This document shows, piece by piece, positions 1 through 40,415 of a stretch of 40,415 nt of DNA. Numbering within the stretch: the first letter of the stretch is position 1; each line of letters opens with the position of its first letter. The notes under the pieces were generated by a model, which searched no databases, was not told the origin of the DNA, and worked only from the letters and a program-made list of their open reading frames with translations. Source of the stretch: a virus; IMG/VR virus record IMGVR_UViG_3300006188_000005, positions 1-40,415 of that record; one strand, 5' to 3'. The translations under genes and the position numbers were made by a program.

Positions 1-53
1 AGACAATGGAGGCCTAGGTCGGAATCGAACCGGCGTACGCGGATTTGCAGTCC
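1..53 (-). repeat. attL core: displaced copy of the 3-prime 47 nt of tRNA-Cys plus 6 nt downstream
   Basis: Bases 1-53 are identical to 40363-40415. The reverse complement reads GGACTGCAAATCCGCGTACGCCGGTTCGATTCCGACCTAGGCCTCCA (anticodon loop CTGCAAA, T-loop TTCGATT, CCA end). Sequence to the right of base 53 supplies no matching 5-prime acceptor strand (GGCCTAG absent), so this copy is a fragment. Confidence 0.85.
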
Positions 54-111
54 TCGAATTCCTTTGCTGCATGCGGCTTTCTGGCGATTGACACTCATGT
101 TTGCCACTCGC

Positions 112-444
112 CTACTGGATCACGCCGCCGGTGCGCAGCTTGTCCATGCACGCATGTTCGCCGCGGCGGATGGTGATCTCGCGAGTGTAGATGCCGATGG
201 CGTTGGCGATCCACTCATCCATGGCAACGAGGCCGGCGGCGTTGCTCAGGCTTGGCAGCGGCGGCAGCGTGGCGGTCGGCGGCGTGCGGTCACAGGTGAC
301 CGTCGGCGGTGGCGGCGGCGTTGGCGCGGGCAATGGCCGCGTCGAGTTGCTGCTGCACGCCGTCAGGGCGGCGACAAGCATCAGCGGCCATAGCAGGCGC
401 CGGGCGATCGCGGTAGACGGTGCGGATAGTTTCGATGGTGTCAT
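112..444 (-). CDS. Rz1: o-spanin (Rz1-like outer-membrane lipoprotein), overlapping the i-spanin gene
   Basis: The alternative frame overlapping the 3-prime end of the Rz-like gene encodes MTPSKLSAPSTAIARRLLWPLMLVAALTAC SS... This has a lipobox (LTAC) followed by a proline-rich mature region (PLPAPTPPPPPT). An alternative start is at 381. The overlapped (P2 LysB/LysC-like) architecture is typical of two-component spanins. Confidence 0.75.
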   Translation of the reverse strand: MTPSKLSAPSTAIARRLLWPLMLVAALTACSSNSTRPLPAPTPPPPPTVTCDRTPPTATLPPLPSLSNAAGLVAMDEWIANAIGIYTREITIRRGEHACMDKLRTGGVIQ

Positions 445-718
445 GGGTCGATGCCTCGATGGTGGGCAGCGTGGCGTCCAGGGTGTGCTGCAGTTGCAGG
501 CCGGTGAACGCGCTGAACTGGTTGAGCGCGTCGCGCTGCTGCTGCAGGTGCGCGGCGGCGCGCGCATCGTCGTCCAGCACCTGCTGGCGGCCGGCGGCGA
601 GGCCGTCGGCGTAGCGGGTGGCGCCGTAGTGGTGGATGGCCAGCGCACCGGCCAGCAGCGCAATCATCACCAGCGCGGCGAGGATGAGGGCGGCGTATTG
701 CTTGAGGGTGGCGATCAT
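290..718 (-). CDS. Rz: i-spanin (Rz-like, N-terminal TM plus coiled coil)
   Basis: The protein starts MIATLKQYAALILAALVMIALLAGALAI (TM) and continues with Q/A/R/L-rich helical sequence. It is the last large gene of the lysis cassette and has an ATGA overlap with the upstream gene at 715-718. Confidence 0.8.
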   Translation of the reverse strand: MIATLKQYAALILAALVMIALLAGALAIHHYGATRYADGLAAGRQQVLDDDARAAAHLQQQRDALNQFSAFTGLQLQHTLDATLPTIEASTHDTIETIRTVYRDRPAPAMAADACRRPDGVQQQLDAAIARANAAATADGHL

Positions 719-1098
719 GGCGTTTCCTCTTGCTCGATTTCGGGCAGATCAACCGTCTGGCCAGCCAGCGCGTGCGTGCAGTCGGTGAGGAATTCAATGC
801 GGCCATCGCGCACGAAGCTGTGGCAGACATGATGCTTCGGCGGAACGTCGTCTCCTTGCCATTCATCCCAGCGCGATAGCACGGACGGCGCGAGCGTCGG
901 GCGTTCGAGGTTTCCATCGAAATCCCAGTGCGGCCAGTTCCCGACATGCGGTGATTCGGTCATGCCTGGCGGTAGCCATCGGACGGGGAGTACCGGGCCT
1001 GCATGATGCATGTGCGCCGAGGCCGCACAGCCGGGGCAAATGAACTTGATACCGTAGAACCGGCCTTCGCCATCGGTGACGATTTTCGCCTTGCTCAT
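715..1098 (-). CDS. Small Cys/His-rich (probable Zn-binding) protein inside the lysis cassette, function unknown
   Basis: 127 aa with CPGC...HMHH...HHVCHSFVRDGRIEFLTDCTH. It resembles small phage Zn-ribbon families (possibly DUF6527-like, from memory only). It is translationally coupled at both ends (ATGA at 1095-1098 and 715-718). Confidence 0.7.
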   Translation of the reverse strand: MSKAKIVTDGEGRFYGIKFICPGCAASAHMHHAGPVLPVRWLPPGMTESPHVGNWPHWDFDGNLERPTLAPSVLSRWDEWQGDDVPPKHHVCHSFVRDGRIEFLTDCTHALAGQTVDLPEIEQEETP

Positions 1099-1544
1099 GG
1101 CTTGCCCTTCTCGGCAGTCGCCTGGATCGCGCTGCGCGCGGCGGCGTTGTTGGCTTCCAGCTGCTGCAGCTCGCGTTGCACGCGCTGGTCCGCCAGGTGG
1201 TGCGCGGCCAGGGTGTTGTGCAGGGTGGTGATGGCCTTGAGGTCGGCGCGGCGCAGGTGTTTCAGACGCTCGATGGCAGCGTCTTGTCGCTGGATCTCGC
1301 CGCGGTGTTCGGCGAGCGTGGTGTACTGGTCGAGGTTCTGCGACTCCAGCACGCCGATGCGGCGCGTGGCGCGTTCGTTCGCGGCGCCGAGGTTGCGCAG
1401 CTTGCTGGCCTGGGCAGCCACCACGCGCCGTTCCTGATAGTGCTGGATCTGCGAGCTGACCGTGCTGGTACCCAGCACAATCACGGCGCCGATCAGCGCG
1501 TAACCAAGCAAGAGCTGAGGGTGTTGCGGCTTACGGATTCTCAT
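1095..1544 (-). CDS. Membrane-anchored coiled-coil protein (second Rz-like / lysis accessory protein)
   Basis: Starting at the ATG at 1544 (GGAGAG 8 nt upstream) gives MRIRKPQHPQLLLGYALIGAVIVLGTSTV (TM) followed by a long helical Q/E/R/A/L-rich region. It overlaps the holin stop by 14 nt. Confidence 0.7.
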   Translation of the reverse strand: MRIRKPQHPQLLLGYALIGAVIVLGTSTVSSQIQHYQERRVVAAQASKLRNLGAANERATRRIGVLESQNLDQYTTLAEHRGEIQRQDAAIERLKHLRRADLKAITTLHNTLAAHHLADQRVQRELQQLEANNAAARSAIQATAEKGKP

Positions 1545-1872
1545 CTGGAGCTCTCCGGTTATCGGGCACCCCCAGCTTGATCCGCACCAGTGGCTCCAAC
1601 ATGCGGATGCTTGCCGTCGCGCCCAGCCAGCCAAACACGCCCACCAGCACGCCTGTCCATTGCGGGCTGAGGTGCATGGCCTGGCAGATCAACATCACGA
1701 TCACGCCCACGAAGCCCGATGCGACGCTTTCGATCAGGGTGCGCCAGAAACTCACCGGGGTGCCGGCGTCCATGGATCGCAGCACGCAGCCAAGCAGGCC
1801 GCCGAACGCGGCGAACACCGGAAACAGCATCAGCTGCCACCAGCTGAAATCGCGCGGAGGCTGGATATCCAT
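1531..1872 (-). CDS. Holin (multi-TM small membrane protein)
   Basis: 113 aa from MDIQPPRDFSWWQLMLFPVFAAFGGLLGCVL... with about 3 hydrophobic segments and a charged C-terminus (RIKLGVPDNRRAPDENP). Its ATG overlaps the endolysin stop (ATGA at 1872). Confidence 0.8.
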   Translation of the reverse strand: MDIQPPRDFSWWQLMLFPVFAAFGGLLGCVLRSMDAGTPVSFWRTLIESVASGFVGVIVMLICQAMHLSPQWTGVLVGVFGWLGATASIRMLEPLVRIKLGVPDNRRAPDENP

Positions 1873-2399
1873 CAGGCGGCGGCCTGCATGGCGGCAAGGG
1901 CGGCGGTGTAGTTGCGCCCCCAGGTTTCCGGCCGCGGTTTGCCGGGCCGCCAGTTGCGCAGGTAGTACGCCCAGGCGGGGCCGGTATCGCCGGCACAAGG
2001 AAGCGGCGCGGCATCGGCGTACAGCAGCAGCCTGGCAATGCCAGCAGCGAGCACGTCATCGCCGGCAACGCTGGCGTGGATGCTGTAGCTGGTCGCCGGC
2101 ACGCCGCGCACGGCACACAACGATCGCACCATGGGTGCCGTGGTGGGATGCTCCAGCACGCCCCAGCATGACGCACCGGACAGTGTGCACATTCCGATGC
2201 CGCCCTGCTCGAACTGCCACAAGCCGCGCGCCGGGCCGCCGCGCTGCTCGCGCGCCGCGAGGCCGGATTCCTGCAGCGCGATGGCGAGCAGCAGCACGGC
2301 GGCACGCGGGCTGCTCAAGGCCGGCGGTAGCAGCGCCAGGGCTGGACGGATAATGGAGGCGAGTGCGTCGGCCGGCGCGATCGGCAGCGGCATCAGCAT
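1872..2399 (-). CDS. Endolysin, lytic transglycosylase (SLT-like) type
   Basis: 175 aa with LLLAIALQESGLAAREQ...GLWQFEQGG, the catalytic-Glu ES motif context of SLT/goose-lysozyme-like transglycosylases. It is the first gene of the lysis cassette. Confidence 0.8.
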   Translation of the reverse strand: MLMPLPIAPADALASIIRPALALLPPALSSPRAAVLLLAIALQESGLAAREQRGGPARGLWQFEQGGIGMCTLSGASCWGVLEHPTTAPMVRSLCAVRGVPATSYSIHASVAGDDVLAAGIARLLLYADAAPLPCAGDTGPAWAYYLRNWRPGKPRPETWGRNYTAALAAMQAAA

Positions 2400-2447
2400 G
2401 GCGGGCAGCGGGCTGGCTGGGTCATGCCGCCAGCTTCGCCGCCACGC

Positions 2448-2476
2448 TGTGCCACGTTTACCGGAGGGGTGGCACT
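2448..2476 (-). repeat. Conserved intergenic hairpin, copy A (TGTGCCAC-N13-GTGGCACT, loop contains TTTACCGG)
   Basis: Inverted repeat GTGCCAC (2449-2455) / GTGGCAC (2469-2475) lies in the gap between the moron stop (2483) and the endolysin start (2399). Copies at 13623, 14341 and 20544 share the same arms and the TACCGG loop core. Confidence 0.8.
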
Positions 2477-2482
2477 ACCGCG

Positions 2483-2755
2483 CTAGTTGAAGATTTCCTC
2501 GATGTTGTCGACCACGCCGCCGCGGATGTAGATCTGCACGGTCTTGCGGCCGGTCACATAGTCGAGCCGGTAGCCGGCGGCGCCGCCGTATTTCGTCTGC
2601 AACTGCACGATATCGGTCGGCTGGCCGGCCACCTGGTACACCTTGCCCTGCGAGTCACCCACGCTCACCACCTTGTTGCCGAAGCGCACGCTGTCTTCGG
2701 CGTGTACGGCGAAGGCCAGCAGCGCGCCAGCCAGCAGCATCGTCCATCGTTTCAT
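2483..2755 (-). CDS. Small secreted protein (DUF2845-like), probable moron
   Basis: 90 aa starting MKRWTMLLAGALLAFAVHA-EDS (clear Sec signal peptide). A GGGAGG RBS lies upstream. It is inserted between the tail genes and the lysis cassette. The family assignment is from memory of DUF2845-type periplasmic proteins. Confidence 0.8.
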   Translation of the reverse strand: MKRWTMLLAGALLAFAVHAEDSVRFGNKVVSVGDSQGKVYQVAGQPTDIVQLQTKYGGAAGYRLDYVTGRKTVQIYIRGGVVDNIEEIFN

Positions 2756-2786
2756 CGCTCAACCTCCCTGCCTCGGTGTCGCAACT

Positions 2787-3017
2787 TTATACGGTGAGGT
2801 TGTACACCGGCAAATTCGGCGCCGGGCCGATGATGCGGCCGAACTGCACGTAGACGTTCGCGCCCACGCCCACGCTGGTGCCCAGCGCTCGCAGCGTGCC
2901 GCCCTCGGGCGTGGTGAGGGTGCTGGTGCCGTCGGTGTTGATCGCCTGCACGGTGGCCAGGGTGACGGTTTGCGAGGGCAGCAGGCCCTCGAAGCGTTTC
3001 CAGACGTCAATGAGCAT
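2787..3017 (-). CDS. Small tail-associated protein (76 aa), function unknown
   Basis: MLIDVWKRFEGLLPSQTVTLATVQAINTDGTST... Its ATG at 3017 overlaps the stop of the upstream 630-aa gene. It is the last gene of the tail block. Confidence 0.65.
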   Translation of the reverse strand: MLIDVWKRFEGLLPSQTVTLATVQAINTDGTSTLTTPEGGTLRALGTSVGVGANVYVQFGRIIGPAPNLPVYNLTV

Positions 3018-4899
3018 CGCTGAGGTGCCTTTCGAGGGAGACGCGTTGCCAGATTTCCAGCGTCTTTTCGTCATCGCCGCCGCGGCGGGCGCTGATGGTG
3101 ACGCCCACGCTCTGCGCCTGGTAGGGGTCGGCCGGGTCCTGCACGTCCACCAGCAGCAGCGGCGCATACAGGCCCGACATGCCGGCGGTGACGGCGCCGG
3201 GCGCGTGCAGCGGAATCTGCAGATCCACCTGCCATTGCATGCCGCGGTCGGCCAGCACGTTGCGGCCGCGTTCGGTGGCCACGTCGGGCGTGACGATGAG
3301 CTGGTCGACCACCTGCTGCGCGAAGATGCTGGCCGCACTGCCCAGCCGCGATACCTTCGCCAGCACGCCCTGCTGGGTGCCGGCGATGATCACCGCGTCG
3401 TACATGGGCTTGCTCTGCTGCTGCACGGTTTCGTCGGTGCACCAGTCAATGGGCAGCGCCACGTCGGCGGCGGCCGGCGTCCACGCCCACGGGCTCACCG
3501 GGTAACGGCTCTGCACGATCAGCTTCGCGTCGCCCGGCGCGCTCTGCACCACGGCGCCACGCGCCGCGGCGATCTGCGAGATCACCGCCATGGGCGCCAG
3601 GTCCTGGTAGTACCAGTTGCCGCCGGGCACCACCCAATCCAGCCCGCGCCAGTCGATGGTGAACGGTGCGGCGCGGTCGGTGAGTTCCAGGGTGGCGAGC
3701 TGCTGTGCGCTGCGCGCGTCGCCCACCGCCAGCGAGCGCGCGGCGGTGTAGGTATCACTGAGCAGCGCCGTCTGGCTGCGGCCGGTCACCGTGACGCTGC
3801 GGTTGGCGTGCACACGCATGCCTTCGCGATCCTCGATGATCGCCGTCCACACGTAGCTGTTCATGGTGATCTCGACCAGCTTTGGCCCGTTGCCGTCCGG
3901 CTTCAGCAGGCTCCACTGGTCCGGGCTGGCCAGCTCCATGCGCAGCGACCAGCACCAGGCATCCACCGTGGCGGATAGGTCGACGGCGTTCACTTCGATC
4001 GGCGTGCGCTCGGGCAGCCGTACAACCTGCACTTCGTTCATGACGATGTAGACCCTGCGGGCAACGGGGATGGGGGGCGGCTCGTTGGGTGAGCCGGTCC
4101 AACCGGAATCGGTTGGAGGCGGATCGGGCTGGCGGCGTTGGCCATGAGGCCCCCAGGAGACCAGGTCACCTAGATCGATGTTTTTCGTTTGCCCCCAACG
4201 CACCATGATCCATCCGGGATCGGATCGCTTCACGACGATGGGCGGATAGGCATGCGCGCCTGTCAAGATCGCGCTTATGTGGAAGGCATCCGGTGACACA
4301 TACCCAGCAGTCAGCACTACGGAAATTGCAATGCCATCAGGCGGCGTATAGGCACTCGATTCTGGTCGCTGGTAGATCAAGGATGGCGGCAATGCTCGCT
4401 GCCATAGCTGGCCGTGCACCATGTCCGCTGCGAAAACCCGCAACCATGCGGCCCTCAACACCCGCGGGCGCGACGACGTTGCCATCACCAAGGGGGATAC
4501 ACGCCTGCGATCAACCGCATGGGTTGCCACGAAACGACCATAAATACTGCGGTGGCGTAGCCGCGCCAACGACCAATCGCCAGATGCAGACCCATCCGCA
4601 ACGCGGTTGCGCCGCCACGCGCCAGCCGTGGGGGTCAACGATGCCAACGTGCGCGACCATGCCGACGAATCGCGATGGTCGCGCGGAAGAGTCTGCTGCC
4701 AGCGCGTATCCATCGGCCGCAGGCTGCGCTGACGTCCTTGCCCGAACCGGGAAGCAATGCCGCGGCGCAACGTACCCTTGCCGCCCGTATCCGGAAGCTG
4801 TCCAAGCAACACGACCAGTGCCGTTCCATTTGGAGGAACGTATCCGGCGGACAGCACAACACCGATTGCGTTACCGGTCGGTGGCGTATAAATCGCCAT
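3007..4899 (-). CDS. Large distal tail / fibre-associated structural protein (630 aa)
   Basis: The ATG at 4899 lies 2 nt after the stop of the LamG gene. The N-terminus carries two copies of a YTPPxGxAIxVVLxAGYVxP motif. The C-terminal 400 aa has ordinary structural-protein composition. Function is inferred from position after the tape measure and large tail protein. Confidence 0.7.
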   Translation of the reverse strand: MAIYTPPTGNAIGVVLSAGYVPPNGTALVVLLGQLPDTGGKGTLRRGIASRFGQGRQRSLRPMDTRWQQTLPRDHRDSSAWSRTLASLTPTAGAWRRNRVADGSASGDWSLARLRHRSIYGRFVATHAVDRRRVSPLVMATSSRPRVLRAAWLRVFAADMVHGQLWQRALPPSLIYQRPESSAYTPPDGIAISVVLTAGYVSPDAFHISAILTGAHAYPPIVVKRSDPGWIMVRWGQTKNIDLGDLVSWGPHGQRRQPDPPPTDSGWTGSPNEPPPIPVARRVYIVMNEVQVVRLPERTPIEVNAVDLSATVDAWCWSLRMELASPDQWSLLKPDGNGPKLVEITMNSYVWTAIIEDREGMRVHANRSVTVTGRSQTALLSDTYTAARSLAVGDARSAQQLATLELTDRAAPFTIDWRGLDWVVPGGNWYYQDLAPMAVISQIAAARGAVVQSAPGDAKLIVQSRYPVSPWAWTPAAADVALPIDWCTDETVQQQSKPMYDAVIIAGTQQGVLAKVSRLGSAASIFAQQVVDQLIVTPDVATERGRNVLADRGMQWQVDLQIPLHAPGAVTAGMSGLYAPLLLVDVQDPADPYQAQSVGVTISARRGGDDEKTLEIWQRVSLERHLSDAH

Positions 4900-4900
4900 A

Positions 4901-5815
4901 CTACGAACTCGCCGAGGCAACGACAGGGCCGTGCGTAATGGGCTGGTAGCCGGTTGGCCCGAAGATCGTCACATCGTACTGGCCTGCAGGCACCCACATC
5001 TCGAAATCACCGCTTGTTGCAGGCGTGGCTTGCGCAGCATGTGCATGCGTGGACCAGTTGCGCGCAACCACCACAGATGCAGCACTGCCATTATCCAGTT
5101 TTGCATTTCCGGCAAGACGACGCAGATCAAGCGCAAGCGCGGCATGCAATGCGATACGCGTCGGATCGAGTGCTTTTGCGTAAAAGGCAGCCTCATCCAA
5201 TGCACCTTTTACCAGCTGCGACCAAGGCTGCCCCATGAAATACATCACATTGGCGTTATTCTGATTGCTTAACGCAGGAAGCGTCATGAACGCAACCTTT
5301 GAGCCCTCCACCCATGCTTCAAGAACAAGGCCGCGACGCACGAAACAAAAATGTCTGTATGTATTGTCGTTGTAGTGAACATCTGCTCCACCACCAAACT
5401 CCAACGCATAACTAACATCGGATCGCTCGCGGAAGGTGATTCTTCCATCCGTCAGCGCAACGCCTTGTTGAGAGTAATTTGCGAATACTGCCGGCCCATT
5501 ATAAGGGAATGCTGTATCAAACAAACCGAAAGGCAATACAATGTCATTGTTAGTCCATTTTGTTATGAATTCGATGGTGTAATCTGCCAAAACTTTGAAT
5601 GCAGGCGAAGCTGGCACCGTAATCTGACCACCAGCAAAATTTATTGCGGTACCTGTAGCGGCACTCTTGCCGGGCGCATTCATATTAAAGGAACCGTTTA
5701 TGCTCCCGGCATGACCGTTGCCTGTAGCGTCAGATACCGAAGTGCCGGCAGTTTCATTGCATTGGAAATACAACTCTGGCCCATCGGCAAGCACTTCCGT
5801 AGCGTACGTCGTCAT
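4901..5815 (-). CDS. LamG / concanavalin-A-like lectin-fold protein with C-terminal prealbumin-like beta domain; candidate receptor-binding or host-range protein
   Basis: 304 aa. It contains LYFQCNETAGTSVSDATGNGHAGSINGS...TIEFITKW...YRHFCFVRRG...LDEAAFYAKAL, typical of Laminin_G_3-type domains. The C-terminus FEMWVPAGQYDVTIFGPTGYQ is carboxypeptidase-regulatory-like. The region is visibly AT-richer than its neighbours. Confidence 0.75.
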   Translation of the reverse strand: MTTYATEVLADGPELYFQCNETAGTSVSDATGNGHAGSINGSFNMNAPGKSAATGTAINFAGGQITVPASPAFKVLADYTIEFITKWTNNDIVLPFGLFDTAFPYNGPAVFANYSQQGVALTDGRITFRERSDVSYALEFGGGADVHYNDNTYRHFCFVRRGLVLEAWVEGSKVAFMTLPALSNQNNANVMYFMGQPWSQLVKGALDEAAFYAKALDPTRIALHAALALDLRRLAGNAKLDNGSAASVVVARNWSTHAHAAQATPATSGDFEMWVPAGQYDVTIFGPTGYQPITHGPVVASASS

Positions 5816-8800
5816 TGCACGTCGCCCCGCATTTGCAAGCGGAAATTATCGTCAGTAAGCGTCTGCGCACCAGGCAGCACTGTGCGCGCTATCCAAAGCG
5901 GCGCGTTTGGCCCTATGGTGTTGAAGCGCAGAACATTGTTGACGCCCCAGCCAGCGCCCCAGCCGCCAGCCTTGAGCGTGAAATAAGGCTGCCCGGTGAG
6001 GGGGTTTATCGGCGCCGCGTCGGTACCGATGTTGAACGCACCGATCTGGCCGAGCGACTCACCGACGATGTTGCCCACGTTGGTGCTGGTGAAAATCAAC
6101 GCCCACCGCTCCGTCACCGCGTTCGCGTTGACGATCTGCAGCGGGTAGGTGGTGCGGTTGTACTGTGCGGTGGTGCCGCTGCCGCTGAGCGAGTCGCTCC
6201 ACACGCCCTGCCAGGTCTGCTGGCTGAAGAACACCGGATTCTGCGCCTGCAGGTCGCCGAACAGCAGCGCGCTGCTTACCTTGGCGCCTTGCGGGTAGTC
6301 GCGGCTGAGTGGCGCGCCGAGGGTGATGCCGCCGCTGAGTTCGACGCTGCTGGCCAGCAGCATATCCTCGACGGTGTAGTGGGCGCCGATGGGGGCGACC
6401 AGGCCGGCGGCGCTGTAGGTAGCGGTGGCGGTGATGAGGCCGGTATCCATGTCGACGGTGTACATGCCAATGGCGACGGCGGTGCCGGCGGCGTCGGACA
6501 GGGCGCACTGCGACAGCGGCGCGTCGGTGATGGTGAAGGTGTCGCCGGCCTTGAAGCCGGCGGGCAGGTTCACGGTGCGATCGTCATGGATCACCACCAC
6601 GTTGCCGTCGCGGAAGATCGGCACGCGGCCGGTGAGCGGCAGGCGCACGGGATCGATGCCGAGCAGGTTGGCATCCAGCGGCAGCGTGGTCTGCACCACG
6701 CAGTTGAAGCGGATGGTGCCGGGGTCGACCAGGATGGGTTTCCAGACGTTGCTGCCCACCACGTTGTTCGGGTCGTACCACGGCTGGGTTTCGTTGCCGG
6801 CGGCGACCACGTAGCTGCCGAACTTGACCTCGGCCCAGCCCATGTCGTTGTTGACCGTGCCGCCCACGAAGGCGCCGCTGATGACGCCACTGGCGTTGCT
6901 GGTGGCGCTGATGGACTCGCCGGTGTCGGCACGCACGGCCTGCACGAAGAACGAGGCCGGCCGCAGCGGCGCGCCGGGCGTGCGGAACACCACGTAACTG
7001 GTGGGCATGGTGCCGTACTGAGTCACCAGCGACTGCAGCGCCACGGGGCCGCCGGTGCTGGTGCCGTAATTGGTGAGGATGGCCTCGCCGGTGGCGTAGT
7101 TGATGGTGCCGGCTTGCGTGGCGCTGCCGCTGGCCGCGTCCATGTCGCGGAACAGCAGGCCGTTGCGGTCGATGTAGGTCTTGCCGCCCCAGGTGAACCA
7201 GACGGACCCGGGCAGGATGGCGTCCACCACGGTCTGGGTGAGCATGAAGCGCACGCCGGGGTAGTCGATGGCATCGATCTGCGGCGTTTCCGTGGCGCTG
7301 CTGCGCGTGGCGCTGAACTGCACCAGCGGCGAGGGCACGAAGTTGCCCAGCCCCTGGTTGAGCTGCCAGTTGCCGTAGGCGTAGGCGTTGCGCGCGCTGG
7401 TGATGTAGAAATTGCGCGAGGCCACCGACCCGGGCTGGATGGTGACGTGGCCGGTGGCGTAGTCCACCGTGCCGGCATTGACGCTGATGATGGGCAGGAA
7501 CAGGTCCGGCACCTGGCTGTTCGGGTACTGGAGGCTGCGCGTTTTGGGCGCGAGCTCGGTGGCGGTGACGATGTTGCCGGCGCCGTCGTCTTTCCAGTAC
7601 ATGGTGCTGGACTGCGTACCGAAGAAGCCGGCCACCTGCCCCGACAAGCCGCCGGGCTTGAGCGGCAGCGCCGCGGCCGGCAGGTCGAACGTGAGCGTGC
7701 CGCCGGCATAGGCGCCGATGACTGCCGAGCGCACGCCGTCCGCCTGCGTGTACGTGGCGGTGATCTTGGCGTTGCTGTCCGGGTAGGCCGCGGCGGCGGG
7801 CTGCAGGGCGATGGTGCCGTCGAGGTACACGGCCGTACCGGTGCCGTCGCCGCTGATGGTGCCGTTGGCCGCCACGCTGGCGTTCTTGGTGACGCCGCCC
7901 GACACCCATTGCAGGCTGAGCGAGCCGGGCTTGATCGGCCAGTGCGCGGTCTGGAACAGCACGCTGGGCGTGTTGACGGTGATGTCGCCGGCATGCTGCG
8001 CGAAGCTGGTGGGGTCGCCCCAGCTGTAGATCAGCTTGCTGCCCACGTCGGGCACGGCGCCCAGGGTGAGCGTGACGTCGCCGCTGGTGTAGTCCACCGT
8101 GCCGCCGCCGGCCGCGACGGAGTCACCGCGCACGGTACCGTCGCGCGCAGCATCGGTGAGGGTGTACCACTTGCCGAGGTAGCGGAACGAGACGATCAGC
8201 GAGCCGGGTGCGGGCCGCGTGGGCAAGGTCTGCACGTACACCGTGCCCTGCGACGCCAGGGTGATGTCCACCGCGATCGACTTGCTGGCCGCGCTGCAGG
8301 TGGCCGCGGGGATATAGGTGCCGCCGTTGATGGTCTGGCCGGAGAGCCGGCCGGACTCGTAATCGACCGTGCCGACGTTGGCGGTGTCGAGCACCATGTT
8401 GCCGGCGCCGTCGTCCTTGGCGGTGCCGCCGGGGATGGCGGCCTGCAGGCTGCCGGGGTACACGCCACGCAACTGGTAGCGCGGCGAAGCGCCGGTGGTG
8501 AGGGCCTTGGCGACCGCTGCGGCGATGTAGCTGAGCGACAGGCCCGGCGTGGCGCTGGCCACGGCCACCTCACGCGTGGTGCTGGGCACCAGCTGGGCAG
8601 TGATGCTGTCGATGGTGATGGACAGCGCCGCCTGCGCGGCCGGCGCGCTGAGCCGGCTCACGCCGAAATAGCTGCTGGCATCGGCCACGGTGACGGAGCG
8701 CACGCGCGTGGGCGGCGCCACGCCGGACAGGCGGCTTGCCTCGGCGCCCTGGTACATCTGCCGCAGCGCGCTGGTGAGGCTGAGCGTGAGCACCTTGCGG

Positions 8801-9354
8801 GTGTAGTCGCCCTGCGCGTCGGTGAAGGTGCGGGTCTCGGTTTTGACGTCGGCGATGCGCACGTACTGCTGCGCGGTGACGGTGGCGCCGGATTCCACGC
8901 TGAGCACCAGCACATCGCCCACTTCCGGCACCAGATCCTCCACGCGGCCCAGCAGGCTGATGGCCTTGGCGCCCTGCGGCTGGTTGCCGAACACGTAGTA
9001 GGACGACAGCGGGCCCACGGTGAGGTAGGACTCGATGCGATCCTGCGCGTTGCTGCGCACGTCACTGGGGCTGTTCGTGGTGAACATGGTCACCGCCACC
9101 TTGTCGTCACTGGGCGGGTCGGTGAGGATCACGTGCGCGCCGAGGTAGGTATCGGTGTTCTGGCTGCGCACGCTCATGTAGGCCTTGCGCAGCGCCAGGC
9201 GGCCGTAGGTGCGGTCGAGGCGGCTGATGTCGGGGAACAGGTTGTTGACCTGGCCGTCGACGATGACGTTGCCGGTCATCTTGCCGCCGCCGTCGGCGGT
9301 GTCGGTGAGGCGCTCGGAGGCGAGCAGCTGGATGTCGGTGACCTGGATCGTCAT
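5812..9354 (-). CDS. Large central tail / host-specificity-type structural protein (1180 aa)
   Basis: The long ORF sits directly downstream of the tape measure and a small tail protein. It has ATGA coupling at both ends and G/T/S/V-rich beta-type composition. Confidence 0.75.
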   Translation of the reverse strand: MTIQVTDIQLLASERLTDTADGGGKMTGNVIVDGQVNNLFPDISRLDRTYGRLALRKAYMSVRSQNTDTYLGAHVILTDPPSDDKVAVTMFTTNSPSDVRSNAQDRIESYLTVGPLSSYYVFGNQPQGAKAISLLGRVEDLVPEVGDVLVLSVESGATVTAQQYVRIADVKTETRTFTDAQGDYTRKVLTLSLTSALRQMYQGAEASRLSGVAPPTRVRSVTVADASSYFGVSRLSAPAAQAALSITIDSITAQLVPSTTREVAVASATPGLSLSYIAAAVAKALTTGASPRYQLRGVYPGSLQAAIPGGTAKDDGAGNMVLDTANVGTVDYESGRLSGQTINGGTYIPAATCSAASKSIAVDITLASQGTVYVQTLPTRPAPGSLIVSFRYLGKWYTLTDAARDGTVRGDSVAAGGGTVDYTSGDVTLTLGAVPDVGSKLIYSWGDPTSFAQHAGDITVNTPSVLFQTAHWPIKPGSLSLQWVSGGVTKNASVAANGTISGDGTGTAVYLDGTIALQPAAAAYPDSNAKITATYTQADGVRSAVIGAYAGGTLTFDLPAAALPLKPGGLSGQVAGFFGTQSSTMYWKDDGAGNIVTATELAPKTRSLQYPNSQVPDLFLPIISVNAGTVDYATGHVTIQPGSVASRNFYITSARNAYAYGNWQLNQGLGNFVPSPLVQFSATRSSATETPQIDAIDYPGVRFMLTQTVVDAILPGSVWFTWGGKTYIDRNGLLFRDMDAASGSATQAGTINYATGEAILTNYGTSTGGPVALQSLVTQYGTMPTSYVVFRTPGAPLRPASFFVQAVRADTGESISATSNASGVISGAFVGGTVNNDMGWAEVKFGSYVVAAGNETQPWYDPNNVVGSNVWKPILVDPGTIRFNCVVQTTLPLDANLLGIDPVRLPLTGRVPIFRDGNVVVIHDDRTVNLPAGFKAGDTFTITDAPLSQCALSDAAGTAVAIGMYTVDMDTGLITATATYSAAGLVAPIGAHYTVEDMLLASSVELSGGITLGAPLSRDYPQGAKVSSALLFGDLQAQNPVFFSQQTWQGVWSDSLSGSGTTAQYNRTTYPLQIVNANAVTERWALIFTSTNVGNIVGESLGQIGAFNIGTDAAPINPLTGQPYFTLKAGGWGAGWGVNNVLRFNTIGPNAPLWIARTVLPGAQTLTDDNFRLQMRGDVQ

Positions 9355-9357
9355 GGC

Positions 9358-9756
9358 TTAGACCGTCTTCAAGCGGATGATGGGGATGTACTGCAGGGCG
9401 TCGCGCGCGGCGGCGTCCGGCGTGGCCCGGTGCAGCACGGGCGTCGCCTCGATGGGCGTGTCTTCCACGCGGAAACGCACGGTGAACGTGCGGCCGTCCA
9501 GCAGGGTGAGCGTGTAGGTGGCGCCGGGCGCCGCGGCCAGCGCCAGCAGCGCCTGCACGGTGGCGTAGTTCACCCAGGCGAAGTCGGTGCCGCCCTGCAG
9601 CGTGATGGGCCGCGCCGCCTGGATGGGCGCCGTCTGCACGATCTCGGCGCCGGACAGGCTGAGCTTGGCGCTGGCGCCCAGCGGCACCCAGGTGAGTTCG
9701 TCCGCCCATTGCAGGTCGGGCGGCAAGGTGACAGTGCCCAGCGTGATGTCGGCCAT
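9358..9756 (-). CDS. Minor tail protein (distal tail-like, 132 aa)
   Basis: MADITLGTVTLPPDLQWADELTWVPLG... Its ATG at 9756 overlaps the tape-measure stop (ATGA). The position is typical of distal tail proteins. Confidence 0.65.
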   Translation of the reverse strand: MADITLGTVTLPPDLQWADELTWVPLGASAKLSLSGAEIVQTAPIQAARPITLQGGTDFAWVNYATVQALLALAAAPGATYTLTLLDGRTFTVRFRVEDTPIEATPVLHRATPDAAARDALQYIPIIRLKTV

Positions 9757-12700
9757 CAGCGGTTGCTCCGGCTGCGGGCGATGCTGATCTGCCGTACCAC
9801 TTCGTTCGCCACTTTCTGCACGTCGGTACCGCTGAGCTGGGCGGGCACGGCGCCGCTGGTCTGGCTGGCGGCTACGGTAAGGTCGATGGCAATGCGTTCC
9901 GGCTTGGCAGCCGGCGCGGCCGCGGCAGGCTGGCCCTTCTCGTCGAGGCCCATTTCCTTGCGCCACGCGGCGTTCTGCGCGTCGTACAGTTCCTTCGCCT
10001 TGCGCACGGCTTCGTCGTGCTTGGCCTTCGCCTCTTCGGCGGCACGTTTCTGGTTGTCTTCCAGCGTTTTCTGCGCCATCGCCATGTTGCGCAGGGCATC
10101 ATCATTGAGGTAGCGGTACTGCGTGCGCAGCTTCGCCACGCGCTGGGTCATCTCGTCGTAGGCGGCGTTTTGCTTTTCGATCACGCCGAGCTGTTCGGTG
10201 TACTCGTCTTTCTGGTGCTGCCAGTCGGCGAAGACCTTGTTCCACTGGTCGGCCCACAGACGCGGCGAGCTGGCCAGGGCGTTGAGGTTGGAGAGCTGGC
10301 GCAGCATGGCGTCGCTGAGGCCGTTGAGGGCGACGCGGGTGTTGTTGATGATGTCGTGCCACTTTGGCTTGCCGTCGCTGTCCATGCCGGAGCTTCCGAG
10401 CTTCTCGCCGGCAGCCGCCGCCTTTTGCGTGGATGCGGCCAGGCGGTCCATGGCATCCGCGCCTTCGTGCGCGCCCTTGGCCACGTTGGCGCCGGCATCG
10501 ATGCCGGATAGGCCCATCTTGTCGATGCTGTCGGTGACGTTGAGCGTGGTCGCCTGCACTTCCAGCGCGCTGCGCACCTGCGCCTGTTTCCATGGCTCCG
10601 CGTTGGCCACGGTTTCCATCTGCACGCGGGCGTAGGCCTGGAAGGCCGCGCGCACATCGTTGATGCTGGCTTGCCCGCTGCGGGCACCCTGCACGATGGC
10701 GTTGAAGCTATTGCGTGCGCTGTCGGCAGCGTCGTCCAGCATGCGCTGCGACTTGATGCCGAGCTTGGCGAAGCTGTCGCCCAGCGGATCGGCGGCAGTC
10801 TTGAGCGCGCGCAGGCGCGACTCCAGCGCCCCGGCGGCGCGATTGGCCGCATCCAACCCCACCTCACCCTTCGCAGCGGCAGCCTGCATCGCGTCGCCGA
10901 TAGCAGTGGCATCGGCGGCGGTATGCGTGTTCGCCAGCGCCTTGTTGAACGCCGCCTCGATGGTGGCGGCGCTGGCGTTGGCATTCTCTGCTACCGCGCG
11001 GAACAGCTCCGCATTCTGCTGGCCGGCTTCGGTGGCGCTTGCGCCCCACTGCTCCACCGCCACGCCGAGCCGGCCGAGGGCGGTTTGCAGGTAGTCGTCC
11101 ATCTGCGCAGCGGCTTGCCTGGCATCGGTACCGGCGGCGACGAAGGCGAGGTTTGCCGCTGTCTGGAACGCATGCAGATCCTCGCCACTGAGCGCGGCCA
11201 GGTGCTGGCGGAAGGATTCGCGGATGTCGCGTGCGGAGCGGTCGCCGTCCTTGGTGAGGTCGGCGAAGGCCAACGCGATGTCGCCGAGCTGCCGCGGCGT
11301 GCGGTGGGCGATGTCCGCGAACTGCTCGTCGATCTTGGTCTTGAGTTCGGCGGCGTTGTTGCGCGCCGCGCGCACGGCCTCGGCGATCTGTTGCGCCATG
11401 GCGGTGAGGCCGGCACCTGCGGCACGGGCGGCGAGCGCAGTGCCCCGCTGGAAGTCCTCGGCAGCTGCCTGCGCAGTCTCGAAGGTCTTTTGCAGCGCGG
11501 CGACGGCGCGGCGTTCCTCGGCGGTGGCGTTGCTGTCGGCGGCGACACGCAGCTGGGCCTCTTTCCACACCGCGCGGGAGTATTCGGTGTAGCCGGCGAG
11601 GCGGTCCTTGTACGCCGCACGCTCGGCCGCAGTCATCTGCGCGACCTGTTCGGCGGTCTGCGTCTGCACGTCCTGGAAATCGGCCAGCGCGGCGGCGCGG
11701 CGGTCCCACTGGGCGGATAGATCGCCCATGACGGCGATGTGTTCCTGTTCCGCCTTGGTCGCCTGCGCCATCGCCTTGCTGTGCCGCACGGCATAATCGA
11801 CGATGGCATCGGCGGCGAGATTGGCCGCCACGGCAAAGGCGCCGAGGCCGGTCACGATCAGGCCCAGCGGCGACAACCCAAGCGCCAGCACGCCGCGGAA
11901 CAAGGTCATGCCGCGGCTGAGTCCGGCAACGGCTTCGGTGCCAGCGATCGCGCTGCGGCCCACGCTCCACAGCTTTCCGGCGAAACCGCCCAGTTCCACC
12001 AGGATGCGACCGATGCGGAAGGCCGCGTAGACCTCGACCAGTTTCTTGATCTGGCCCGCATGTTCGGCGAGGAACAAGCCTGCTTGCTTGACCTTTTCCG
12101 CGATACCGGTGATGGCATTGCTGATGCGCTGCGCGTACTGGTCGAGTCGGCCATCGGCGGCGAGCTGGGCGATCCAGTCATTCAGTGACCGCAACTGGTC
12201 GCGGAAGTAGTCCATGACGCCCTTGCGGGCGATGCGGTCGCGGAAGTCGTCGATGTTCTCCGTGAAGACCGTCCACTGCGCCGAAAGCTGCTCCAGTTCC
12301 TTCGCCGCGCCGCCCGCGCCGGCCTTGCCCATCTGCTTGATGAGCTGCGCCACGGCGTCCGCGCCGAGCAGGCCTTGCTGGGCGAGGTTCTGGATTTCGT
12401 CGGCGGTCTTGCCGCTGGCGGCGGCCAACATGTCGAACACGGGCACGCCGGCATCGGTGAGCGCGATCAGGCCGCGCATGTCGATCTGGCCTTTGGTGGC
12501 GGCCTTGGTCAACGCGTCGGTGATGGCCTGCAACTGTTCGGCGTTGCCGCCCATCTTGGCGTTGTAGTCCACCAGGGACTGCAGCGCGCCGCCCATCGGG
12601 TCGATGCCGAACTTCTTGAGCCGCACGAAGGCGGCCATGGTTTCGTCCAGCTTGAGCGGCGTGCCGGTGGTGAACTGCTTGAGCCACTCGAACGCTTCCT

Positions 12701-13547
12701 TGCCCTTGTCGGCGGTGCCGTACAGGCCGGAAAGCTGCTGCTCCATCTTCTCGAAGGCGCTGCCGGTGGCGAAGATGGATTTGACGCCTTCCTTGAGCGC
12801 CTCGAACGAGAAGAACGCGGCGATGGCCGCCAGCGGCTCGCGGAAGCGCTCCAGGATGCCGCGCGTCTGCTCCATCGCCTCGCCGGTTTCGCGTGCGCCC
12901 TGGGCGCCGGCATGGCCAGCCTCCTTGAGGTGTTCGCGCAGACGCTCGACGGCGGCGTCGTATTGCGCGGTTTCAGCGCGCTTCTTGCCGGCCTCGGCGG
13001 CCAGCTCGGCCTGCAGCTGCTGCTCGGCGGCGCGCTGGGCCTTGAGCTTGCCCACCATGTCGCGCAGCTCGGCGCTGGCCTGGGCGGTGCGGGCGGCCAC
13101 GTCCTTTTGCGCGGCGCCCACGCTGCGCAGGCTGATGCCCTGCCCTTCCAGCCCGGCTTTGAGGGTGCGCAACTGCGCCACTTCTTTCTGCTGCTCAGCC
13201 ACCAGCGCGCTGACGCTGGCGCGGGCCTTGTCCAGCTCGCGCTGCTGGGCCTTGGTGGGGTTGTCGGCCTGCTTGACGGCCTCGGCCAGCTCCACCACGC
13301 GGGCCTTGGCCGCAGTGATCTGGCGCTGGTAGTCCAGCACGGACAGGCCGATGTCGCGGTACTGCTGCACCGCACGTTCGGTCTTGTCGGAGCTGGCGAG
13401 CGTGTCGAGCAACGCGGCGGCGTGCGTGCGCGTTTCCTCGGACACGTCGCCCATGTTGGCAAGCATGCCGGCGGCTTGCTTGATGCCTTCGGTGCCCGCC
13501 GTCTCGAAGGCAAGGCGGATGACTTCCTCGAACTTGGCGTCAGCCAT
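9756..13547 (-). CDS. Tail tape measure protein (1263 aa)
   Basis: Very long alpha-helical A/Q/E/K-rich protein. An internal segment (GSAFEKMEQQLSGLYGTADKGKEAFEWLKQFTTGTPLKLDETM...GLIALTDAGVPVFDML) resembles the conserved tape-measure domain. Confidence 0.9.
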   Translation of the reverse strand: MADAKFEEVIRLAFETAGTEGIKQAAGMLANMGDVSEETRTHAAALLDTLASSDKTERAVQQYRDIGLSVLDYQRQITAAKARVVELAEAVKQADNPTKAQQRELDKARASVSALVAEQQKEVAQLRTLKAGLEGQGISLRSVGAAQKDVAARTAQASAELRDMVGKLKAQRAAEQQLQAELAAEAGKKRAETAQYDAAVERLREHLKEAGHAGAQGARETGEAMEQTRGILERFREPLAAIAAFFSFEALKEGVKSIFATGSAFEKMEQQLSGLYGTADKGKEAFEWLKQFTTGTPLKLDETMAAFVRLKKFGIDPMGGALQSLVDYNAKMGGNAEQLQAITDALTKAATKGQIDMRGLIALTDAGVPVFDMLAAASGKTADEIQNLAQQGLLGADAVAQLIKQMGKAGAGGAAKELEQLSAQWTVFTENIDDFRDRIARKGVMDYFRDQLRSLNDWIAQLAADGRLDQYAQRISNAITGIAEKVKQAGLFLAEHAGQIKKLVEVYAAFRIGRILVELGGFAGKLWSVGRSAIAGTEAVAGLSRGMTLFRGVLALGLSPLGLIVTGLGAFAVAANLAADAIVDYAVRHSKAMAQATKAEQEHIAVMGDLSAQWDRRAAALADFQDVQTQTAEQVAQMTAAERAAYKDRLAGYTEYSRAVWKEAQLRVAADSNATAEERRAVAALQKTFETAQAAAEDFQRGTALAARAAGAGLTAMAQQIAEAVRAARNNAAELKTKIDEQFADIAHRTPRQLGDIALAFADLTKDGDRSARDIRESFRQHLAALSGEDLHAFQTAANLAFVAAGTDARQAAAQMDDYLQTALGRLGVAVEQWGASATEAGQQNAELFRAVAENANASAATIEAAFNKALANTHTAADATAIGDAMQAAAAKGEVGLDAANRAAGALESRLRALKTAADPLGDSFAKLGIKSQRMLDDAADSARNSFNAIVQGARSGQASINDVRAAFQAYARVQMETVANAEPWKQAQVRSALEVQATTLNVTDSIDKMGLSGIDAGANVAKGAHEGADAMDRLAASTQKAAAAGEKLGSSGMDSDGKPKWHDIINNTRVALNGLSDAMLRQLSNLNALASSPRLWADQWNKVFADWQHQKDEYTEQLGVIEKQNAAYDEMTQRVAKLRTQYRYLNDDALRNMAMAQKTLEDNQKRAAEEAKAKHDEAVRKAKELYDAQNAAWRKEMGLDEKGQPAAAAPAAKPERIAIDLTVAASQTSGAVPAQLSGTDVQKVANEVVRQISIARSRSNR

Positions 13548-13622
13548 GTCGAGGGCCTCGCGCGGAGGCGGCAGGTGCGGTGCGGAGGATGACGGCCATG
13601 CTACGCAGCATGGCGATCAGGG

Positions 13623-13651
13623 TGTGCCAGCTTTACCGGATCGGTGGCACA
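13623..13651 (-). repeat. Conserved intergenic hairpin, copy B
   Basis: TGTGCCAG-CTTTACCGGATCG-GTGGCACA lies in the gap between the stop at 13653 and the tape-measure start at 13547. It has one arm mismatch relative to the other copies. Confidence 0.7.
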
Positions 13652-13652
13652 G

Positions 13653-14321
13653 TCACCCGCTGCGCAGCGCCACCGCGATCTGCCGCGACAACTCGCTCAC
13701 GTAGTAGGACTCCAGCTCGCTGATGACGGCCTTGCGGATCTTGGCGGGGGCGTCGTTGCCGCCCGCGCCGGGCATCAGCATGTCGTAGGCGCTGGGGCCG
13801 TAGAGGCGTCGCACGGGACCGCGGCCGACGCGCTTGCCGTCGGGGCCGCGGCTGCGCACGTAGATGCCGCGATGCACGGTGTCGGCCTTGACGGAAGCGC
13901 CGGAGACGCCGCGCCAGCCGATGCTGGCGATGAAGGCGCTGTCGTAGGTTTTGGGCTTGCCGAGCAGGATACTGGCGACGGCACCGGGGGTTTTCGGGCC
14001 ACCCCATCGGCCGGCGAAGGCGATCAGCGAGATACGACGGGTACTGGCCCACAACGCGACGAAATCGCCCTTGACGCGGCTGCCGGTGAGTACCTTGAAG
14101 CGGTTGTTGAGTTCGGACGGCTTGACGGTGTAGTAGTCGCGGATGGCGGCCTTGGTGACGGGCTGCAGTTTGCGCACCAGCCCGGCCTGGGCGCGCTGCG
14201 AGGCCGTGGAGAAACGCGACACGCGCTCGCCGACGCGCTTGGACAGGCCGTATAGGCTGTCGGCAGCCCGGCCGTTGACGTAGATTTTGAAGCTGGCATT
14301 TCGCAGCGCGCGCGTGGTCAT
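13653..14321 (-). CDS. Tail protein occupying the slot between tube and tape measure (gpZ-like / tail assembly, uncertain)
   Basis: Starting at the ATG at 14321 gives MTTRALRNASFKIYVNGRAADSLYG... (222 aa). The overall pattern resembles minor tail protein Z-type proteins from memory. The upstream part of the open frame covers hairpin copy C and is probably not coding. Confidence 0.6.
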   Translation of the reverse strand: MTTRALRNASFKIYVNGRAADSLYGLSKRVGERVSRFSTASQRAQAGLVRKLQPVTKAAIRDYYTVKPSELNNRFKVLTGSRVKGDFVALWASTRRISLIAFAGRWGGPKTPGAVASILLGKPKTYDSAFIASIGWRGVSGASVKADTVHRGIYVRSRGPDGKRVGRGPVRRLYGPSAYDMLMPGAGGNDAPAKIRKAVISELESYYVSELSRQIAVALRSG

Positions 14322-14340
14322 GGCGCAAGGATGGCCGGCG

Positions 14341-14375
14341 CGCTGTGCCACCCGTACCGGCTGGGTGGCACAGCG
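14341..14375 (-). repeat. Conserved intergenic hairpin, copy C (13-bp stem)
   Basis: CGCTGTGCCACCC-GTACCGGCT-GGGTGGCACAGCG is a perfect 13-bp inverted repeat. It lies between the tube gene stop (14413) and the next start (14321). Confidence 0.85.
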
Positions 14376-14412
14376 CCCGGCGGGCCGCCGCATTGCACGG
14401 CGGAGGGCGCAA

Positions 14413-15156
14413 TCAGTCGAGGAAGTCGACGGTGTACGGCGCCTGGCCGACCTGCGTGCGGATGGGACCCGTCATCTTGTTGACGGCGAAGTTGCCGCTC
14501 AAGAAGTCGACCGCCTCGCCCGGGGCCAGGGTGGCGTCCGGCACGTTGACGATGACGAACTTGCCGGTGGCGAGGTTTTTCATGCGGCCACGCACGCCCA
14601 CGCGCAGGCTGGCCTTGGTGGCCGGGTTGATGCGCTTGCCGGTGACGGCGACGGCGCTGAGCGTGACCTTGAGGTTGCCGGCCGTGATGGTGCCGCCGGG
14701 GATGATGTAGATCATCGCGCCTTCGGCATCCAGCGTGTAGTCGGTGCCCTCGACGTAACTGGTGGCATCGGTGGCATCCTTCACGCCTACGGCGGTGACG
14801 TGGTAGCCGGCCGGGGCCAGCGGGAACCACATGCCGGGGGTGACGGCGAGCGTGGACTCCTGCGCGGTGATGGCCGGCAGGTTGAGGGTGGCCACGTCGC
14901 CGCGGAAGGCCATGCCCACGGTGTCGGCGTCGATGTCGTCGACGCTGAGGGCCAGCGTGGGGCCGCCGGGGATGTTGACGGTGTCGAGGTTCTGGCCGAA
15001 GTCGTCGAGTTTCTTGGACTTGCGCACCTGCGATTCGACGGCGCCGGGGTTGAGGCCGAGTTCGACGGTGTTCTTCACGGGCAGGTAGCCCTGGAAGGTG
15101 CCGTCGTCCTTGAGCAACGCGATGTTGACGTTGCCGGAGCAAAGCAGACCGGACAT
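14413..15156 (-). CDS. Major tail tube protein
   Basis: 247 aa, beta-rich, with a strong AGGAG RBS. It is located after the connector genes and before the tape measure. No sheath gene is present, so a non-contractile tail is inferred. Confidence 0.7.
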   Translation of the reverse strand: MSGLLCSGNVNIALLKDDGTFQGYLPVKNTVELGLNPGAVESQVRKSKKLDDFGQNLDTVNIPGGPTLALSVDDIDADTVGMAFRGDVATLNLPAITAQESTLAVTPGMWFPLAPAGYHVTAVGVKDATDATSYVEGTDYTLDAEGAMIYIIPGGTITAGNLKVTLSAVAVTGKRINPATKASLRVGVRGRMKNLATGKFVIVNVPDATLAPGEAVDFLSGNFAVNKMTGPIRTQVGQAPYTVDFLD

Positions 15157-15166
15157 GGATGATCTC

Positions 15167-15613
15167 CTACGCGGGCTTGGAGGTGTAGTCGTAGCAGGTG
15201 GCCCGCAAGGTCACACTCACCACGATGTAGGGCACGCCATCGGGCTGGCGGGTGACGCTGCCGCCGGTGGCGTCGAGGGTTTTCAGGGTGTCGGGTGCGG
15301 TGTTGGGCCGCGTGGGGATGGCGCGCAGGATGTCCTCCAGCACGGCGACGGCGGTGGCTTCGGCGGTGGCCTGCTTGATGGGCACGCGGGCCTCGCACTG
15401 CAGGTCCAGATCCCAATCGCGGCGTTGGGGCGTACCCTTGTCCAGGTTGAGGCCGGACACGAACACGCCAGCGATGAGGATGGCGTCGTCGCCGTTGAGG
15501 CCCACGGTTTCGGTGACGATGTGCGCGCCGAGGTCGGTGGCGTAGCCGTTGGCGGTGCGGATGGTGCGCAGCCAGGTGGCGACCTGATCGACGATGGGTG
15601 CGATGCCGATCAT
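15167..15613 (-). CDS. Head-tail connector / tail completion protein (148 aa)
   Basis: Starting at the ATG at 15613 (ATGA overlap with the upstream stop) gives MIGIAPIVDQVATWLRTIRTANGYATDLG... The position and size fit tail terminator/completion proteins. Confidence 0.6.
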   Translation of the reverse strand: MIGIAPIVDQVATWLRTIRTANGYATDLGAHIVTETVGLNGDDAILIAGVFVSGLNLDKGTPQRRDWDLDLQCEARVPIKQATAEATAVAVLEDILRAIPTRPNTAPDTLKTLDATGGSVTRQPDGVPYIVVSVTLRATCYDYTSKPA

Positions 15614-15918
15614 GCGGCCTCCACCCACAGTTGCGCGGCCATGTCGTCGCTGCTGGCCATGCGAAGCACGATCCACGTGGAACCGGCGAAGGCGATCACG
15701 TCGCCACCTTCCGGCCGCGGCACGTCGGCGCAGAGCACCGACACCGCGGGTCGGTAGGCAACCACCTGGCCGAACTCGCCGACTTCCGCCGTGTGGCGAT
15801 CGAGCAGCGCGGTCAAGGCAATGGGGCCGCCGCCGGCCGCGGGCGTGTACGTGGCCGGCTCGCCGAGTACGGCGAGCAGCTCACGGTGCGCGCTGGCGAA
15901 GTCGGCGGCGGCGCCCAC
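15610..15918 (-). CDS. Head-tail adaptor-like protein (102 aa, GTG start)
   Basis: The ORF directly follows the DUF2190-like gene, with GTG at 15918 4 nt after the previous stop. Its stop overlaps the next start. Function is inferred from position only. Confidence 0.55.
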   Translation of the reverse strand: MGAAADFASAHRELLAVLGEPATYTPAAGGGPIALTALLDRHTAEVGEFGQVVAYRPAVSVLCADVPRPEGGDVIAFAGSTWIVLRMASSDDMAAQLWVEAA

Positions 15919-15921
15919 GGC

Positions 15922-16284
15922 TTAGACCTTGCTGCCCATGCCGGCGTCGATCAGCACGCGGGCGGCGGTGTCGCTGCTGGCCGCATCCTGCTCGACCACG
16001 ATGCCGCAGCCGAACACGTCGCCGGTGACGCCCGCGCCGACGATGACGGCCTTGTCGGCCACCGACCAGGTGACCTTGCTGCCGATGGGCATGGCGGTGC
16101 CGGACTTCTTGGGCAGCAGGAACACGCCGTCGCCGAGGATGGAGCCGGTGGCGCCTACCGGGATGTTGACCGCGGCGATGGCGATGAAGGCGCCGGCCAC
16201 CACGATGTCGTTGACGGCGATGGCGGCGCCGCTGTTGTTGGTGTAGTCGAGCGCATCGCCCGGCTTGAGGTAACGCGTGGTCAT
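15922..16284 (-). CDS. DUF2190-like head decoration/cement-type protein (120 aa)
   Basis: MTTRYLKPGDALDYTNNSGAAIAVNDIVVAGAFIAIAAVNIPVGATGSILGDGVFLLPK... matches my memory of the DUF2190 family, which commonly sits next to major capsid genes. Confidence 0.7.
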   Translation of the reverse strand: MTTRYLKPGDALDYTNNSGAAIAVNDIVVAGAFIAIAAVNIPVGATGSILGDGVFLLPKKSGTAMPIGSKVTWSVADKAVIVGAGVTGDVFGCGIVVEQDAASSDTAARVLIDAGMGSKV

Positions 16285-16336
16285 GGTGTGTCTCCGAAGC
16301 GGAAGGGGGCGAAGTGCGTAGCGGACTGCGATGGTG

Positions 16337-16361
16337 GGCGGCGCGGGCTGGCCGCGCCGCC
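16337..16361 (-). terminator. GC-rich 10-bp stem-loop just downstream of the capsid ORF (possible attenuator/RNA stabiliser)
   Basis: GGCGGCGCGG-GCTGG-CCGCGCCGCC lies 10 nt after the capsid stop (16371). No U-run follows on the transcribed strand, so it is not a canonical intrinsic terminator. Confidence 0.4.
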
Positions 16362-16370
16362 GGGGTGCGC

Positions 16371-18728
16371 TTACGCGCCGGGGTTCTTGACGATGCCGCG
16401 CCAGCCGACCGCCGCCACGCCGTAGCGGTGCGCAGCCTTCCAGGCGATGCCGTCGGTGCGGAAGTTCAGCTCCTGCTCCAGCGTCGGGGTCTGCACGCCG
16501 TCGAGGAAGGCGACCTCGAACACCGGCTCGGCCGCGGCGTTGGCCAGCGCGTACCATGCGGTGCCGGACAGGCGCGGCGTGTCGATGATGTCGTCGAACA
16601 GGTTGGCAACCATGTTGACGCGCTGCAGCTTGTTGGGCGTGTCCGGGTCGAACTCGCTGCGGTTGACGACGCGGGCGGTACCGCCCAGCGACAGCGGGCC
16701 GAGCCACAGGGCCGGGCGGATGTCGAGGAAATCGTTGCCGGCCGGGTCTTTCTGCTTGGCCATCTGCACGCGGGCGGCGTCGATGCTGGACACGCCCGGC
16801 GCGGCGCCGGTATCGGCGATGTTGCCGTGATCGGCGTGGAACAGCGCCTTGCCGTCGCCCATGGTCGGGCCGTTGCCGCTGTTGGCGGCGAACAGGGCGT
16901 AGACGTCCTTTTCGATGGTGCGGCCGGCCGCCTGGCCGAGCGCGCCCGCAACGCGCACCAGCGCGCCCAGGTCATCGTTGATGAGCACCTCGGGGGTGAT
17001 CTCCAGGATGCGACCCTTGCGCTTGCCCTGGATGGTTTCCTTGATGCCGTCGCCCAGCACGCCGGTTTCGTACTCGCCACGCTCGTTCGTTTCCTTGAGG
17101 TCGCTGAACGAACTCAGGTGGTAACGGCCGTGCGGGCGGTAGTCGATCAGGGTGCCGGTGGCGCAGAAGCGCGTCCAGGTGAACGGCGTGGCGTTGTAGC
17201 CACCGATGAGGATCTTGTGCAGCACGTTTTCCAGCAGCACGGGGAAGTCGCTGGTGGTCTGCGAGGCCAGCACGCGGCGGGCGATTTCCTCGCGGCCCAT
17301 GGCGCGGGTGTTGACGCCGGACTGGATCAGCATGCGCTCGGCGATGTTGAGCAGCGAGCTGGAGGCGAACGGGTTGCCCTGTCGCGCAGCCTGCGCCTCG
17401 GCGCCGCTGATGACGTTGTAGCGGGCCAGGATGATCTGCTCGGCCGCGCCGCGCAGCTTCTGGCCTTCCGTCTCGCCGTGCTCGACGCGCATGGCGTTGC
17501 CGGCGGGCTGGGCCGCGGCGCCGAGGATCGGCAGCAGCTGCGCGCGCACACTGTCCACGGTGACGGTGGGATCGGCCAGCGCGGCGACGTACAAGGCGTT
17601 CACGCCCTCGCGGGCCATGTACGGCTCCAGCACGGCCTGGATTTCGGTGTTGCGGGTGCGCAGGGCGGCGTGAACATCCGCCACGCTGGCTGCCGCCGGT
17701 GCGGCGCCACCACCTGCATTGCCACCGTCGCCCGGGTCACGCGCGGTATCACGAAGTGCCGCCATGGCACCGAACAGTTTGCGAAGTTTCATGGTGAGGT
17801 CTCCATCGTTGGCCGAGGCGGCCGTGGTGAGTGCGGTCACAAGTGCCCGCTGACCGCTGGCAGAGGCCAGCGCGGTTTGGATTTGCTCGATATCGATGCC
17901 GGCCGGCACGCGCAGGCGCGGCGTGCTGGCCGCAGGAAGCGCCGAGGGACGACGCGCCGCCGCAGCGATGGCAAGCTGGCGCATGGCTTCTGGCGCCTTG
18001 GCGAGCAGGCGCTGCAGGTGTGCAGCGCTGGCGCTGTCGGGCTCGGGTTCTTCCGTGTCGTCGGTGGAGGGATCGACCAGGGTGTCGGCGAAGCCTTCGG
18101 CCACAGCCTGCTCGCCGGTGTAGTAGTGGTCGGTGCCGTCCTGCAGCAGCGCGAGCATGTCGGCGCTGGGCTGGCCGGTCTTGGCGGTGTAGGCGCCGGC
18201 CATGGCCTGGGCGTAGATGTCGAGGGTGCTGGCCATCTCGCGCATGTCCTGCGCGTTGCCCTGCGCGAAGCCCCACGGCGCATGGATCATCAGCAGGGAG
18301 GCGGTGCCCATCTGCACGTCGTCGCCGGCCATGGCGATGAGGGAGGCGCTGGACATGGCGACGCCATCGATGCTGACCACCTTGCGCGCGCTGTGCCGCT
18401 TGAGCGCGTTGTAGATGGCGATGCCGTCGCTGACGCTGCCGCCGTAGCTGTTGATGCGCACGTTGATCTGCGTGGTGCCGGCGTCGAGCGCCGCCAGCTG
18501 CTGCACCACGCTGAGCGCGGTGACGGACTCGCCCCACCAGCTGTCGCCGATGTCGCCGTAGATGAGCAGCTCGGCCTCGCCGGTGGTGCCGGCCTGCGGG
18601 CGCAGCAGCATGAGCGGCTGGATGGTGGGCTTGCCCTGCCCGCCTTCGGCGAAGGCGCCGTAGAGCGGCATGGACTGCGCGGCGAGCAGCGCGGCGGTGA
18701 TGGCGGCGATGAGATGACGTTTACGCAT
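16371..18728 (-). CDS. Fused ClpP-like prohead protease / scaffold-like linker / major capsid protein (785 aa)
   Basis: The N-terminal third has ClpP/S14 features (INSYGGSVSDGIAIYNAL...GVAMSSASLIAMAGD...MIHAPW). A middle A/P/D-rich linker follows. The C-terminal 400 aa or so looks like an HK97-fold capsid protein. It is a single uninterrupted frame, and its ATG at 18728 overlaps the portal stop. Confidence 0.8.
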   Translation of the reverse strand: MRKRHLIAAITAALLAAQSMPLYGAFAEGGQGKPTIQPLMLLRPQAGTTGEAELLIYGDIGDSWWGESVTALSVVQQLAALDAGTTQINVRINSYGGSVSDGIAIYNALKRHSARKVVSIDGVAMSSASLIAMAGDDVQMGTASLLMIHAPWGFAQGNAQDMREMASTLDIYAQAMAGAYTAKTGQPSADMLALLQDGTDHYYTGEQAVAEGFADTLVDPSTDDTEEPEPDSASAAHLQRLLAKAPEAMRQLAIAAAARRPSALPAASTPRLRVPAGIDIEQIQTALASASGQRALVTALTTAASANDGDLTMKLRKLFGAMAALRDTARDPGDGGNAGGGAAPAAASVADVHAALRTRNTEIQAVLEPYMAREGVNALYVAALADPTVTVDSVRAQLLPILGAAAQPAGNAMRVEHGETEGQKLRGAAEQIILARYNVISGAEAQAARQGNPFASSSLLNIAERMLIQSGVNTRAMGREEIARRVLASQTTSDFPVLLENVLHKILIGGYNATPFTWTRFCATGTLIDYRPHGRYHLSSFSDLKETNERGEYETGVLGDGIKETIQGKRKGRILEITPEVLINDDLGALVRVAGALGQAAGRTIEKDVYALFAANSGNGPTMGDGKALFHADHGNIADTGAAPGVSSIDAARVQMAKQKDPAGNDFLDIRPALWLGPLSLGGTARVVNRSEFDPDTPNKLQRVNMVANLFDDIIDTPRLSGTAWYALANAAAEPVFEVAFLDGVQTPTLEQELNFRTDGIAWKAAHRYGVAAVGWRGIVKNPGA

Positions 18729-20256
18729 CGGTGGTGGCCTCGTTGTTGGAGCGATCGACCGCGGTGGCGGGATCGGCGCCGGGCTGGGTATTGGGCGCGG
18801 TTTGTGTACGGATGTCGGCGGTGCGCAGGTCGGCCTGCCACTTGGATTGCGCGCGAATGACGTCGGCCGGGTTGCGGCCCTGGCGGCGCACGATTTCAGA
18901 GCCGGCGATGTAGCAGCGGTCTTCCTGCATCTGCCAGCCAAGGACTTCCTTCACCGGATCAATCCACGGCATGACCGGCGGCATGTAGATGGCATGGCTG
19001 AGCTGGGCGAAGGTGACGCCCTTGACCGGCTTGATGAGGCCGCCCGCGAGGCACGAAGCAACGAAGCGCGGGTAGACCTCGCCGGTGCACATGTCGATGA
19101 AGGCCTGCTGCAGCAGCTGGTACGCGGTCCACTGTTCGACCAGCTCTTGCCGCTGGGCGCTGTAGGTACCGCCGTAGTTCTTGCTGCTGCTGGAATAGCT
19201 GACATCCGTGCCACCGGCGACGGCGCGCAATTGCCCGTCGCGCCAACCGACTGCGTTGGGGTTGGGCCGGTTGCTGTCGATGGTGCCGATTTCTTCACCG
19301 GGCAGCAGATCGTCGAAGATCATGCCGGGAGCGAAGTTCATCTGGCGGATGCCAGCCGGCTTGTCCATGTCGTAGCTGCCGGCGTCGCCCTTCTTGATGA
19401 AGGCGGCCATGGACGCAGCGATGCGCGCGGCGATGCGCTCGCTTTCCTCGTAGTCCTTGAGGTCATCGAGGCGCGACAGCACGCTGGCGAACATGCTCAC
19501 GCCGCGGCGGGTGTTGAGGCGGTCGACCAGCTTGATGTGGCCCACGGCGTCGGTGGGCAGGCGCTTCAACACCGGCAGGGTGACGAAGGGGTCACCGGGG
19601 TGTTCCTTGTACATCCAGTAGCCGCGCGGGCGACCCCAGGCGTCGATCTCGATGCCCTGGATGACTTGCTTGATGGGATCGTTGTAGTCGACCGGCACCA
19701 GGTCGGCTTCCAGCAGCTCCAGCGAGAACGGCGCGGCGGTGCCATGGCGCAGGCCTGGCACGCTGCCCTCCACGTACTGCCAGAAGCATTCGCCGTCGCG
19801 GAACCAGCTGCGGGCGACGAGCTGTTCATAGCGGGCGCGGTTGAACTCGCCGGTGACTTCCGGCGAGCGGCTCCACTGCTGCCACAGCTCGTCGAGTTGC
19901 TTGGCGAGGTCGGTGAGCACGTTGCCATCGGCGTCGCGCGGCTGCGGCTCCACGCCGATGCCGTTGGGACCGACGACGTTGCGCACCAGCACGTTGAGGA
20001 TGCCGCGGCTCAGGTCGTGGTTGCGGTCGAGATTGCGCGCGAGGTCGCGCAGTTGCTTGTGTGCGAGGCCGGCGACGGTGTTACCGCTGCCGAAGTCGCG
20101 CTGTTTCTTGCGCAGGCGGGAATGGTTGACCGCCTCATAGGCGTTGCCGTAGGCGGCGACGCGCAGGCGCGAACGGGCGCGGGATTCCGCCCAGCCTGGC
20201 GCGATGGCTAGGATGGCGCGCTCGATCCGGCCAAGCTTGGCGGCCTTCACGCTCAT
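18721..20256 (-). CDS. Portal protein, lambda family
   Basis: 511 aa. MSVKAAKLGRIERAILAIAPGWAESRARSRLRVAAYGNAYEAV...RKKQRDFGSGN resembles lambda gpB-family portals. The ATG at 20256 overlaps the gpW stop (ATGA). Confidence 0.88.
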   Translation of the reverse strand: MSVKAAKLGRIERAILAIAPGWAESRARSRLRVAAYGNAYEAVNHSRLRKKQRDFGSGNTVAGLAHKQLRDLARNLDRNHDLSRGILNVLVRNVVGPNGIGVEPQPRDADGNVLTDLAKQLDELWQQWSRSPEVTGEFNRARYEQLVARSWFRDGECFWQYVEGSVPGLRHGTAAPFSLELLEADLVPVDYNDPIKQVIQGIEIDAWGRPRGYWMYKEHPGDPFVTLPVLKRLPTDAVGHIKLVDRLNTRRGVSMFASVLSRLDDLKDYEESERIAARIAASMAAFIKKGDAGSYDMDKPAGIRQMNFAPGMIFDDLLPGEEIGTIDSNRPNPNAVGWRDGQLRAVAGGTDVSYSSSSKNYGGTYSAQRQELVEQWTAYQLLQQAFIDMCTGEVYPRFVASCLAGGLIKPVKGVTFAQLSHAIYMPPVMPWIDPVKEVLGWQMQEDRCYIAGSEIVRRQGRNPADVIRAQSKWQADLRTADIRTQTAPNTQPGADPATAVDRSNNEATTDA

Positions 20257-20522
20257 CCGTGCAGCCACGTGTAATCGAACTCGCCGCCCTCGGGCGCGGT
20301 GGGCTGGCCGGTGAGGTTGGCGAGCCGCACGCCGACGACGCCCTGCCCGGCCTGCGCGCGCGCTTCACCGTTGGCGATGCGGGTCCACTCGCGGCGGCCG
20401 GCCTGCACCATGCTGAGGTCGGCGCGGGTGAGCTGGCGGTCACCCCAGCGGTACGACTGCCCGCCGAGAATGGCGGCCTCGGCGGCGATGTACTTGTCGC
20501 GCATGTCGGTGGCGGTGTTCAT
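20253..20522 (-). CDS. Head-tail joining protein gpW-like
   Basis: About 89 aa (MNTATDMRDKYIAAEAAILGGQSYRWGDRQLTRADL...). This is the size, position (between terminase and portal) and sequence style of lambda gpW. The open frame extends to a GTG at 20531. Confidence 0.75.
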   Translation of the reverse strand: MNTATDMRDKYIAAEAAILGGQSYRWGDRQLTRADLSMVQAGRREWTRIANGEARAQAGQGVVGVRLANLTGQPTAPEGGEFDYTWLHG

Positions 20523-20543
20523 GGCCGCCACTTTCCGCGCGAG

Positions 20544-20576
20544 GTTGTGCCACGTTTACCGGACGGGTGGCACAAC
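20544..20576 (-). repeat. Conserved intergenic hairpin, copy D (10-bp stem)
   Basis: GTTGTGCCAC-GTTTACCGGACGG-GTGGCACAAC lies in the gap between the acidic-protein stop (20605) and the gpW start (20522). Confidence 0.85.
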
Positions 20577-20604
20577 GCTGCGCAGGTTGGCCGTTAGTTA
20601 GGCC

Positions 20605-20871
20605 TCACCATTCGCTTCCGCACAGCCAGCCGGGGTCATCCCCGTGCTCGACCAGCATTTCCCGCACGCTCGTGGTCTGCCCTTCGATGGGACACTCGTT
20701 TTCGTCAAATGCCGGGTAGCGTCTATCGAGTTCGGCATCATCCAGCTCGCGCGGGTAGCCGTCGGCCATCGGCTCGTCCTCCCCGACCGTGTCGTGCCAC
20801 AGCCGCTTTGCTTCTTCTGCATCGTTTGCTGCATAAACGTCGCTGTCATCGCATTGGTAGGCTTTCAACAT
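20605..20871 (-). CDS. Very acidic small protein (88 aa), function unknown
   Basis: MLKAYQCDDSDVYAANDAEEAKRLWHDTVGEDEPMADGYPRELDDAELD... By my count it has 25 D/E versus 7 K/R. A GGAGA RBS lies upstream. It sits in an AT-richer segment flanked by non-coding gaps. Confidence 0.7.
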   Translation of the reverse strand: MLKAYQCDDSDVYAANDAEEAKRLWHDTVGEDEPMADGYPRELDDAELDRRYPAFDENECPIEGQTTSVREMLVEHGDDPGWLCGSEW

Positions 20872-20941
20872 TTCGTTTCTCCGGTAGTTGCGGTCTAACT
20901 CGTCATCCGTACGGACGCTGACGTGCCGCTAAATTCCAGTG

Positions 20942-21226
20942 TTACAACTGGCTGAGGATGCGGTAGTAGGTGCGCCGGCTGATGGCGAAGTGGCGGCAGG
21001 TGTCGCGTACCGATTCGCCGCGGTCGCGAGCGGAGCGGATCTCATCCACGTCGCGCACCTGGTAGGGCTGGGGGATGTAAAGCTCGTCGCCGCCGTACTG
21101 CTGCTGCAGGTAGCGCACGATGGGTTCGGCGTACTGGCTAGCTTCGTCGAAGGCGAGGCCGCGGGCTTCCTGCAGCGCCACGGCGAGTTCGTCCTGCAGG
21201 GCCTGAGCGACATTGAGGGTGGTCAT
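20942..21226 (-). CDS. Mor-family (Mu Mor/C-like) transcriptional activator
   Basis: 94 aa ending ...GGDELYIPQPYQVRDVDEIRSARDRGESVRDTCRHFAISRRTYYRILSQL. This has the LYIP motif plus a C-terminal HTH characteristic of the Mor family. The ATG overlaps the large terminase stop. Confidence 0.7.
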   Translation of the reverse strand: MTTLNVAQALQDELAVALQEARGLAFDEASQYAEPIVRYLQQQYGGDELYIPQPYQVRDVDEIRSARDRGESVRDTCRHFAISRRTYYRILSQL

Positions 21227-23196
21227 CGGCGGGTCATCCAGTCAGCAGATGCGAAGGGGTTGGCTCGGGGTGCGGCTGGCATGGTCGGAGGCGGCACGGG
21301 AAGGTCGGCGGCTTCGACGGGTGCGCGGGCCTTTTCAGGGCCGGTTTTTTTCTCGTCGATGAAGCGAGCGACGAAGAGGTCATCGGTGCCGGGTTCCAGC
21401 TTGGCCTCAAGGGTGGCCCAATCGGCATCGCGCTTGAGGTGGATGCGCACCTGCGGGCTGAGCGCGGCGGCGTAGGCATAGACCAGGGTGTCGAGCGACT
21501 CGTTGCGGGCGCCGCTTTTCTTCACCCAGCGCTTGGCGGTGAGGTCGAAGCGCTCGGCGGTGAGCATGGCGTAGTAGTCGTCGCCGAGGTCGGCCGGGAA
21601 GTGGATGAGTCGGGATTCCTCGGCGCGGTCGGCGTCGCCGAGCAAGCGCTGCATCAGGGTGGTCTTGGCGGTGTTGACGCCGATCAGCCACAAGTTGATG
21701 CCCTTGCGCACGGTACGGCCGCGCTTGTCGGCATCCTGTTTGCTGGCGCGGCCGATGATGGGGCGCGCGGCATCCTTGCTGCCCTTGATGGCCATGTAGC
21801 CCTGCGCCTGCATGGGGCGAACGGCGGTGTAGACCTCTTGCGTCCAGTTGCCGGAGTCGACGCAGCCAGCGGCGATGCGCAACGGGACACTGCAGGCATT
21901 GTCGATGGGTTGGGCGAGGTAATCCCACAGGATGCCCCAGTCTTCGATGCGGGTGGGGTCGGCGGGCAGCTCGACGTAGTCGATGATCCACGCCTGCTCG
22001 TTGCGACCCCAGGCGACGAGTTGCACGGCAAAGCGGTTGACCTGAACGTCGACGCCAGCGGTGAGGATGAGCGCCCCGCGCGGGATGCTGCGGCGGACCC
22101 ACTTGCCAGCACGCTGCGACAGCTCGCTGGCCTCGACTTTCTGGCTGGCGCCTTCGTAGCTTTCGCCGAGGATGGTGTTGGTGAAGGTGGTGAGCAGGGC
22201 CGGGTCTTTACGCGCGGCGGCGCGCATGTCGGCGATTTCCTGCCAGGTGTAGCCGAGGCCGATGGGTGCGTAGGCTGCCCAGACGGCGAAGCTGCGATGC
22301 AGGGCACTGCGCTCGGGATGGCGTGCGATCCACTGCCCGGCAGCGAGCATGGCGGACTTGTGGTGTTCCGCGATCAGCTGACCACAGCCGGTGCAGAGGT
22401 AATGGCCGTCGTCGGTGATCTGGTCGATGTGCAGCACCTGCCGCTCGCCGCAGTGCGGGCACGTCAGCCAGAGCTGGCTCTGGTCGCCGGCTTCGTAGTT
22501 GCGGTCGATCGCGCAGGCGTCCTTGACCGTGGGCGAACTGATGTCGAGGATCTTGCGTCGCGTGAAGGTTGAGGTGCGGCGGATGGCCTGTTCTTCCGCG
22601 CTGCCCTGGTCGTCAAGGTCGCCCGGGTACTTGCTCGACTCGTCTAGCACCAGGTTCTTGATGGGCATCGTGGCGAGGCTGTTGCCGCTGTTCGCCCCGC
22701 TGAAAATGATCATGCCCGCCGGGAACTTCTTGCTCAGCAGGGTGTTACCGCTGGTGCGGCTGGTGGCCGGCCCGATGCGCTCGCGCAGGCACGGCATCAG
22801 CTCGACGATGGGCGCGAAACGGTGTTCGCTGAATTTGCGAGCCATGTCGAGCGTGGGCAGCACGTACATGGTCGGGCCCGGGTTGTGCTCGACGATGTAG
22901 GCCAGCCAGTTGATGCCGACTTCGGTGCCGCCGACCTGCGTGGACTTGCGGATGGTGATGCGGCGCACGGTGGATTCGGCGCTGAGGCAGTCCATGATCT
23001 CGCGCAGGTAGGGGGCGCGGTCGGTGCGCCACTTGCCGGGTTCGGCGGCGCCTTCGCGGGGCAGCACGCGGTAGGTGTCGGCCCAGGCGCTGACGGTGAT
23101 GGGGTCCGGCTTCGTCCAGCCGCGCGACCAGCTCGCGGTGGCGATGTCGGCGCCATCGGCCAGGGCGACGTCGTGCGGGTGCGCGTCGAGGGTCAT
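21223..23196 (-). CDS. terL: Terminase large subunit, lambda GpA family
   Basis: 657 aa. WADTYRVLPREGAAEPGKWRTDRAPYLREIMDCLS...IRKSTQVGGTEVGINW (Walker A-like) and the CPHCGERQVL zinc-ribbon segment are typical of GpA terminases. Confidence 0.92.
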   Translation of the reverse strand: MTLDAHPHDVALADGADIATASWSRGWTKPDPITVSAWADTYRVLPREGAAEPGKWRTDRAPYLREIMDCLSAESTVRRITIRKSTQVGGTEVGINWLAYIVEHNPGPTMYVLPTLDMARKFSEHRFAPIVELMPCLRERIGPATSRTSGNTLLSKKFPAGMIIFSGANSGNSLATMPIKNLVLDESSKYPGDLDDQGSAEEQAIRRTSTFTRRKILDISSPTVKDACAIDRNYEAGDQSQLWLTCPHCGERQVLHIDQITDDGHYLCTGCGQLIAEHHKSAMLAAGQWIARHPERSALHRSFAVWAAYAPIGLGYTWQEIADMRAAARKDPALLTTFTNTILGESYEGASQKVEASELSQRAGKWVRRSIPRGALILTAGVDVQVNRFAVQLVAWGRNEQAWIIDYVELPADPTRIEDWGILWDYLAQPIDNACSVPLRIAAGCVDSGNWTQEVYTAVRPMQAQGYMAIKGSKDAARPIIGRASKQDADKRGRTVRKGINLWLIGVNTAKTTLMQRLLGDADRAEESRLIHFPADLGDDYYAMLTAERFDLTAKRWVKKSGARNESLDTLVYAYAAALSPQVRIHLKRDADWATLEAKLEPGTDDLFVARFIDEKKTGPEKARAPVEAADLPVPPPTMPAAPRANPFASADWMTRR

Positions 23197-23813
23197 GCGG
23201 CTTCCTGCACGGGGAGCGCCGGCAGCGGCTTGGCGGCGGCGAGGTCGCGCATCACGTTGCGCAGCTCGTCGCTGAGCAGCTTATGCACGGCGGCGGGGTC
23301 GGTGACCGCGGCGAGCTGGGCGCTCAGGCGGTCGGGGATGGCGTCCAGCGCATCCATCGCCTGCCGCGACAGGCCGAAGATGGCGGCCTCGACTTCGGCA
23401 CGGCGCACCAGCGTGCCGGCTTTCTCGGCCAGCTCGAGTTCGGCCAGGCGCGCCTTGGCGATGCGCTCGCGGGTGGCGGCGGTCTTGTAGGCGCCGTCGC
23501 TGTCCGGCGTGCGCGGCTGCGTGTCGCCGCCTGCGGCTGCCGGAGCCGCGGCCGGGGCGCTGCCCTGCCCCGCATCTTGCGCAGCGCTCACAGGCGCGCT
23601 GGTGGCGGTGGCGGGCTTGCTGGTGCGGTCGCCGCCGCGGGCCGGATCGTCGGTGCGCTCCAGCAGCGCGATGGTCGCGGCCACGTCGACCAGCTTGCCG
23701 CTCGCGTCCAACACCAGCCGGCCCTGGTGTCCGAGCTTCGTGACGTAGGGCTGCGAGCAGCCGCGGATGCGGGCGAACTCCGAGCGGGTGACGAACTGCG
23801 AATCAGCGGTCAT
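23193..23813 (-). CDS. terS: Terminase small subunit (Nu1-like, N-terminal HTH)
   Basis: 206 aa starting MTADSQFVTRSEFARIRGCSQPYVTKLGHQGRL (winged-HTH style). It has an ATGA overlap with terL and an AAGGTGG RBS. Confidence 0.8.
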   Translation of the reverse strand: MTADSQFVTRSEFARIRGCSQPYVTKLGHQGRLVLDASGKLVDVAATIALLERTDDPARGGDRTSKPATATSAPVSAAQDAGQGSAPAAAPAAAGGDTQPRTPDSDGAYKTAATRERIAKARLAELELAEKAGTLVRRAEVEAAIFGLSRQAMDALDAIPDRLSAQLAAVTDPAAVHKLLSDELRNVMRDLAAAKPLPALPVQEAA

Positions 23814-23969
23814 AACCCACCTTCACACCGCGCAATTCACCCAAGCCGAGGCGATTAACCAAAGCGTAAACCGTTGAACTAGCGCGATTTTGCGCGCCAA
23901 ATGACCCGCATTTCCCGTTGCTGGGTAGGACCCGCGCCCGGGCGGCCGTGGCACCCTTCACCGCGCCAT

Positions 23970-24205
23970 TGCCCAACCTGACCAACCTTTCTTCGGTGAG
24001 GTTGGGCAGCGGGAACCCGCGCCGTTGCGCCGATTGCCCAACCTGCCCAACCTGCCCAACCTGTTTACGCACATATAGAGATGAAAGCCGTTGACCATCC
24101 ATATACGCGCGAGACTCGAAAAGGTCGGGCAGGTTGGGCAACGCGCGCCACTGCGCCATCCGTGAGGTTGGGCAGAGGTTGGGCAGAGGTTGGGCAGGTT
24201 GGGCA
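23970..24205. repeat. Iteron array: about 12 copies of a 9-bp motif (TGCCCAACC / GGTTGGGCA) in two opposed clusters around an AT-rich core; candidate cos (terminase-binding) or replication origin
   Basis: TGCCCAACC occurs at 23970, 24035, 24044 and 24053, with a degenerate TGACCAACC at 23979. The inverse GGTTGGGCA occurs at 24000, 24132, 24166, 24177, 24188 and 24197, with a degenerate GGTCGGGCA at 24123. The AT-rich core is 24062-24122. The array lies in the 420-bp non-coding gap between terS and the VirE-like gene. Confidence 0.85.
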
Positions 24206-24235
24206 ATCGCGGGCGGACTGCCGCGCATGCAGGCA

Positions 24236-25618
24236 TCAGGTCTGCGCATGGCTGCTCCCCTTCTCCGGCACCCAGCGCCGCGCCCTGCCGCCGTCAACGG
24301 TGCTGCGGTCGTGCCTCCATCCGAGGCGCTTCATGATGGCGGCCACGCGCATCTGCTCGGGCCTGCCATGCTTGCCAAGGTCGATGTGCAATGCCCTGCT
24401 GAGCAGTTCGGTGGTGGTCGTGTAAGGCACGGGTACCCCATCCACCGCTTGCGCCGTGCCCGGCTTGTACGTGCCCGAGTCGGCCTCGCCGGCCAGCCAC
24501 CGCTGGATCGGTTCCTGCCACGAATCCTCGACGAACCGTTCGTCTTGATGCTTCACAGCCTCATCCGGCAGCGTCCACCAGGCATAGCCCATGCGGAACA
24601 GCGTCACCGCCTCAGCCCACAGCTGATCGCGTTCCTCGCGGATCCGCGGGATGTCGACCTTGTCCACCTTGACCGGCAGGAAGCGCCGGCCGCCCGTGGG
24701 GTCGCGCAGGTATTCCGTTTCGTTCGTGGTGCCCACGAACACGCACTCGCGCCGGAACGATCGCGTCACGCGCCCATAGCTCGGCCGGTAAGTGTCGAAG
24801 CGCGACGTGATCGCCTGCTTGACCTTCGTCACGTCGGCCTTGCTGAAACTTTCCATCTCGCCGATCTCGACGCACCAGCGCCCGCGCAGGGCCTGGTAGA
24901 AGTCTTTGTTGCTCGGCGATTCGTTCGCTTCCGCATACCACTCGGCGCCGAACAGTTCGCGCACGGCCGAGGTCTTGCCCCTGCCCTGCTCGCCCTCCAG
25001 CACCAGCATGAAGTCCACCTGCGCGCCGTTGTGTCGCACCTTCGGATCGGTCCACAGGATGCGCGCCACCGCACTCACCATGAAGCATCGCGCCGCCTGC
25101 AGCGTGTAGTCGGTGGTCTCGGCACTGAACAGCCGCGGGAACATGTCGTCGATGCGTGGCTTGCCGTCCCACACCAGGCCCGTCAGGTACTCGCGCACCG
25201 GATGCACCTTGCTGCGCCGGGCCATCGCCTCCACACAATCCATCACCAGGTCGCGCTTCACGCTCAGCGTGTAGCGCGTCGGGCTGCCAAGCCAGCCGGC
25301 CAGCTCCGTGCCATCCTGATCCGTGAACTCGTCGCGCTCACCGCCAGCCCACACAGGCGCCCGGGTGAGCCGCACGATGTTGTTGAACTCGTCCAGCGAG
25401 AACAGGCCCGCCAGCGCGTCGTCATGCTCCAACACCAGCAGCGCATTGTGTGTGGTGGATTCCGGCTTGCCGGTTTGCGTGCGCGTAAGGTTGTTGCTCC
25501 ACTCGCCGGGCGCCCGATGGCCACCGCCGGAACTGCCACCACCGCGCCCACCGCTGCCGCCACCGCCGCCGCGGCGCTTGGAACTGCCCAGCGGCACCAC
25601 CACGGGATCGCCAGCCAT
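24236..25618 (-). CDS. VirE-family P-loop protein (primase-associated helicase-like replication protein)
   Basis: 460 aa. It has Walker A LVLEGEQGRGKTSAVREL, then ...CVEIGEMESF...VFVGTTNETEYLRDPTGGRRFLPVKV, typical of virulence-associated protein E / P4-alpha C-terminal-like NTPases. The N-terminus has a Gly-rich linker. The ATG overlaps the primase stop. Confidence 0.85.
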   Translation of the reverse strand: MAGDPVVVPLGSSKRRGGGGGSGGRGGGSSGGGHRAPGEWSNNLTRTQTGKPESTTHNALLVLEHDDALAGLFSLDEFNNIVRLTRAPVWAGGERDEFTDQDGTELAGWLGSPTRYTLSVKRDLVMDCVEAMARRSKVHPVREYLTGLVWDGKPRIDDMFPRLFSAETTDYTLQAARCFMVSAVARILWTDPKVRHNGAQVDFMLVLEGEQGRGKTSAVRELFGAEWYAEANESPSNKDFYQALRGRWCVEIGEMESFSKADVTKVKQAITSRFDTYRPSYGRVTRSFRRECVFVGTTNETEYLRDPTGGRRFLPVKVDKVDIPRIREERDQLWAEAVTLFRMGYAWWTLPDEAVKHQDERFVEDSWQEPIQRWLAGEADSGTYKPGTAQAVDGVPVPYTTTTELLSRALHIDLGKHGRPEQMRVAAIMKRLGWRHDRSTVDGGRARRWVPEKGSSHAQT

Positions 25619-26661
25619 CAGTGCACCACCCGCGCGCTGGGCTGCACATCCACCACGCGCACTCGCGAACGCGCCCAGCCGGCAATCTGCACCGGCGTCC
25701 ATCCGGCATCGATGGCGTCCGCCACATCCCAGCCCTTCGGCTGCCCCGAGGTGTCGATCACCCGCAGGCTGGCGCAAGCCTGGCGGTGGGAGAGTTGCGC
25801 CACGCCCTCATGCAGCAGGCCACTGCCGTCCACATAGCCCAGCATGGCGCCGCGGCCGCTGTCATCCGCATCCGGCCACAGCACCAGCTCGCGGCCCTGC
25901 AGCGGCGCCCAGTCCGTCTTGCCGACACCCTTGTCGCCGCCGCACCACGTCACCACCGCATACATCGGCAGCAGGCGCGCGGCCTTGTCCCTGCACTTCT
26001 CGCCCGACACCACCAGCACCGGCGCATCAGGCTTCGCCGCCAGCGCATCCAACCCGCACAGCGGTCGCGGCTCCGGCAGCGGCTGTAGGCACCACTGCGC
26101 CTTGCCGTCCGGCCCGATGCACCACGTCACCGCCGGCGTGATCTTGCCGCCGTCGTCCATCTCCACGCGAAGCACGTAGGCCATCAATGCACCGGCTGCA
26201 TCACGGTACGCATCCGCGCGGCTCGGCGTCATACTCCACCAGCGCCCGCGCTTCACATTCCACACCTTGCCGCGCACGCCCGGTGCCCAGGTCGGCGCAT
26301 GCTCAGGCACCGGATACACTGGCACCCATACCTCACCCGGCGGCCGTTCCAGCACGCGCGGCGCGGCGCGGTATTCCCGCCGCGCCCACTCGCCGGCATC
26401 GCTGCCGCCCAGCTTGTGGCAAGCCGTCACGAAATCCTCGCCATCCATCTGCATCACGAAGCCGATCGCGTCGTAATGCGCACCGCACGCGAAGCAATGC
26501 ACGAAACCCTTTTCAGGCACCACGGTGAACGAAGGCGTGGTATCCGTATGGAACGGGCACAGCCCGATCCACTCGCGGCCCGACTTCTTGAGCTCCACCC
26601 CGTGACGTTCCACCAGGTCTTTCAGGTCGACGCGCTGCAGGATCTGCGCGGTGTTGATCAT
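25618..26661 (-). CDS. DNA primase (CHC2 zinc finger plus Toprim-like domain)
   Basis: CPFHTDTTPSFTVVPEKGFVHCFACGAHYDAIGFV is a CHC2 zinc finger. ELVLWPDADDSGRG is a Toprim-like DxD motif. The ATG at 26661 overlaps the upstream stop. Confidence 0.88.
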   Translation of the reverse strand: MINTAQILQRVDLKDLVERHGVELKKSGREWIGLCPFHTDTTPSFTVVPEKGFVHCFACGAHYDAIGFVMQMDGEDFVTACHKLGGSDAGEWARREYRAAPRVLERPPGEVWVPVYPVPEHAPTWAPGVRGKVWNVKRGRWWSMTPSRADAYRDAAGALMAYVLRVEMDDGGKITPAVTWCIGPDGKAQWCLQPLPEPRPLCGLDALAAKPDAPVLVVSGEKCRDKAARLLPMYAVVTWCGGDKGVGKTDWAPLQGRELVLWPDADDSGRGAMLGYVDGSGLLHEGVAQLSHRQACASLRVIDTSGQPKGWDVADAIDAGWTPVQIAGWARSRVRVVDVQPSARVVH

Positions 26662-26960
26662 GCCGCGCACCTCACGTCATCCAGCACGTCCAGGTACAGC
26701 GGACCACCACCCATCACCGTGCGGCGCGCATACGTAGCGAACAGCGCGTCGAGGCATATCGACAGCAGGCTCGCATCGCTTGGCGTACCGATTGGAACCA
26801 CGGCCAGCGTGCCGCAAGGCCAGCGGAACACTCGCACGCCGCGTCCGGTCCATCCACGCTCGCAAATGTACGTGGCAATCAGTTCCGGTTTGCTACCCGG
26901 CGCATACACGCGGGCCTTGATGCCCTTGCCTCGCGGGATCGGGCTGCGCCAGGGCGTCAC
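26658..26960 (-). CDS. Hypothetical early protein (100 aa, GTG start)
   Basis: The GTG at 26960 overlaps the stop of the upstream ORF (GTGA). The C-terminal part of a longer open frame has ordinary composition (KARVYAPGSKPELIATYICERGWTGRGVRVFRW...). Confidence 0.5.
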   Translation of the reverse strand: MTPWRSPIPRGKGIKARVYAPGSKPELIATYICERGWTGRGVRVFRWPCGTLAVVPIGTPSDASLLSICLDALFATYARRTVMGGGPLYLDVLDDVRCAA

Positions 26961-27154
26961 GGCACTACCAGTGCCAGCACGCCCTGCCGCCGAGGCTGTG
27001 GCGCATTGAGCGCGGCCAGCATGGCCCACGCCTGAAGCAACTCGCTTTCCGAGCTTCCACGCTCCGAAATGCGGCGAACCTGCTCCATCGCGGCCAGGCG
27101 TGCCGCGCGCTGCGATTGCGTCTCCCATGTCGTCAGATCGCCGTGCGCGCGCAT
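26957..27154 (-). CDS. Hypothetical early protein (65 aa)
   Basis: MRAHGDLTTWETQSQRAARLAAMEQVRRISERGSSESELLQAWAMLAAL... It overlaps the TraR-like stop by about 20 nt, so the start is uncertain. Confidence 0.45.
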   Translation of the reverse strand: MRAHGDLTTWETQSQRAARLAAMEQVRRISERGSSESELLQAWAMLAALNAPQPRRQGVLALVVP

Positions 27155-27351
27155 CGCTGCGCACTCCGTTCGGCATCGCGCTGGCAGTCGATGCACAACA
27201 CCGCACCCAGCGCCTTCCGCGCATCGCTGATCGGCTCGCCGCAATCCGGCTGCTCGCAATGGCTGCGCCCTGCTCCGACCTTGCGACGAGACGCCAGCGC
27301 GTGGTCGATATCGTCCATCTGGCGCTGCTGCGCCAGGTCAATCGTGTCCAT
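27133..27351 (-). CDS. TraR/DksA-family C4 zinc-finger protein
   Basis: 72 aa with CEQPDCGEPISDARKALGAVLCIDCQRDAE, the CxxC...CxxC spacing typical of phage TraR/DksA proteins. Confidence 0.8.
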   Translation of the reverse strand: MDTIDLAQQRQMDDIDHALASRRKVGAGRSHCEQPDCGEPISDARKALGAVLCIDCQRDAERSAQRCARTAI

Positions 27352-27529
27352 GGTCTGACCCCGTGGTCTTGGGTCGCAGCGGCACCACGGTGCCGCCCGA
27401 GCTGTTGAGCAGGTAACGGCGCCGCAATTCGTCGGCCGCCAGTTGTTCCGCCGTGGTGCCGAGCGATTCGGCCAGCTGCCGCAAGCGGCGAGCTTCGCTT
27501 TCGCTCAGCGTGATCTCGATCTCAGGCAC
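27338..27529 (-). CDS. Small early protein (63 aa, GTG start), possible RHH-like
   Basis: (M)PEIEITLSESEARRLRQLAESLGTTAEQLAADELRRRYL. A GGGGG RBS lies upstream and the frame overlaps the next gene. Confidence 0.55.
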   Translation of the reverse strand: MPEIEITLSESEARRLRQLAESLGTTAEQLAADELRRRYLLNSSGGTVVPLRPKTTGSDHGHD

Positions 27530-27560
27530 AACGACCCCCTAAAGGCACTGTTCAGCGCCT

Positions 27561-27749
27561 TCAGGCGGCCTTGGTCTGCTCGGTAATCTGCTGCTCAGCA
27601 CGCGCCACGCTGGCCATCACCAGCTCGCGTACGAAGGCAGCCGGCTGCTTGCCGTTGAAGCGCGCGATGGCGCGCACCACGGCCAGCTCGGCATCGTTGA
27701 AACGCACCTTGACGGGGTTGTCGCGAATATGGGCGGGATCGTCGTACAT
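27561..27749 (-). CDS. Ribbon-helix-helix-type small DNA-binding protein (62 aa)
   Basis: PVKVRFNDAELAVVRAIARFNGKQPAAFVRELVMASV has the beta-strand-helix-helix pattern of CopG/Arc-like proteins. A GAGGTGA RBS lies upstream. Confidence 0.6.
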   Translation of the reverse strand: MYDDPAHIRDNPVKVRFNDAELAVVRAIARFNGKQPAAFVRELVMASVARAEQQITEQTKAA

Positions 27750-27811
27750 GACTCAATCACCTCGGGGATGTCGGGGTTGGAACTTCAAGCGGGATCGGTG
27801 CGTTCCACGCA

Positions 27812-28054
27812 TCAGCCCGCTTCCTGCAGCGAAACCGGCGCCGTGCCGAACACGTCCGGACGCAGCTGGTAGCGCGTCACCGCTTGAGGCGCGACGTTTT
27901 CCAACGGAATGCACCAACGCGGCGCCACTCGCGTGCGACCAGTGAGCCATTGCGACACAAGCCCAGGCGTCACGCCGAGCGCGTCAGCCAACTTGCGTTG
28001 GCCTCCCGCAGCCGCGATGGCGGCGGCGATCGGATTCGAAGAATGCGCGTCCAT
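27812..28054 (-). CDS. Cro-like HTH regulator (YdaS/Cro-type)
   Basis: GGQRKLADALGVTPGLVSQWLTGRTRV is an HTH motif. It is the first gene of the minus-strand early operon and is divergent from the repressor gene across an operator-rich gap. Confidence 0.75.
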   Translation of the reverse strand: MDAHSSNPIAAAIAAAGGQRKLADALGVTPGLVSQWLTGRTRVAPRWCIPLENVAPQAVTRYQLRPDVFGTAPVSLQEAG

Positions 28055-28139
28055 GACTGCAAACGATAGGTTACCTATCGCTATTCGTCAATAGTTTCAC
28101 TAGGCGCAAGTTATCGCATTGATTGGATAGGCTTTCTAT
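28055..28139. promoter_or_regulatory. Immunity switch region with palindromic operators between divergent cro-like and repressor genes
   Basis: An AT-rich 85-bp gap contains CGATAGGTTACCTATCG (28064-28080) and CTATTCGTCAATAG (28081-28094). Neither flanking start codon has an obvious SD, and the repressor ATG directly follows TTCTAT. Confidence 0.7.
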
Positions 28140-28616
28140 ATGCCCAACAAGCCACGCAAGACCGCCGAAGCCCAGGCGCTTACCGCCGCGATCAACGCGG
28201 CCGAGATGAAGAAGGCAGCCGTGGCCGCCGCACTAGGCGTTTCACCCGGCCTTGTTTCGCAATGGGCCAGTGGCCGCACCCCCGTGCCGCCTGACACCGC
28301 CCCTCCACTGGCACAACTGCTCGGCCTTCCCGACCCCGGCACCATCAGCGCACGTTATCGCAAGGTGGCCGCCACGCAGACGGTCACGGTCACCAAGGCG
28401 ACGCAGCCTGCCGACCTCAAGAAACTGGAGCAGGCAGTGGTCGCCCTGGAGGCGGAAACCCATGAATTGCGCGCCGCACTACTGGTGATGGCGGCCGTTA
28501 TGAAACAACACCGTCCCGCCGAAGCGGCCGCTGCGGCTGCGGCGTTGCATCGACAGCTTCCGGCGAAACAACGAGAAACGGGTCTGTTGGCTCGCATCCT
28601 GAAAGTGCTCGAATGA
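28140..28616 (+). CDS. Prophage repressor (CI-like HTH protein without a recognisable S24 peptidase domain)
   Basis: MKKAAVAAALGVSPGLVSQWASGRTPV is an HTH closely paralleling the Cro-like HTH. The gene is divergently oriented. The C-terminal half is a coiled-coil-like region and has no Ser-Lys peptidase motif that I can see. Confidence 0.7.
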   Translation: MPNKPRKTAEAQALTAAINAAEMKKAAVAAALGVSPGLVSQWASGRTPVPPDTAPPLAQLLGLPDPGTISARYRKVAATQTVTVTKATQPADLKKLEQAVVALEAETHELRAALLVMAAVMKQHRPAEAAAAAAALHRQLPAKQRETGLLARILKVLE

Positions 28617-28779
28617 TCCCGCGCTCCCGCCGCAGCTCGCTCGCGCTCAACAGCGCCTGATGAATCAGCTCGTCTAGGTCCATATTTTCCCCCTTCCTGG
28701 ACCTCGTACTATCTTGCGCTGCCGCCTCAAATCGTGAGACGCGAGGCTGGATCTTGGTCGAATAGCCCGGAAGGATTCC

Positions 28780-29454
28780 ATGACCGAACAAACTATCACC
28801 TGCGGCAAATGCGGACACCAGCGCAATGCCGACGATGGCGAACCGGCGTGGTGCTGTCCATCTTGCGGCGTTGTCTACGCCAAGCTCGCCGCAACCATGC
28901 CGCCTCGCCCTACCCGCCAACGCGCCACCGCATCCGCACTCGACGTGCCCTTCACCGGAACGCGCAGGCAATGGGCCATCGTCGGGTTGATGCTCGCCAG
29001 CATTGCAACCATCGGCTGGCTGTGGTGGCGCGCCGATCAAAGCCGCGCCGCCGTGCAGCTTGCACAGGCCGAAGCGGAGGCCCACGACGCACCGCTGCGT
29101 GCCGCCCGGGCGGCGCAGACGCAATACCTCGACGATCGCGACGCACTCGCACCTCTCATCACCCAGTGGTCCGAAGAGGTACATAAAGCTGCCGCCACTC
29201 CACGCATGCTGCTCGCCTCGCGCATCGACCGTCTCGACGCGGTGATCGCCCGCATTCCGTCCGCACGCGTCCACGGCGAGTGCATGCGCACCGCACGCGA
29301 CATGTTCGCTGCCGCCGCCCGACAGCGCCGCGATGCTTTTCTTGCGTTTGCCGCACAAAACAGCACCAGTGAGGCCACAACTCGCGCATCAGCGCTTGAA
29401 CAACGTCTCGTCGAGCAGATGGCCGCCTGCAAACCTACCGATTCAAGCATGTGA
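28780..29454 (+). CDS. Zn-ribbon / single-TM protein co-oriented with the repressor; candidate superinfection-exclusion or abortive-infection factor
   Basis: The N-terminal CGKCGHQ...CCPSCG zinc ribbon is followed by a TM (WAIVGLMLASIATIGWLWW) and a 130-aa helical domain. A GGAAGGA RBS lies upstream. The position immediately downstream of the repressor matches the lambda rexAB/sieB slot. Confidence 0.7.
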   Translation: MTEQTITCGKCGHQRNADDGEPAWCCPSCGVVYAKLAATMPPRPTRQRATASALDVPFTGTRRQWAIVGLMLASIATIGWLWWRADQSRAAVQLAQAEAEAHDAPLRAARAAQTQYLDDRDALAPLITQWSEEVHKAAATPRMLLASRIDRLDAVIARIPSARVHGECMRTARDMFAAAARQRRDAFLAFAAQNSTSEATTRASALEQRLVEQMAACKPTDSSM

Positions 29455-29577
29455 CAATCGAAGGCGTCACTATCGATAGAAAATATCTATCAAAAAACAT
29501 ATAGTTAAACTATTGCAATACATGGATAGCTAAGCTATCGTTCTCCCCGAACCGCACTAGCGGCCAAGGAGAACGCC
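29455..29577. promoter_or_regulatory. Second operator/promoter region (PL-like) upstream of the plus-strand accessory operon
   Basis: An AT-rich gap contains GATAGCTAAGCTATC (29525-29539), GATAGAAAATATCTATC (29475-29491) and CTATCGATAG (29470-29479). These share GATAG/CTATC half-sites with the operator at 28065-28079. AAGGAG lies before the ATG at 29578. Confidence 0.7.
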
Positions 29578-29847
29578 ATGCTCGAACGCATCATCAGCCA
29601 CCCCGCCGCCCGCTTCGCGCGCTGCCGGGCCTGCGGCGCCGAGCCGCGCCACGTGCTCACCGTCGGGCGCAGCAGCCGGGAACCCGTGCAGTTTCTGGCC
29701 GCCAGCCACCGTCACGGGCTGGAATGCCGCTGCGGCGCACGCACCGCGCGCCACGACACCCTCGCCAACGCCGAGGCCGAGTGGGGCACCGACTACGCGC
29801 AGCTGGCGCTGCCGCTGCGCGTGCGTCGTCGGAGGGCCGCGGCATGA
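29578..29847 (+). CDS. Small Cys-rich protein, Lar-like (restriction alleviation family) candidate
   Basis: 89 aa with CRACGAEP...LECRCGARTARHDTLANAEAEWG. This follows the Lar-family pattern CxxCG...CxCG...eA...W as I remember it. It has a strong AAGGAG RBS and is the first gene of the operon. Confidence 0.6.
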   Translation: MLERIISHPAARFARCRACGAEPRHVLTVGRSSREPVQFLAASHRHGLECRCGARTARHDTLANAEAEWGTDYAQLALPLRVRRRRAAA

Positions 29848-30044
29848 AAACCGACAACCTCAAGCGCTGCATCGTGCGCGCAGCCACCGAGTGCGAGGAA
29901 TGCCTGCGTCTCGCCGATTTCGCCGAGCGCGAACCCAGCCTGTCCGGCGGCATGGCCGACAGCCTGCGCAAGATGGCCGCCTACCACAGCGACAACGCGT
30001 TCCTGTGGGCACGCCGCCTGCATGCCGTGGAGTCGCACGCATGA
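29844..30044 (+). CDS. Hypothetical small protein (66 aa)
   Basis: MKTDNLKRCIVRAATECEECLRLADFAEREPS... ATGA coupling at both ends. Confidence 0.6.
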   Translation: MKTDNLKRCIVRAATECEECLRLADFAEREPSLSGGMADSLRKMAAYHSDNAFLWARRLHAVESHA

Positions 30045-30232
30045 TCGCCGTCACCCAGGCCAGGCATGAAGCCACCGGCTGGCGCGGCTACCTGCTCACG
30101 GAAGCCGGCACCGTGCAGCGCCGCACGCTCAACCTCTACCCCACCGCCGAGAAGGCGCTGGAGGCCGTTGATCGCATGCACGGCATGCCCGCCACCGTTC
30201 CCGCCCCCATCTACTCGGAGCCCCGCGCATGA
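30041..30232 (+). CDS. Hypothetical small protein (63 aa)
   Basis: MIAVTQARHEATGWRGYLLTEAGTVQRRTLNLYPTAEKALEAVDRMHG... ATGA coupling at both ends. Confidence 0.6.
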   Translation: MIAVTQARHEATGWRGYLLTEAGTVQRRTLNLYPTAEKALEAVDRMHGMPATVPAPIYSEPRA

Positions 30233-30462
30233 ACGCAGTTACGCCGCTGCGCCCCGCGCGCAGCCTGCATGTTGCCCAGCTGCGCACCGACTTGTGCGAA
30301 GCCACCGCCCAAGCATGGCCCGAGCCCGACCGTTTCACCGAATTGCGCACCGTGCTCGGCCGCTGGTGGTGGGCATGGCTGCTCGCCTACATCGTGGTGT
30401 GCACCGCCGCGGCCGGCCTGCTCGGCGCCTACGTATGGCTCAGCGCAGGGCTGTCGGCATGA
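30229..30462 (+). CDS. Small membrane protein (77 aa)
   Basis: C-terminal TM WWWAWLLAYIVVCTAAAGLLGAYVWL. ATGA coupling at both ends. Confidence 0.6.
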   Translation: MNAVTPLRPARSLHVAQLRTDLCEATAQAWPEPDRFTELRTVLGRWWWAWLLAYIVVCTAAAGLLGAYVWLSAGLSA

Positions 30463-30659
30463 ACACCAAGCACCCCCTGCACGCCCACACCGTGCTGCAG
30501 CGCGCGGCCAATGAGCTCGACATGCACGGCGAACACAAACTGGCCAGCGAACTGAGCCAGGTGCGCCGCGCGAAGGGGTGGCGGCATGACCACCTGGTGC
30601 CCCGACCTCGACGGCAGCACCTCCCTGCGCGAGGAACTCGCCAACTGGCTGCGCGGTGA
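30459..30659 (+). CDS. Hypothetical small protein (66 aa), 3-prime end uncertain
   Basis: MNTKHPLHAHTVLQRAANELDMHGEHKLASELSQVRRAKGW... It has ATGA coupling at its start. The last 24 codons overlap the next ORF and are Arg/Pro-rich, which is out-of-frame-like. Confidence 0.45.
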   Translation: MNTKHPLHAHTVLQRAANELDMHGEHKLASELSQVRRAKGWRHDHLVPRPRRQHLPARGTRQLAAR

Positions 30660-30774
30660 TCCGCGAACCAGCGAACCCGACGTGCCAGAACCGCGGCTGC
30701 TGGAGCGCCATCGCGACCTTGTCGCCAGCAGCTACCAGCACGCGGCACCCACCCATCCCGACCTGGACGACTGA
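30586..30774 (+). CDS. Hypothetical small acidic protein (62 aa)
   Basis: MTTWCPDLDGSTSLREELANWLRGDPRTSEPDVPEPRLLERHRDLV. AAGGGGTGG lies upstream of the ATG. Confidence 0.55.
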   Translation: MTTWCPDLDGSTSLREELANWLRGDPRTSEPDVPEPRLLERHRDLVASSYQHAAPTHPDLDD

Positions 30775-30775
30775 C

Positions 30776-31132
30776 ATGCACGCCAACCGCATGGACTTTG
30801 CGCTGCCCAACAGCGCACCCGACATCCTCGCCAACGCCGCCGCCGCCATCGACCAGCGTGCCGCCGCGCGCGACCACGCCCAGGGCGAACGCAGCATGGC
30901 CCGCGCCGTGCACGCCTTCAACGCCATGTACGGCTGCGCGCTCAGCGAGGTGCAGGGCTGGCAGTTCATGGCCCTGCTCAAGATGGCGCGCTCCACCGGC
31001 GGCAAGCTGCACATCGACGACTACATCGACCAGTCCGCCTATGCCGCGCTGGCCGGTGAGGCCGCCGAGCGCGAAGGCCTGCGCGCCTGCATCGCCGCCA
31101 TCGACGGCGACGTCTCGCGGGCCGCCGCATGA
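30776..31132 (+). CDS. DUF6378-like phage protein (118 aa)
   Basis: RAAARDHAQGERSMARAVHAFNAMYGCALSEVQGWQFMALLKMARSTGGKLHIDDYIDQSAYAAL matches my memory of the DUF6378 pattern (..lKiaR....D...D.aGYAal). Confidence 0.65.
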   Translation: MHANRMDFALPNSAPDILANAAAAIDQRAAARDHAQGERSMARAVHAFNAMYGCALSEVQGWQFMALLKMARSTGGKLHIDDYIDQSAYAALAGEAAEREGLRACIAAIDGDVSRAAA

Positions 31133-31383
31133 GCATCTGCGCGCCAGCCGCCCGCTGGTGGGATCAGCCGGCCAGTGCCCGCGGCAGCTTCACCGCGAAA
31201 ACCCCGGCAGCAGGCCAAGCGGCCAACCGCGTTGCGGCGGCTTTCCACCATCAGCCGTGTTCCGCCGCCCAGACCTGCCACTGCCGCCGCCTCGGCCACC
31301 AGGCGGCACCGACCAGCGCCTTGCCCGTGTTTCCTCCCCTGGACGCGCAGGCCCGGCGAGAGCCGCCCCGCGCAAGGCGCTGA
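31129..31383 (+). CDS. Doubtful ORF (84 aa), low-complexity
   Basis: Only ATGA coupling to the upstream gene supports it. The composition (A/P/R/Q-rich) is not convincing, and 31133-31431 may be non-coding. Confidence 0.3.
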   Translation: MSICAPAARWWDQPASARGSFTAKTPAAGQAANRVAAAFHHQPCSAAQTCHCRRLGHQAAPTSALPVFPPLDAQARREPPRARR

Positions 31384-31431
31384 TCGGTCACCCCTCACCA
31401 CCGGCGCAGCGCGCCACCACCGGAGCCACCC

Positions 31432-31779
31432 ATGAGCAAGACCACCGACATAGCCCAGCTGTTCCACGACCTCGACGCCGGCATCTTCGCCCAACGCCTG
31501 GACGCCGCCATGCGCGACGTGGCGCTGGGCGTCACCACCACCGGCAAGAAAGGTAAGGTCACCATCACGCTGGATCTGGAGCGCATCGGCGACAGCAGCC
31601 AGGTCACCTGCACGCACGCCATCAAGTTCATCAAGCCCACCAACAAGGGCAAGGCGAGCGAAGAGGCCACCACCAAGACCCCGCTGCACGTCGGCACCGG
31701 CGGCGTGCTCAGCCTGTTCCCGGAATCGCAGCCGGACATGTTCAAGGCCACGGCCGGCAACGCTGCCGCCGAAACCTGA
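31432..31779 (+). CDS. Hypothetical phage protein (115 aa)
   Basis: MSKTTDIAQLFHDLDAGIFAQRLDAAMRDVALGVTTTGKKGKVTITLDLERIG... It has balanced composition, and GGAG lies 8 nt upstream. Confidence 0.7.
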   Translation: MSKTTDIAQLFHDLDAGIFAQRLDAAMRDVALGVTTTGKKGKVTITLDLERIGDSSQVTCTHAIKFIKPTNKGKASEEATTKTPLHVGTGGVLSLFPESQPDMFKATAGNAAAET

Positions 31780-32020
31780 TCACCACCTGATTCACCGGAC
31801 GCACCCGAGATAGGGGCCGCGAAGGGAGAGCCATACCGGCGGATGCGTGCACAGGCGCAATCCGCATGAGCTTTAGCCGGTTGCCTGTGTTCTCTGGCCC
31901 CGCCACGACGACGACCCGCCAACACGGCTACAGGCGGGAGGAAGCACAAGGCCGGCGCTGCCGAGATTGAGGGCGCCGGCTACCGCAGCCATACACCACC
32001 ACCTCCGGAAACCGCCCACC

Positions 32021-32860
32021 ATGGATCAGTCCGCCATCGTCACCCTCAGCCGCCTCGCCGTCGAAGCCGAGGAGGCCAACCGCCTCGACACTGATACGCC
32101 CGCCGTCATCCTCACCAACCGCGACGGCACGCAGCACATCGAATCCATCGAGCACCTGCAGCCCGGCCGCAGCCGCTACCGCGGCAAGTACACCAGCAAC
32201 GCGCTCGCCGACTTCGCCGGCTACGTCACGCGCACCCACGAAAACGGCCTAGCGCAGGGCCAGCCGCAGGGTTTCATCGACCCCGCCAACATGGCATGCG
32301 CCGTGTTCTTCAACCTCGGCGACGGCGAGCATGCCGGCCATGCCGACCATACCGCCAGCCTCAAGCTCAAGCCCACCGCCGCCTACGCCGCGCTGCGCGC
32401 TGCGCTGGCCAAGGCCCACGACCAGCGCAGCCTGCACGACTTCATCGAAGACTGGCGCGACGCCATCGTACCCATGACCGCCGGCGAGCCCGACACCACG
32501 CGCCGCATCCCCAGCGTGCTCGCCGCCGTGCGCAGCATCACCATCGACGAAGCCCGCAGCAGCACGCACGACGACCGCGACTTCGGCGCCACCCGCAGCA
32601 CCATGGAAAGCGTGGACGCCAAGAGCGCGCACACGCTGCCCAGCGGCCTGGTGTTCCGCTGCGCGCCTTATGAGGGCCTGCCCGGCCGCGAGTTCCGCCT
32701 GCGTCTCGGCGTTTCCACAGGCGCCGACAAGCTGGTGCTGGTGCTGCGCATGCAGCAGGCCGAAGCCGTCGAAGAAGCCATCGCCGCCGACTTCCGCGCC
32801 GCGCTGGCCGACAAGCTCAGCACCGCCTGCAGCCTGGTGCTGGGCACCTTCACCCCCTGA
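32021..32860 (+). CDS. YfdQ-like (DUF2303) prophage protein
   Basis: 279 aa. The length and style (…RYRGKYTSNALADFAGYV…FFNLGDGEHAGHADHTA…FRLRLGV…) fit the DUF2303/YfdQ family as I remember it. Confidence 0.6.
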   Translation: MDQSAIVTLSRLAVEAEEANRLDTDTPAVILTNRDGTQHIESIEHLQPGRSRYRGKYTSNALADFAGYVTRTHENGLAQGQPQGFIDPANMACAVFFNLGDGEHAGHADHTASLKLKPTAAYAALRAALAKAHDQRSLHDFIEDWRDAIVPMTAGEPDTTRRIPSVLAAVRSITIDEARSSTHDDRDFGATRSTMESVDAKSAHTLPSGLVFRCAPYEGLPGREFRLRLGVSTGADKLVLVLRMQQAEAVEEAIAADFRAALADKLSTACSLVLGTFTP

Positions 32861-32921
32861 GAGCGTCGTGCCTCCCCGGCCGGGTGGGCAATCCCGGCAA
32901 CTTTCCCTCCGCGAGCCATCC

Positions 32922-33227
32922 ATGACCACCTTGCGCCCCATCGGCCACCTGGCCGGCAACCTCACCGTCACCGCCGTCACGCTTGGCGCGCGCGTGCGCA
33001 ACGGCCACGGCAATGCCGTGTATCTGTTGTGGCACACCGACGACGGTTGTCTCTGGTTTCTTCCGGCCGCGCACCCGTTGGCCACCAGCGTGGTTCGCAG
33101 CTCGCCCGCGCAGATCATCAACCGTTACCGCAACCGCGAGGGCTTCGGCTGGCGCCTGATCCTTGAGGATCTGCAGCAAACCAGCGCCGCCTACGCCAGC
33201 GCCGCCATGCGCGAGGCCGTGGCATGA
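32922..33227 (+). CDS. Hypothetical protein (101 aa)
   Basis: MTTLRPIGHLAGNLTVTAVTLGARVRNGHGNAVYLLWHTDDGCLWFLPAAHPL... Its stop overlaps the next ATG. Confidence 0.6.
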   Translation: MTTLRPIGHLAGNLTVTAVTLGARVRNGHGNAVYLLWHTDDGCLWFLPAAHPLATSVVRSSPAQIINRYRNREGFGWRLILEDLQQTSAAYASAAMREAVA

Positions 33228-33490
33228 ACATCCCGCGCAACACGCCTGAGCAACTCCACCGCCGTGCCCAGCTCGCCACGCTGGCGGCCGCGAGCGCGGT
33301 GAACGCCAAGTCGCACATCGAGAAAGCCGTGCTCAACGCAGAACACGGCCGGCTTGACCTCGCCGTGCTCAACGACCTGCGCGAGTGCATCCGCACCATC
33401 GATCGCGCCGTGCGCCACGCCGAACTCTGCCGCCAGCGCCTGCTGCGCAAGGCGGATCGCGCCACTCATAACCTGCCCAACGAGGATTGA
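33224..33490 (+). CDS. Hypothetical helical protein (88 aa)
   Basis: MNIPRNTPEQLHRRAQLATLAAASAVNAKSHIEKAVLNAEHGRLDLAVLNDL... ATGA coupling. Confidence 0.6.
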   Translation: MNIPRNTPEQLHRRAQLATLAAASAVNAKSHIEKAVLNAEHGRLDLAVLNDLRECIRTIDRAVRHAELCRQRLLRKADRATHNLPNED

Positions 33491-33492
33491 CC

Positions 33493-34023
33493 ATGCAACC
33501 CACCTTGAACATCCGCACCAAGACGCTGCACCTGCACCTGGCGCCCGGCAGCGAGTTGCCGCCCGCGGTGCTGGCCACGGCCGAGAGGATCGCGCCTGCA
33601 GTCGGCGCATCCGAACGGTTCAGCCTCACCATCAGGCACGGCGCCGAGCTCGTCACCGACCACAAGACTGGCCTGATGTGGCCCGTGTATGAAAGCGAGC
33701 AGTCGATGGACTACGACGCGCTGGAGAAGCATGTCACCGGGCTGCGCCTGGGCGGCTTCGCCGATTGGCGTACGCCCACCGTCGAAGAGCGCGAATCCAT
33801 CCGCGACCTGTCGCGCTACAACCCCGCGCTGTTCGAACCGCTCAAGTCCCGCAGCAACGGCTGGGAATGGACCTGCACGCCCTGCGCCTGGTCCAAGGAC
33901 GACGCGGGTGTGCCCGCTGCCTTCTGGCAGGTCTACGGCCTCTACGGCCACCTGGACGACGGCCACCGCGACGACAGGGCCTTCGCGCGGCCGTGTCGGT
34001 TCGTCGCGCGCGCCGGTCAGTGA
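33493..34023 (+). CDS. DGR target protein 1: DUF1566 / C-type-lectin-fold protein with C-terminal variable region
   Basis: 176 aa with HKTGLMWPV...GGFADWRTPTVEERESI...WEWTCTPCAW (DUF1566 hallmarks). The last 39 codons are VR1. GAGGA lies 6 nt before the ATG. No signal peptide is visible. Confidence 0.88.
   Translation: MQPTLNIRTKTLHLHLAPGSELPPAVLATAERIAPAVGASERFSLTIRHGAELVTDHKTGLMWPVYESEQSMDYDALEKHVTGLRLGGFADWRTPTVEERESIRDLSRYNPALFEPLKSRSNGWEWTCTPCAWSKDDAGVPAAFWQVYGLYGHLDDGHRDDRAFARPCRFVARAGQ
33901..34017 (+). repeat. DGR variable region VR1 (117 bp)
   Basis: It aligns gap-free with the TR (35048-35164). By manual alignment there are 12 differences, and every one is at a TR adenine (for example AAC to TAC/CTC/CAC/GAC). 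The flanking 33 bp and 39 bp are identical. Confidence 0.92.
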
Positions 34024-34064
34024 TCGGCCTTTTGTCACCCATCCCTTCCCACGGAGCGAATCCC

Positions 34065-34532
34065 ATGGACTTTGCCAAGCCCAACATCATCCGCATCAGC
34101 GATGCCGGCGACCACATGCCCATCGACCACGCCGGCAAGCATGCCGCGATCCTCTACCCCGACTTCGGCATCCAGTTTGCCGTGGGCGCCAAGGGGTTCG
34201 ACAAGGCAGCCAACTACGACAGCACCATCAAGCGCGCGGCCGACCTCACGCATGCCGGCGAATCCGGCTGGATCTTGGCGCCGGACCTGCGCCTGCAGCT
34301 GCTCACCATCGACTACTCGCGCCTCAATCCCGCCGCCGATCCGGCGCTATTCCCGGATGCGCTTTCGGCCTGGTACTGGACCTCGCACGGCTGCGCCTGG
34401 TCGATGGACGACGCGGGTGTGCCCGCTGCCTTCTGGCAGGTCCGCGGCCTCGACGGCAACCTGGACAGCGGCGACCGCAGCTACGAGGCCTTCGCGCGGC
34501 CGTGTCGGTTCGTCGCGCGCGCCGGTCAGTGA
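34065..34532 (+). CDS. DGR target protein 2: second DUF1566-like protein with C-terminal variable region
   Basis: 155 aa (MDFAKPNIIRISDAGDHMPIDHAGKHAAILYPDFG...GWILAPDLRLQLL...WYWTSHGCAW). The N-terminal part is different from target 1 but the C-terminal scaffold is the same. GGAG RBS upstream. No signal peptide. Confidence 0.88.
   Translation: MDFAKPNIIRISDAGDHMPIDHAGKHAAILYPDFGIQFAVGAKGFDKAANYDSTIKRAADLTHAGESGWILAPDLRLQLLTIDYSRLNPAADPALFPDALSAWYWTSHGCAWSMDDAGVPAAFWQVRGLDGNLDSGDRSYEAFARPCRFVARAGQ
34410..34526 (+). repeat. DGR variable region VR2 (117 bp)
   Basis: It aligns gap-free with the TR. There are 12 differences, all at TR adenines, and the substitutions differ from those in VR1 (for example codon 1 is CGC versus TAC). 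Confidence 0.92.
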
Positions 34533-34562
34533 TCGGCCCTTTGTCCCACTGAGCACCCCCTG

Positions 34563-34997
34563 ATGGCCTTCAACCTTCCACCCGTCGTCAAGCTCGCCGA
34601 GCGGCTCGCCTGCGACATCGAGGAAGCGGTGACGCGGTTCGCCCGCCGCCACCGCCACACCTTCGGTGCGCGGCTCCGCAATGCCGCGTTCGACGTTCTC
34701 CTCACGGCCGATGCCGCCGCGCGGCGCCCAGTGGAGCGCGCTCAGCTACTCACGCAGCTGCGCGATGCGGTGGACAGGTTGAAGGCCACCATGCAGGCGG
34801 GGCAGCGGCTTCGACAGTTCGCCAGCTTCGGCCAGTTCGAGGGCCTGATGGTCACGGCCCACGACCTCGGCAGACAGGTCGGTGCATGGCACCGGCAGTT
34901 TCACCCTCAAGGCCAGAATGCCGCGGCGCAAGCGCCCCGGCAGCGTGCCAAGACACTGAGTACCTACGCCGCCTCGATGCGTGAGGCCAATCCATGA
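34563..34997 (+). CDS. avd: DGR accessory variability determinant (Avd-like four-helix-bundle protein)
   Basis: 144 aa, basic and helical (…RFARRHRHTFGARLRNAAFDVLL…LRDAVDRLKATMQAGQRLRQF…). It is positioned between the target genes and TR/RT, as in canonical DGRs. Confidence 0.8.
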   Translation: MAFNLPPVVKLAERLACDIEEAVTRFARRHRHTFGARLRNAAFDVLLTADAAARRPVERAQLLTQLRDAVDRLKATMQAGQRLRQFASFGQFEGLMVTAHDLGRQVGAWHRQFHPQGQNAAAQAPRQRAKTLSTYAASMREANP

Positions 34998-36352
34998 CGA
35001 AGCCGCGCTACCCACAGGGATGTTCGGCCAGGTCGCAAGTGCGTGGGGACGCGGGTGTGCCCGCTGCCTTCTGGCAGGTCAACGGCAACAACGGCAACCT
35101 GAACAACGACAACCGCAACAACAAGGCCTTCGCGCGGCCGTGTCGGTTCGTCGCGCGCGCCGGTGAGTGTCAGGGTGAAAAGGTATCCGTGCGCGCGCTC
35201 TACGACGCCTGGCGCGCGGCACGGCGCAACAAGAAACCCAGTGAGAACCAGCTGGCGTTCGAACTGCACTGGATGGACCGCCTGCTGGAGACTCAGCAGC
35301 AATTGAACGCCGGCACGTGGCAGCCGAGACCCACCACATGCTTCGTCGCTCAGCGACCCAAGGCGCGCGAGATCCATGCGCCGGACTTCGCCGACCGCGT
35401 GGTGCACCACTGGCTGGTGCCCCAGCTCGACGCCATCTACGAGCCCACGTTCATCCACGACTCCTATTCCAACCGCCGCGGCAAGGGCACGCACAAGGCC
35501 GTGGCGCGGCTGCGCCAGTTCGTGCACCAGGTGCACAGCGGCCAGGGCAATGGCTGGTATCTGCAGCTCGACGTGGCGAACTTCTTTCCCAGCATCCACC
35601 GGCCAACGCTGTGGGCCATGCTCAAGCCGCGGCTCATCCGCGCCGGCCTGTCGCCCATCGCGCTGCGCACCACGCACACCCTGCTGCGCCAATCCGTGCA
35701 CGCGCAGGGCATCCTCTACCGCTGCACCCGCGAGGAACACGCCCGCGTGCCGCTCCACAAGCGGCTGGAGAACGCGCCCGCCGGCTGCGGCCTGCCCATC
35801 GGGAACCTCCCCAGCCAGTTCCTCGCCAACGTCTACCTCGACGTGCTCGACCAATTCGTCAAGCACGTGCTCAAGGCCAAGCGCTACCTGCGCTTCGTCG
35901 ATGACTTCGTGTTGGTGCACCACGACCGCGCCCAGCTGGAGCGCTGGCAACACCAGATCGAACAGTTCCTCGCCGACCGCCTGCGCCTCAAGCTGAAAGA
36001 CGACGTGCGCCTGCGGCCGCTGTCCGCCGGCATCGACTTCCTCGGCTACGTGGTGTTCCCCACCCATACCCGCGTGCGCAAGCGCGTGGTGCATCACGCC
36101 GAGGAACGCCTGCAGGCCTGGCATGCCGCCCACGCCGCGCGCGGCGGCTTCCGCGGCACGCCCGAGGATTTCCAGCAGCTTGACGCCACCTGGGCCAGCT
36201 ACCAGGGCCACTTTGCCCACGCCAACAGTTGGCGCCTGCAACAACGCTTCCTGCGCCGCCGCCCCTGGTTGGCGGCAATGACCCATTCGCGCCGCCGCTT
36301 CCATCACAGCCTCAGCGGCCGGCGCCTCACCGTGCGAGTAAACCATGTGTGA
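34994..36352 (+). CDS. DGR reverse transcriptase
   Basis: RT motifs are present: YLQLDVANFFPSI, GLPIGNLPSQFLANVYL (the DGR-typical I/LGxxxSQ), RYLRFVDDFVLV (YxDD-box variant) and IDFLGYVV. The frame is open from the ATG at 34994 (GAGG RBS, ATGA overlap with avd) and contains the TR. The conserved RT core begins after the TR, and an alternative GTG start is at 35189. Confidence 0.92.
   Translation: MTKPRYPQGCSARSQVRGDAGVPAAFWQVNGNNGNLNNDNRNNKAFARPCRFVARAGECQGEKVSVRALYDAWRAARRNKKPSENQLAFELHWMDRLLETQQQLNAGTWQPRPTTCFVAQRPKAREIHAPDFADRVVHHWLVPQLDAIYEPTFIHDSYSNRRGKGTHKAVARLRQFVHQVHSGQGNGWYLQLDVANFFPSIHRPTLWAMLKPRLIRAGLSPIALRTTHTLLRQSVHAQGILYRCTREEHARVPLHKRLENAPAGCGLPIGNLPSQFLANVYLDVLDQFVKHVLKAKRYLRFVDDFVLVHHDRAQLERWQHQIEQFLADRLRLKLKDDVRLRPLSAGIDFLGYVVFPTHTRVRKRVVHHAEERLQAWHAAHAARGGFRGTPEDFQQLDATWASYQGHFAHANSWRLQQRFLRRRPWLAAMTHSRRRFHHSLSGRRLTVRVNHV
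35048..35164 (+). repeat. DGR template repeat (TR), adenine-rich (nine AAC codons in the central 45 nt)
   Basis: GACGCGGGTGTGCCCGCTGCCTTCTGGCAGGTC-AACGGCAACAACGGCAACCTGAACAACGACAACCGCAACAACAAG-GCCTTCGCGCGGCCGTGTCGGTTCGTCGCGCGCGCCGGT. The flanks are identical to both VRs, and the centre has 21 adenines. Confidence 0.92.
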
Positions 36353-36650
36353 CCTCGAAACCACTCTTTCGCTTCTTGCCAGGCATGGCCGGCCACGGCT
36401 CAGCCAGATGGACGATGGCGGCTGGTATTGCTACGTCGACATGCACGTCGCCGCCAAGGGCGCTGCATTCAAGGTGGCCAGCGACTTCAACTGCCCGGGC
36501 GCGCTTTCTGCCGCTGATCAATGCCTCGATCGCATCCACGCGATGCTGAATAGCTTCGATGTCAACATGTCCGTGAATCACGACCGCGGCGTGATCGGCA
36601 TGCATGCCGCCAACCAAACCGGCATGGCGAAGGCTATTACCCATGGCTGA
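36345..36650 (+). CDS. Small protein (101 aa); its C-terminus is a diverged copy of the methyltransferase N-terminal segment
   Basis: MCDLETTLSLLARHGRPRLSQMDDGGWYCYVDMHVAAKG...SVNHDRGVIGMHAANQT. The last part parallels AVNHDHDALGMHAANHP of the next gene. It overlaps the RT stop and the MTase start. Confidence 0.55.
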   Translation: MCDLETTLSLLARHGRPRLSQMDDGGWYCYVDMHVAAKGAAFKVASDFNCPGALSAADQCLDRIHAMLNSFDVNMSVNHDRGVIGMHAANQTGMAKAITHG

Positions 36651-38565
36651 CGGCTCCCGCCAACACGGCTTCAACTTCGCCCACAAGCCGCTCGTCAGTG
36701 CCTTGCGCCCAGACGAAATCGTGGTGGATTTCTTCGCTGGTGGCGGCGGTGCCAGCGAGGCGCTACGCCAGGCACTTGGCCGCGACCCGGACGTGGCCGT
36801 GAACCACGACCACGACGCGCTCGGCATGCATGCCGCCAACCACCCCTTCACCCGGCACATGGAGGCCGACGTGTGGACGGTGGACATCTTGCGCGAGGTC
36901 GCAGGGCGACCGGTGGGCTGGTATCACGCCAGTCCGGACTGCACGCATTTCAGCCAGGCCAAGGGCGGCCAGCCGCGCGACCGCGCCACGCGCTCGCTCA
37001 GCTGGGTGGTGCCCAAGGTCGCCGGCACGCTCGCGCGCCGCGGGCTGGCCCCGCGCATCATCAGCCTGGAGAACGTCCGCCAGATTCTCGGCTGGTGCCC
37101 GTTGGTGGCGAAGCGCGACAAGGCCACCGGCCGCGTGGTCACGCTGGATATGGTGCCGCTGATCCACCCGGAAACCGGCCACGTGGTCAAGCGCGGCGGC
37201 AAGGTGTTGCTGATCAACCGCATCGCCGGCCCGGGCGAGCAGGTGCCGGTGCGCAACCAGTTCCTGGTGCCGGACAAGCGCCGCATGGGCGAGACGTGGC
37301 GCAAGTTCGTGGCCGTGCTGCGCGCGCTGGGCTACGTGGTGGAATGGCGCCTGCTGAAAGCCTGCGACTACGGCGCCGGCACCAGCCGCGAACGGCTGTT
37401 CCTGATTGCGCGCCGCGACGGCGAGCCCATCCGCTGGCCGGAGCCGACGCATGGCCCGGGCCTCGCGCAGCCCTACATCACCGCCGCCGACTGTATCGAC
37501 TGGAGCATCACCTGCCCGTCGATCTTCACCCGCAAAAAGCCGCTGGCCGACGCCACGCTGCGCCGGATCGCGAAGGGCGTGCAGCGCTACGTGATCGGCG
37601 CGGCCTCGCCGTTCATCGTGCAGTGCGCGAATGCTTCGGCGAACGGAGTGGCGAGCACTTCCGAGCCGCTGGGCACGGTGACGGGGTGGCCGAAGGGAGG
37701 CAGCCATGCGGTGGTGGCGCCGACGCTGGTGCAGACCGGGTACGGCGAACGCGCCGGCCAGTCGCCGCGCTCGCTGGATCTGCAGCAGCCACTCGGCACG
37801 GCCGTGGGCGGCGGCGTGAAGCACGCGCTGGCCGCCGCGCACCTGGTCAAGTTTCGCGGCGACAGCACCGGCGCCGCCGCCACCGACCCCATGCCTACCA
37901 TCACCAGCGGCGCAGGCGCGGCGCGTCCGGCTGGCGCGGCCCACGCCATGGGCATCCTCACCGCCTTCCTCGAACAAGCCCACGGCGGCGGCGAGCACGG
38001 CAACCCGGCCCGCGCGCGCGGCGCCGATGAGCCGGTGAGCACGATCAGCACCACCGGCAGCCAGCAGCGGATCGTGACGGCGCACCTTACGGCCTTCGGC
38101 CAGAACGCCAAGGGCACCGATCCACGCGAGCCGATGCAGACCGCACTGGGCGGCGCTGCGCGCTTCGGCGTCGTGGAATGCACCCTCAGCCCGGAGCACG
38201 AAGCCGGCGCGCTGCGTGTGGCTGCGCTGCTCGTCAACTACTACGGCAACGGACAGCCCCGCGACATGCGCGCGCCGCTCGATACCGTGACCACCCGCGA
38301 CCGCCTCGCGCTGGTTACCGTCACTCTGCATGGCACGCCCTATGTGATCGTCGACATCGGCCTGCGTATGCTCAAGCCGCGCGAGCTGTACCGCGCCCAG
38401 GGCTTCCCGGCCGACTACATCATCGACCGCACCGCCAGCGGCAAGCCACTCACCATCAGCGCCGCCGTGCGCATGGTCGGCAATAGCGTCAGCCCGCCGC
38501 CGCTCGCGGCCCTTGCCCGCGCCAACCTCGAACCGGCCCGCGAACCGGAACGGATCGCCGCATGA
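36643..38565 (+). CDS. Orphan DNA (cytosine-5) methyltransferase (640 aa)
   Basis: Motif I is VDFFAGGGGAS. The motif IV region is ASPDCTHFSQAKG. ENV is in ISLENV. Motif VIII region is GAGTSRERLFLIARR. Motifs IX-X are RMLKPRELYRAQGFPADY...MVGNSVSPP. A long G/A-rich segment separates the two halves. No restriction endonuclease gene is nearby. Confidence 0.88.
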   Translation: MADGSRQHGFNFAHKPLVSALRPDEIVVDFFAGGGGASEALRQALGRDPDVAVNHDHDALGMHAANHPFTRHMEADVWTVDILREVAGRPVGWYHASPDCTHFSQAKGGQPRDRATRSLSWVVPKVAGTLARRGLAPRIISLENVRQILGWCPLVAKRDKATGRVVTLDMVPLIHPETGHVVKRGGKVLLINRIAGPGEQVPVRNQFLVPDKRRMGETWRKFVAVLRALGYVVEWRLLKACDYGAGTSRERLFLIARRDGEPIRWPEPTHGPGLAQPYITAADCIDWSITCPSIFTRKKPLADATLRRIAKGVQRYVIGAASPFIVQCANASANGVASTSEPLGTVTGWPKGGSHAVVAPTLVQTGYGERAGQSPRSLDLQQPLGTAVGGGVKHALAAAHLVKFRGDSTGAAATDPMPTITSGAGAARPAGAAHAMGILTAFLEQAHGGGEHGNPARARGADEPVSTISTTGSQQRIVTAHLTAFGQNAKGTDPREPMQTALGGAARFGVVECTLSPEHEAGALRVAALLVNYYGNGQPRDMRAPLDTVTTRDRLALVTVTLHGTPYVIVDIGLRMLKPRELYRAQGFPADYIIDRTASGKPLTISAAVRMVGNSVSPPPLAALARANLEPAREPERIAA

Positions 38566-38888
38566 ACCGCCCCGCCATCGACACCACCGAAACCCTGGAC
38601 GTGAAAGGCGCCGCCGCCCTCATGCGCTGCGGTGTGGAAGCCGTGGAGCAGATCATCGACACCGGCGCGCTGCCCGCCCTGCAGATCAACCAGAAACGCA
38701 CCGTGCTGCTGCGCGTCGACGTGCTCGCCTACATCGCCCAGCACGCCCGCGAGCAGGCCGAGCAGCGCCGCAAGCAACAAGGCGCCAAGGGCCGCAGCAC
38801 CGCCGCCCCTATCAAGAGTCGACAGGCGAGGCCGCGTCAGGTGCTGCCGGACCTGAGCCGCTACGAATCCAGGTGCGACAGGCCGTGA
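38562..38888 (+). CDS. xis: Excisionase / HTH_17-type DNA-binding protein
   Basis: ETLDVKGAAALMRCGVEAVEQIIDTGALPALQINQKRTVLLRVDVLAYI is the typical excisionase-family winged HTH. It lies next to int and has ATGA coupling to the MTase. Confidence 0.75.
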   Translation: MNRPAIDTTETLDVKGAAALMRCGVEAVEQIIDTGALPALQINQKRTVLLRVDVLAYIAQHAREQAEQRRKQQGAKGRSTAAPIKSRQARPRQVLPDLSRYESRCDRP

Positions 38889-39178
38889 AGGCAAGCCGAG
38901 AACTGCAAAACCTTCGCCGCCGCGTCGATCGCGCGCGCGACTTCCCCATGAATACCTGCCCAGCCAGCCGCCATGTGCATCTTATGGCGCTGGCCTTGGC
39001 CGAGGGCGAGGATTACCCGATGCTGCGGGAAGAACCGCAACACTGCGCTGCATCGTTGCTCAGCGTGCTGGAATCGCTGTGGAAGGCTCGCACTGCCCTT
39101 ACCACATCCCCTCGGCTAGGTTCGTCCCGCGGAGGTTCGCATAGCGCCTCAGCGAAGCCAGATTCTTGTGCCCGGTGA
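38885..39178 (+). CDS. Possible small ORF (97 aa, GTG start) convergent with and overlapping the int 3-prime end
   Basis: GTGA overlap with the xis stop. (V)KASRELQNLRRRVDRARDFPMNTCPASRHVHLMALALAEGEDYPMLREEP... looks protein-like up to about 39100 and then runs antisense to int. Support is weak. Confidence 0.3.
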   Translation: MKASRELQNLRRRVDRARDFPMNTCPASRHVHLMALALAEGEDYPMLREEPQHCAASLLSVLESLWKARTALTTSPRLGSSRGGSHSASAKPDSCAR

Positions 39179-40220
39179 TCTTCGCAATCTGCATGTCCGT
39201 GAGCCGCGTGCGCTCATAGATGCGCGCCGTGGCTTCGTGCCGCAGGTCATGGAAGTGCAGCCCGTTGCACTCGGCCGCCTCGAAGATCCGCGCGAACTGC
39301 CGCGATAGCTGAGCCGTGCAGCGCCGCAACTCGGCGCGTGTCCGCTCGCCACTCCACCACGGGAACACCTGCTCGTCAGGCGCACGGTCGTGCAGGTAGA
39401 CCTTGAGCAGCTTGCGCAACACCGTGGTGATCGGCACCTGCCGCTTGTCGCCATTCTTGGTCTTGTCGAGGAAGATCGTTCGCCGCTCCAGGTCGATCTG
39501 GGCGACGGTGAGCGTGTACATCTCGCTCATACGCATGGCCGATTCCAGCGCCATGTCGAACAGCAACACCAACGCCGGCCCGTGCCGAAGCTCCAGTGCC
39601 CGCTGCCGCCCTTCCGCCTTGGCGCCGGCCAGCACCGCACGGATCGCCGGTTCCTCGGCCGCCTCCAGTCGGCGATCGCGCTCGTCGTCGCCCTTCGCCT
39701 CGCCCTCCACCAGCGCCACCTGCGTCACGTCGTCCGGCGTGTACGTCGAATACCCCTTGCGCAGCAGCCGCAGCGGGTTCATCGGTATGTCGCCCTTCGC
39801 GGCCAACCAGTCCAGCGCGCGGGCCAGCGCTCCGACGTAGTGGCGGATTGTGCTCGGCGCCAGGTTCTGCTCGCGCTTCATCGCCGTCACCCACGCCTGA
39901 GCCCAAGTGAACGTGAGGCCCGGCAGCGCCAACTTGCGCGGCAGCCTCAGCTCCACCACGTCGAGCAACGCCGTGTCGTCGGCGGAAATGTGCTGCGCGC
40001 TCTTGTATCGCGTCAGCGCATCGCTCAACAGGTTCGTCGCCGAGGGTTTCGTGCCGAACTCTTCCGGCACCACTCCGCGCGCCAGCAGCGCCTCCAGCCG
40101 GCGCACGTATTCGTCGCCCTCGGCCTCATCGTCAAAACTCACATAGACCGGCTTGGGCAACACCCCTGCGCGCCGTATCGTGTAGTGCCAGGTAGACCCG
40201 CGCCGCCGCTTCGTCGCCAT
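39099..40220 (-). CDS. int: Tyrosine recombinase / phage integrase
   Basis: 373 aa from MATKRRRGSTWHYTIRR. Catalytic signatures are present (…AMRMSEMYTL…, HFHDLRHEATARI, GHKNLASLRRYANL). It is adjacent to the attR/tRNA copy. Confidence 0.93.
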   Translation of the reverse strand: MATKRRRGSTWHYTIRRAGVLPKPVYVSFDDEAEGDEYVRRLEALLARGVVPEEFGTKPSATNLLSDALTRYKSAQHISADDTALLDVVELRLPRKLALPGLTFTWAQAWVTAMKREQNLAPSTIRHYVGALARALDWLAAKGDIPMNPLRLLRKGYSTYTPDDVTQVALVEGEAKGDDERDRRLEAAEEPAIRAVLAGAKAEGRQRALELRHGPALVLLFDMALESAMRMSEMYTLTVAQIDLERRTIFLDKTKNGDKRQVPITTVLRKLLKVYLHDRAPDEQVFPWWSGERTRAELRRCTAQLSRQFARIFEAAECNGLHFHDLRHEATARIYERTRLTDMQIAKITGHKNLASLRRYANLRGTNLAEGMW

Positions 40221-40227
40221 CCGTGAA

Positions 40228-40288
40228 AACTCGCGTAATCGGAAACGACGCAAGCTTACGCGAGTTTGCCACTCAAAAACGAGTGGCA
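40228..40288 (-). promoter_or_regulatory. Two adjacent stem-loops immediately upstream of the int start codon
   Basis: AACTCGCGTAA (40228-40238) pairs with TTACGCGAGTT (40256-40266), an 11-bp stem. TGCCACTC (40267-40274) pairs with GAGTGGCA (40281-40288). On the int strand the 11-bp stem ends in GAGTTTTCACGG directly before the ATG. Confidence 0.5.
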
Positions 40289-40321
40289 AACCCTCGATTT
40301 CTCCCCTTTTCCACCGAATCT

Positions 40322-40352
40322 CAGAAACGAAAAAGGCGCCCTTAAGGCGCCT
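40322..40352 (-). terminator. Rho-independent terminator downstream of tRNA-Cys (supplied by phage DNA)
   Basis: On the minus strand the sequence is AGGCGCC-TTAAG-GGCGCCT followed by TTTTTCGTTTC. It lies 17 nt after the tRNA CCA end. Confidence 0.8.
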
Positions 40353-40362
40353 AAACCGTTGT

Positions 40363-40415
40363 AGACAATGGAGGCCTAGGTCGGAATCGAACCGGCGTAC
40401 GCGGATTTGCAGTCC
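40363..40415 (-). repeat. attR core (identical to 1-53)
   Basis: 53/53 identity with the left end. The window ends inside the repeat or tRNA, so the true repeat could be longer. Confidence 0.85.
40369..40415 (-). tRNA. tRNA-Cys: tRNA-Cys (GCA), 3-prime 47 nt only (the gene continues beyond the window end)
   Basis: The reverse complement is GGA-CTGCAAA-TCCGC-GTAC-GCCGG-TTCGATT-CCGAC-CTAGGCC-T-CCA. This gives the anticodon loop with GCA, the T-loop, the acceptor 3-prime strand and the CCA end. As I fold it by eye there is one C-A mismatch in the T stem. Confidence 0.8.

Follow-up and report, generated by a model that had tools for sequence, protein, structure and literature searches.

In the diversity-generating retroelement (DGR) of Bordetella phage BPP-1 (mtd-avd-TR-brt), a target gene is followed by avd, TR, and RT, the differences between TR and VR are adenine-specific, and VR forms the C-terminal end of the target. 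Its 3′ constant segment is GC-rich and precedes a junction and hairpin that are specific to VR. In category 'd' (CLec2) DGRs, VR overlaps a DUF1566 motif, and about half of the targets are short DUF1566-only proteins (Wu et al. 2018, PMC5758913). The same survey found two targets in 13% of DGRs, termed the avd-TR-RT arrangement Architecture B, and described LdtA as an ICE-borne surface lipoprotein (PMC5758913). The Legionella LdtA DGR is the prototype. Overlap of TR with the RT ORF is described in DiGReF, as structural group 3 (Schillinger et al. 2012, PMC3521204). Short DUF1566-only targets, two-target cassettes, avd-TR-RT, and TR/RT-ORF overlap have already been covered by published surveys (PMC5758913, PMC3521204). 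Burkholderia phages Magia (MT701587; reported as a myophage, PMC7883833) and vB_E192a (PQ789819) are temperate, and in their early region, close to the integrase, each has a pair of small tandem targets together with Avd, TR, and RT; TR falls within the RT-frame ORF, and mismatches, 8–13 per VR, are at adenines only.

The window analyzed here is positions 1–40,415 of IMG/VR record IMGVR_UViG_3300006188_000005. We are highly confident that it holds a complete avd-TR-RT DGR that rewrites the ends of two DUF1566/Lcl_C genes. The DGR is carried by a temperate siphovirus-like prophage from Rhodanobacter sp. 68-29 and sits in its early, integrase-proximal part. The features listed above for BPP-1 are all found in this cassette, and the BPP-1 RT is its closest solved homologue (8ub7, E=9e-37). 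It differs from BPP-1 in having two small tandem targets (155–176 aa) in place of one ~380-aa tail-fiber protein, an early, integrase-proximal site rather than one among the tail genes, a TR inside the RT ORF with just a 30-nt spacer before conserved RT sequence, and FVDD rather than YMDD as the catalytic box. With category 'd' DGRs of Architecture B it has in common the DUF1566 VR, the short targets, their number, and avd-TR-RT (PMC5758913). In contrast to LdtA, its targets are prophage-borne and have no lipobox, Sec, or Tat signal. The layout of Magia and vB_E192a is also that of the window, but their hosts are Burkholderia, the frame in which their TR is read differs (Thr-rich there, Asn-rich here), and nucleotide similarity to the RT is limited to a stretch of ~175 nt at 78–80%.

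All components are present, in the order target 1, target 2, Avd, TR, and RT, and all ORFs are intact. The order and ORF coordinates given in the original prediction held for T1, T2, avd, and RT, the last of these occupying 34994–36352; TR lies in frame within this called ORF and not in an intergenic gap. The features are as follows.

33493..34023, + strand: target gene 1 (T1), 176 aa, DUF1566/Lcl_C, without signal peptide
33901..34017, + strand: VR1, variable core 33934–33978, 12 mismatches vs TR, all at TR adenines
34012..34028, + strand: VR1-end hairpin, IMH-side element, GCCGGTC-AGT-GATCGGC, across the stop codon and absent at TR
34065..34532, + strand: target gene 2 (T2), 155 aa, DUF1566/Lcl_C-like, without signal peptide
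34410..34526, + strand: VR2, variable core 34443–34487, 12 mismatches vs TR, all at TR adenines
34521..34537, + strand: VR2-end hairpin, identical in sequence to the VR1-end hairpin
34563..34997, + strand: avd, 144-aa accessory four-helix-bundle protein
34994..35047, + strand: leader from avd stop to TR, with invariant ATGACGA and a covarying hairpin (35002–35012 / 35018–35028)
35048..35164, + strand: TR, A-rich core 35081–35125 with nine AAC, one GAC, and one AAG
35165..35194, + strand: TR-specific 3′ junction and spacer, GAGTGTCAGGGTGA..., IMH*-like, in frame with RT
34994..36352, + strand: RT ORF as called, 452 aa, conserved RT domain from 35195
35798–35818 and 35894–35905, + strand: RT motifs IGNLPSQ and FVDD, respectively, from motif reading

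On realignment, the three 117-nt repeats match without gaps and are identical over the first 33 nt and the last 39 nt. TR and each VR differ at 12 positions, and 24 of 24 mismatches fall at TR adenines, none at a non-adenine position, as had been claimed from the sequence alone. TR contains 23 adenines; 21 of them lie in the 45-nt core, the number counted previously. The probability that all 12 mismatches would fall on adenines by chance is 1.8e-10 per VR and 3e-20 for both. As predicted, VR1 and VR2 are not alike (12 differing sites), and four identical substitutions are common to both. A repeat search of the window returned these three copies only, with no further VR in the tail region. The TR adenines occupy codon positions 1 and 2 only, and AAG is the sole codon able to become a stop. 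Both VRs end 6 nt short of the target stop codon, at the 3′ end of the coding sequence.

This cassette recurs in 17 Xanthomonadales genomes and in L018, a more distant gammaproteobacterial MAG, with mismatches that are confined, or nearly so, to adenines. A metagenome scan with the 40-nt 3′ constant segment provided four useful loci; the 33-nt 5′ constant segment had no match among viral contigs, nor did a pattern with a 45-N run in the metagenome scan. The TR core is 100% conserved in relatives L026, L027, and L029, while the VR cores of L026 and L029 are only 71–78% identical to those of the window. The combination of an invariant TR core and re-randomized VRs was seen in L026, L028, and L029. 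Non-adenine TR changes at positions 15 and 23 in relatives recur in their cognate VRs and therefore demonstrate transfer from TR to VR, which this comparative evidence shows to run one way. What is established for the element is its anatomy, its adenine specificity, the direction from TR to VR, and re-randomization that recurred in the lineage.

The RT matches Pfam RVT_1 (1e-15) and phrog_1423 (4e-98), and its closest solved structure is the Bordetella phage bRT, compared with 8e-13 for a group II RT. The IGNLPSQ motif reported earlier is present and fits the DGR-type [I/L]GxxxSQ pattern. Judged by motifs and best PDB match, the protein probably belongs to the DGR clade ([I/V/L]GxxxSQ with an intact xxDD). 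Its FVDD box is shared with L026 and L029; YVDD is found in 22 other RTs of the family (L001–L019, L027, Magia, and vB_E192a). Loss of RT activity through this Y-to-F change was considered and is weakened, as L026 and L029 carry the F variant yet differ in their VR sets; diversification therefore went on after the change. The accessory protein adjoining TR and RT, which in a DGR may be Avd or HRDC, is an Avd: it matches PHROG 3206 'Avd protein of DGR' (1e-12), as well as Pfam bAvd (3e-5) and NCBIfam DivGenRetAVD (6e-8), the latter two with scores below the curated cutoffs.

The repeats part at their 3′ boundary, where the VRs run on into CAGTGATCGGCC and TR into GAGTGTCAGGG. This IMH/IMH*-type asymmetry is conserved in 19 loci, in all of which the first base 3′ of the repeat is G at TR and C at VR. 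A 7-bp hairpin is present at both VR ends and absent at TR. It is semi-conserved in relatives, without compensatory changes or covariation, and its fold energy is unexceptional; around the ends of VR and TR, the single strand folded no better in energy than shuffled sequences. By analogy with the BPP-1 model, from which we infer the biochemical steps of retrohoming, the transcript would run from the 3′ end of avd through a structured leader and TR into a short spacer. The RT with Avd would reverse-transcribe this RNA and copy the template adenines unfaithfully, and the cDNA would take the place of the last ~117 nt in both tandem DUF1566/Lcl_C genes. Eleven codons per target would be randomized in this way, for 4^21 DNA variants and about 2e12 peptides. 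The junction would set the direction, with CAGTGATCGGCC and the hairpin at the VRs versus GAGTGTCAGGG at TR.

The locus had been predicted to be a site of active mutagenic retrohoming. The components, adenine specificity, and one-way transfer support this, but "active" holds only historically, as the VRs are almost fixed in five further assemblies of this prophage. Compared as DNA, these assemblies differ by 0–2 nt over 3.4 kb across the cassette; T1 is identical on 43 contigs and T2 on 42. No within-population hypervariation was seen in the consensus assemblies compared, which conceal minor alleles and many of which may sample one clonal population. A few protein variants occur, either single-site or VR-swapped. 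Two variants of the T1 cluster, P0002 and P0003, depart from T1 at the protein level at variable codons only; these may be true alleles, VR1/VR2 recombinants, or assembly chimeras. The sequences are consistent with diversification that was repeated in the lineage, with historical activity and VRs now nearly fixed among the assemblies compared.

These data bear on whether the DGR, once active, has since fallen silent or become strongly attenuated in the lineage, so that the VR alleles are frozen products of past retrohoming. The near-invariance of the VRs and of T1 and T2 would be expected from such an element, and two C>T changes at non-adenine positions in the constant part of VR2 in L023 have been left uncorrected. 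The Y-to-F change in the YxDD box also speaks for it. However, the ORFs are intact and the window has zero non-adenine TR/VR mismatches, the F variant in L026 and L029 accompanies different VR sets, and P0002 and P0003 vary solely at variable codons. The possible clonality of the assemblies and the masking of minor alleles in a consensus further reduce the weight of the invariance, and we consider a silenced element improbable.

Other accounts would dispense with a DGR. Ordinary paralogous duplications that had accumulated point mutations or undergone gene conversion, without reverse transcription, could share identical flanks and the four substitutions common to VR1 and VR2. This account does not fit an adenine-only pattern (P=3e-20) that recurs independently in 18 relatives, in which the A-rich copy always adjoins the RT and does not vary from one relative to another; its likelihood is negligible, and the sequence comparison effectively refutes it. 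It is just as hard to credit that the RT is of another class (retron, group II intron, Abi, or DRT defense RT) and the repeats incidental. Weak, sub-threshold NCBIfam matches to group II, Drt3a, and retron models were found, but at scores far under the cutoffs (97 bits vs 300, 46 vs 200). The BPP-1 DGR RT is a much closer match (9e-37) than the group II RT (8e-13), and the DGR-type motif stands with an Avd gene and TR adjoining.

As a DGR, the element itself is ordinary. With the window, a compact DGR family found widely in Xanthomonadales prophage-like regions gains a clean and fully intact example. More than 20 comparable loci are available, among them near-isogenic relatives in which TR-to-VR transfer is seen directly. 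The family is a possible model for the role that short, signal-less DUF1566 targets play for a temperate phage, for the true RT start when TR lies inside the ORF, and for which TR-flanking RNA elements are required; none of these points would overturn current understanding.

As to the targets, T1 (GenBank ODV27867.1, 'DUF1566 domain-containing protein') matches Pfam Lcl_C over residues 53–169 (E=4.5e-14, above the gathering score). T2 matches below the gathering score (E=1.5e-6) and aligns in the same family. VR is embedded in this domain in both. Two AlphaFold (AF2) runs gave target models with pLDDT of 47 and 57 and values under 50 in the VR region, and a Foldseek comparison of these low-confidence models with the PDB returned noise only, with nothing at E<0.8. 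PDB sequence and profile searches with the target found no match. By DUF1566/Lcl_C class, the targets are probably lectin-like, with a putative C-type-lectin fold in which VR would form the ligand-binding face. Sequence inspection found no lipobox, twin-arginine motif, Sec signal, or apolar run. At 155–176 aa, the targets have no tail PHROG match and are separated from the tail genes by 20 kb, within the early operon; Mtd-type tropism switching involves a tail-fiber or receptor-binding target in the tail module, and this cassette departs from that arrangement. The targets are without export signals, and their location is early and integrase-proximal; speculatively, they may have intracellular roles rather than virion receptor binding, for example, in superinfection exclusion, anti-defense, or phage–phage conflict.

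Translation of the RT may begin at the ATG overlapping the avd stop and run on through TR. If so, ribosome traffic would compete with the use of TR RNA for cDNA synthesis. Taken jointly, a diversified pair of binders inside the lysogen or infected cell and an RT translated through its own template form a speculative proposal that we hold as rather unlikely. DiGReF group 3 is described as a class of annotations (PMC3521204), whereas here the reading frame, the ATGA overlap with avd, and a spacer length that is a multiple of 3 are conserved across 15–17 loci. The TR-RT spacer ranges from 24 to 42 nt across loci, and every length is a multiple of 3. The conserved ATG is out of frame in L004, L005, and L007. 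A functional role in the RT for the Asn-rich peptide encoded by TR is weakened because of these three loci and the different TR frame of the Burkholderia phages. Across the family, the RT frame remains open through TR. The window contains no Rfam families, and no tRNA was found. The leader (34994–35047) is 100% identical in L026 and L029, whose genes show 82–90% identity. The leader hairpin upstream of TR covaries, with compensatory changes in four of seven pairs (0/500 shuffles).

The element is a real, complete diversity-generating retroelement (DGR), with an architecture and target class that have already been described. Its completeness, as originally predicted, was borne out by the repeats, the adenine-only mismatches, the Lcl_C targets, Avd, and a DGR-like reverse transcriptase (RT). 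The features of the cassette are as follows.

33493–34023, + strand: target 1 (T1), 176 aa, Pfam Lcl_C/DUF1566 (4.5e-14)
33901–34017, + strand: variable repeat 1 (VR1)
34012–34028, + strand: VR1-end hairpin GCCGGTC-AGT-GATCGGC, 7 bp
34065–34532, + strand: target 2 (T2), 155 aa, Pfam Lcl_C/DUF1566 (1.5e-6, below gathering score)
34410–34526, + strand: variable repeat 2 (VR2)
34521–34537, + strand: VR2-end hairpin GCCGGTC-AGT-GATCGGC, 7 bp
34563–34997, + strand: avd ORF, 144 aa, PHROG "Avd protein of DGR" (1e-12)
35002–35012 paired with 35018–35028, + strand: leader hairpin, between the avd stop and the TR
35048–35164, + strand: template repeat (TR)
35798–35818, + strand: IGNLPSQ motif of the RT
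35894–35905, + strand: FVDD catalytic box of the RT

In a base-by-base comparison, the TR, VR1, and VR2 aligned without gaps over 117 nt, and all three copies were identical over their first 33 and last 39 nt, in agreement with the original prediction. The 45-nt core holds 12 differences between each VR and the TR, the number predicted, and 24/24 of these differences fall at TR adenines; realignment gave no non-adenine mismatch. Adenines account for 23 of the 117 TR bases. Chance alone would place 12/12 mismatches on them with a probability of 1.8e-10 for each VR and 3e-20 for the pair. The expected divergence between VR1 and VR2 was also found, at 12 sites, with four identical substitutions in common. 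No extra copies of either constant segment were found elsewhere in the window. The TR adenines are confined to first and second codon positions (nine AAC, one GAC, and one AAG, the last being the sole TR codon convertible to stop), and the coding capacity of the TR is 4^21 DNA variants, or approximately 2e12 peptides. Directly 3′ of the repeat, both VRs read CAGTGATCGGCC (Gln, then stop), while the TR reads GAGTGTCAGGGTGA. The VR C versus TR G at this junction, along with both continuations, is kept in 19/19 loci examined, and this asymmetry matches the IMH/IMH* asymmetry described for Bordetella phage BPP-1 (summarised in PMC5758913). The 7-bp hairpin at the VR ends, which the TR end cannot form, is only semi-conserved and has an unexceptional folding energy, and no compensatory changes were seen in it.

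The window was compared with close relatives, namely three soil-metagenome contigs (L026, L028, and L029) and a further locus, L027. Their protein-coding genes are 82–90% identical to those of the window, with the exception of T1 in L028 (72%). L026 and L029 carry a 50-nt leader with 100% identity to that of the window, and L027 one with 94%. Identity is also 100% for the TR core and for the constant 3′ stretches of both TR and VRs, whereas the VR cores are 71–78% identical and re-randomised at adenine-derived sites. Where the TR itself has changed at a non-adenine position, namely 15 (G>T) or 23 (C>T), the cognate VRs on the same contig carry the change too. Taken together, these comparisons show a conserved donor TR that has been copied repeatedly into the VRs with adenine mutagenesis. 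The original prediction of active mutagenic retrohoming stands as a historical process, through TR-to-VR copying across relatives; in the present population, five further assemblies of what is essentially this prophage (L021–L025) have only 0–2 nt differences from the window over 3427 nt of the cassette. These are consensus assemblies that may come from one clonal population, in which diversification may or may not be continuing. One difference, 34452 G>A in L021, falls at an adenine-derived site. Two others, both C>T in L023 (34497 and 34511), fall inside a 15-nt stretch of the 3′ constant segment of VR2; they are absent from the TR and have not been overwritten by retrohoming. Identical T1 sequences occur on 43 contigs and identical T2 sequences on 42. 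Two rare JGI variants of T1, P0002 and P0003, carry a T1 backbone with a VR2-like peptide, which equals that of VR2 in P0002 and is one adenine-site residue off in P0003. They are available as protein sequences only and may represent recombination between VR1 and VR2, integration of one cDNA at both sites, or chimeric assembly.

Avd matched Pfam bAvd (3e-5) and NCBIfam DivGenRetAVD (6e-8), both below curated cutoffs. The RT matched RVT_1 and phrog_1423 (4e-98), and its nearest solved structure is the BPP-1 RT (8ub7, E=9e-37), followed by group II intron RTs (8e-13). As a retron, DRT, Abi, or group II type, it had NCBIfam scores far below cutoffs. The IGNLPSQ motif was present as predicted. In the catalytic box of the window lineage and its nearest relatives (L021–L026 and L029), F replaces the Y of YxDD; YVDD is found in 22 other, more distant RTs with a readable motif (L001–L019, L027, and the Burkholderia phages Magia and vB_E192a). 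L026 and L029 also have F yet carry different VRs, so the Y-to-F change seems not to have halted the element.

The start chosen by gene callers, ATG 34994, overlaps the avd stop as ATGA and puts the TR in frame within the RT ORF. The RT is likely to start at or upstream of the TR, and several features point this way. The RT frame is open across the TR, in the AAC-codon frame, in 17/17 Xanthomonadales relatives. An invariant ATGACGA is in frame in 15/18 loci at ten different distances, all multiples of three, as are the six lengths (24–42 nt) of the spacer from the TR end to the conserved RT sequence. L013 and L026 lack any in-frame start codon (ATG, GTG, or TTG) from the TR 5′ edge to the conserved N-terminal RT motif; in the window, GTG 35189 is the sole downstream candidate and would leave two residues before the motif, compared with 16 in the BPP-1 RT. 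The leader (0.75 bits) and spacer (0.89 bits) have modestly raised third-position variability, versus 1.04 bits in the RT control. However, the conserved ATG is out of frame in L004, L005, and L007, and the Burkholderia phages read the TR in another frame, which weakens the importance of a TR-encoded peptide. An RT translated through its own template is a candidate reading. TRs overlapping annotated RT ORFs are already a named class (DiGReF group 3, PMC3521204).

The leader has nucleotide-level invariants of its own: ATGACGA, GCTACC, GGATG, TCGCAAGTG, and GGGGA. Across 18 loci, 94% of cells in its hairpin are paired, with compensatory changes in 4/7 pairs; this level of covariation was reached by 0/500 shuffles, and slid controls collapsed. 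This fits a functional RNA element on the 5′ side of the TR, a putative role drawn by analogy with BPP-1, in which the 3′ end of avd belongs to the core DGR RNA.

A scan of one genome per species yielded 18 loci with RTs 49–75% identical, 17 of them from Xanthomonadales/Lysobacterales (Frateuria, Dyella, Rhodanobacter, Lysobacter, Luteimonas, Xanthomonas, Stenotrophomonas, and others) and one from an uncultured gammaproteobacterium. All 18 have one to three small Lcl_C-type targets, Avd, a TR approximately 30 nt upstream of the conserved RT sequence, and TR/VR mismatches that are adenine-only or nearly so; several share flanking DUF2303, phrog_204, and methyltransferase genes. Among the loci, L002 has three tandem targets (4273–5338), L003, L006, L008, L016, and L017 have remote targets 3–5 kb upstream of the cassette, and L013 has a third VR (8367–8471) downstream of the RT. 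Architecture B (avd-TR-RT) represents 68% of DGRs, two-target cassettes 13%, and DUF1566-type targets 14%, about half of the last being short DUF1566-only proteins; a Stenotrophomonas DGR with tandem targets is also mentioned (Wu et al. 2018, PMC5758913).

The window (67% GC) is a siphovirus-like temperate prophage, arranged as follows.

− strand: Rz-like spanin, 1180-aa phrog_6128 protein, tape measure, major tail, protease-capsid fusion, portal, terminase, primase/helicase
+ strand: early genes (phrog_204, DUF2303), DGR, 653-aa C5 cytosine methyltransferase, HTH protein
39099–40289, − strand: integrase, after the HTH protein

Given this gene order, the DGR lies approximately 20 kb from the tail genes, and T1 and T2, in the early region beside DUF2303 and the C5 methyltransferase, are not tail proteins. 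Neither has a lipobox, signal peptide, twin-arginine motif, or apolar N-terminal run. Since viral DGR targets are mostly tail proteins (Roux et al. 2021, PMC8144416), targets that are signal-less and lie in the early region are somewhat unusual in a phage. The early-region synteny recurs in several relatives and in Magia; the early regions of the cultured phages Magia and vB_E192a are laid out in the same way, and this arrangement is already known from Magia and its relatives. The Magia genome announcement had noted a potential DGR with short targets (PMC7883833).

Exact protein matches identify Rhodanobacter sp. 68-29, a MAG, as the source, and its records give the proteins no names beyond "DUF1566 domain-containing protein" and "four helix bundle protein". 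A putative lectin fold for the targets rests only on the Lcl_C/DUF1566 match and published classification (PMC5758913), because structural comparisons gave no support: sequence and profile searches of the PDB returned no match, AlphaFold models from 13 and 28 sequences had pLDDT of 47 and 57 (<50 in the VR region), and Foldseek of these low-confidence models against the PDB found nothing better than E=0.8. T1 and T2 as intracellular binders is a candidate reading. One target homologue, P0014 (184 aa), does not stop at the usual ...ARAGQ end but continues into CQGGADAE, similar to the spacer peptide downstream of the TR (GECQGE); this may reflect loss of the stop or fusion of the VR end to downstream sequence of the TR type.

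Elsewhere in the prophage, the 1180-aa phrog_6128 protein (5812–9354, − strand), an end-to-end match of unknown function directly after the tape-measure region, is probably a distal tail or host-specificity protein; it contains no VR copy. A 52-nt direct repeat (36565–36616 and 36791–36842, 87% identical) is shared between the 3′ end of a small ORF (36345–36650) and the N-terminal part of the C5 methyltransferase (...VNHD..GMHAAN...), suggesting that the 5′ region of the methylase was partly duplicated.

Follow-up and report, generated by a model that had tools for sequence, protein, structure and literature searches.

We found that a temperate siphovirus-type prophage of Rhodanobacter carries a complete, canonical and apparently recently active avd-TR-rt DGR of conserved layout, and that the element sits in a lambda-PL-like early-left/accessory arm. 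We regard this anatomical statement as nearly certain. The two genes that would be diversified encode tandem paralogous proteins (T1 and T2) built on a Lcl_C/DUF1566 C-type-lectin (CLec) domain. For the whole statement, the DGR anatomy together with T1 and T2 acting as non-virion, early-expressed intracellular binders, we give a probability of roughly 45%. The window referred to below is the entire stretch of DNA analyzed, 40,415 nucleotides in length, and its features are collected in Table 1.

By default the field (BPP-1, machine-learning 'tail protein' calls) takes phage DGR targets to tune host attachment. To our knowledge, the sole phage DGR understood by experiment diversifies a receptor-binding protein, and we know of no function for the majority of phage DGR targets.

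Table 1 Features of the DGR and of the surrounding prophage
Feature	Position	Strand	Content or basis
Tail module (tape measure, 1180-aa phrog_6128 protein, low-GC 304-aa protein, 637-aa tail protein)	3007-13547	-	PHROG
Upstream arm (HTH regulator, small ORFs, DUF6378, phrog_204, DUF2303/YfdQ-like, 101-aa ORF, 88-aa ORF)	28140-33490	+	
Complete DGR	33493-36352	+	T1, T2, avd, 117-nt TR, rt
T1, 176 aa (N-terminal extension of ~50 aa plus one Lcl_C/DUF1566 C-type-lectin domain)	33493-34023	+	
VR1, variable repeat at T1 3' end	33901-34017	+	TR comparison
GC-rich hairpin after VR1, over the T1 stop codon, just past the IMH	34012-34028	+	stem-loop GCCGGTCAGTGATCGGC
T2, 155 aa (single DUF1566-type CLec domain, T1 paralogue)	34065-34532	+	
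VR2, variable repeat at T2 3' end	34410-34526	+	TR comparison
Post-VR2 copy of the identical 17-nt hairpin	34521-34537	+	sequence read
avd, accessory variability determinant, 144 aa	34563-34997	+	bAvd, phrog_3206, NF033474
TR, template repeat, 117 nt	35048-35164	+	three-copy direct repeat with VR1 and VR2
rt, DGR reverse transcriptase, 387 aa from GTG 35189	35189-36352	+	RVT_1, phrog_1423
Downstream arm (653-aa C5 cytosine DNA methyltransferase, HTH_17 excisionase-like gene xis)	36604-38888	+	
Tyrosine integrase at prophage end	39099-40289	-	Phage_integrase E=2.4e-23

Anatomy of the DGR

Comparison of the 117-nt VR cores with the TR gave 12 mismatches for VR1 and 11 for VR2, and every one (12/12 and 11/11) fell on a TR adenine. 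The earlier note had described a DGR with two targets at 33493-34532, and its coordinates proved right. The TR contains 23 adenines and encodes an N-rich peptide (...VNGNNGNLNNDNRNNK...). A 39-nt block at the 3' end, the IMH block, is shared by the VRs and the TR, its terminal letter being C in the VRs and G in the TR; the single G/C difference between IMH (VRs) and IMH* (TR) is at 35165, directly 3' of the repeat. The block is present in exactly three copies in the window, where the chance expectation is 0. In both targets the VR ends 6 nt 5' of the stop codon, and the hairpin that follows it is absent from the TR, where the corresponding position reads GCCGGTGAGTGTCAGGG. Mapping of VR1 onto codons placed the variability of T1 at codons 148, 150, 151, 153, 155-158 and 160-162.

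The two protein components of the DGR were recognized by several profiles. Avd matched phrog_3206, 'Avd protein of DGR' (E=1e-12), together with Pfam bAvd (E=3e-5, under the curated cut-off) and NF033474 (E=6e-8, under its cut-off). The RT matched phrog_1423 (E=2.5e-98) and RVT_1 (E=8e-16), and its translation has IGNLPSQ, a form of the [I/L/V]GxxxSQ motif, and FVDD, the DD catalytic box. The rt ORF is open already from an ATG at 34994, which overlaps the avd stop codon. In pairwise comparison the RT is 29-40% identical to its counterparts in BPP-1, Magia and LPPA56, and its assignment to the DGR clade is by profile, motif and identity.

With these parts, TR RNA would be reverse-transcribed with misincorporation at adenines and the mutated cDNA would replace VR1 and VR2, whereby about 11 codons near the C-terminus of each of the two paralogues would be re-randomized. 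Near-identical T1 and T2 backbones from other metagenome samples differed solely at adenine-encoded residues, as in a member of the T2 cluster (P0013) with a D130N change at such a position. Variation confined to the VRs on otherwise identical backbones is consistent with recent DGR activity. Two T1 variants carried the VR of T2 and are possible assembly chimeras.

As the 39-nt block is found in exactly three copies (VR1, VR2 and TR), with no fourth copy in the window, the structural module lacks a VR, and we rejected the possibility that the tail genes contain one. We likewise rejected a further target beyond T1 and T2 within the window, the block having only those three copies and tblastn for DUF1566-like ORFs having found no further one. 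The DGR and the tail genes are on opposite strands, in agreement with a previous description of the structural module as lying on the other strand without a VR. The separation of 15-30 kb given with that description stands on the linear prophage map. It does not stand in the excised circle, where the distance is probably nearer 10 kb because the int/att end adjoins the lysis/tail end after excision.

T1 and T2 are small lectin-type proteins that lack an export signal

T1 matched Pfam Lcl_C (PF07603) over residues 53-169 with 53.2 bits against a cut-off of 34.9 bits (E=4.5e-14). T2 scored 29 bits (E=1.5e-6), which is under the gathering score, and it falls inside the family profile. The proteins had been thought to have unrelated N-terminal halves, a view that has to be given up because they align by BLASTP at 44% identity across 131 residues (E=2e-30) and consist of the same single domain. 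Their difference in length is due to ~45-50 additional N-terminal residues in T1. Searches of Pfam, PHROG and NCBIfam gave no second domain in either protein, neither a prism/sandwich of Mtd type nor another docking domain. PADLOC gave no match for T1, T2 or the small genes beside them, and the two targets have no effector domain. Both genes have good ribosome-binding sites (GAGGA 6 nt 5' of T1 and GGAG 8 nt 5' of T2).

A heuristic sequence check detected no signal peptide, lipobox, TAT motif or transmembrane segment in T1 or T2. The N-termini are not hydrophobic (maximum Kyte-Doolittle value over 15 residues, 1.1-1.2) and the first cysteine is residue 128 in T1 and residue 110 in T2. No export signal was found in ~90 related targets of 105-215 aa. 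Together with the Lcl_C matches these data uphold the earlier description of the targets as small leaderless DUF1566/CLec proteins. A leaderless sequence is equally what a virion protein would show.

A word-indexed protein search gave 13 and then 29 relatives of T1, and 262 were obtained once targets from IMG/VR loci were added to the query. With 13 sequences the AF2 model of T1 had a pLDDT of 47, whereas an alignment of 120 sequences gave a pLDDT of 90.7. The best PDB match of this model in Foldseek was the C-terminal domain of Legionella Lcl, 8q4e (E=4e-4, TM 0.62, rmsd 2.8 A, 115 columns), followed by C-type lectin-like domains. The CLec fold assigned to T1 from sequence in the earlier note, which had called for such a prediction, is thus supported. 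In the model the variable residues 148-162 extend over a pair of C-terminal strands together with the adjoining loops. A PDB sequence search with a small T1-family profile gave no match; 8q4e is the sole PDB match to the T1-family sequence profile with E below 0.01. Lcl, a collagen-like adhesin that is secreted, differs from T1 in not being diversified, and the two are 20% identical. Those Lcl_C/DUF1566 proteins that have been characterized are adhesins outside the cell or lipoproteins on its surface (PMC5758913).

The targets lie in the early/accessory arm

The + strand arm runs in the order HTH ... DUF6378, DUF2303 ... DGR, C5 methylase, xis. The targets had been placed in the early/accessory arm, outside the tail operon, and their + strand position between DUF2303 and the C5 methylase and xis genes bears this out. 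T1 is coupled to the 88-aa ORF directly upstream, and the gaps between the genes around the targets are -4, 2, 41 and 30 nt. The genes are in part translationally coupled, and the gaps are consistent with one transcription unit that would join the targets to the early genes.

A Lar-like gene had also been reported for this operon. We rejected this identity for the ORF at 29578-29847, which has no match in Pfam, PHROG, NCBIfam or PADLOC. Neither Rfam nor tRNA scanning of the window gave a match.

The layout is common in related phages and prophages

Comparative genomics of the cassette, as the earlier note had proposed, showed that the layout recurs in at least 41 IMG/VR phage contigs having avd, rt and small-ORF targets. 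Three cultured carriers are P. aeruginosa phage LPPA56, B. cenocepacia phage Magia and a prophage of Rhodanobacter hydrolyticus (GCA_044904645.1). In the 41 IMG/VR loci the VRs lie in small ORFs and differ from their templates only at adenines; most of these loci (31) have two VRs, the others having one (three loci), three (six loci) or four (one locus). Related contigs were read within 10 kb either side of each match. The related loci have 1-4 small leaderless lectin targets 5' of avd-rt, often with a C5 methylase and xis/int after them. Among the 41 viral loci that have both avd and rt, 11 have the C5 methylase 3' of rt, as do a JGI contig and two further loci (L127 and L128). Primase, helicase and TerL are upstream on the opposite strand in related IMG/VR loci. 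The matching arm of the R. hydrolyticus prophage opens with an S24 repressor and includes YqaJ-RecT recombination genes, which is the layout of the lambda early-left operon.

In all of the ~45 loci examined the targets are tightly coupled within the early/accessory arm, and in none are they beside tail genes. Paralogues number up to four per locus, one of them 4-5 kb further upstream among early genes. T2-type proteins are the bare domain of ~141-155 aa, having no separate docking domain, and the N-termini of both T1-type and T2-type proteins are well conserved within sublineages. One phage whose portal is P22-type and whose terminase differs encodes, in its early region, a T1 orthologue of 49% identity that includes the N-terminal extension. 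Other T1 orthologues are intact ORFs at the same position with no visible avd or rt (L003, L004-L006); hence, loss of the DGR occurs in the family. Of the related loci just two have homologues of the 88-aa upstream ORF, and the class as a whole has no conserved partner gene. A tblastn search of 50,697 phage records with T1 gave no match, and the DNA matches came from the RT query only.

It had been suggested that a self-contained cassette landed in this prophage. We rejected a foreign origin, given that the GC content of the cassette is that of the phage and that the cassette occupies the same place in at least 41 viral contigs and in cultured phages and prophages. Synteny is kept down to ~40% RT identity among Rhodanobacter, Burkholderia and Pseudomonas phages. 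A scan of genome contigs yielded DUF1566 proteins of Nitrospirota and Desulfobacterota that are all distant and have no homologous RT or avd gene nearby; they were left out of the analysis. The further suggestion that this is an unusual use of a prophage DGR was overstated, given three published observations. About half of category d of Wu 2018 (DUF1566/DUF823/Fib_succ_major, with CLec2 VRs) consists of short DUF1566-only targets (PMC5758913), Benler et al. found Mtd-like proteins in only 5 of 92 phage DGR targets (PMC6199706), and the Magia genome note already flagged short-ORF DGR targets in this position (PMC7883833). The layout is common in related phages and the class is under-described.

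Comparison with known systems

Like BPP-1, the prophage has a CLec target with a C-terminal VR, avd, TR and rt, adenine-specific mismatches, IMH and IMH*, and a hairpin after the VR. Both phages are temperate and have the cassette near an att end. The RTs are ~29% identical. In BPP-1 the late operon ends with mtd-avd-TR-brt, placed immediately after the tail-fibre gene, whereas here the cassette is in the opposite, early arm. Mtd is a tail-fibre-tip protein of 381 aa, in contrast to two single-domain targets of 155-176 aa. Hence T1 and T2 have neither mark of an Mtd-type protein, a tail-operon position beside a tail-fibre gene or a length of ~380 aa with N-terminal prism/sandwich domains before the CLec domain.

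Magia and LPPA56, both temperate and cultured, have the same order (early arm, small lectin-fold target or targets, avd, rt, integrase). Their RTs are 37-40% identical to that of the prophage, and the targets can be aligned only near the VR. Magia is described as a myophage whereas the present prophage is siphovirus-type. Bacuni F1 resembles the prophage in having two small DUF1566 targets; the second is next to a C5 methylase within the replication module. It differs in that its rt-adjacent target (253 aa) is encoded where the tail module ends, and in the phylum of its host, Bacuni F1 being a Bacteroides phage.

Legionella LdtA, a category d protein, also has its VR within a DUF1566-type CLec domain. 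LdtA has an export signal and is a lipoprotein of the cell surface, whereas T1 and T2 are signal-less products of phage early-arm genes; the signal peptide, lipobox or TAT motif of the LdtA/TvpA type of surface display is absent from both. CLec domains that lack membrane or secretion signals, as in T1 and T2, are found in targets of CPR bacteria and DPANN archaea and in conflict sensors. Intracellular roles have been proposed for the leaderless CPR/DPANN targets and for the conflict sensors of multicellular bacteria (PMC8144416, PMC10907252, PMC10053308). Those targets are cellular genes, and the sensors are fused to effector or signaling domains, whereas T1 and T2 are phage-encoded and binder-only. 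In neither T1 nor T2 is the CLec domain fused to, or in an operon with, an effector (NTPase, protease, kinase or nuclease).

Possible roles of T1 and T2

The genomic context favors a non-virion role, and against a tail role stands the fact that the position of mtd in BPP-1, after the tail-fibre gene, holds no VR here. Further points against a tail role are the bare domain of the T2-type proteins and the T1 orthologues that persist as intact ORFs where no avd or rt is visible. We infer from gene order and sequence that T1 and T2 are not the tail receptor-binding protein and may instead be hypervariable binding modules, soluble and unattached, that are produced along with the early genes. Whether the cell is infected, induced or lysogenic, their action would be intracellular and would need no more than stoichiometric binding, most likely in a phage-host or phage-phage conflict. 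For example, they might mask or sequester a variable host defense component or a protein of an incoming competitor. A hypervariable cytoplasmic binder agrees with the gene context. Points against it are the receptor-binding target of the one phage DGR understood by experiment, the extracellular or surface place of characterized Lcl_C/DUF1566 proteins, and the lack of an effector domain and of a partner gene conserved across the class. A broader statement is tentative: that a widespread class of temperate-phage DGRs keeps 1-4 tiny cytoplasmic 'antibody-like' lectin binders and leaves the virion undiversified. These binders, expressed early beside anti-restriction functions, might provide an anticipatory, hypermutating counter-defense or exclusion system against variable host defense proteins or competing phages.

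It is possible, although on balance somewhat doubtful, that T1 and T2 belong to the virion, as adhesins or auxiliary receptor-binding proteins, and that the DGR serves host-range switching from a gene outside the late operon. Cytoplasmic synthesis would then account for the missing leader, and the proteins would attach to the tail tip, fibres or capsid by an invariant face or an N-terminal segment, for which the N-termini conserved within sublineages could be the docking motifs. What makes this a serious rival is that in Bacuni phages host range correlates with VR differences in the 253-aa DUF1566 target (PMC8143477), encoded in F1 where the tail module ends. The precedent of BPP-1 speaks for it as well, as do the distance of ~10 kb to the tail genes in the circular genome and a related locus (L068) in which the opposite strand carries a J-like gene ~8 kb downstream of rt. 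A broader host association has been reported by Roux et al. for DGR-encoding viruses (PMC8144416). The early-arm position in all ~45 loci argues against adhesins, as does the lack of a prism/sandwich or other docking domain. The occurrence of up to four paralogues, including the one well upstream among early genes, and the T1 orthologue in a phage with a different head module also count against them, and in Bacuni F1 itself the second DUF1566 target is outside the tail module.

A role outside the cytoplasm short of the virion appears improbable. T1 and T2 would be factors of lysogenic conversion or release type, freed at lysis or exported by an unrecognized route, and by binding cell-surface glycans they would cover receptors or debris, which would keep progeny from being lost or rival phages from entering. 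DUF1566/Lcl_C domains of known function do bind extracellular ligands (PMC5758913), in keeping with the fold match to Lcl, and low-level expression in lysogens is conceivable because the arm is co-oriented with a repressor-type gene. On the other side, T1, T2 and their ~90 relatives have none of the export or membrane signals sought, no holin-independent export system is encoded nearby, and the presence of xis downstream in the same arm counts against constitutive read-through in lysogens.

Finally, that the cassette is a recently acquired, or selfish and decaying, DGR of no current function for the phage is very improbable; the orphan T1 orthologues with no visible avd or rt point that way, but the parts are all intact with adenine-only mismatches, the variation on identical backbones is VR-restricted, the GC content is that of the phage, and synteny extends across phages of three host genera.

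The locus belongs to a conserved and easily recognized class in which targets lie beside recombination, methylase and excision genes. If T1 and T2 are non-virion binders, intracellular conflict would be a second phage role for DGRs, and small, single-domain, naturally randomizable binders would become usable as scaffolds. If they are virion adhesins instead, receptor-binding proteins would be encodable and diversifiable from the early arm. The class is directly testable because LPPA56, Magia and the R. hydrolyticus prophage are cultured representatives.

Anatomy and probable activity of the DGR

Between 33.2 and 38.9 kb the window is densely packed with genes, all on the + strand, and holds a three-copy direct repeat consisting of a template repeat (TR) and the variable repeats VR1 and VR2 of two target genes, T1 and T2. 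Compared with TR across a 117-nt core, VR1 has 12 mismatches and VR2 has 11, and each of them falls on a TR adenine. The last 39 nt at the 3' end are the same in all three copies, and this block occurs only these three times in the whole window, where none would be expected by chance. The base just past the block is G at TR and C at VR1 and VR2, which is the IMH*/IMH distinction, and the hairpin GCCGGTCAGTGATCGGC lies directly 3' of both VRs and is lacking at TR. Together with avd and rt, the cassette is a complete canonical diversity-generating retroelement (DGR) of a kind already known, that with short DUF1566 targets.

Features of the window discussed in the text
Feature	Position	Strand	Description
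Low-GC tail-region gene	4901-5815	-	304 aa
Protease-capsid ORF	16371-18941	-	856 aa; phrog_133, phrog_4523
ORF after HTH regulator	28780-29454	+	224 aa
Small Cys-rich protein	29578-29847	+	CxxC ... CxC
T1	33493-34023	+	176 aa; Pfam Lcl_C/DUF1566 above gathering score, residues 53-169
VR1	33901-34017		copy of direct repeat
T2	34065-34532	+	155 aa; weaker match to the same profile
VR2	34410-34526		copy of direct repeat
avd	between VR2 and TR	+	144 aa, four-helix-bundle Avd; bAvd, phrog_3206, NF033474
TR	35048-35164		copy of direct repeat
rt	3' of TR	+	RVT_1; phrog_1423, E=2.5e-98; IGNLPSQ motif and catalytic DD
C5 methyltransferase	36604-38565	+	653 aa

The rt frame is open across 34994-36352, its ATG overlapping the avd stop codon (ATGA), and passes through TR; in two related loci (L127 and L128) gene callers gave RTs of 451 aa that overlap avd. 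The 5' portion of the rt ORF may thus include TR, which would then specify an N-rich pseudo-VR peptide.

Retrohoming of the standard kind is the well-supported mechanism, and recent activity would fit the variation seen. Where counterparts of T1 and T2 in other samples match them throughout the rest of the protein, only adenine-encoded residues of the VR vary, and an 85%-identical orthologue likewise diverges most at these residues. Two metagenomic variants of T1 (P0142 and P0143) match it exactly except in the VR, where their peptide is that of T2 (RGLDGNLDSGDRSYE) or one residue off. Possible explanations are that a single cDNA homed into both VRs, that VR1 and VR2 underwent gene conversion, or that the 150-nt repeat gave rise to an assembly chimera.

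The target proteins

As T1 and T2 align over 131 residues (44% identity, E=2e-30) and share the Lcl_C/DUF1566 profile, they are paralogous single-domain proteins. The "unrelated N-terminal halves" of the earlier note were imprecise, T1 merely being longer by ~45-50 N-terminal residues. No hydrophobic N-terminus, lipobox, TAT motif or early cysteine was found in either protein, in keeping with their description as small leaderless DUF1566 targets.

An AlphaFold2 model of T1 built from a 120-sequence alignment was confident (pLDDT 90.7). The solved structure nearest to the model is the C-terminal domain of Legionella Lcl (8q4e, E=4e-4, TM 0.62), with classical C-type lectin-like domains next; among viral models the nearest is that of a 115-aa DUF1566 protein from an uncultured caudovirus. 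Ten AAC codons, one GAC and one AAG contain the TR adenines; two more adenines, in codons 137 and 146, are unvaried. The 11 VR1 codons that differ from TR specify T1 residues 148, 150, 151, 153, 155-158 and 160-162, which the model places on the final strands and loops of the domain.

Genomic setting and a conserved early-arm class

The exact T1 protein is annotated from the Rhodanobacter sp. 68-29 MAG. The - strand, which by its gene content forms the lytic/late arm of a siphovirus-type phage, encodes a Cro/YdaS-like protein, primase and helicase; small and large terminase, portal and an 856-aa ORF matching both head maturation protease and major capsid protein, a fusion of the two; an Ig-domain major tail protein, a tape measure of 1263 aa, a phrog_6128 protein of 1180 aa, a low-GC protein of 304 aa and a tail protein of 637 aa; and a spanin. 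The + strand arm runs from an HTH regulator to a C5 methylase and an excisionase-like gene, past which the integrase lies on the - strand. No VR or other DUF1566 ORF was found in the window outside 33.5-34.5 kb. The targets belong to the early accessory operon and are not tail-fibre genes, as the earlier note held, and the contrast with BPP-1, whose mtd-avd-TR-brt cassette closes the late operon immediately behind the tail-fibre gene, is real.

When IMG/VR was searched with the profile of the T1 family, 80 loci were recovered, and in at least 41 of them one to four small DUF1566 ORFs are followed directly by avd and rt homologues. In all of these 41 the VR/TR mismatches were at adenines, apart from the one G/C change that marks the IMH and occasional isolated mismatches at other bases. 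Most of the loci (31) carry two VRs, six carry three, three carry a single one and one carries four. In the related loci the genes for primase, helicase and terminase are found upstream, on the other strand, and an extra target, where present, is in the same arm 4-5 kb upstream. None of ~90 related targets (105-215 aa) has a signal-like N-terminus. A C5 methylase often trails rt (11 of the 41 viral loci, a 46-kb JGI contig having the same plan as the window, L127 and L128), which suggests a conserved DGR-methylase pairing.

The class has cultured representatives. In the Rhodanobacter hydrolyticus genome the genes run S24 repressor ... remote target, DUF1351, YqaJ, RecT, a 171-aa ORF, T1-like, avd, rt, C5 methylase ... 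AlpA, followed by host csrA-alaS-recX-recA, an arm with the layout of the lambda early-left operon. Burkholderia cenocepacia phage Magia shares the plan, as does Pseudomonas aeruginosa phage LPPA56, which has two tandem targets (204 and 220 aa, 14 adenine mismatches each) between DUF2303 and the integrase. Given this conservation and a cassette GC equal to that of the phage, the earlier note's option of a cassette that had landed in this prophage is not supported; nor did its view of an unusual use of a prophage DGR hold.

T1 orthologues also occur in the early region of other prophages (L003:3325-3837 and L004:10001-10555, 49% and 57% identical, and L005 and L006), where neither avd nor rt was found within the 13-16 kb examined. 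Just past the L004 VR is CAGTGTCAGGGTG, closer to the TR flank of the window than to its VR flank, which may reflect an earlier recombination between VR and TR or loss of the DGR.

Possible role of the targets

DUF1566/CLec2 proteins, such as Legionella LdtA, form target category "d" (Wu et al., PMC5758913). Only 5 of 92 phage DGR targets were Mtd-like, the remainder being of unknown function (Benler et al., PMC6199706), and machine-learning predictors class most viral targets as tail structural proteins (Roux et al., PMC8144416). We found no description or test of the early-arm class as such in the literature searched. Its recognition as conserved and widespread is what the present analysis adds, and since it has cultured representatives the role of non-Mtd phage DGR targets is directly testable.

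The earlier note's observation was confirmed with the minor corrections given here and its interpretation partly supported. We tentatively propose (probability about 0.45) that T1 and T2 would be made with the early genes as soluble non-virion binders, and would act by stoichiometric binding of a partner that varies, in conflict between phage and host or between phages; cytoplasmic binding of host factors is plausible. Stoichiometric binding would be the simplest mechanism because neither an effector domain nor a PADLOC match was found in T1 or T2. A non-virion role is favored by the early-arm position and translational coupling to upstream accessory genes, the recombination, methylase and excision genes nearby, the lack of any docking domain in T1 and T2, the presence of up to four paralogues per locus, the occurrence of the 49%-identical orthologue in a phage whose portal is of P22 type and whose terminase differs, and the persistence of intact orthologues at the same position without visible avd or rt.

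The main rival, somewhat less likely in our estimate, is that the targets are virion-associated adhesins whose genes simply lie elsewhere than in the late operon. Leaderless targets are compatible with it, genome circularization would put the DGR only ~10 kb from the tail/lysis end, and Bacteroides phage Bacuni F1 has, at the end of its tail module, a 253-aa DUF1566 target whose VR differences track host range (PMC8143477). However, a second, remote DUF1566 target of that phage (22548-23222) lies in the replication module, between the DNA polymerase A and C5 methylase genes and away from the tail genes, a context that echoes the window although the phages are unrelated. A release-type or extracellular role, or a functionless relic, is less likely.

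Other genes of the prophage

The 224-aa ORF that directly follows the HTH regulator starts with a CxxC...CxxC zinc ribbon and includes a hydrophobic segment; it has no family match, and its position recalls rex/sie-type immunity-region genes. The "Lar-like" label given to the small Cys-rich protein was unsupported, no match being found in Pfam, PHROGs, NCBIfam or PADLOC. At 653 aa the C5 cytosine methyltransferase is unusually long, with a Pfam match broken into three pieces. The 304-aa gene, between those of the 1180-aa and 637-aa tail proteins, lies in a stretch whose GC content is 0.52, compared with ~0.68 in the phage. Probably it is a receptor-binding or tail-fibre gene that was exchanged recently, and hence the more obvious host-range determinant.
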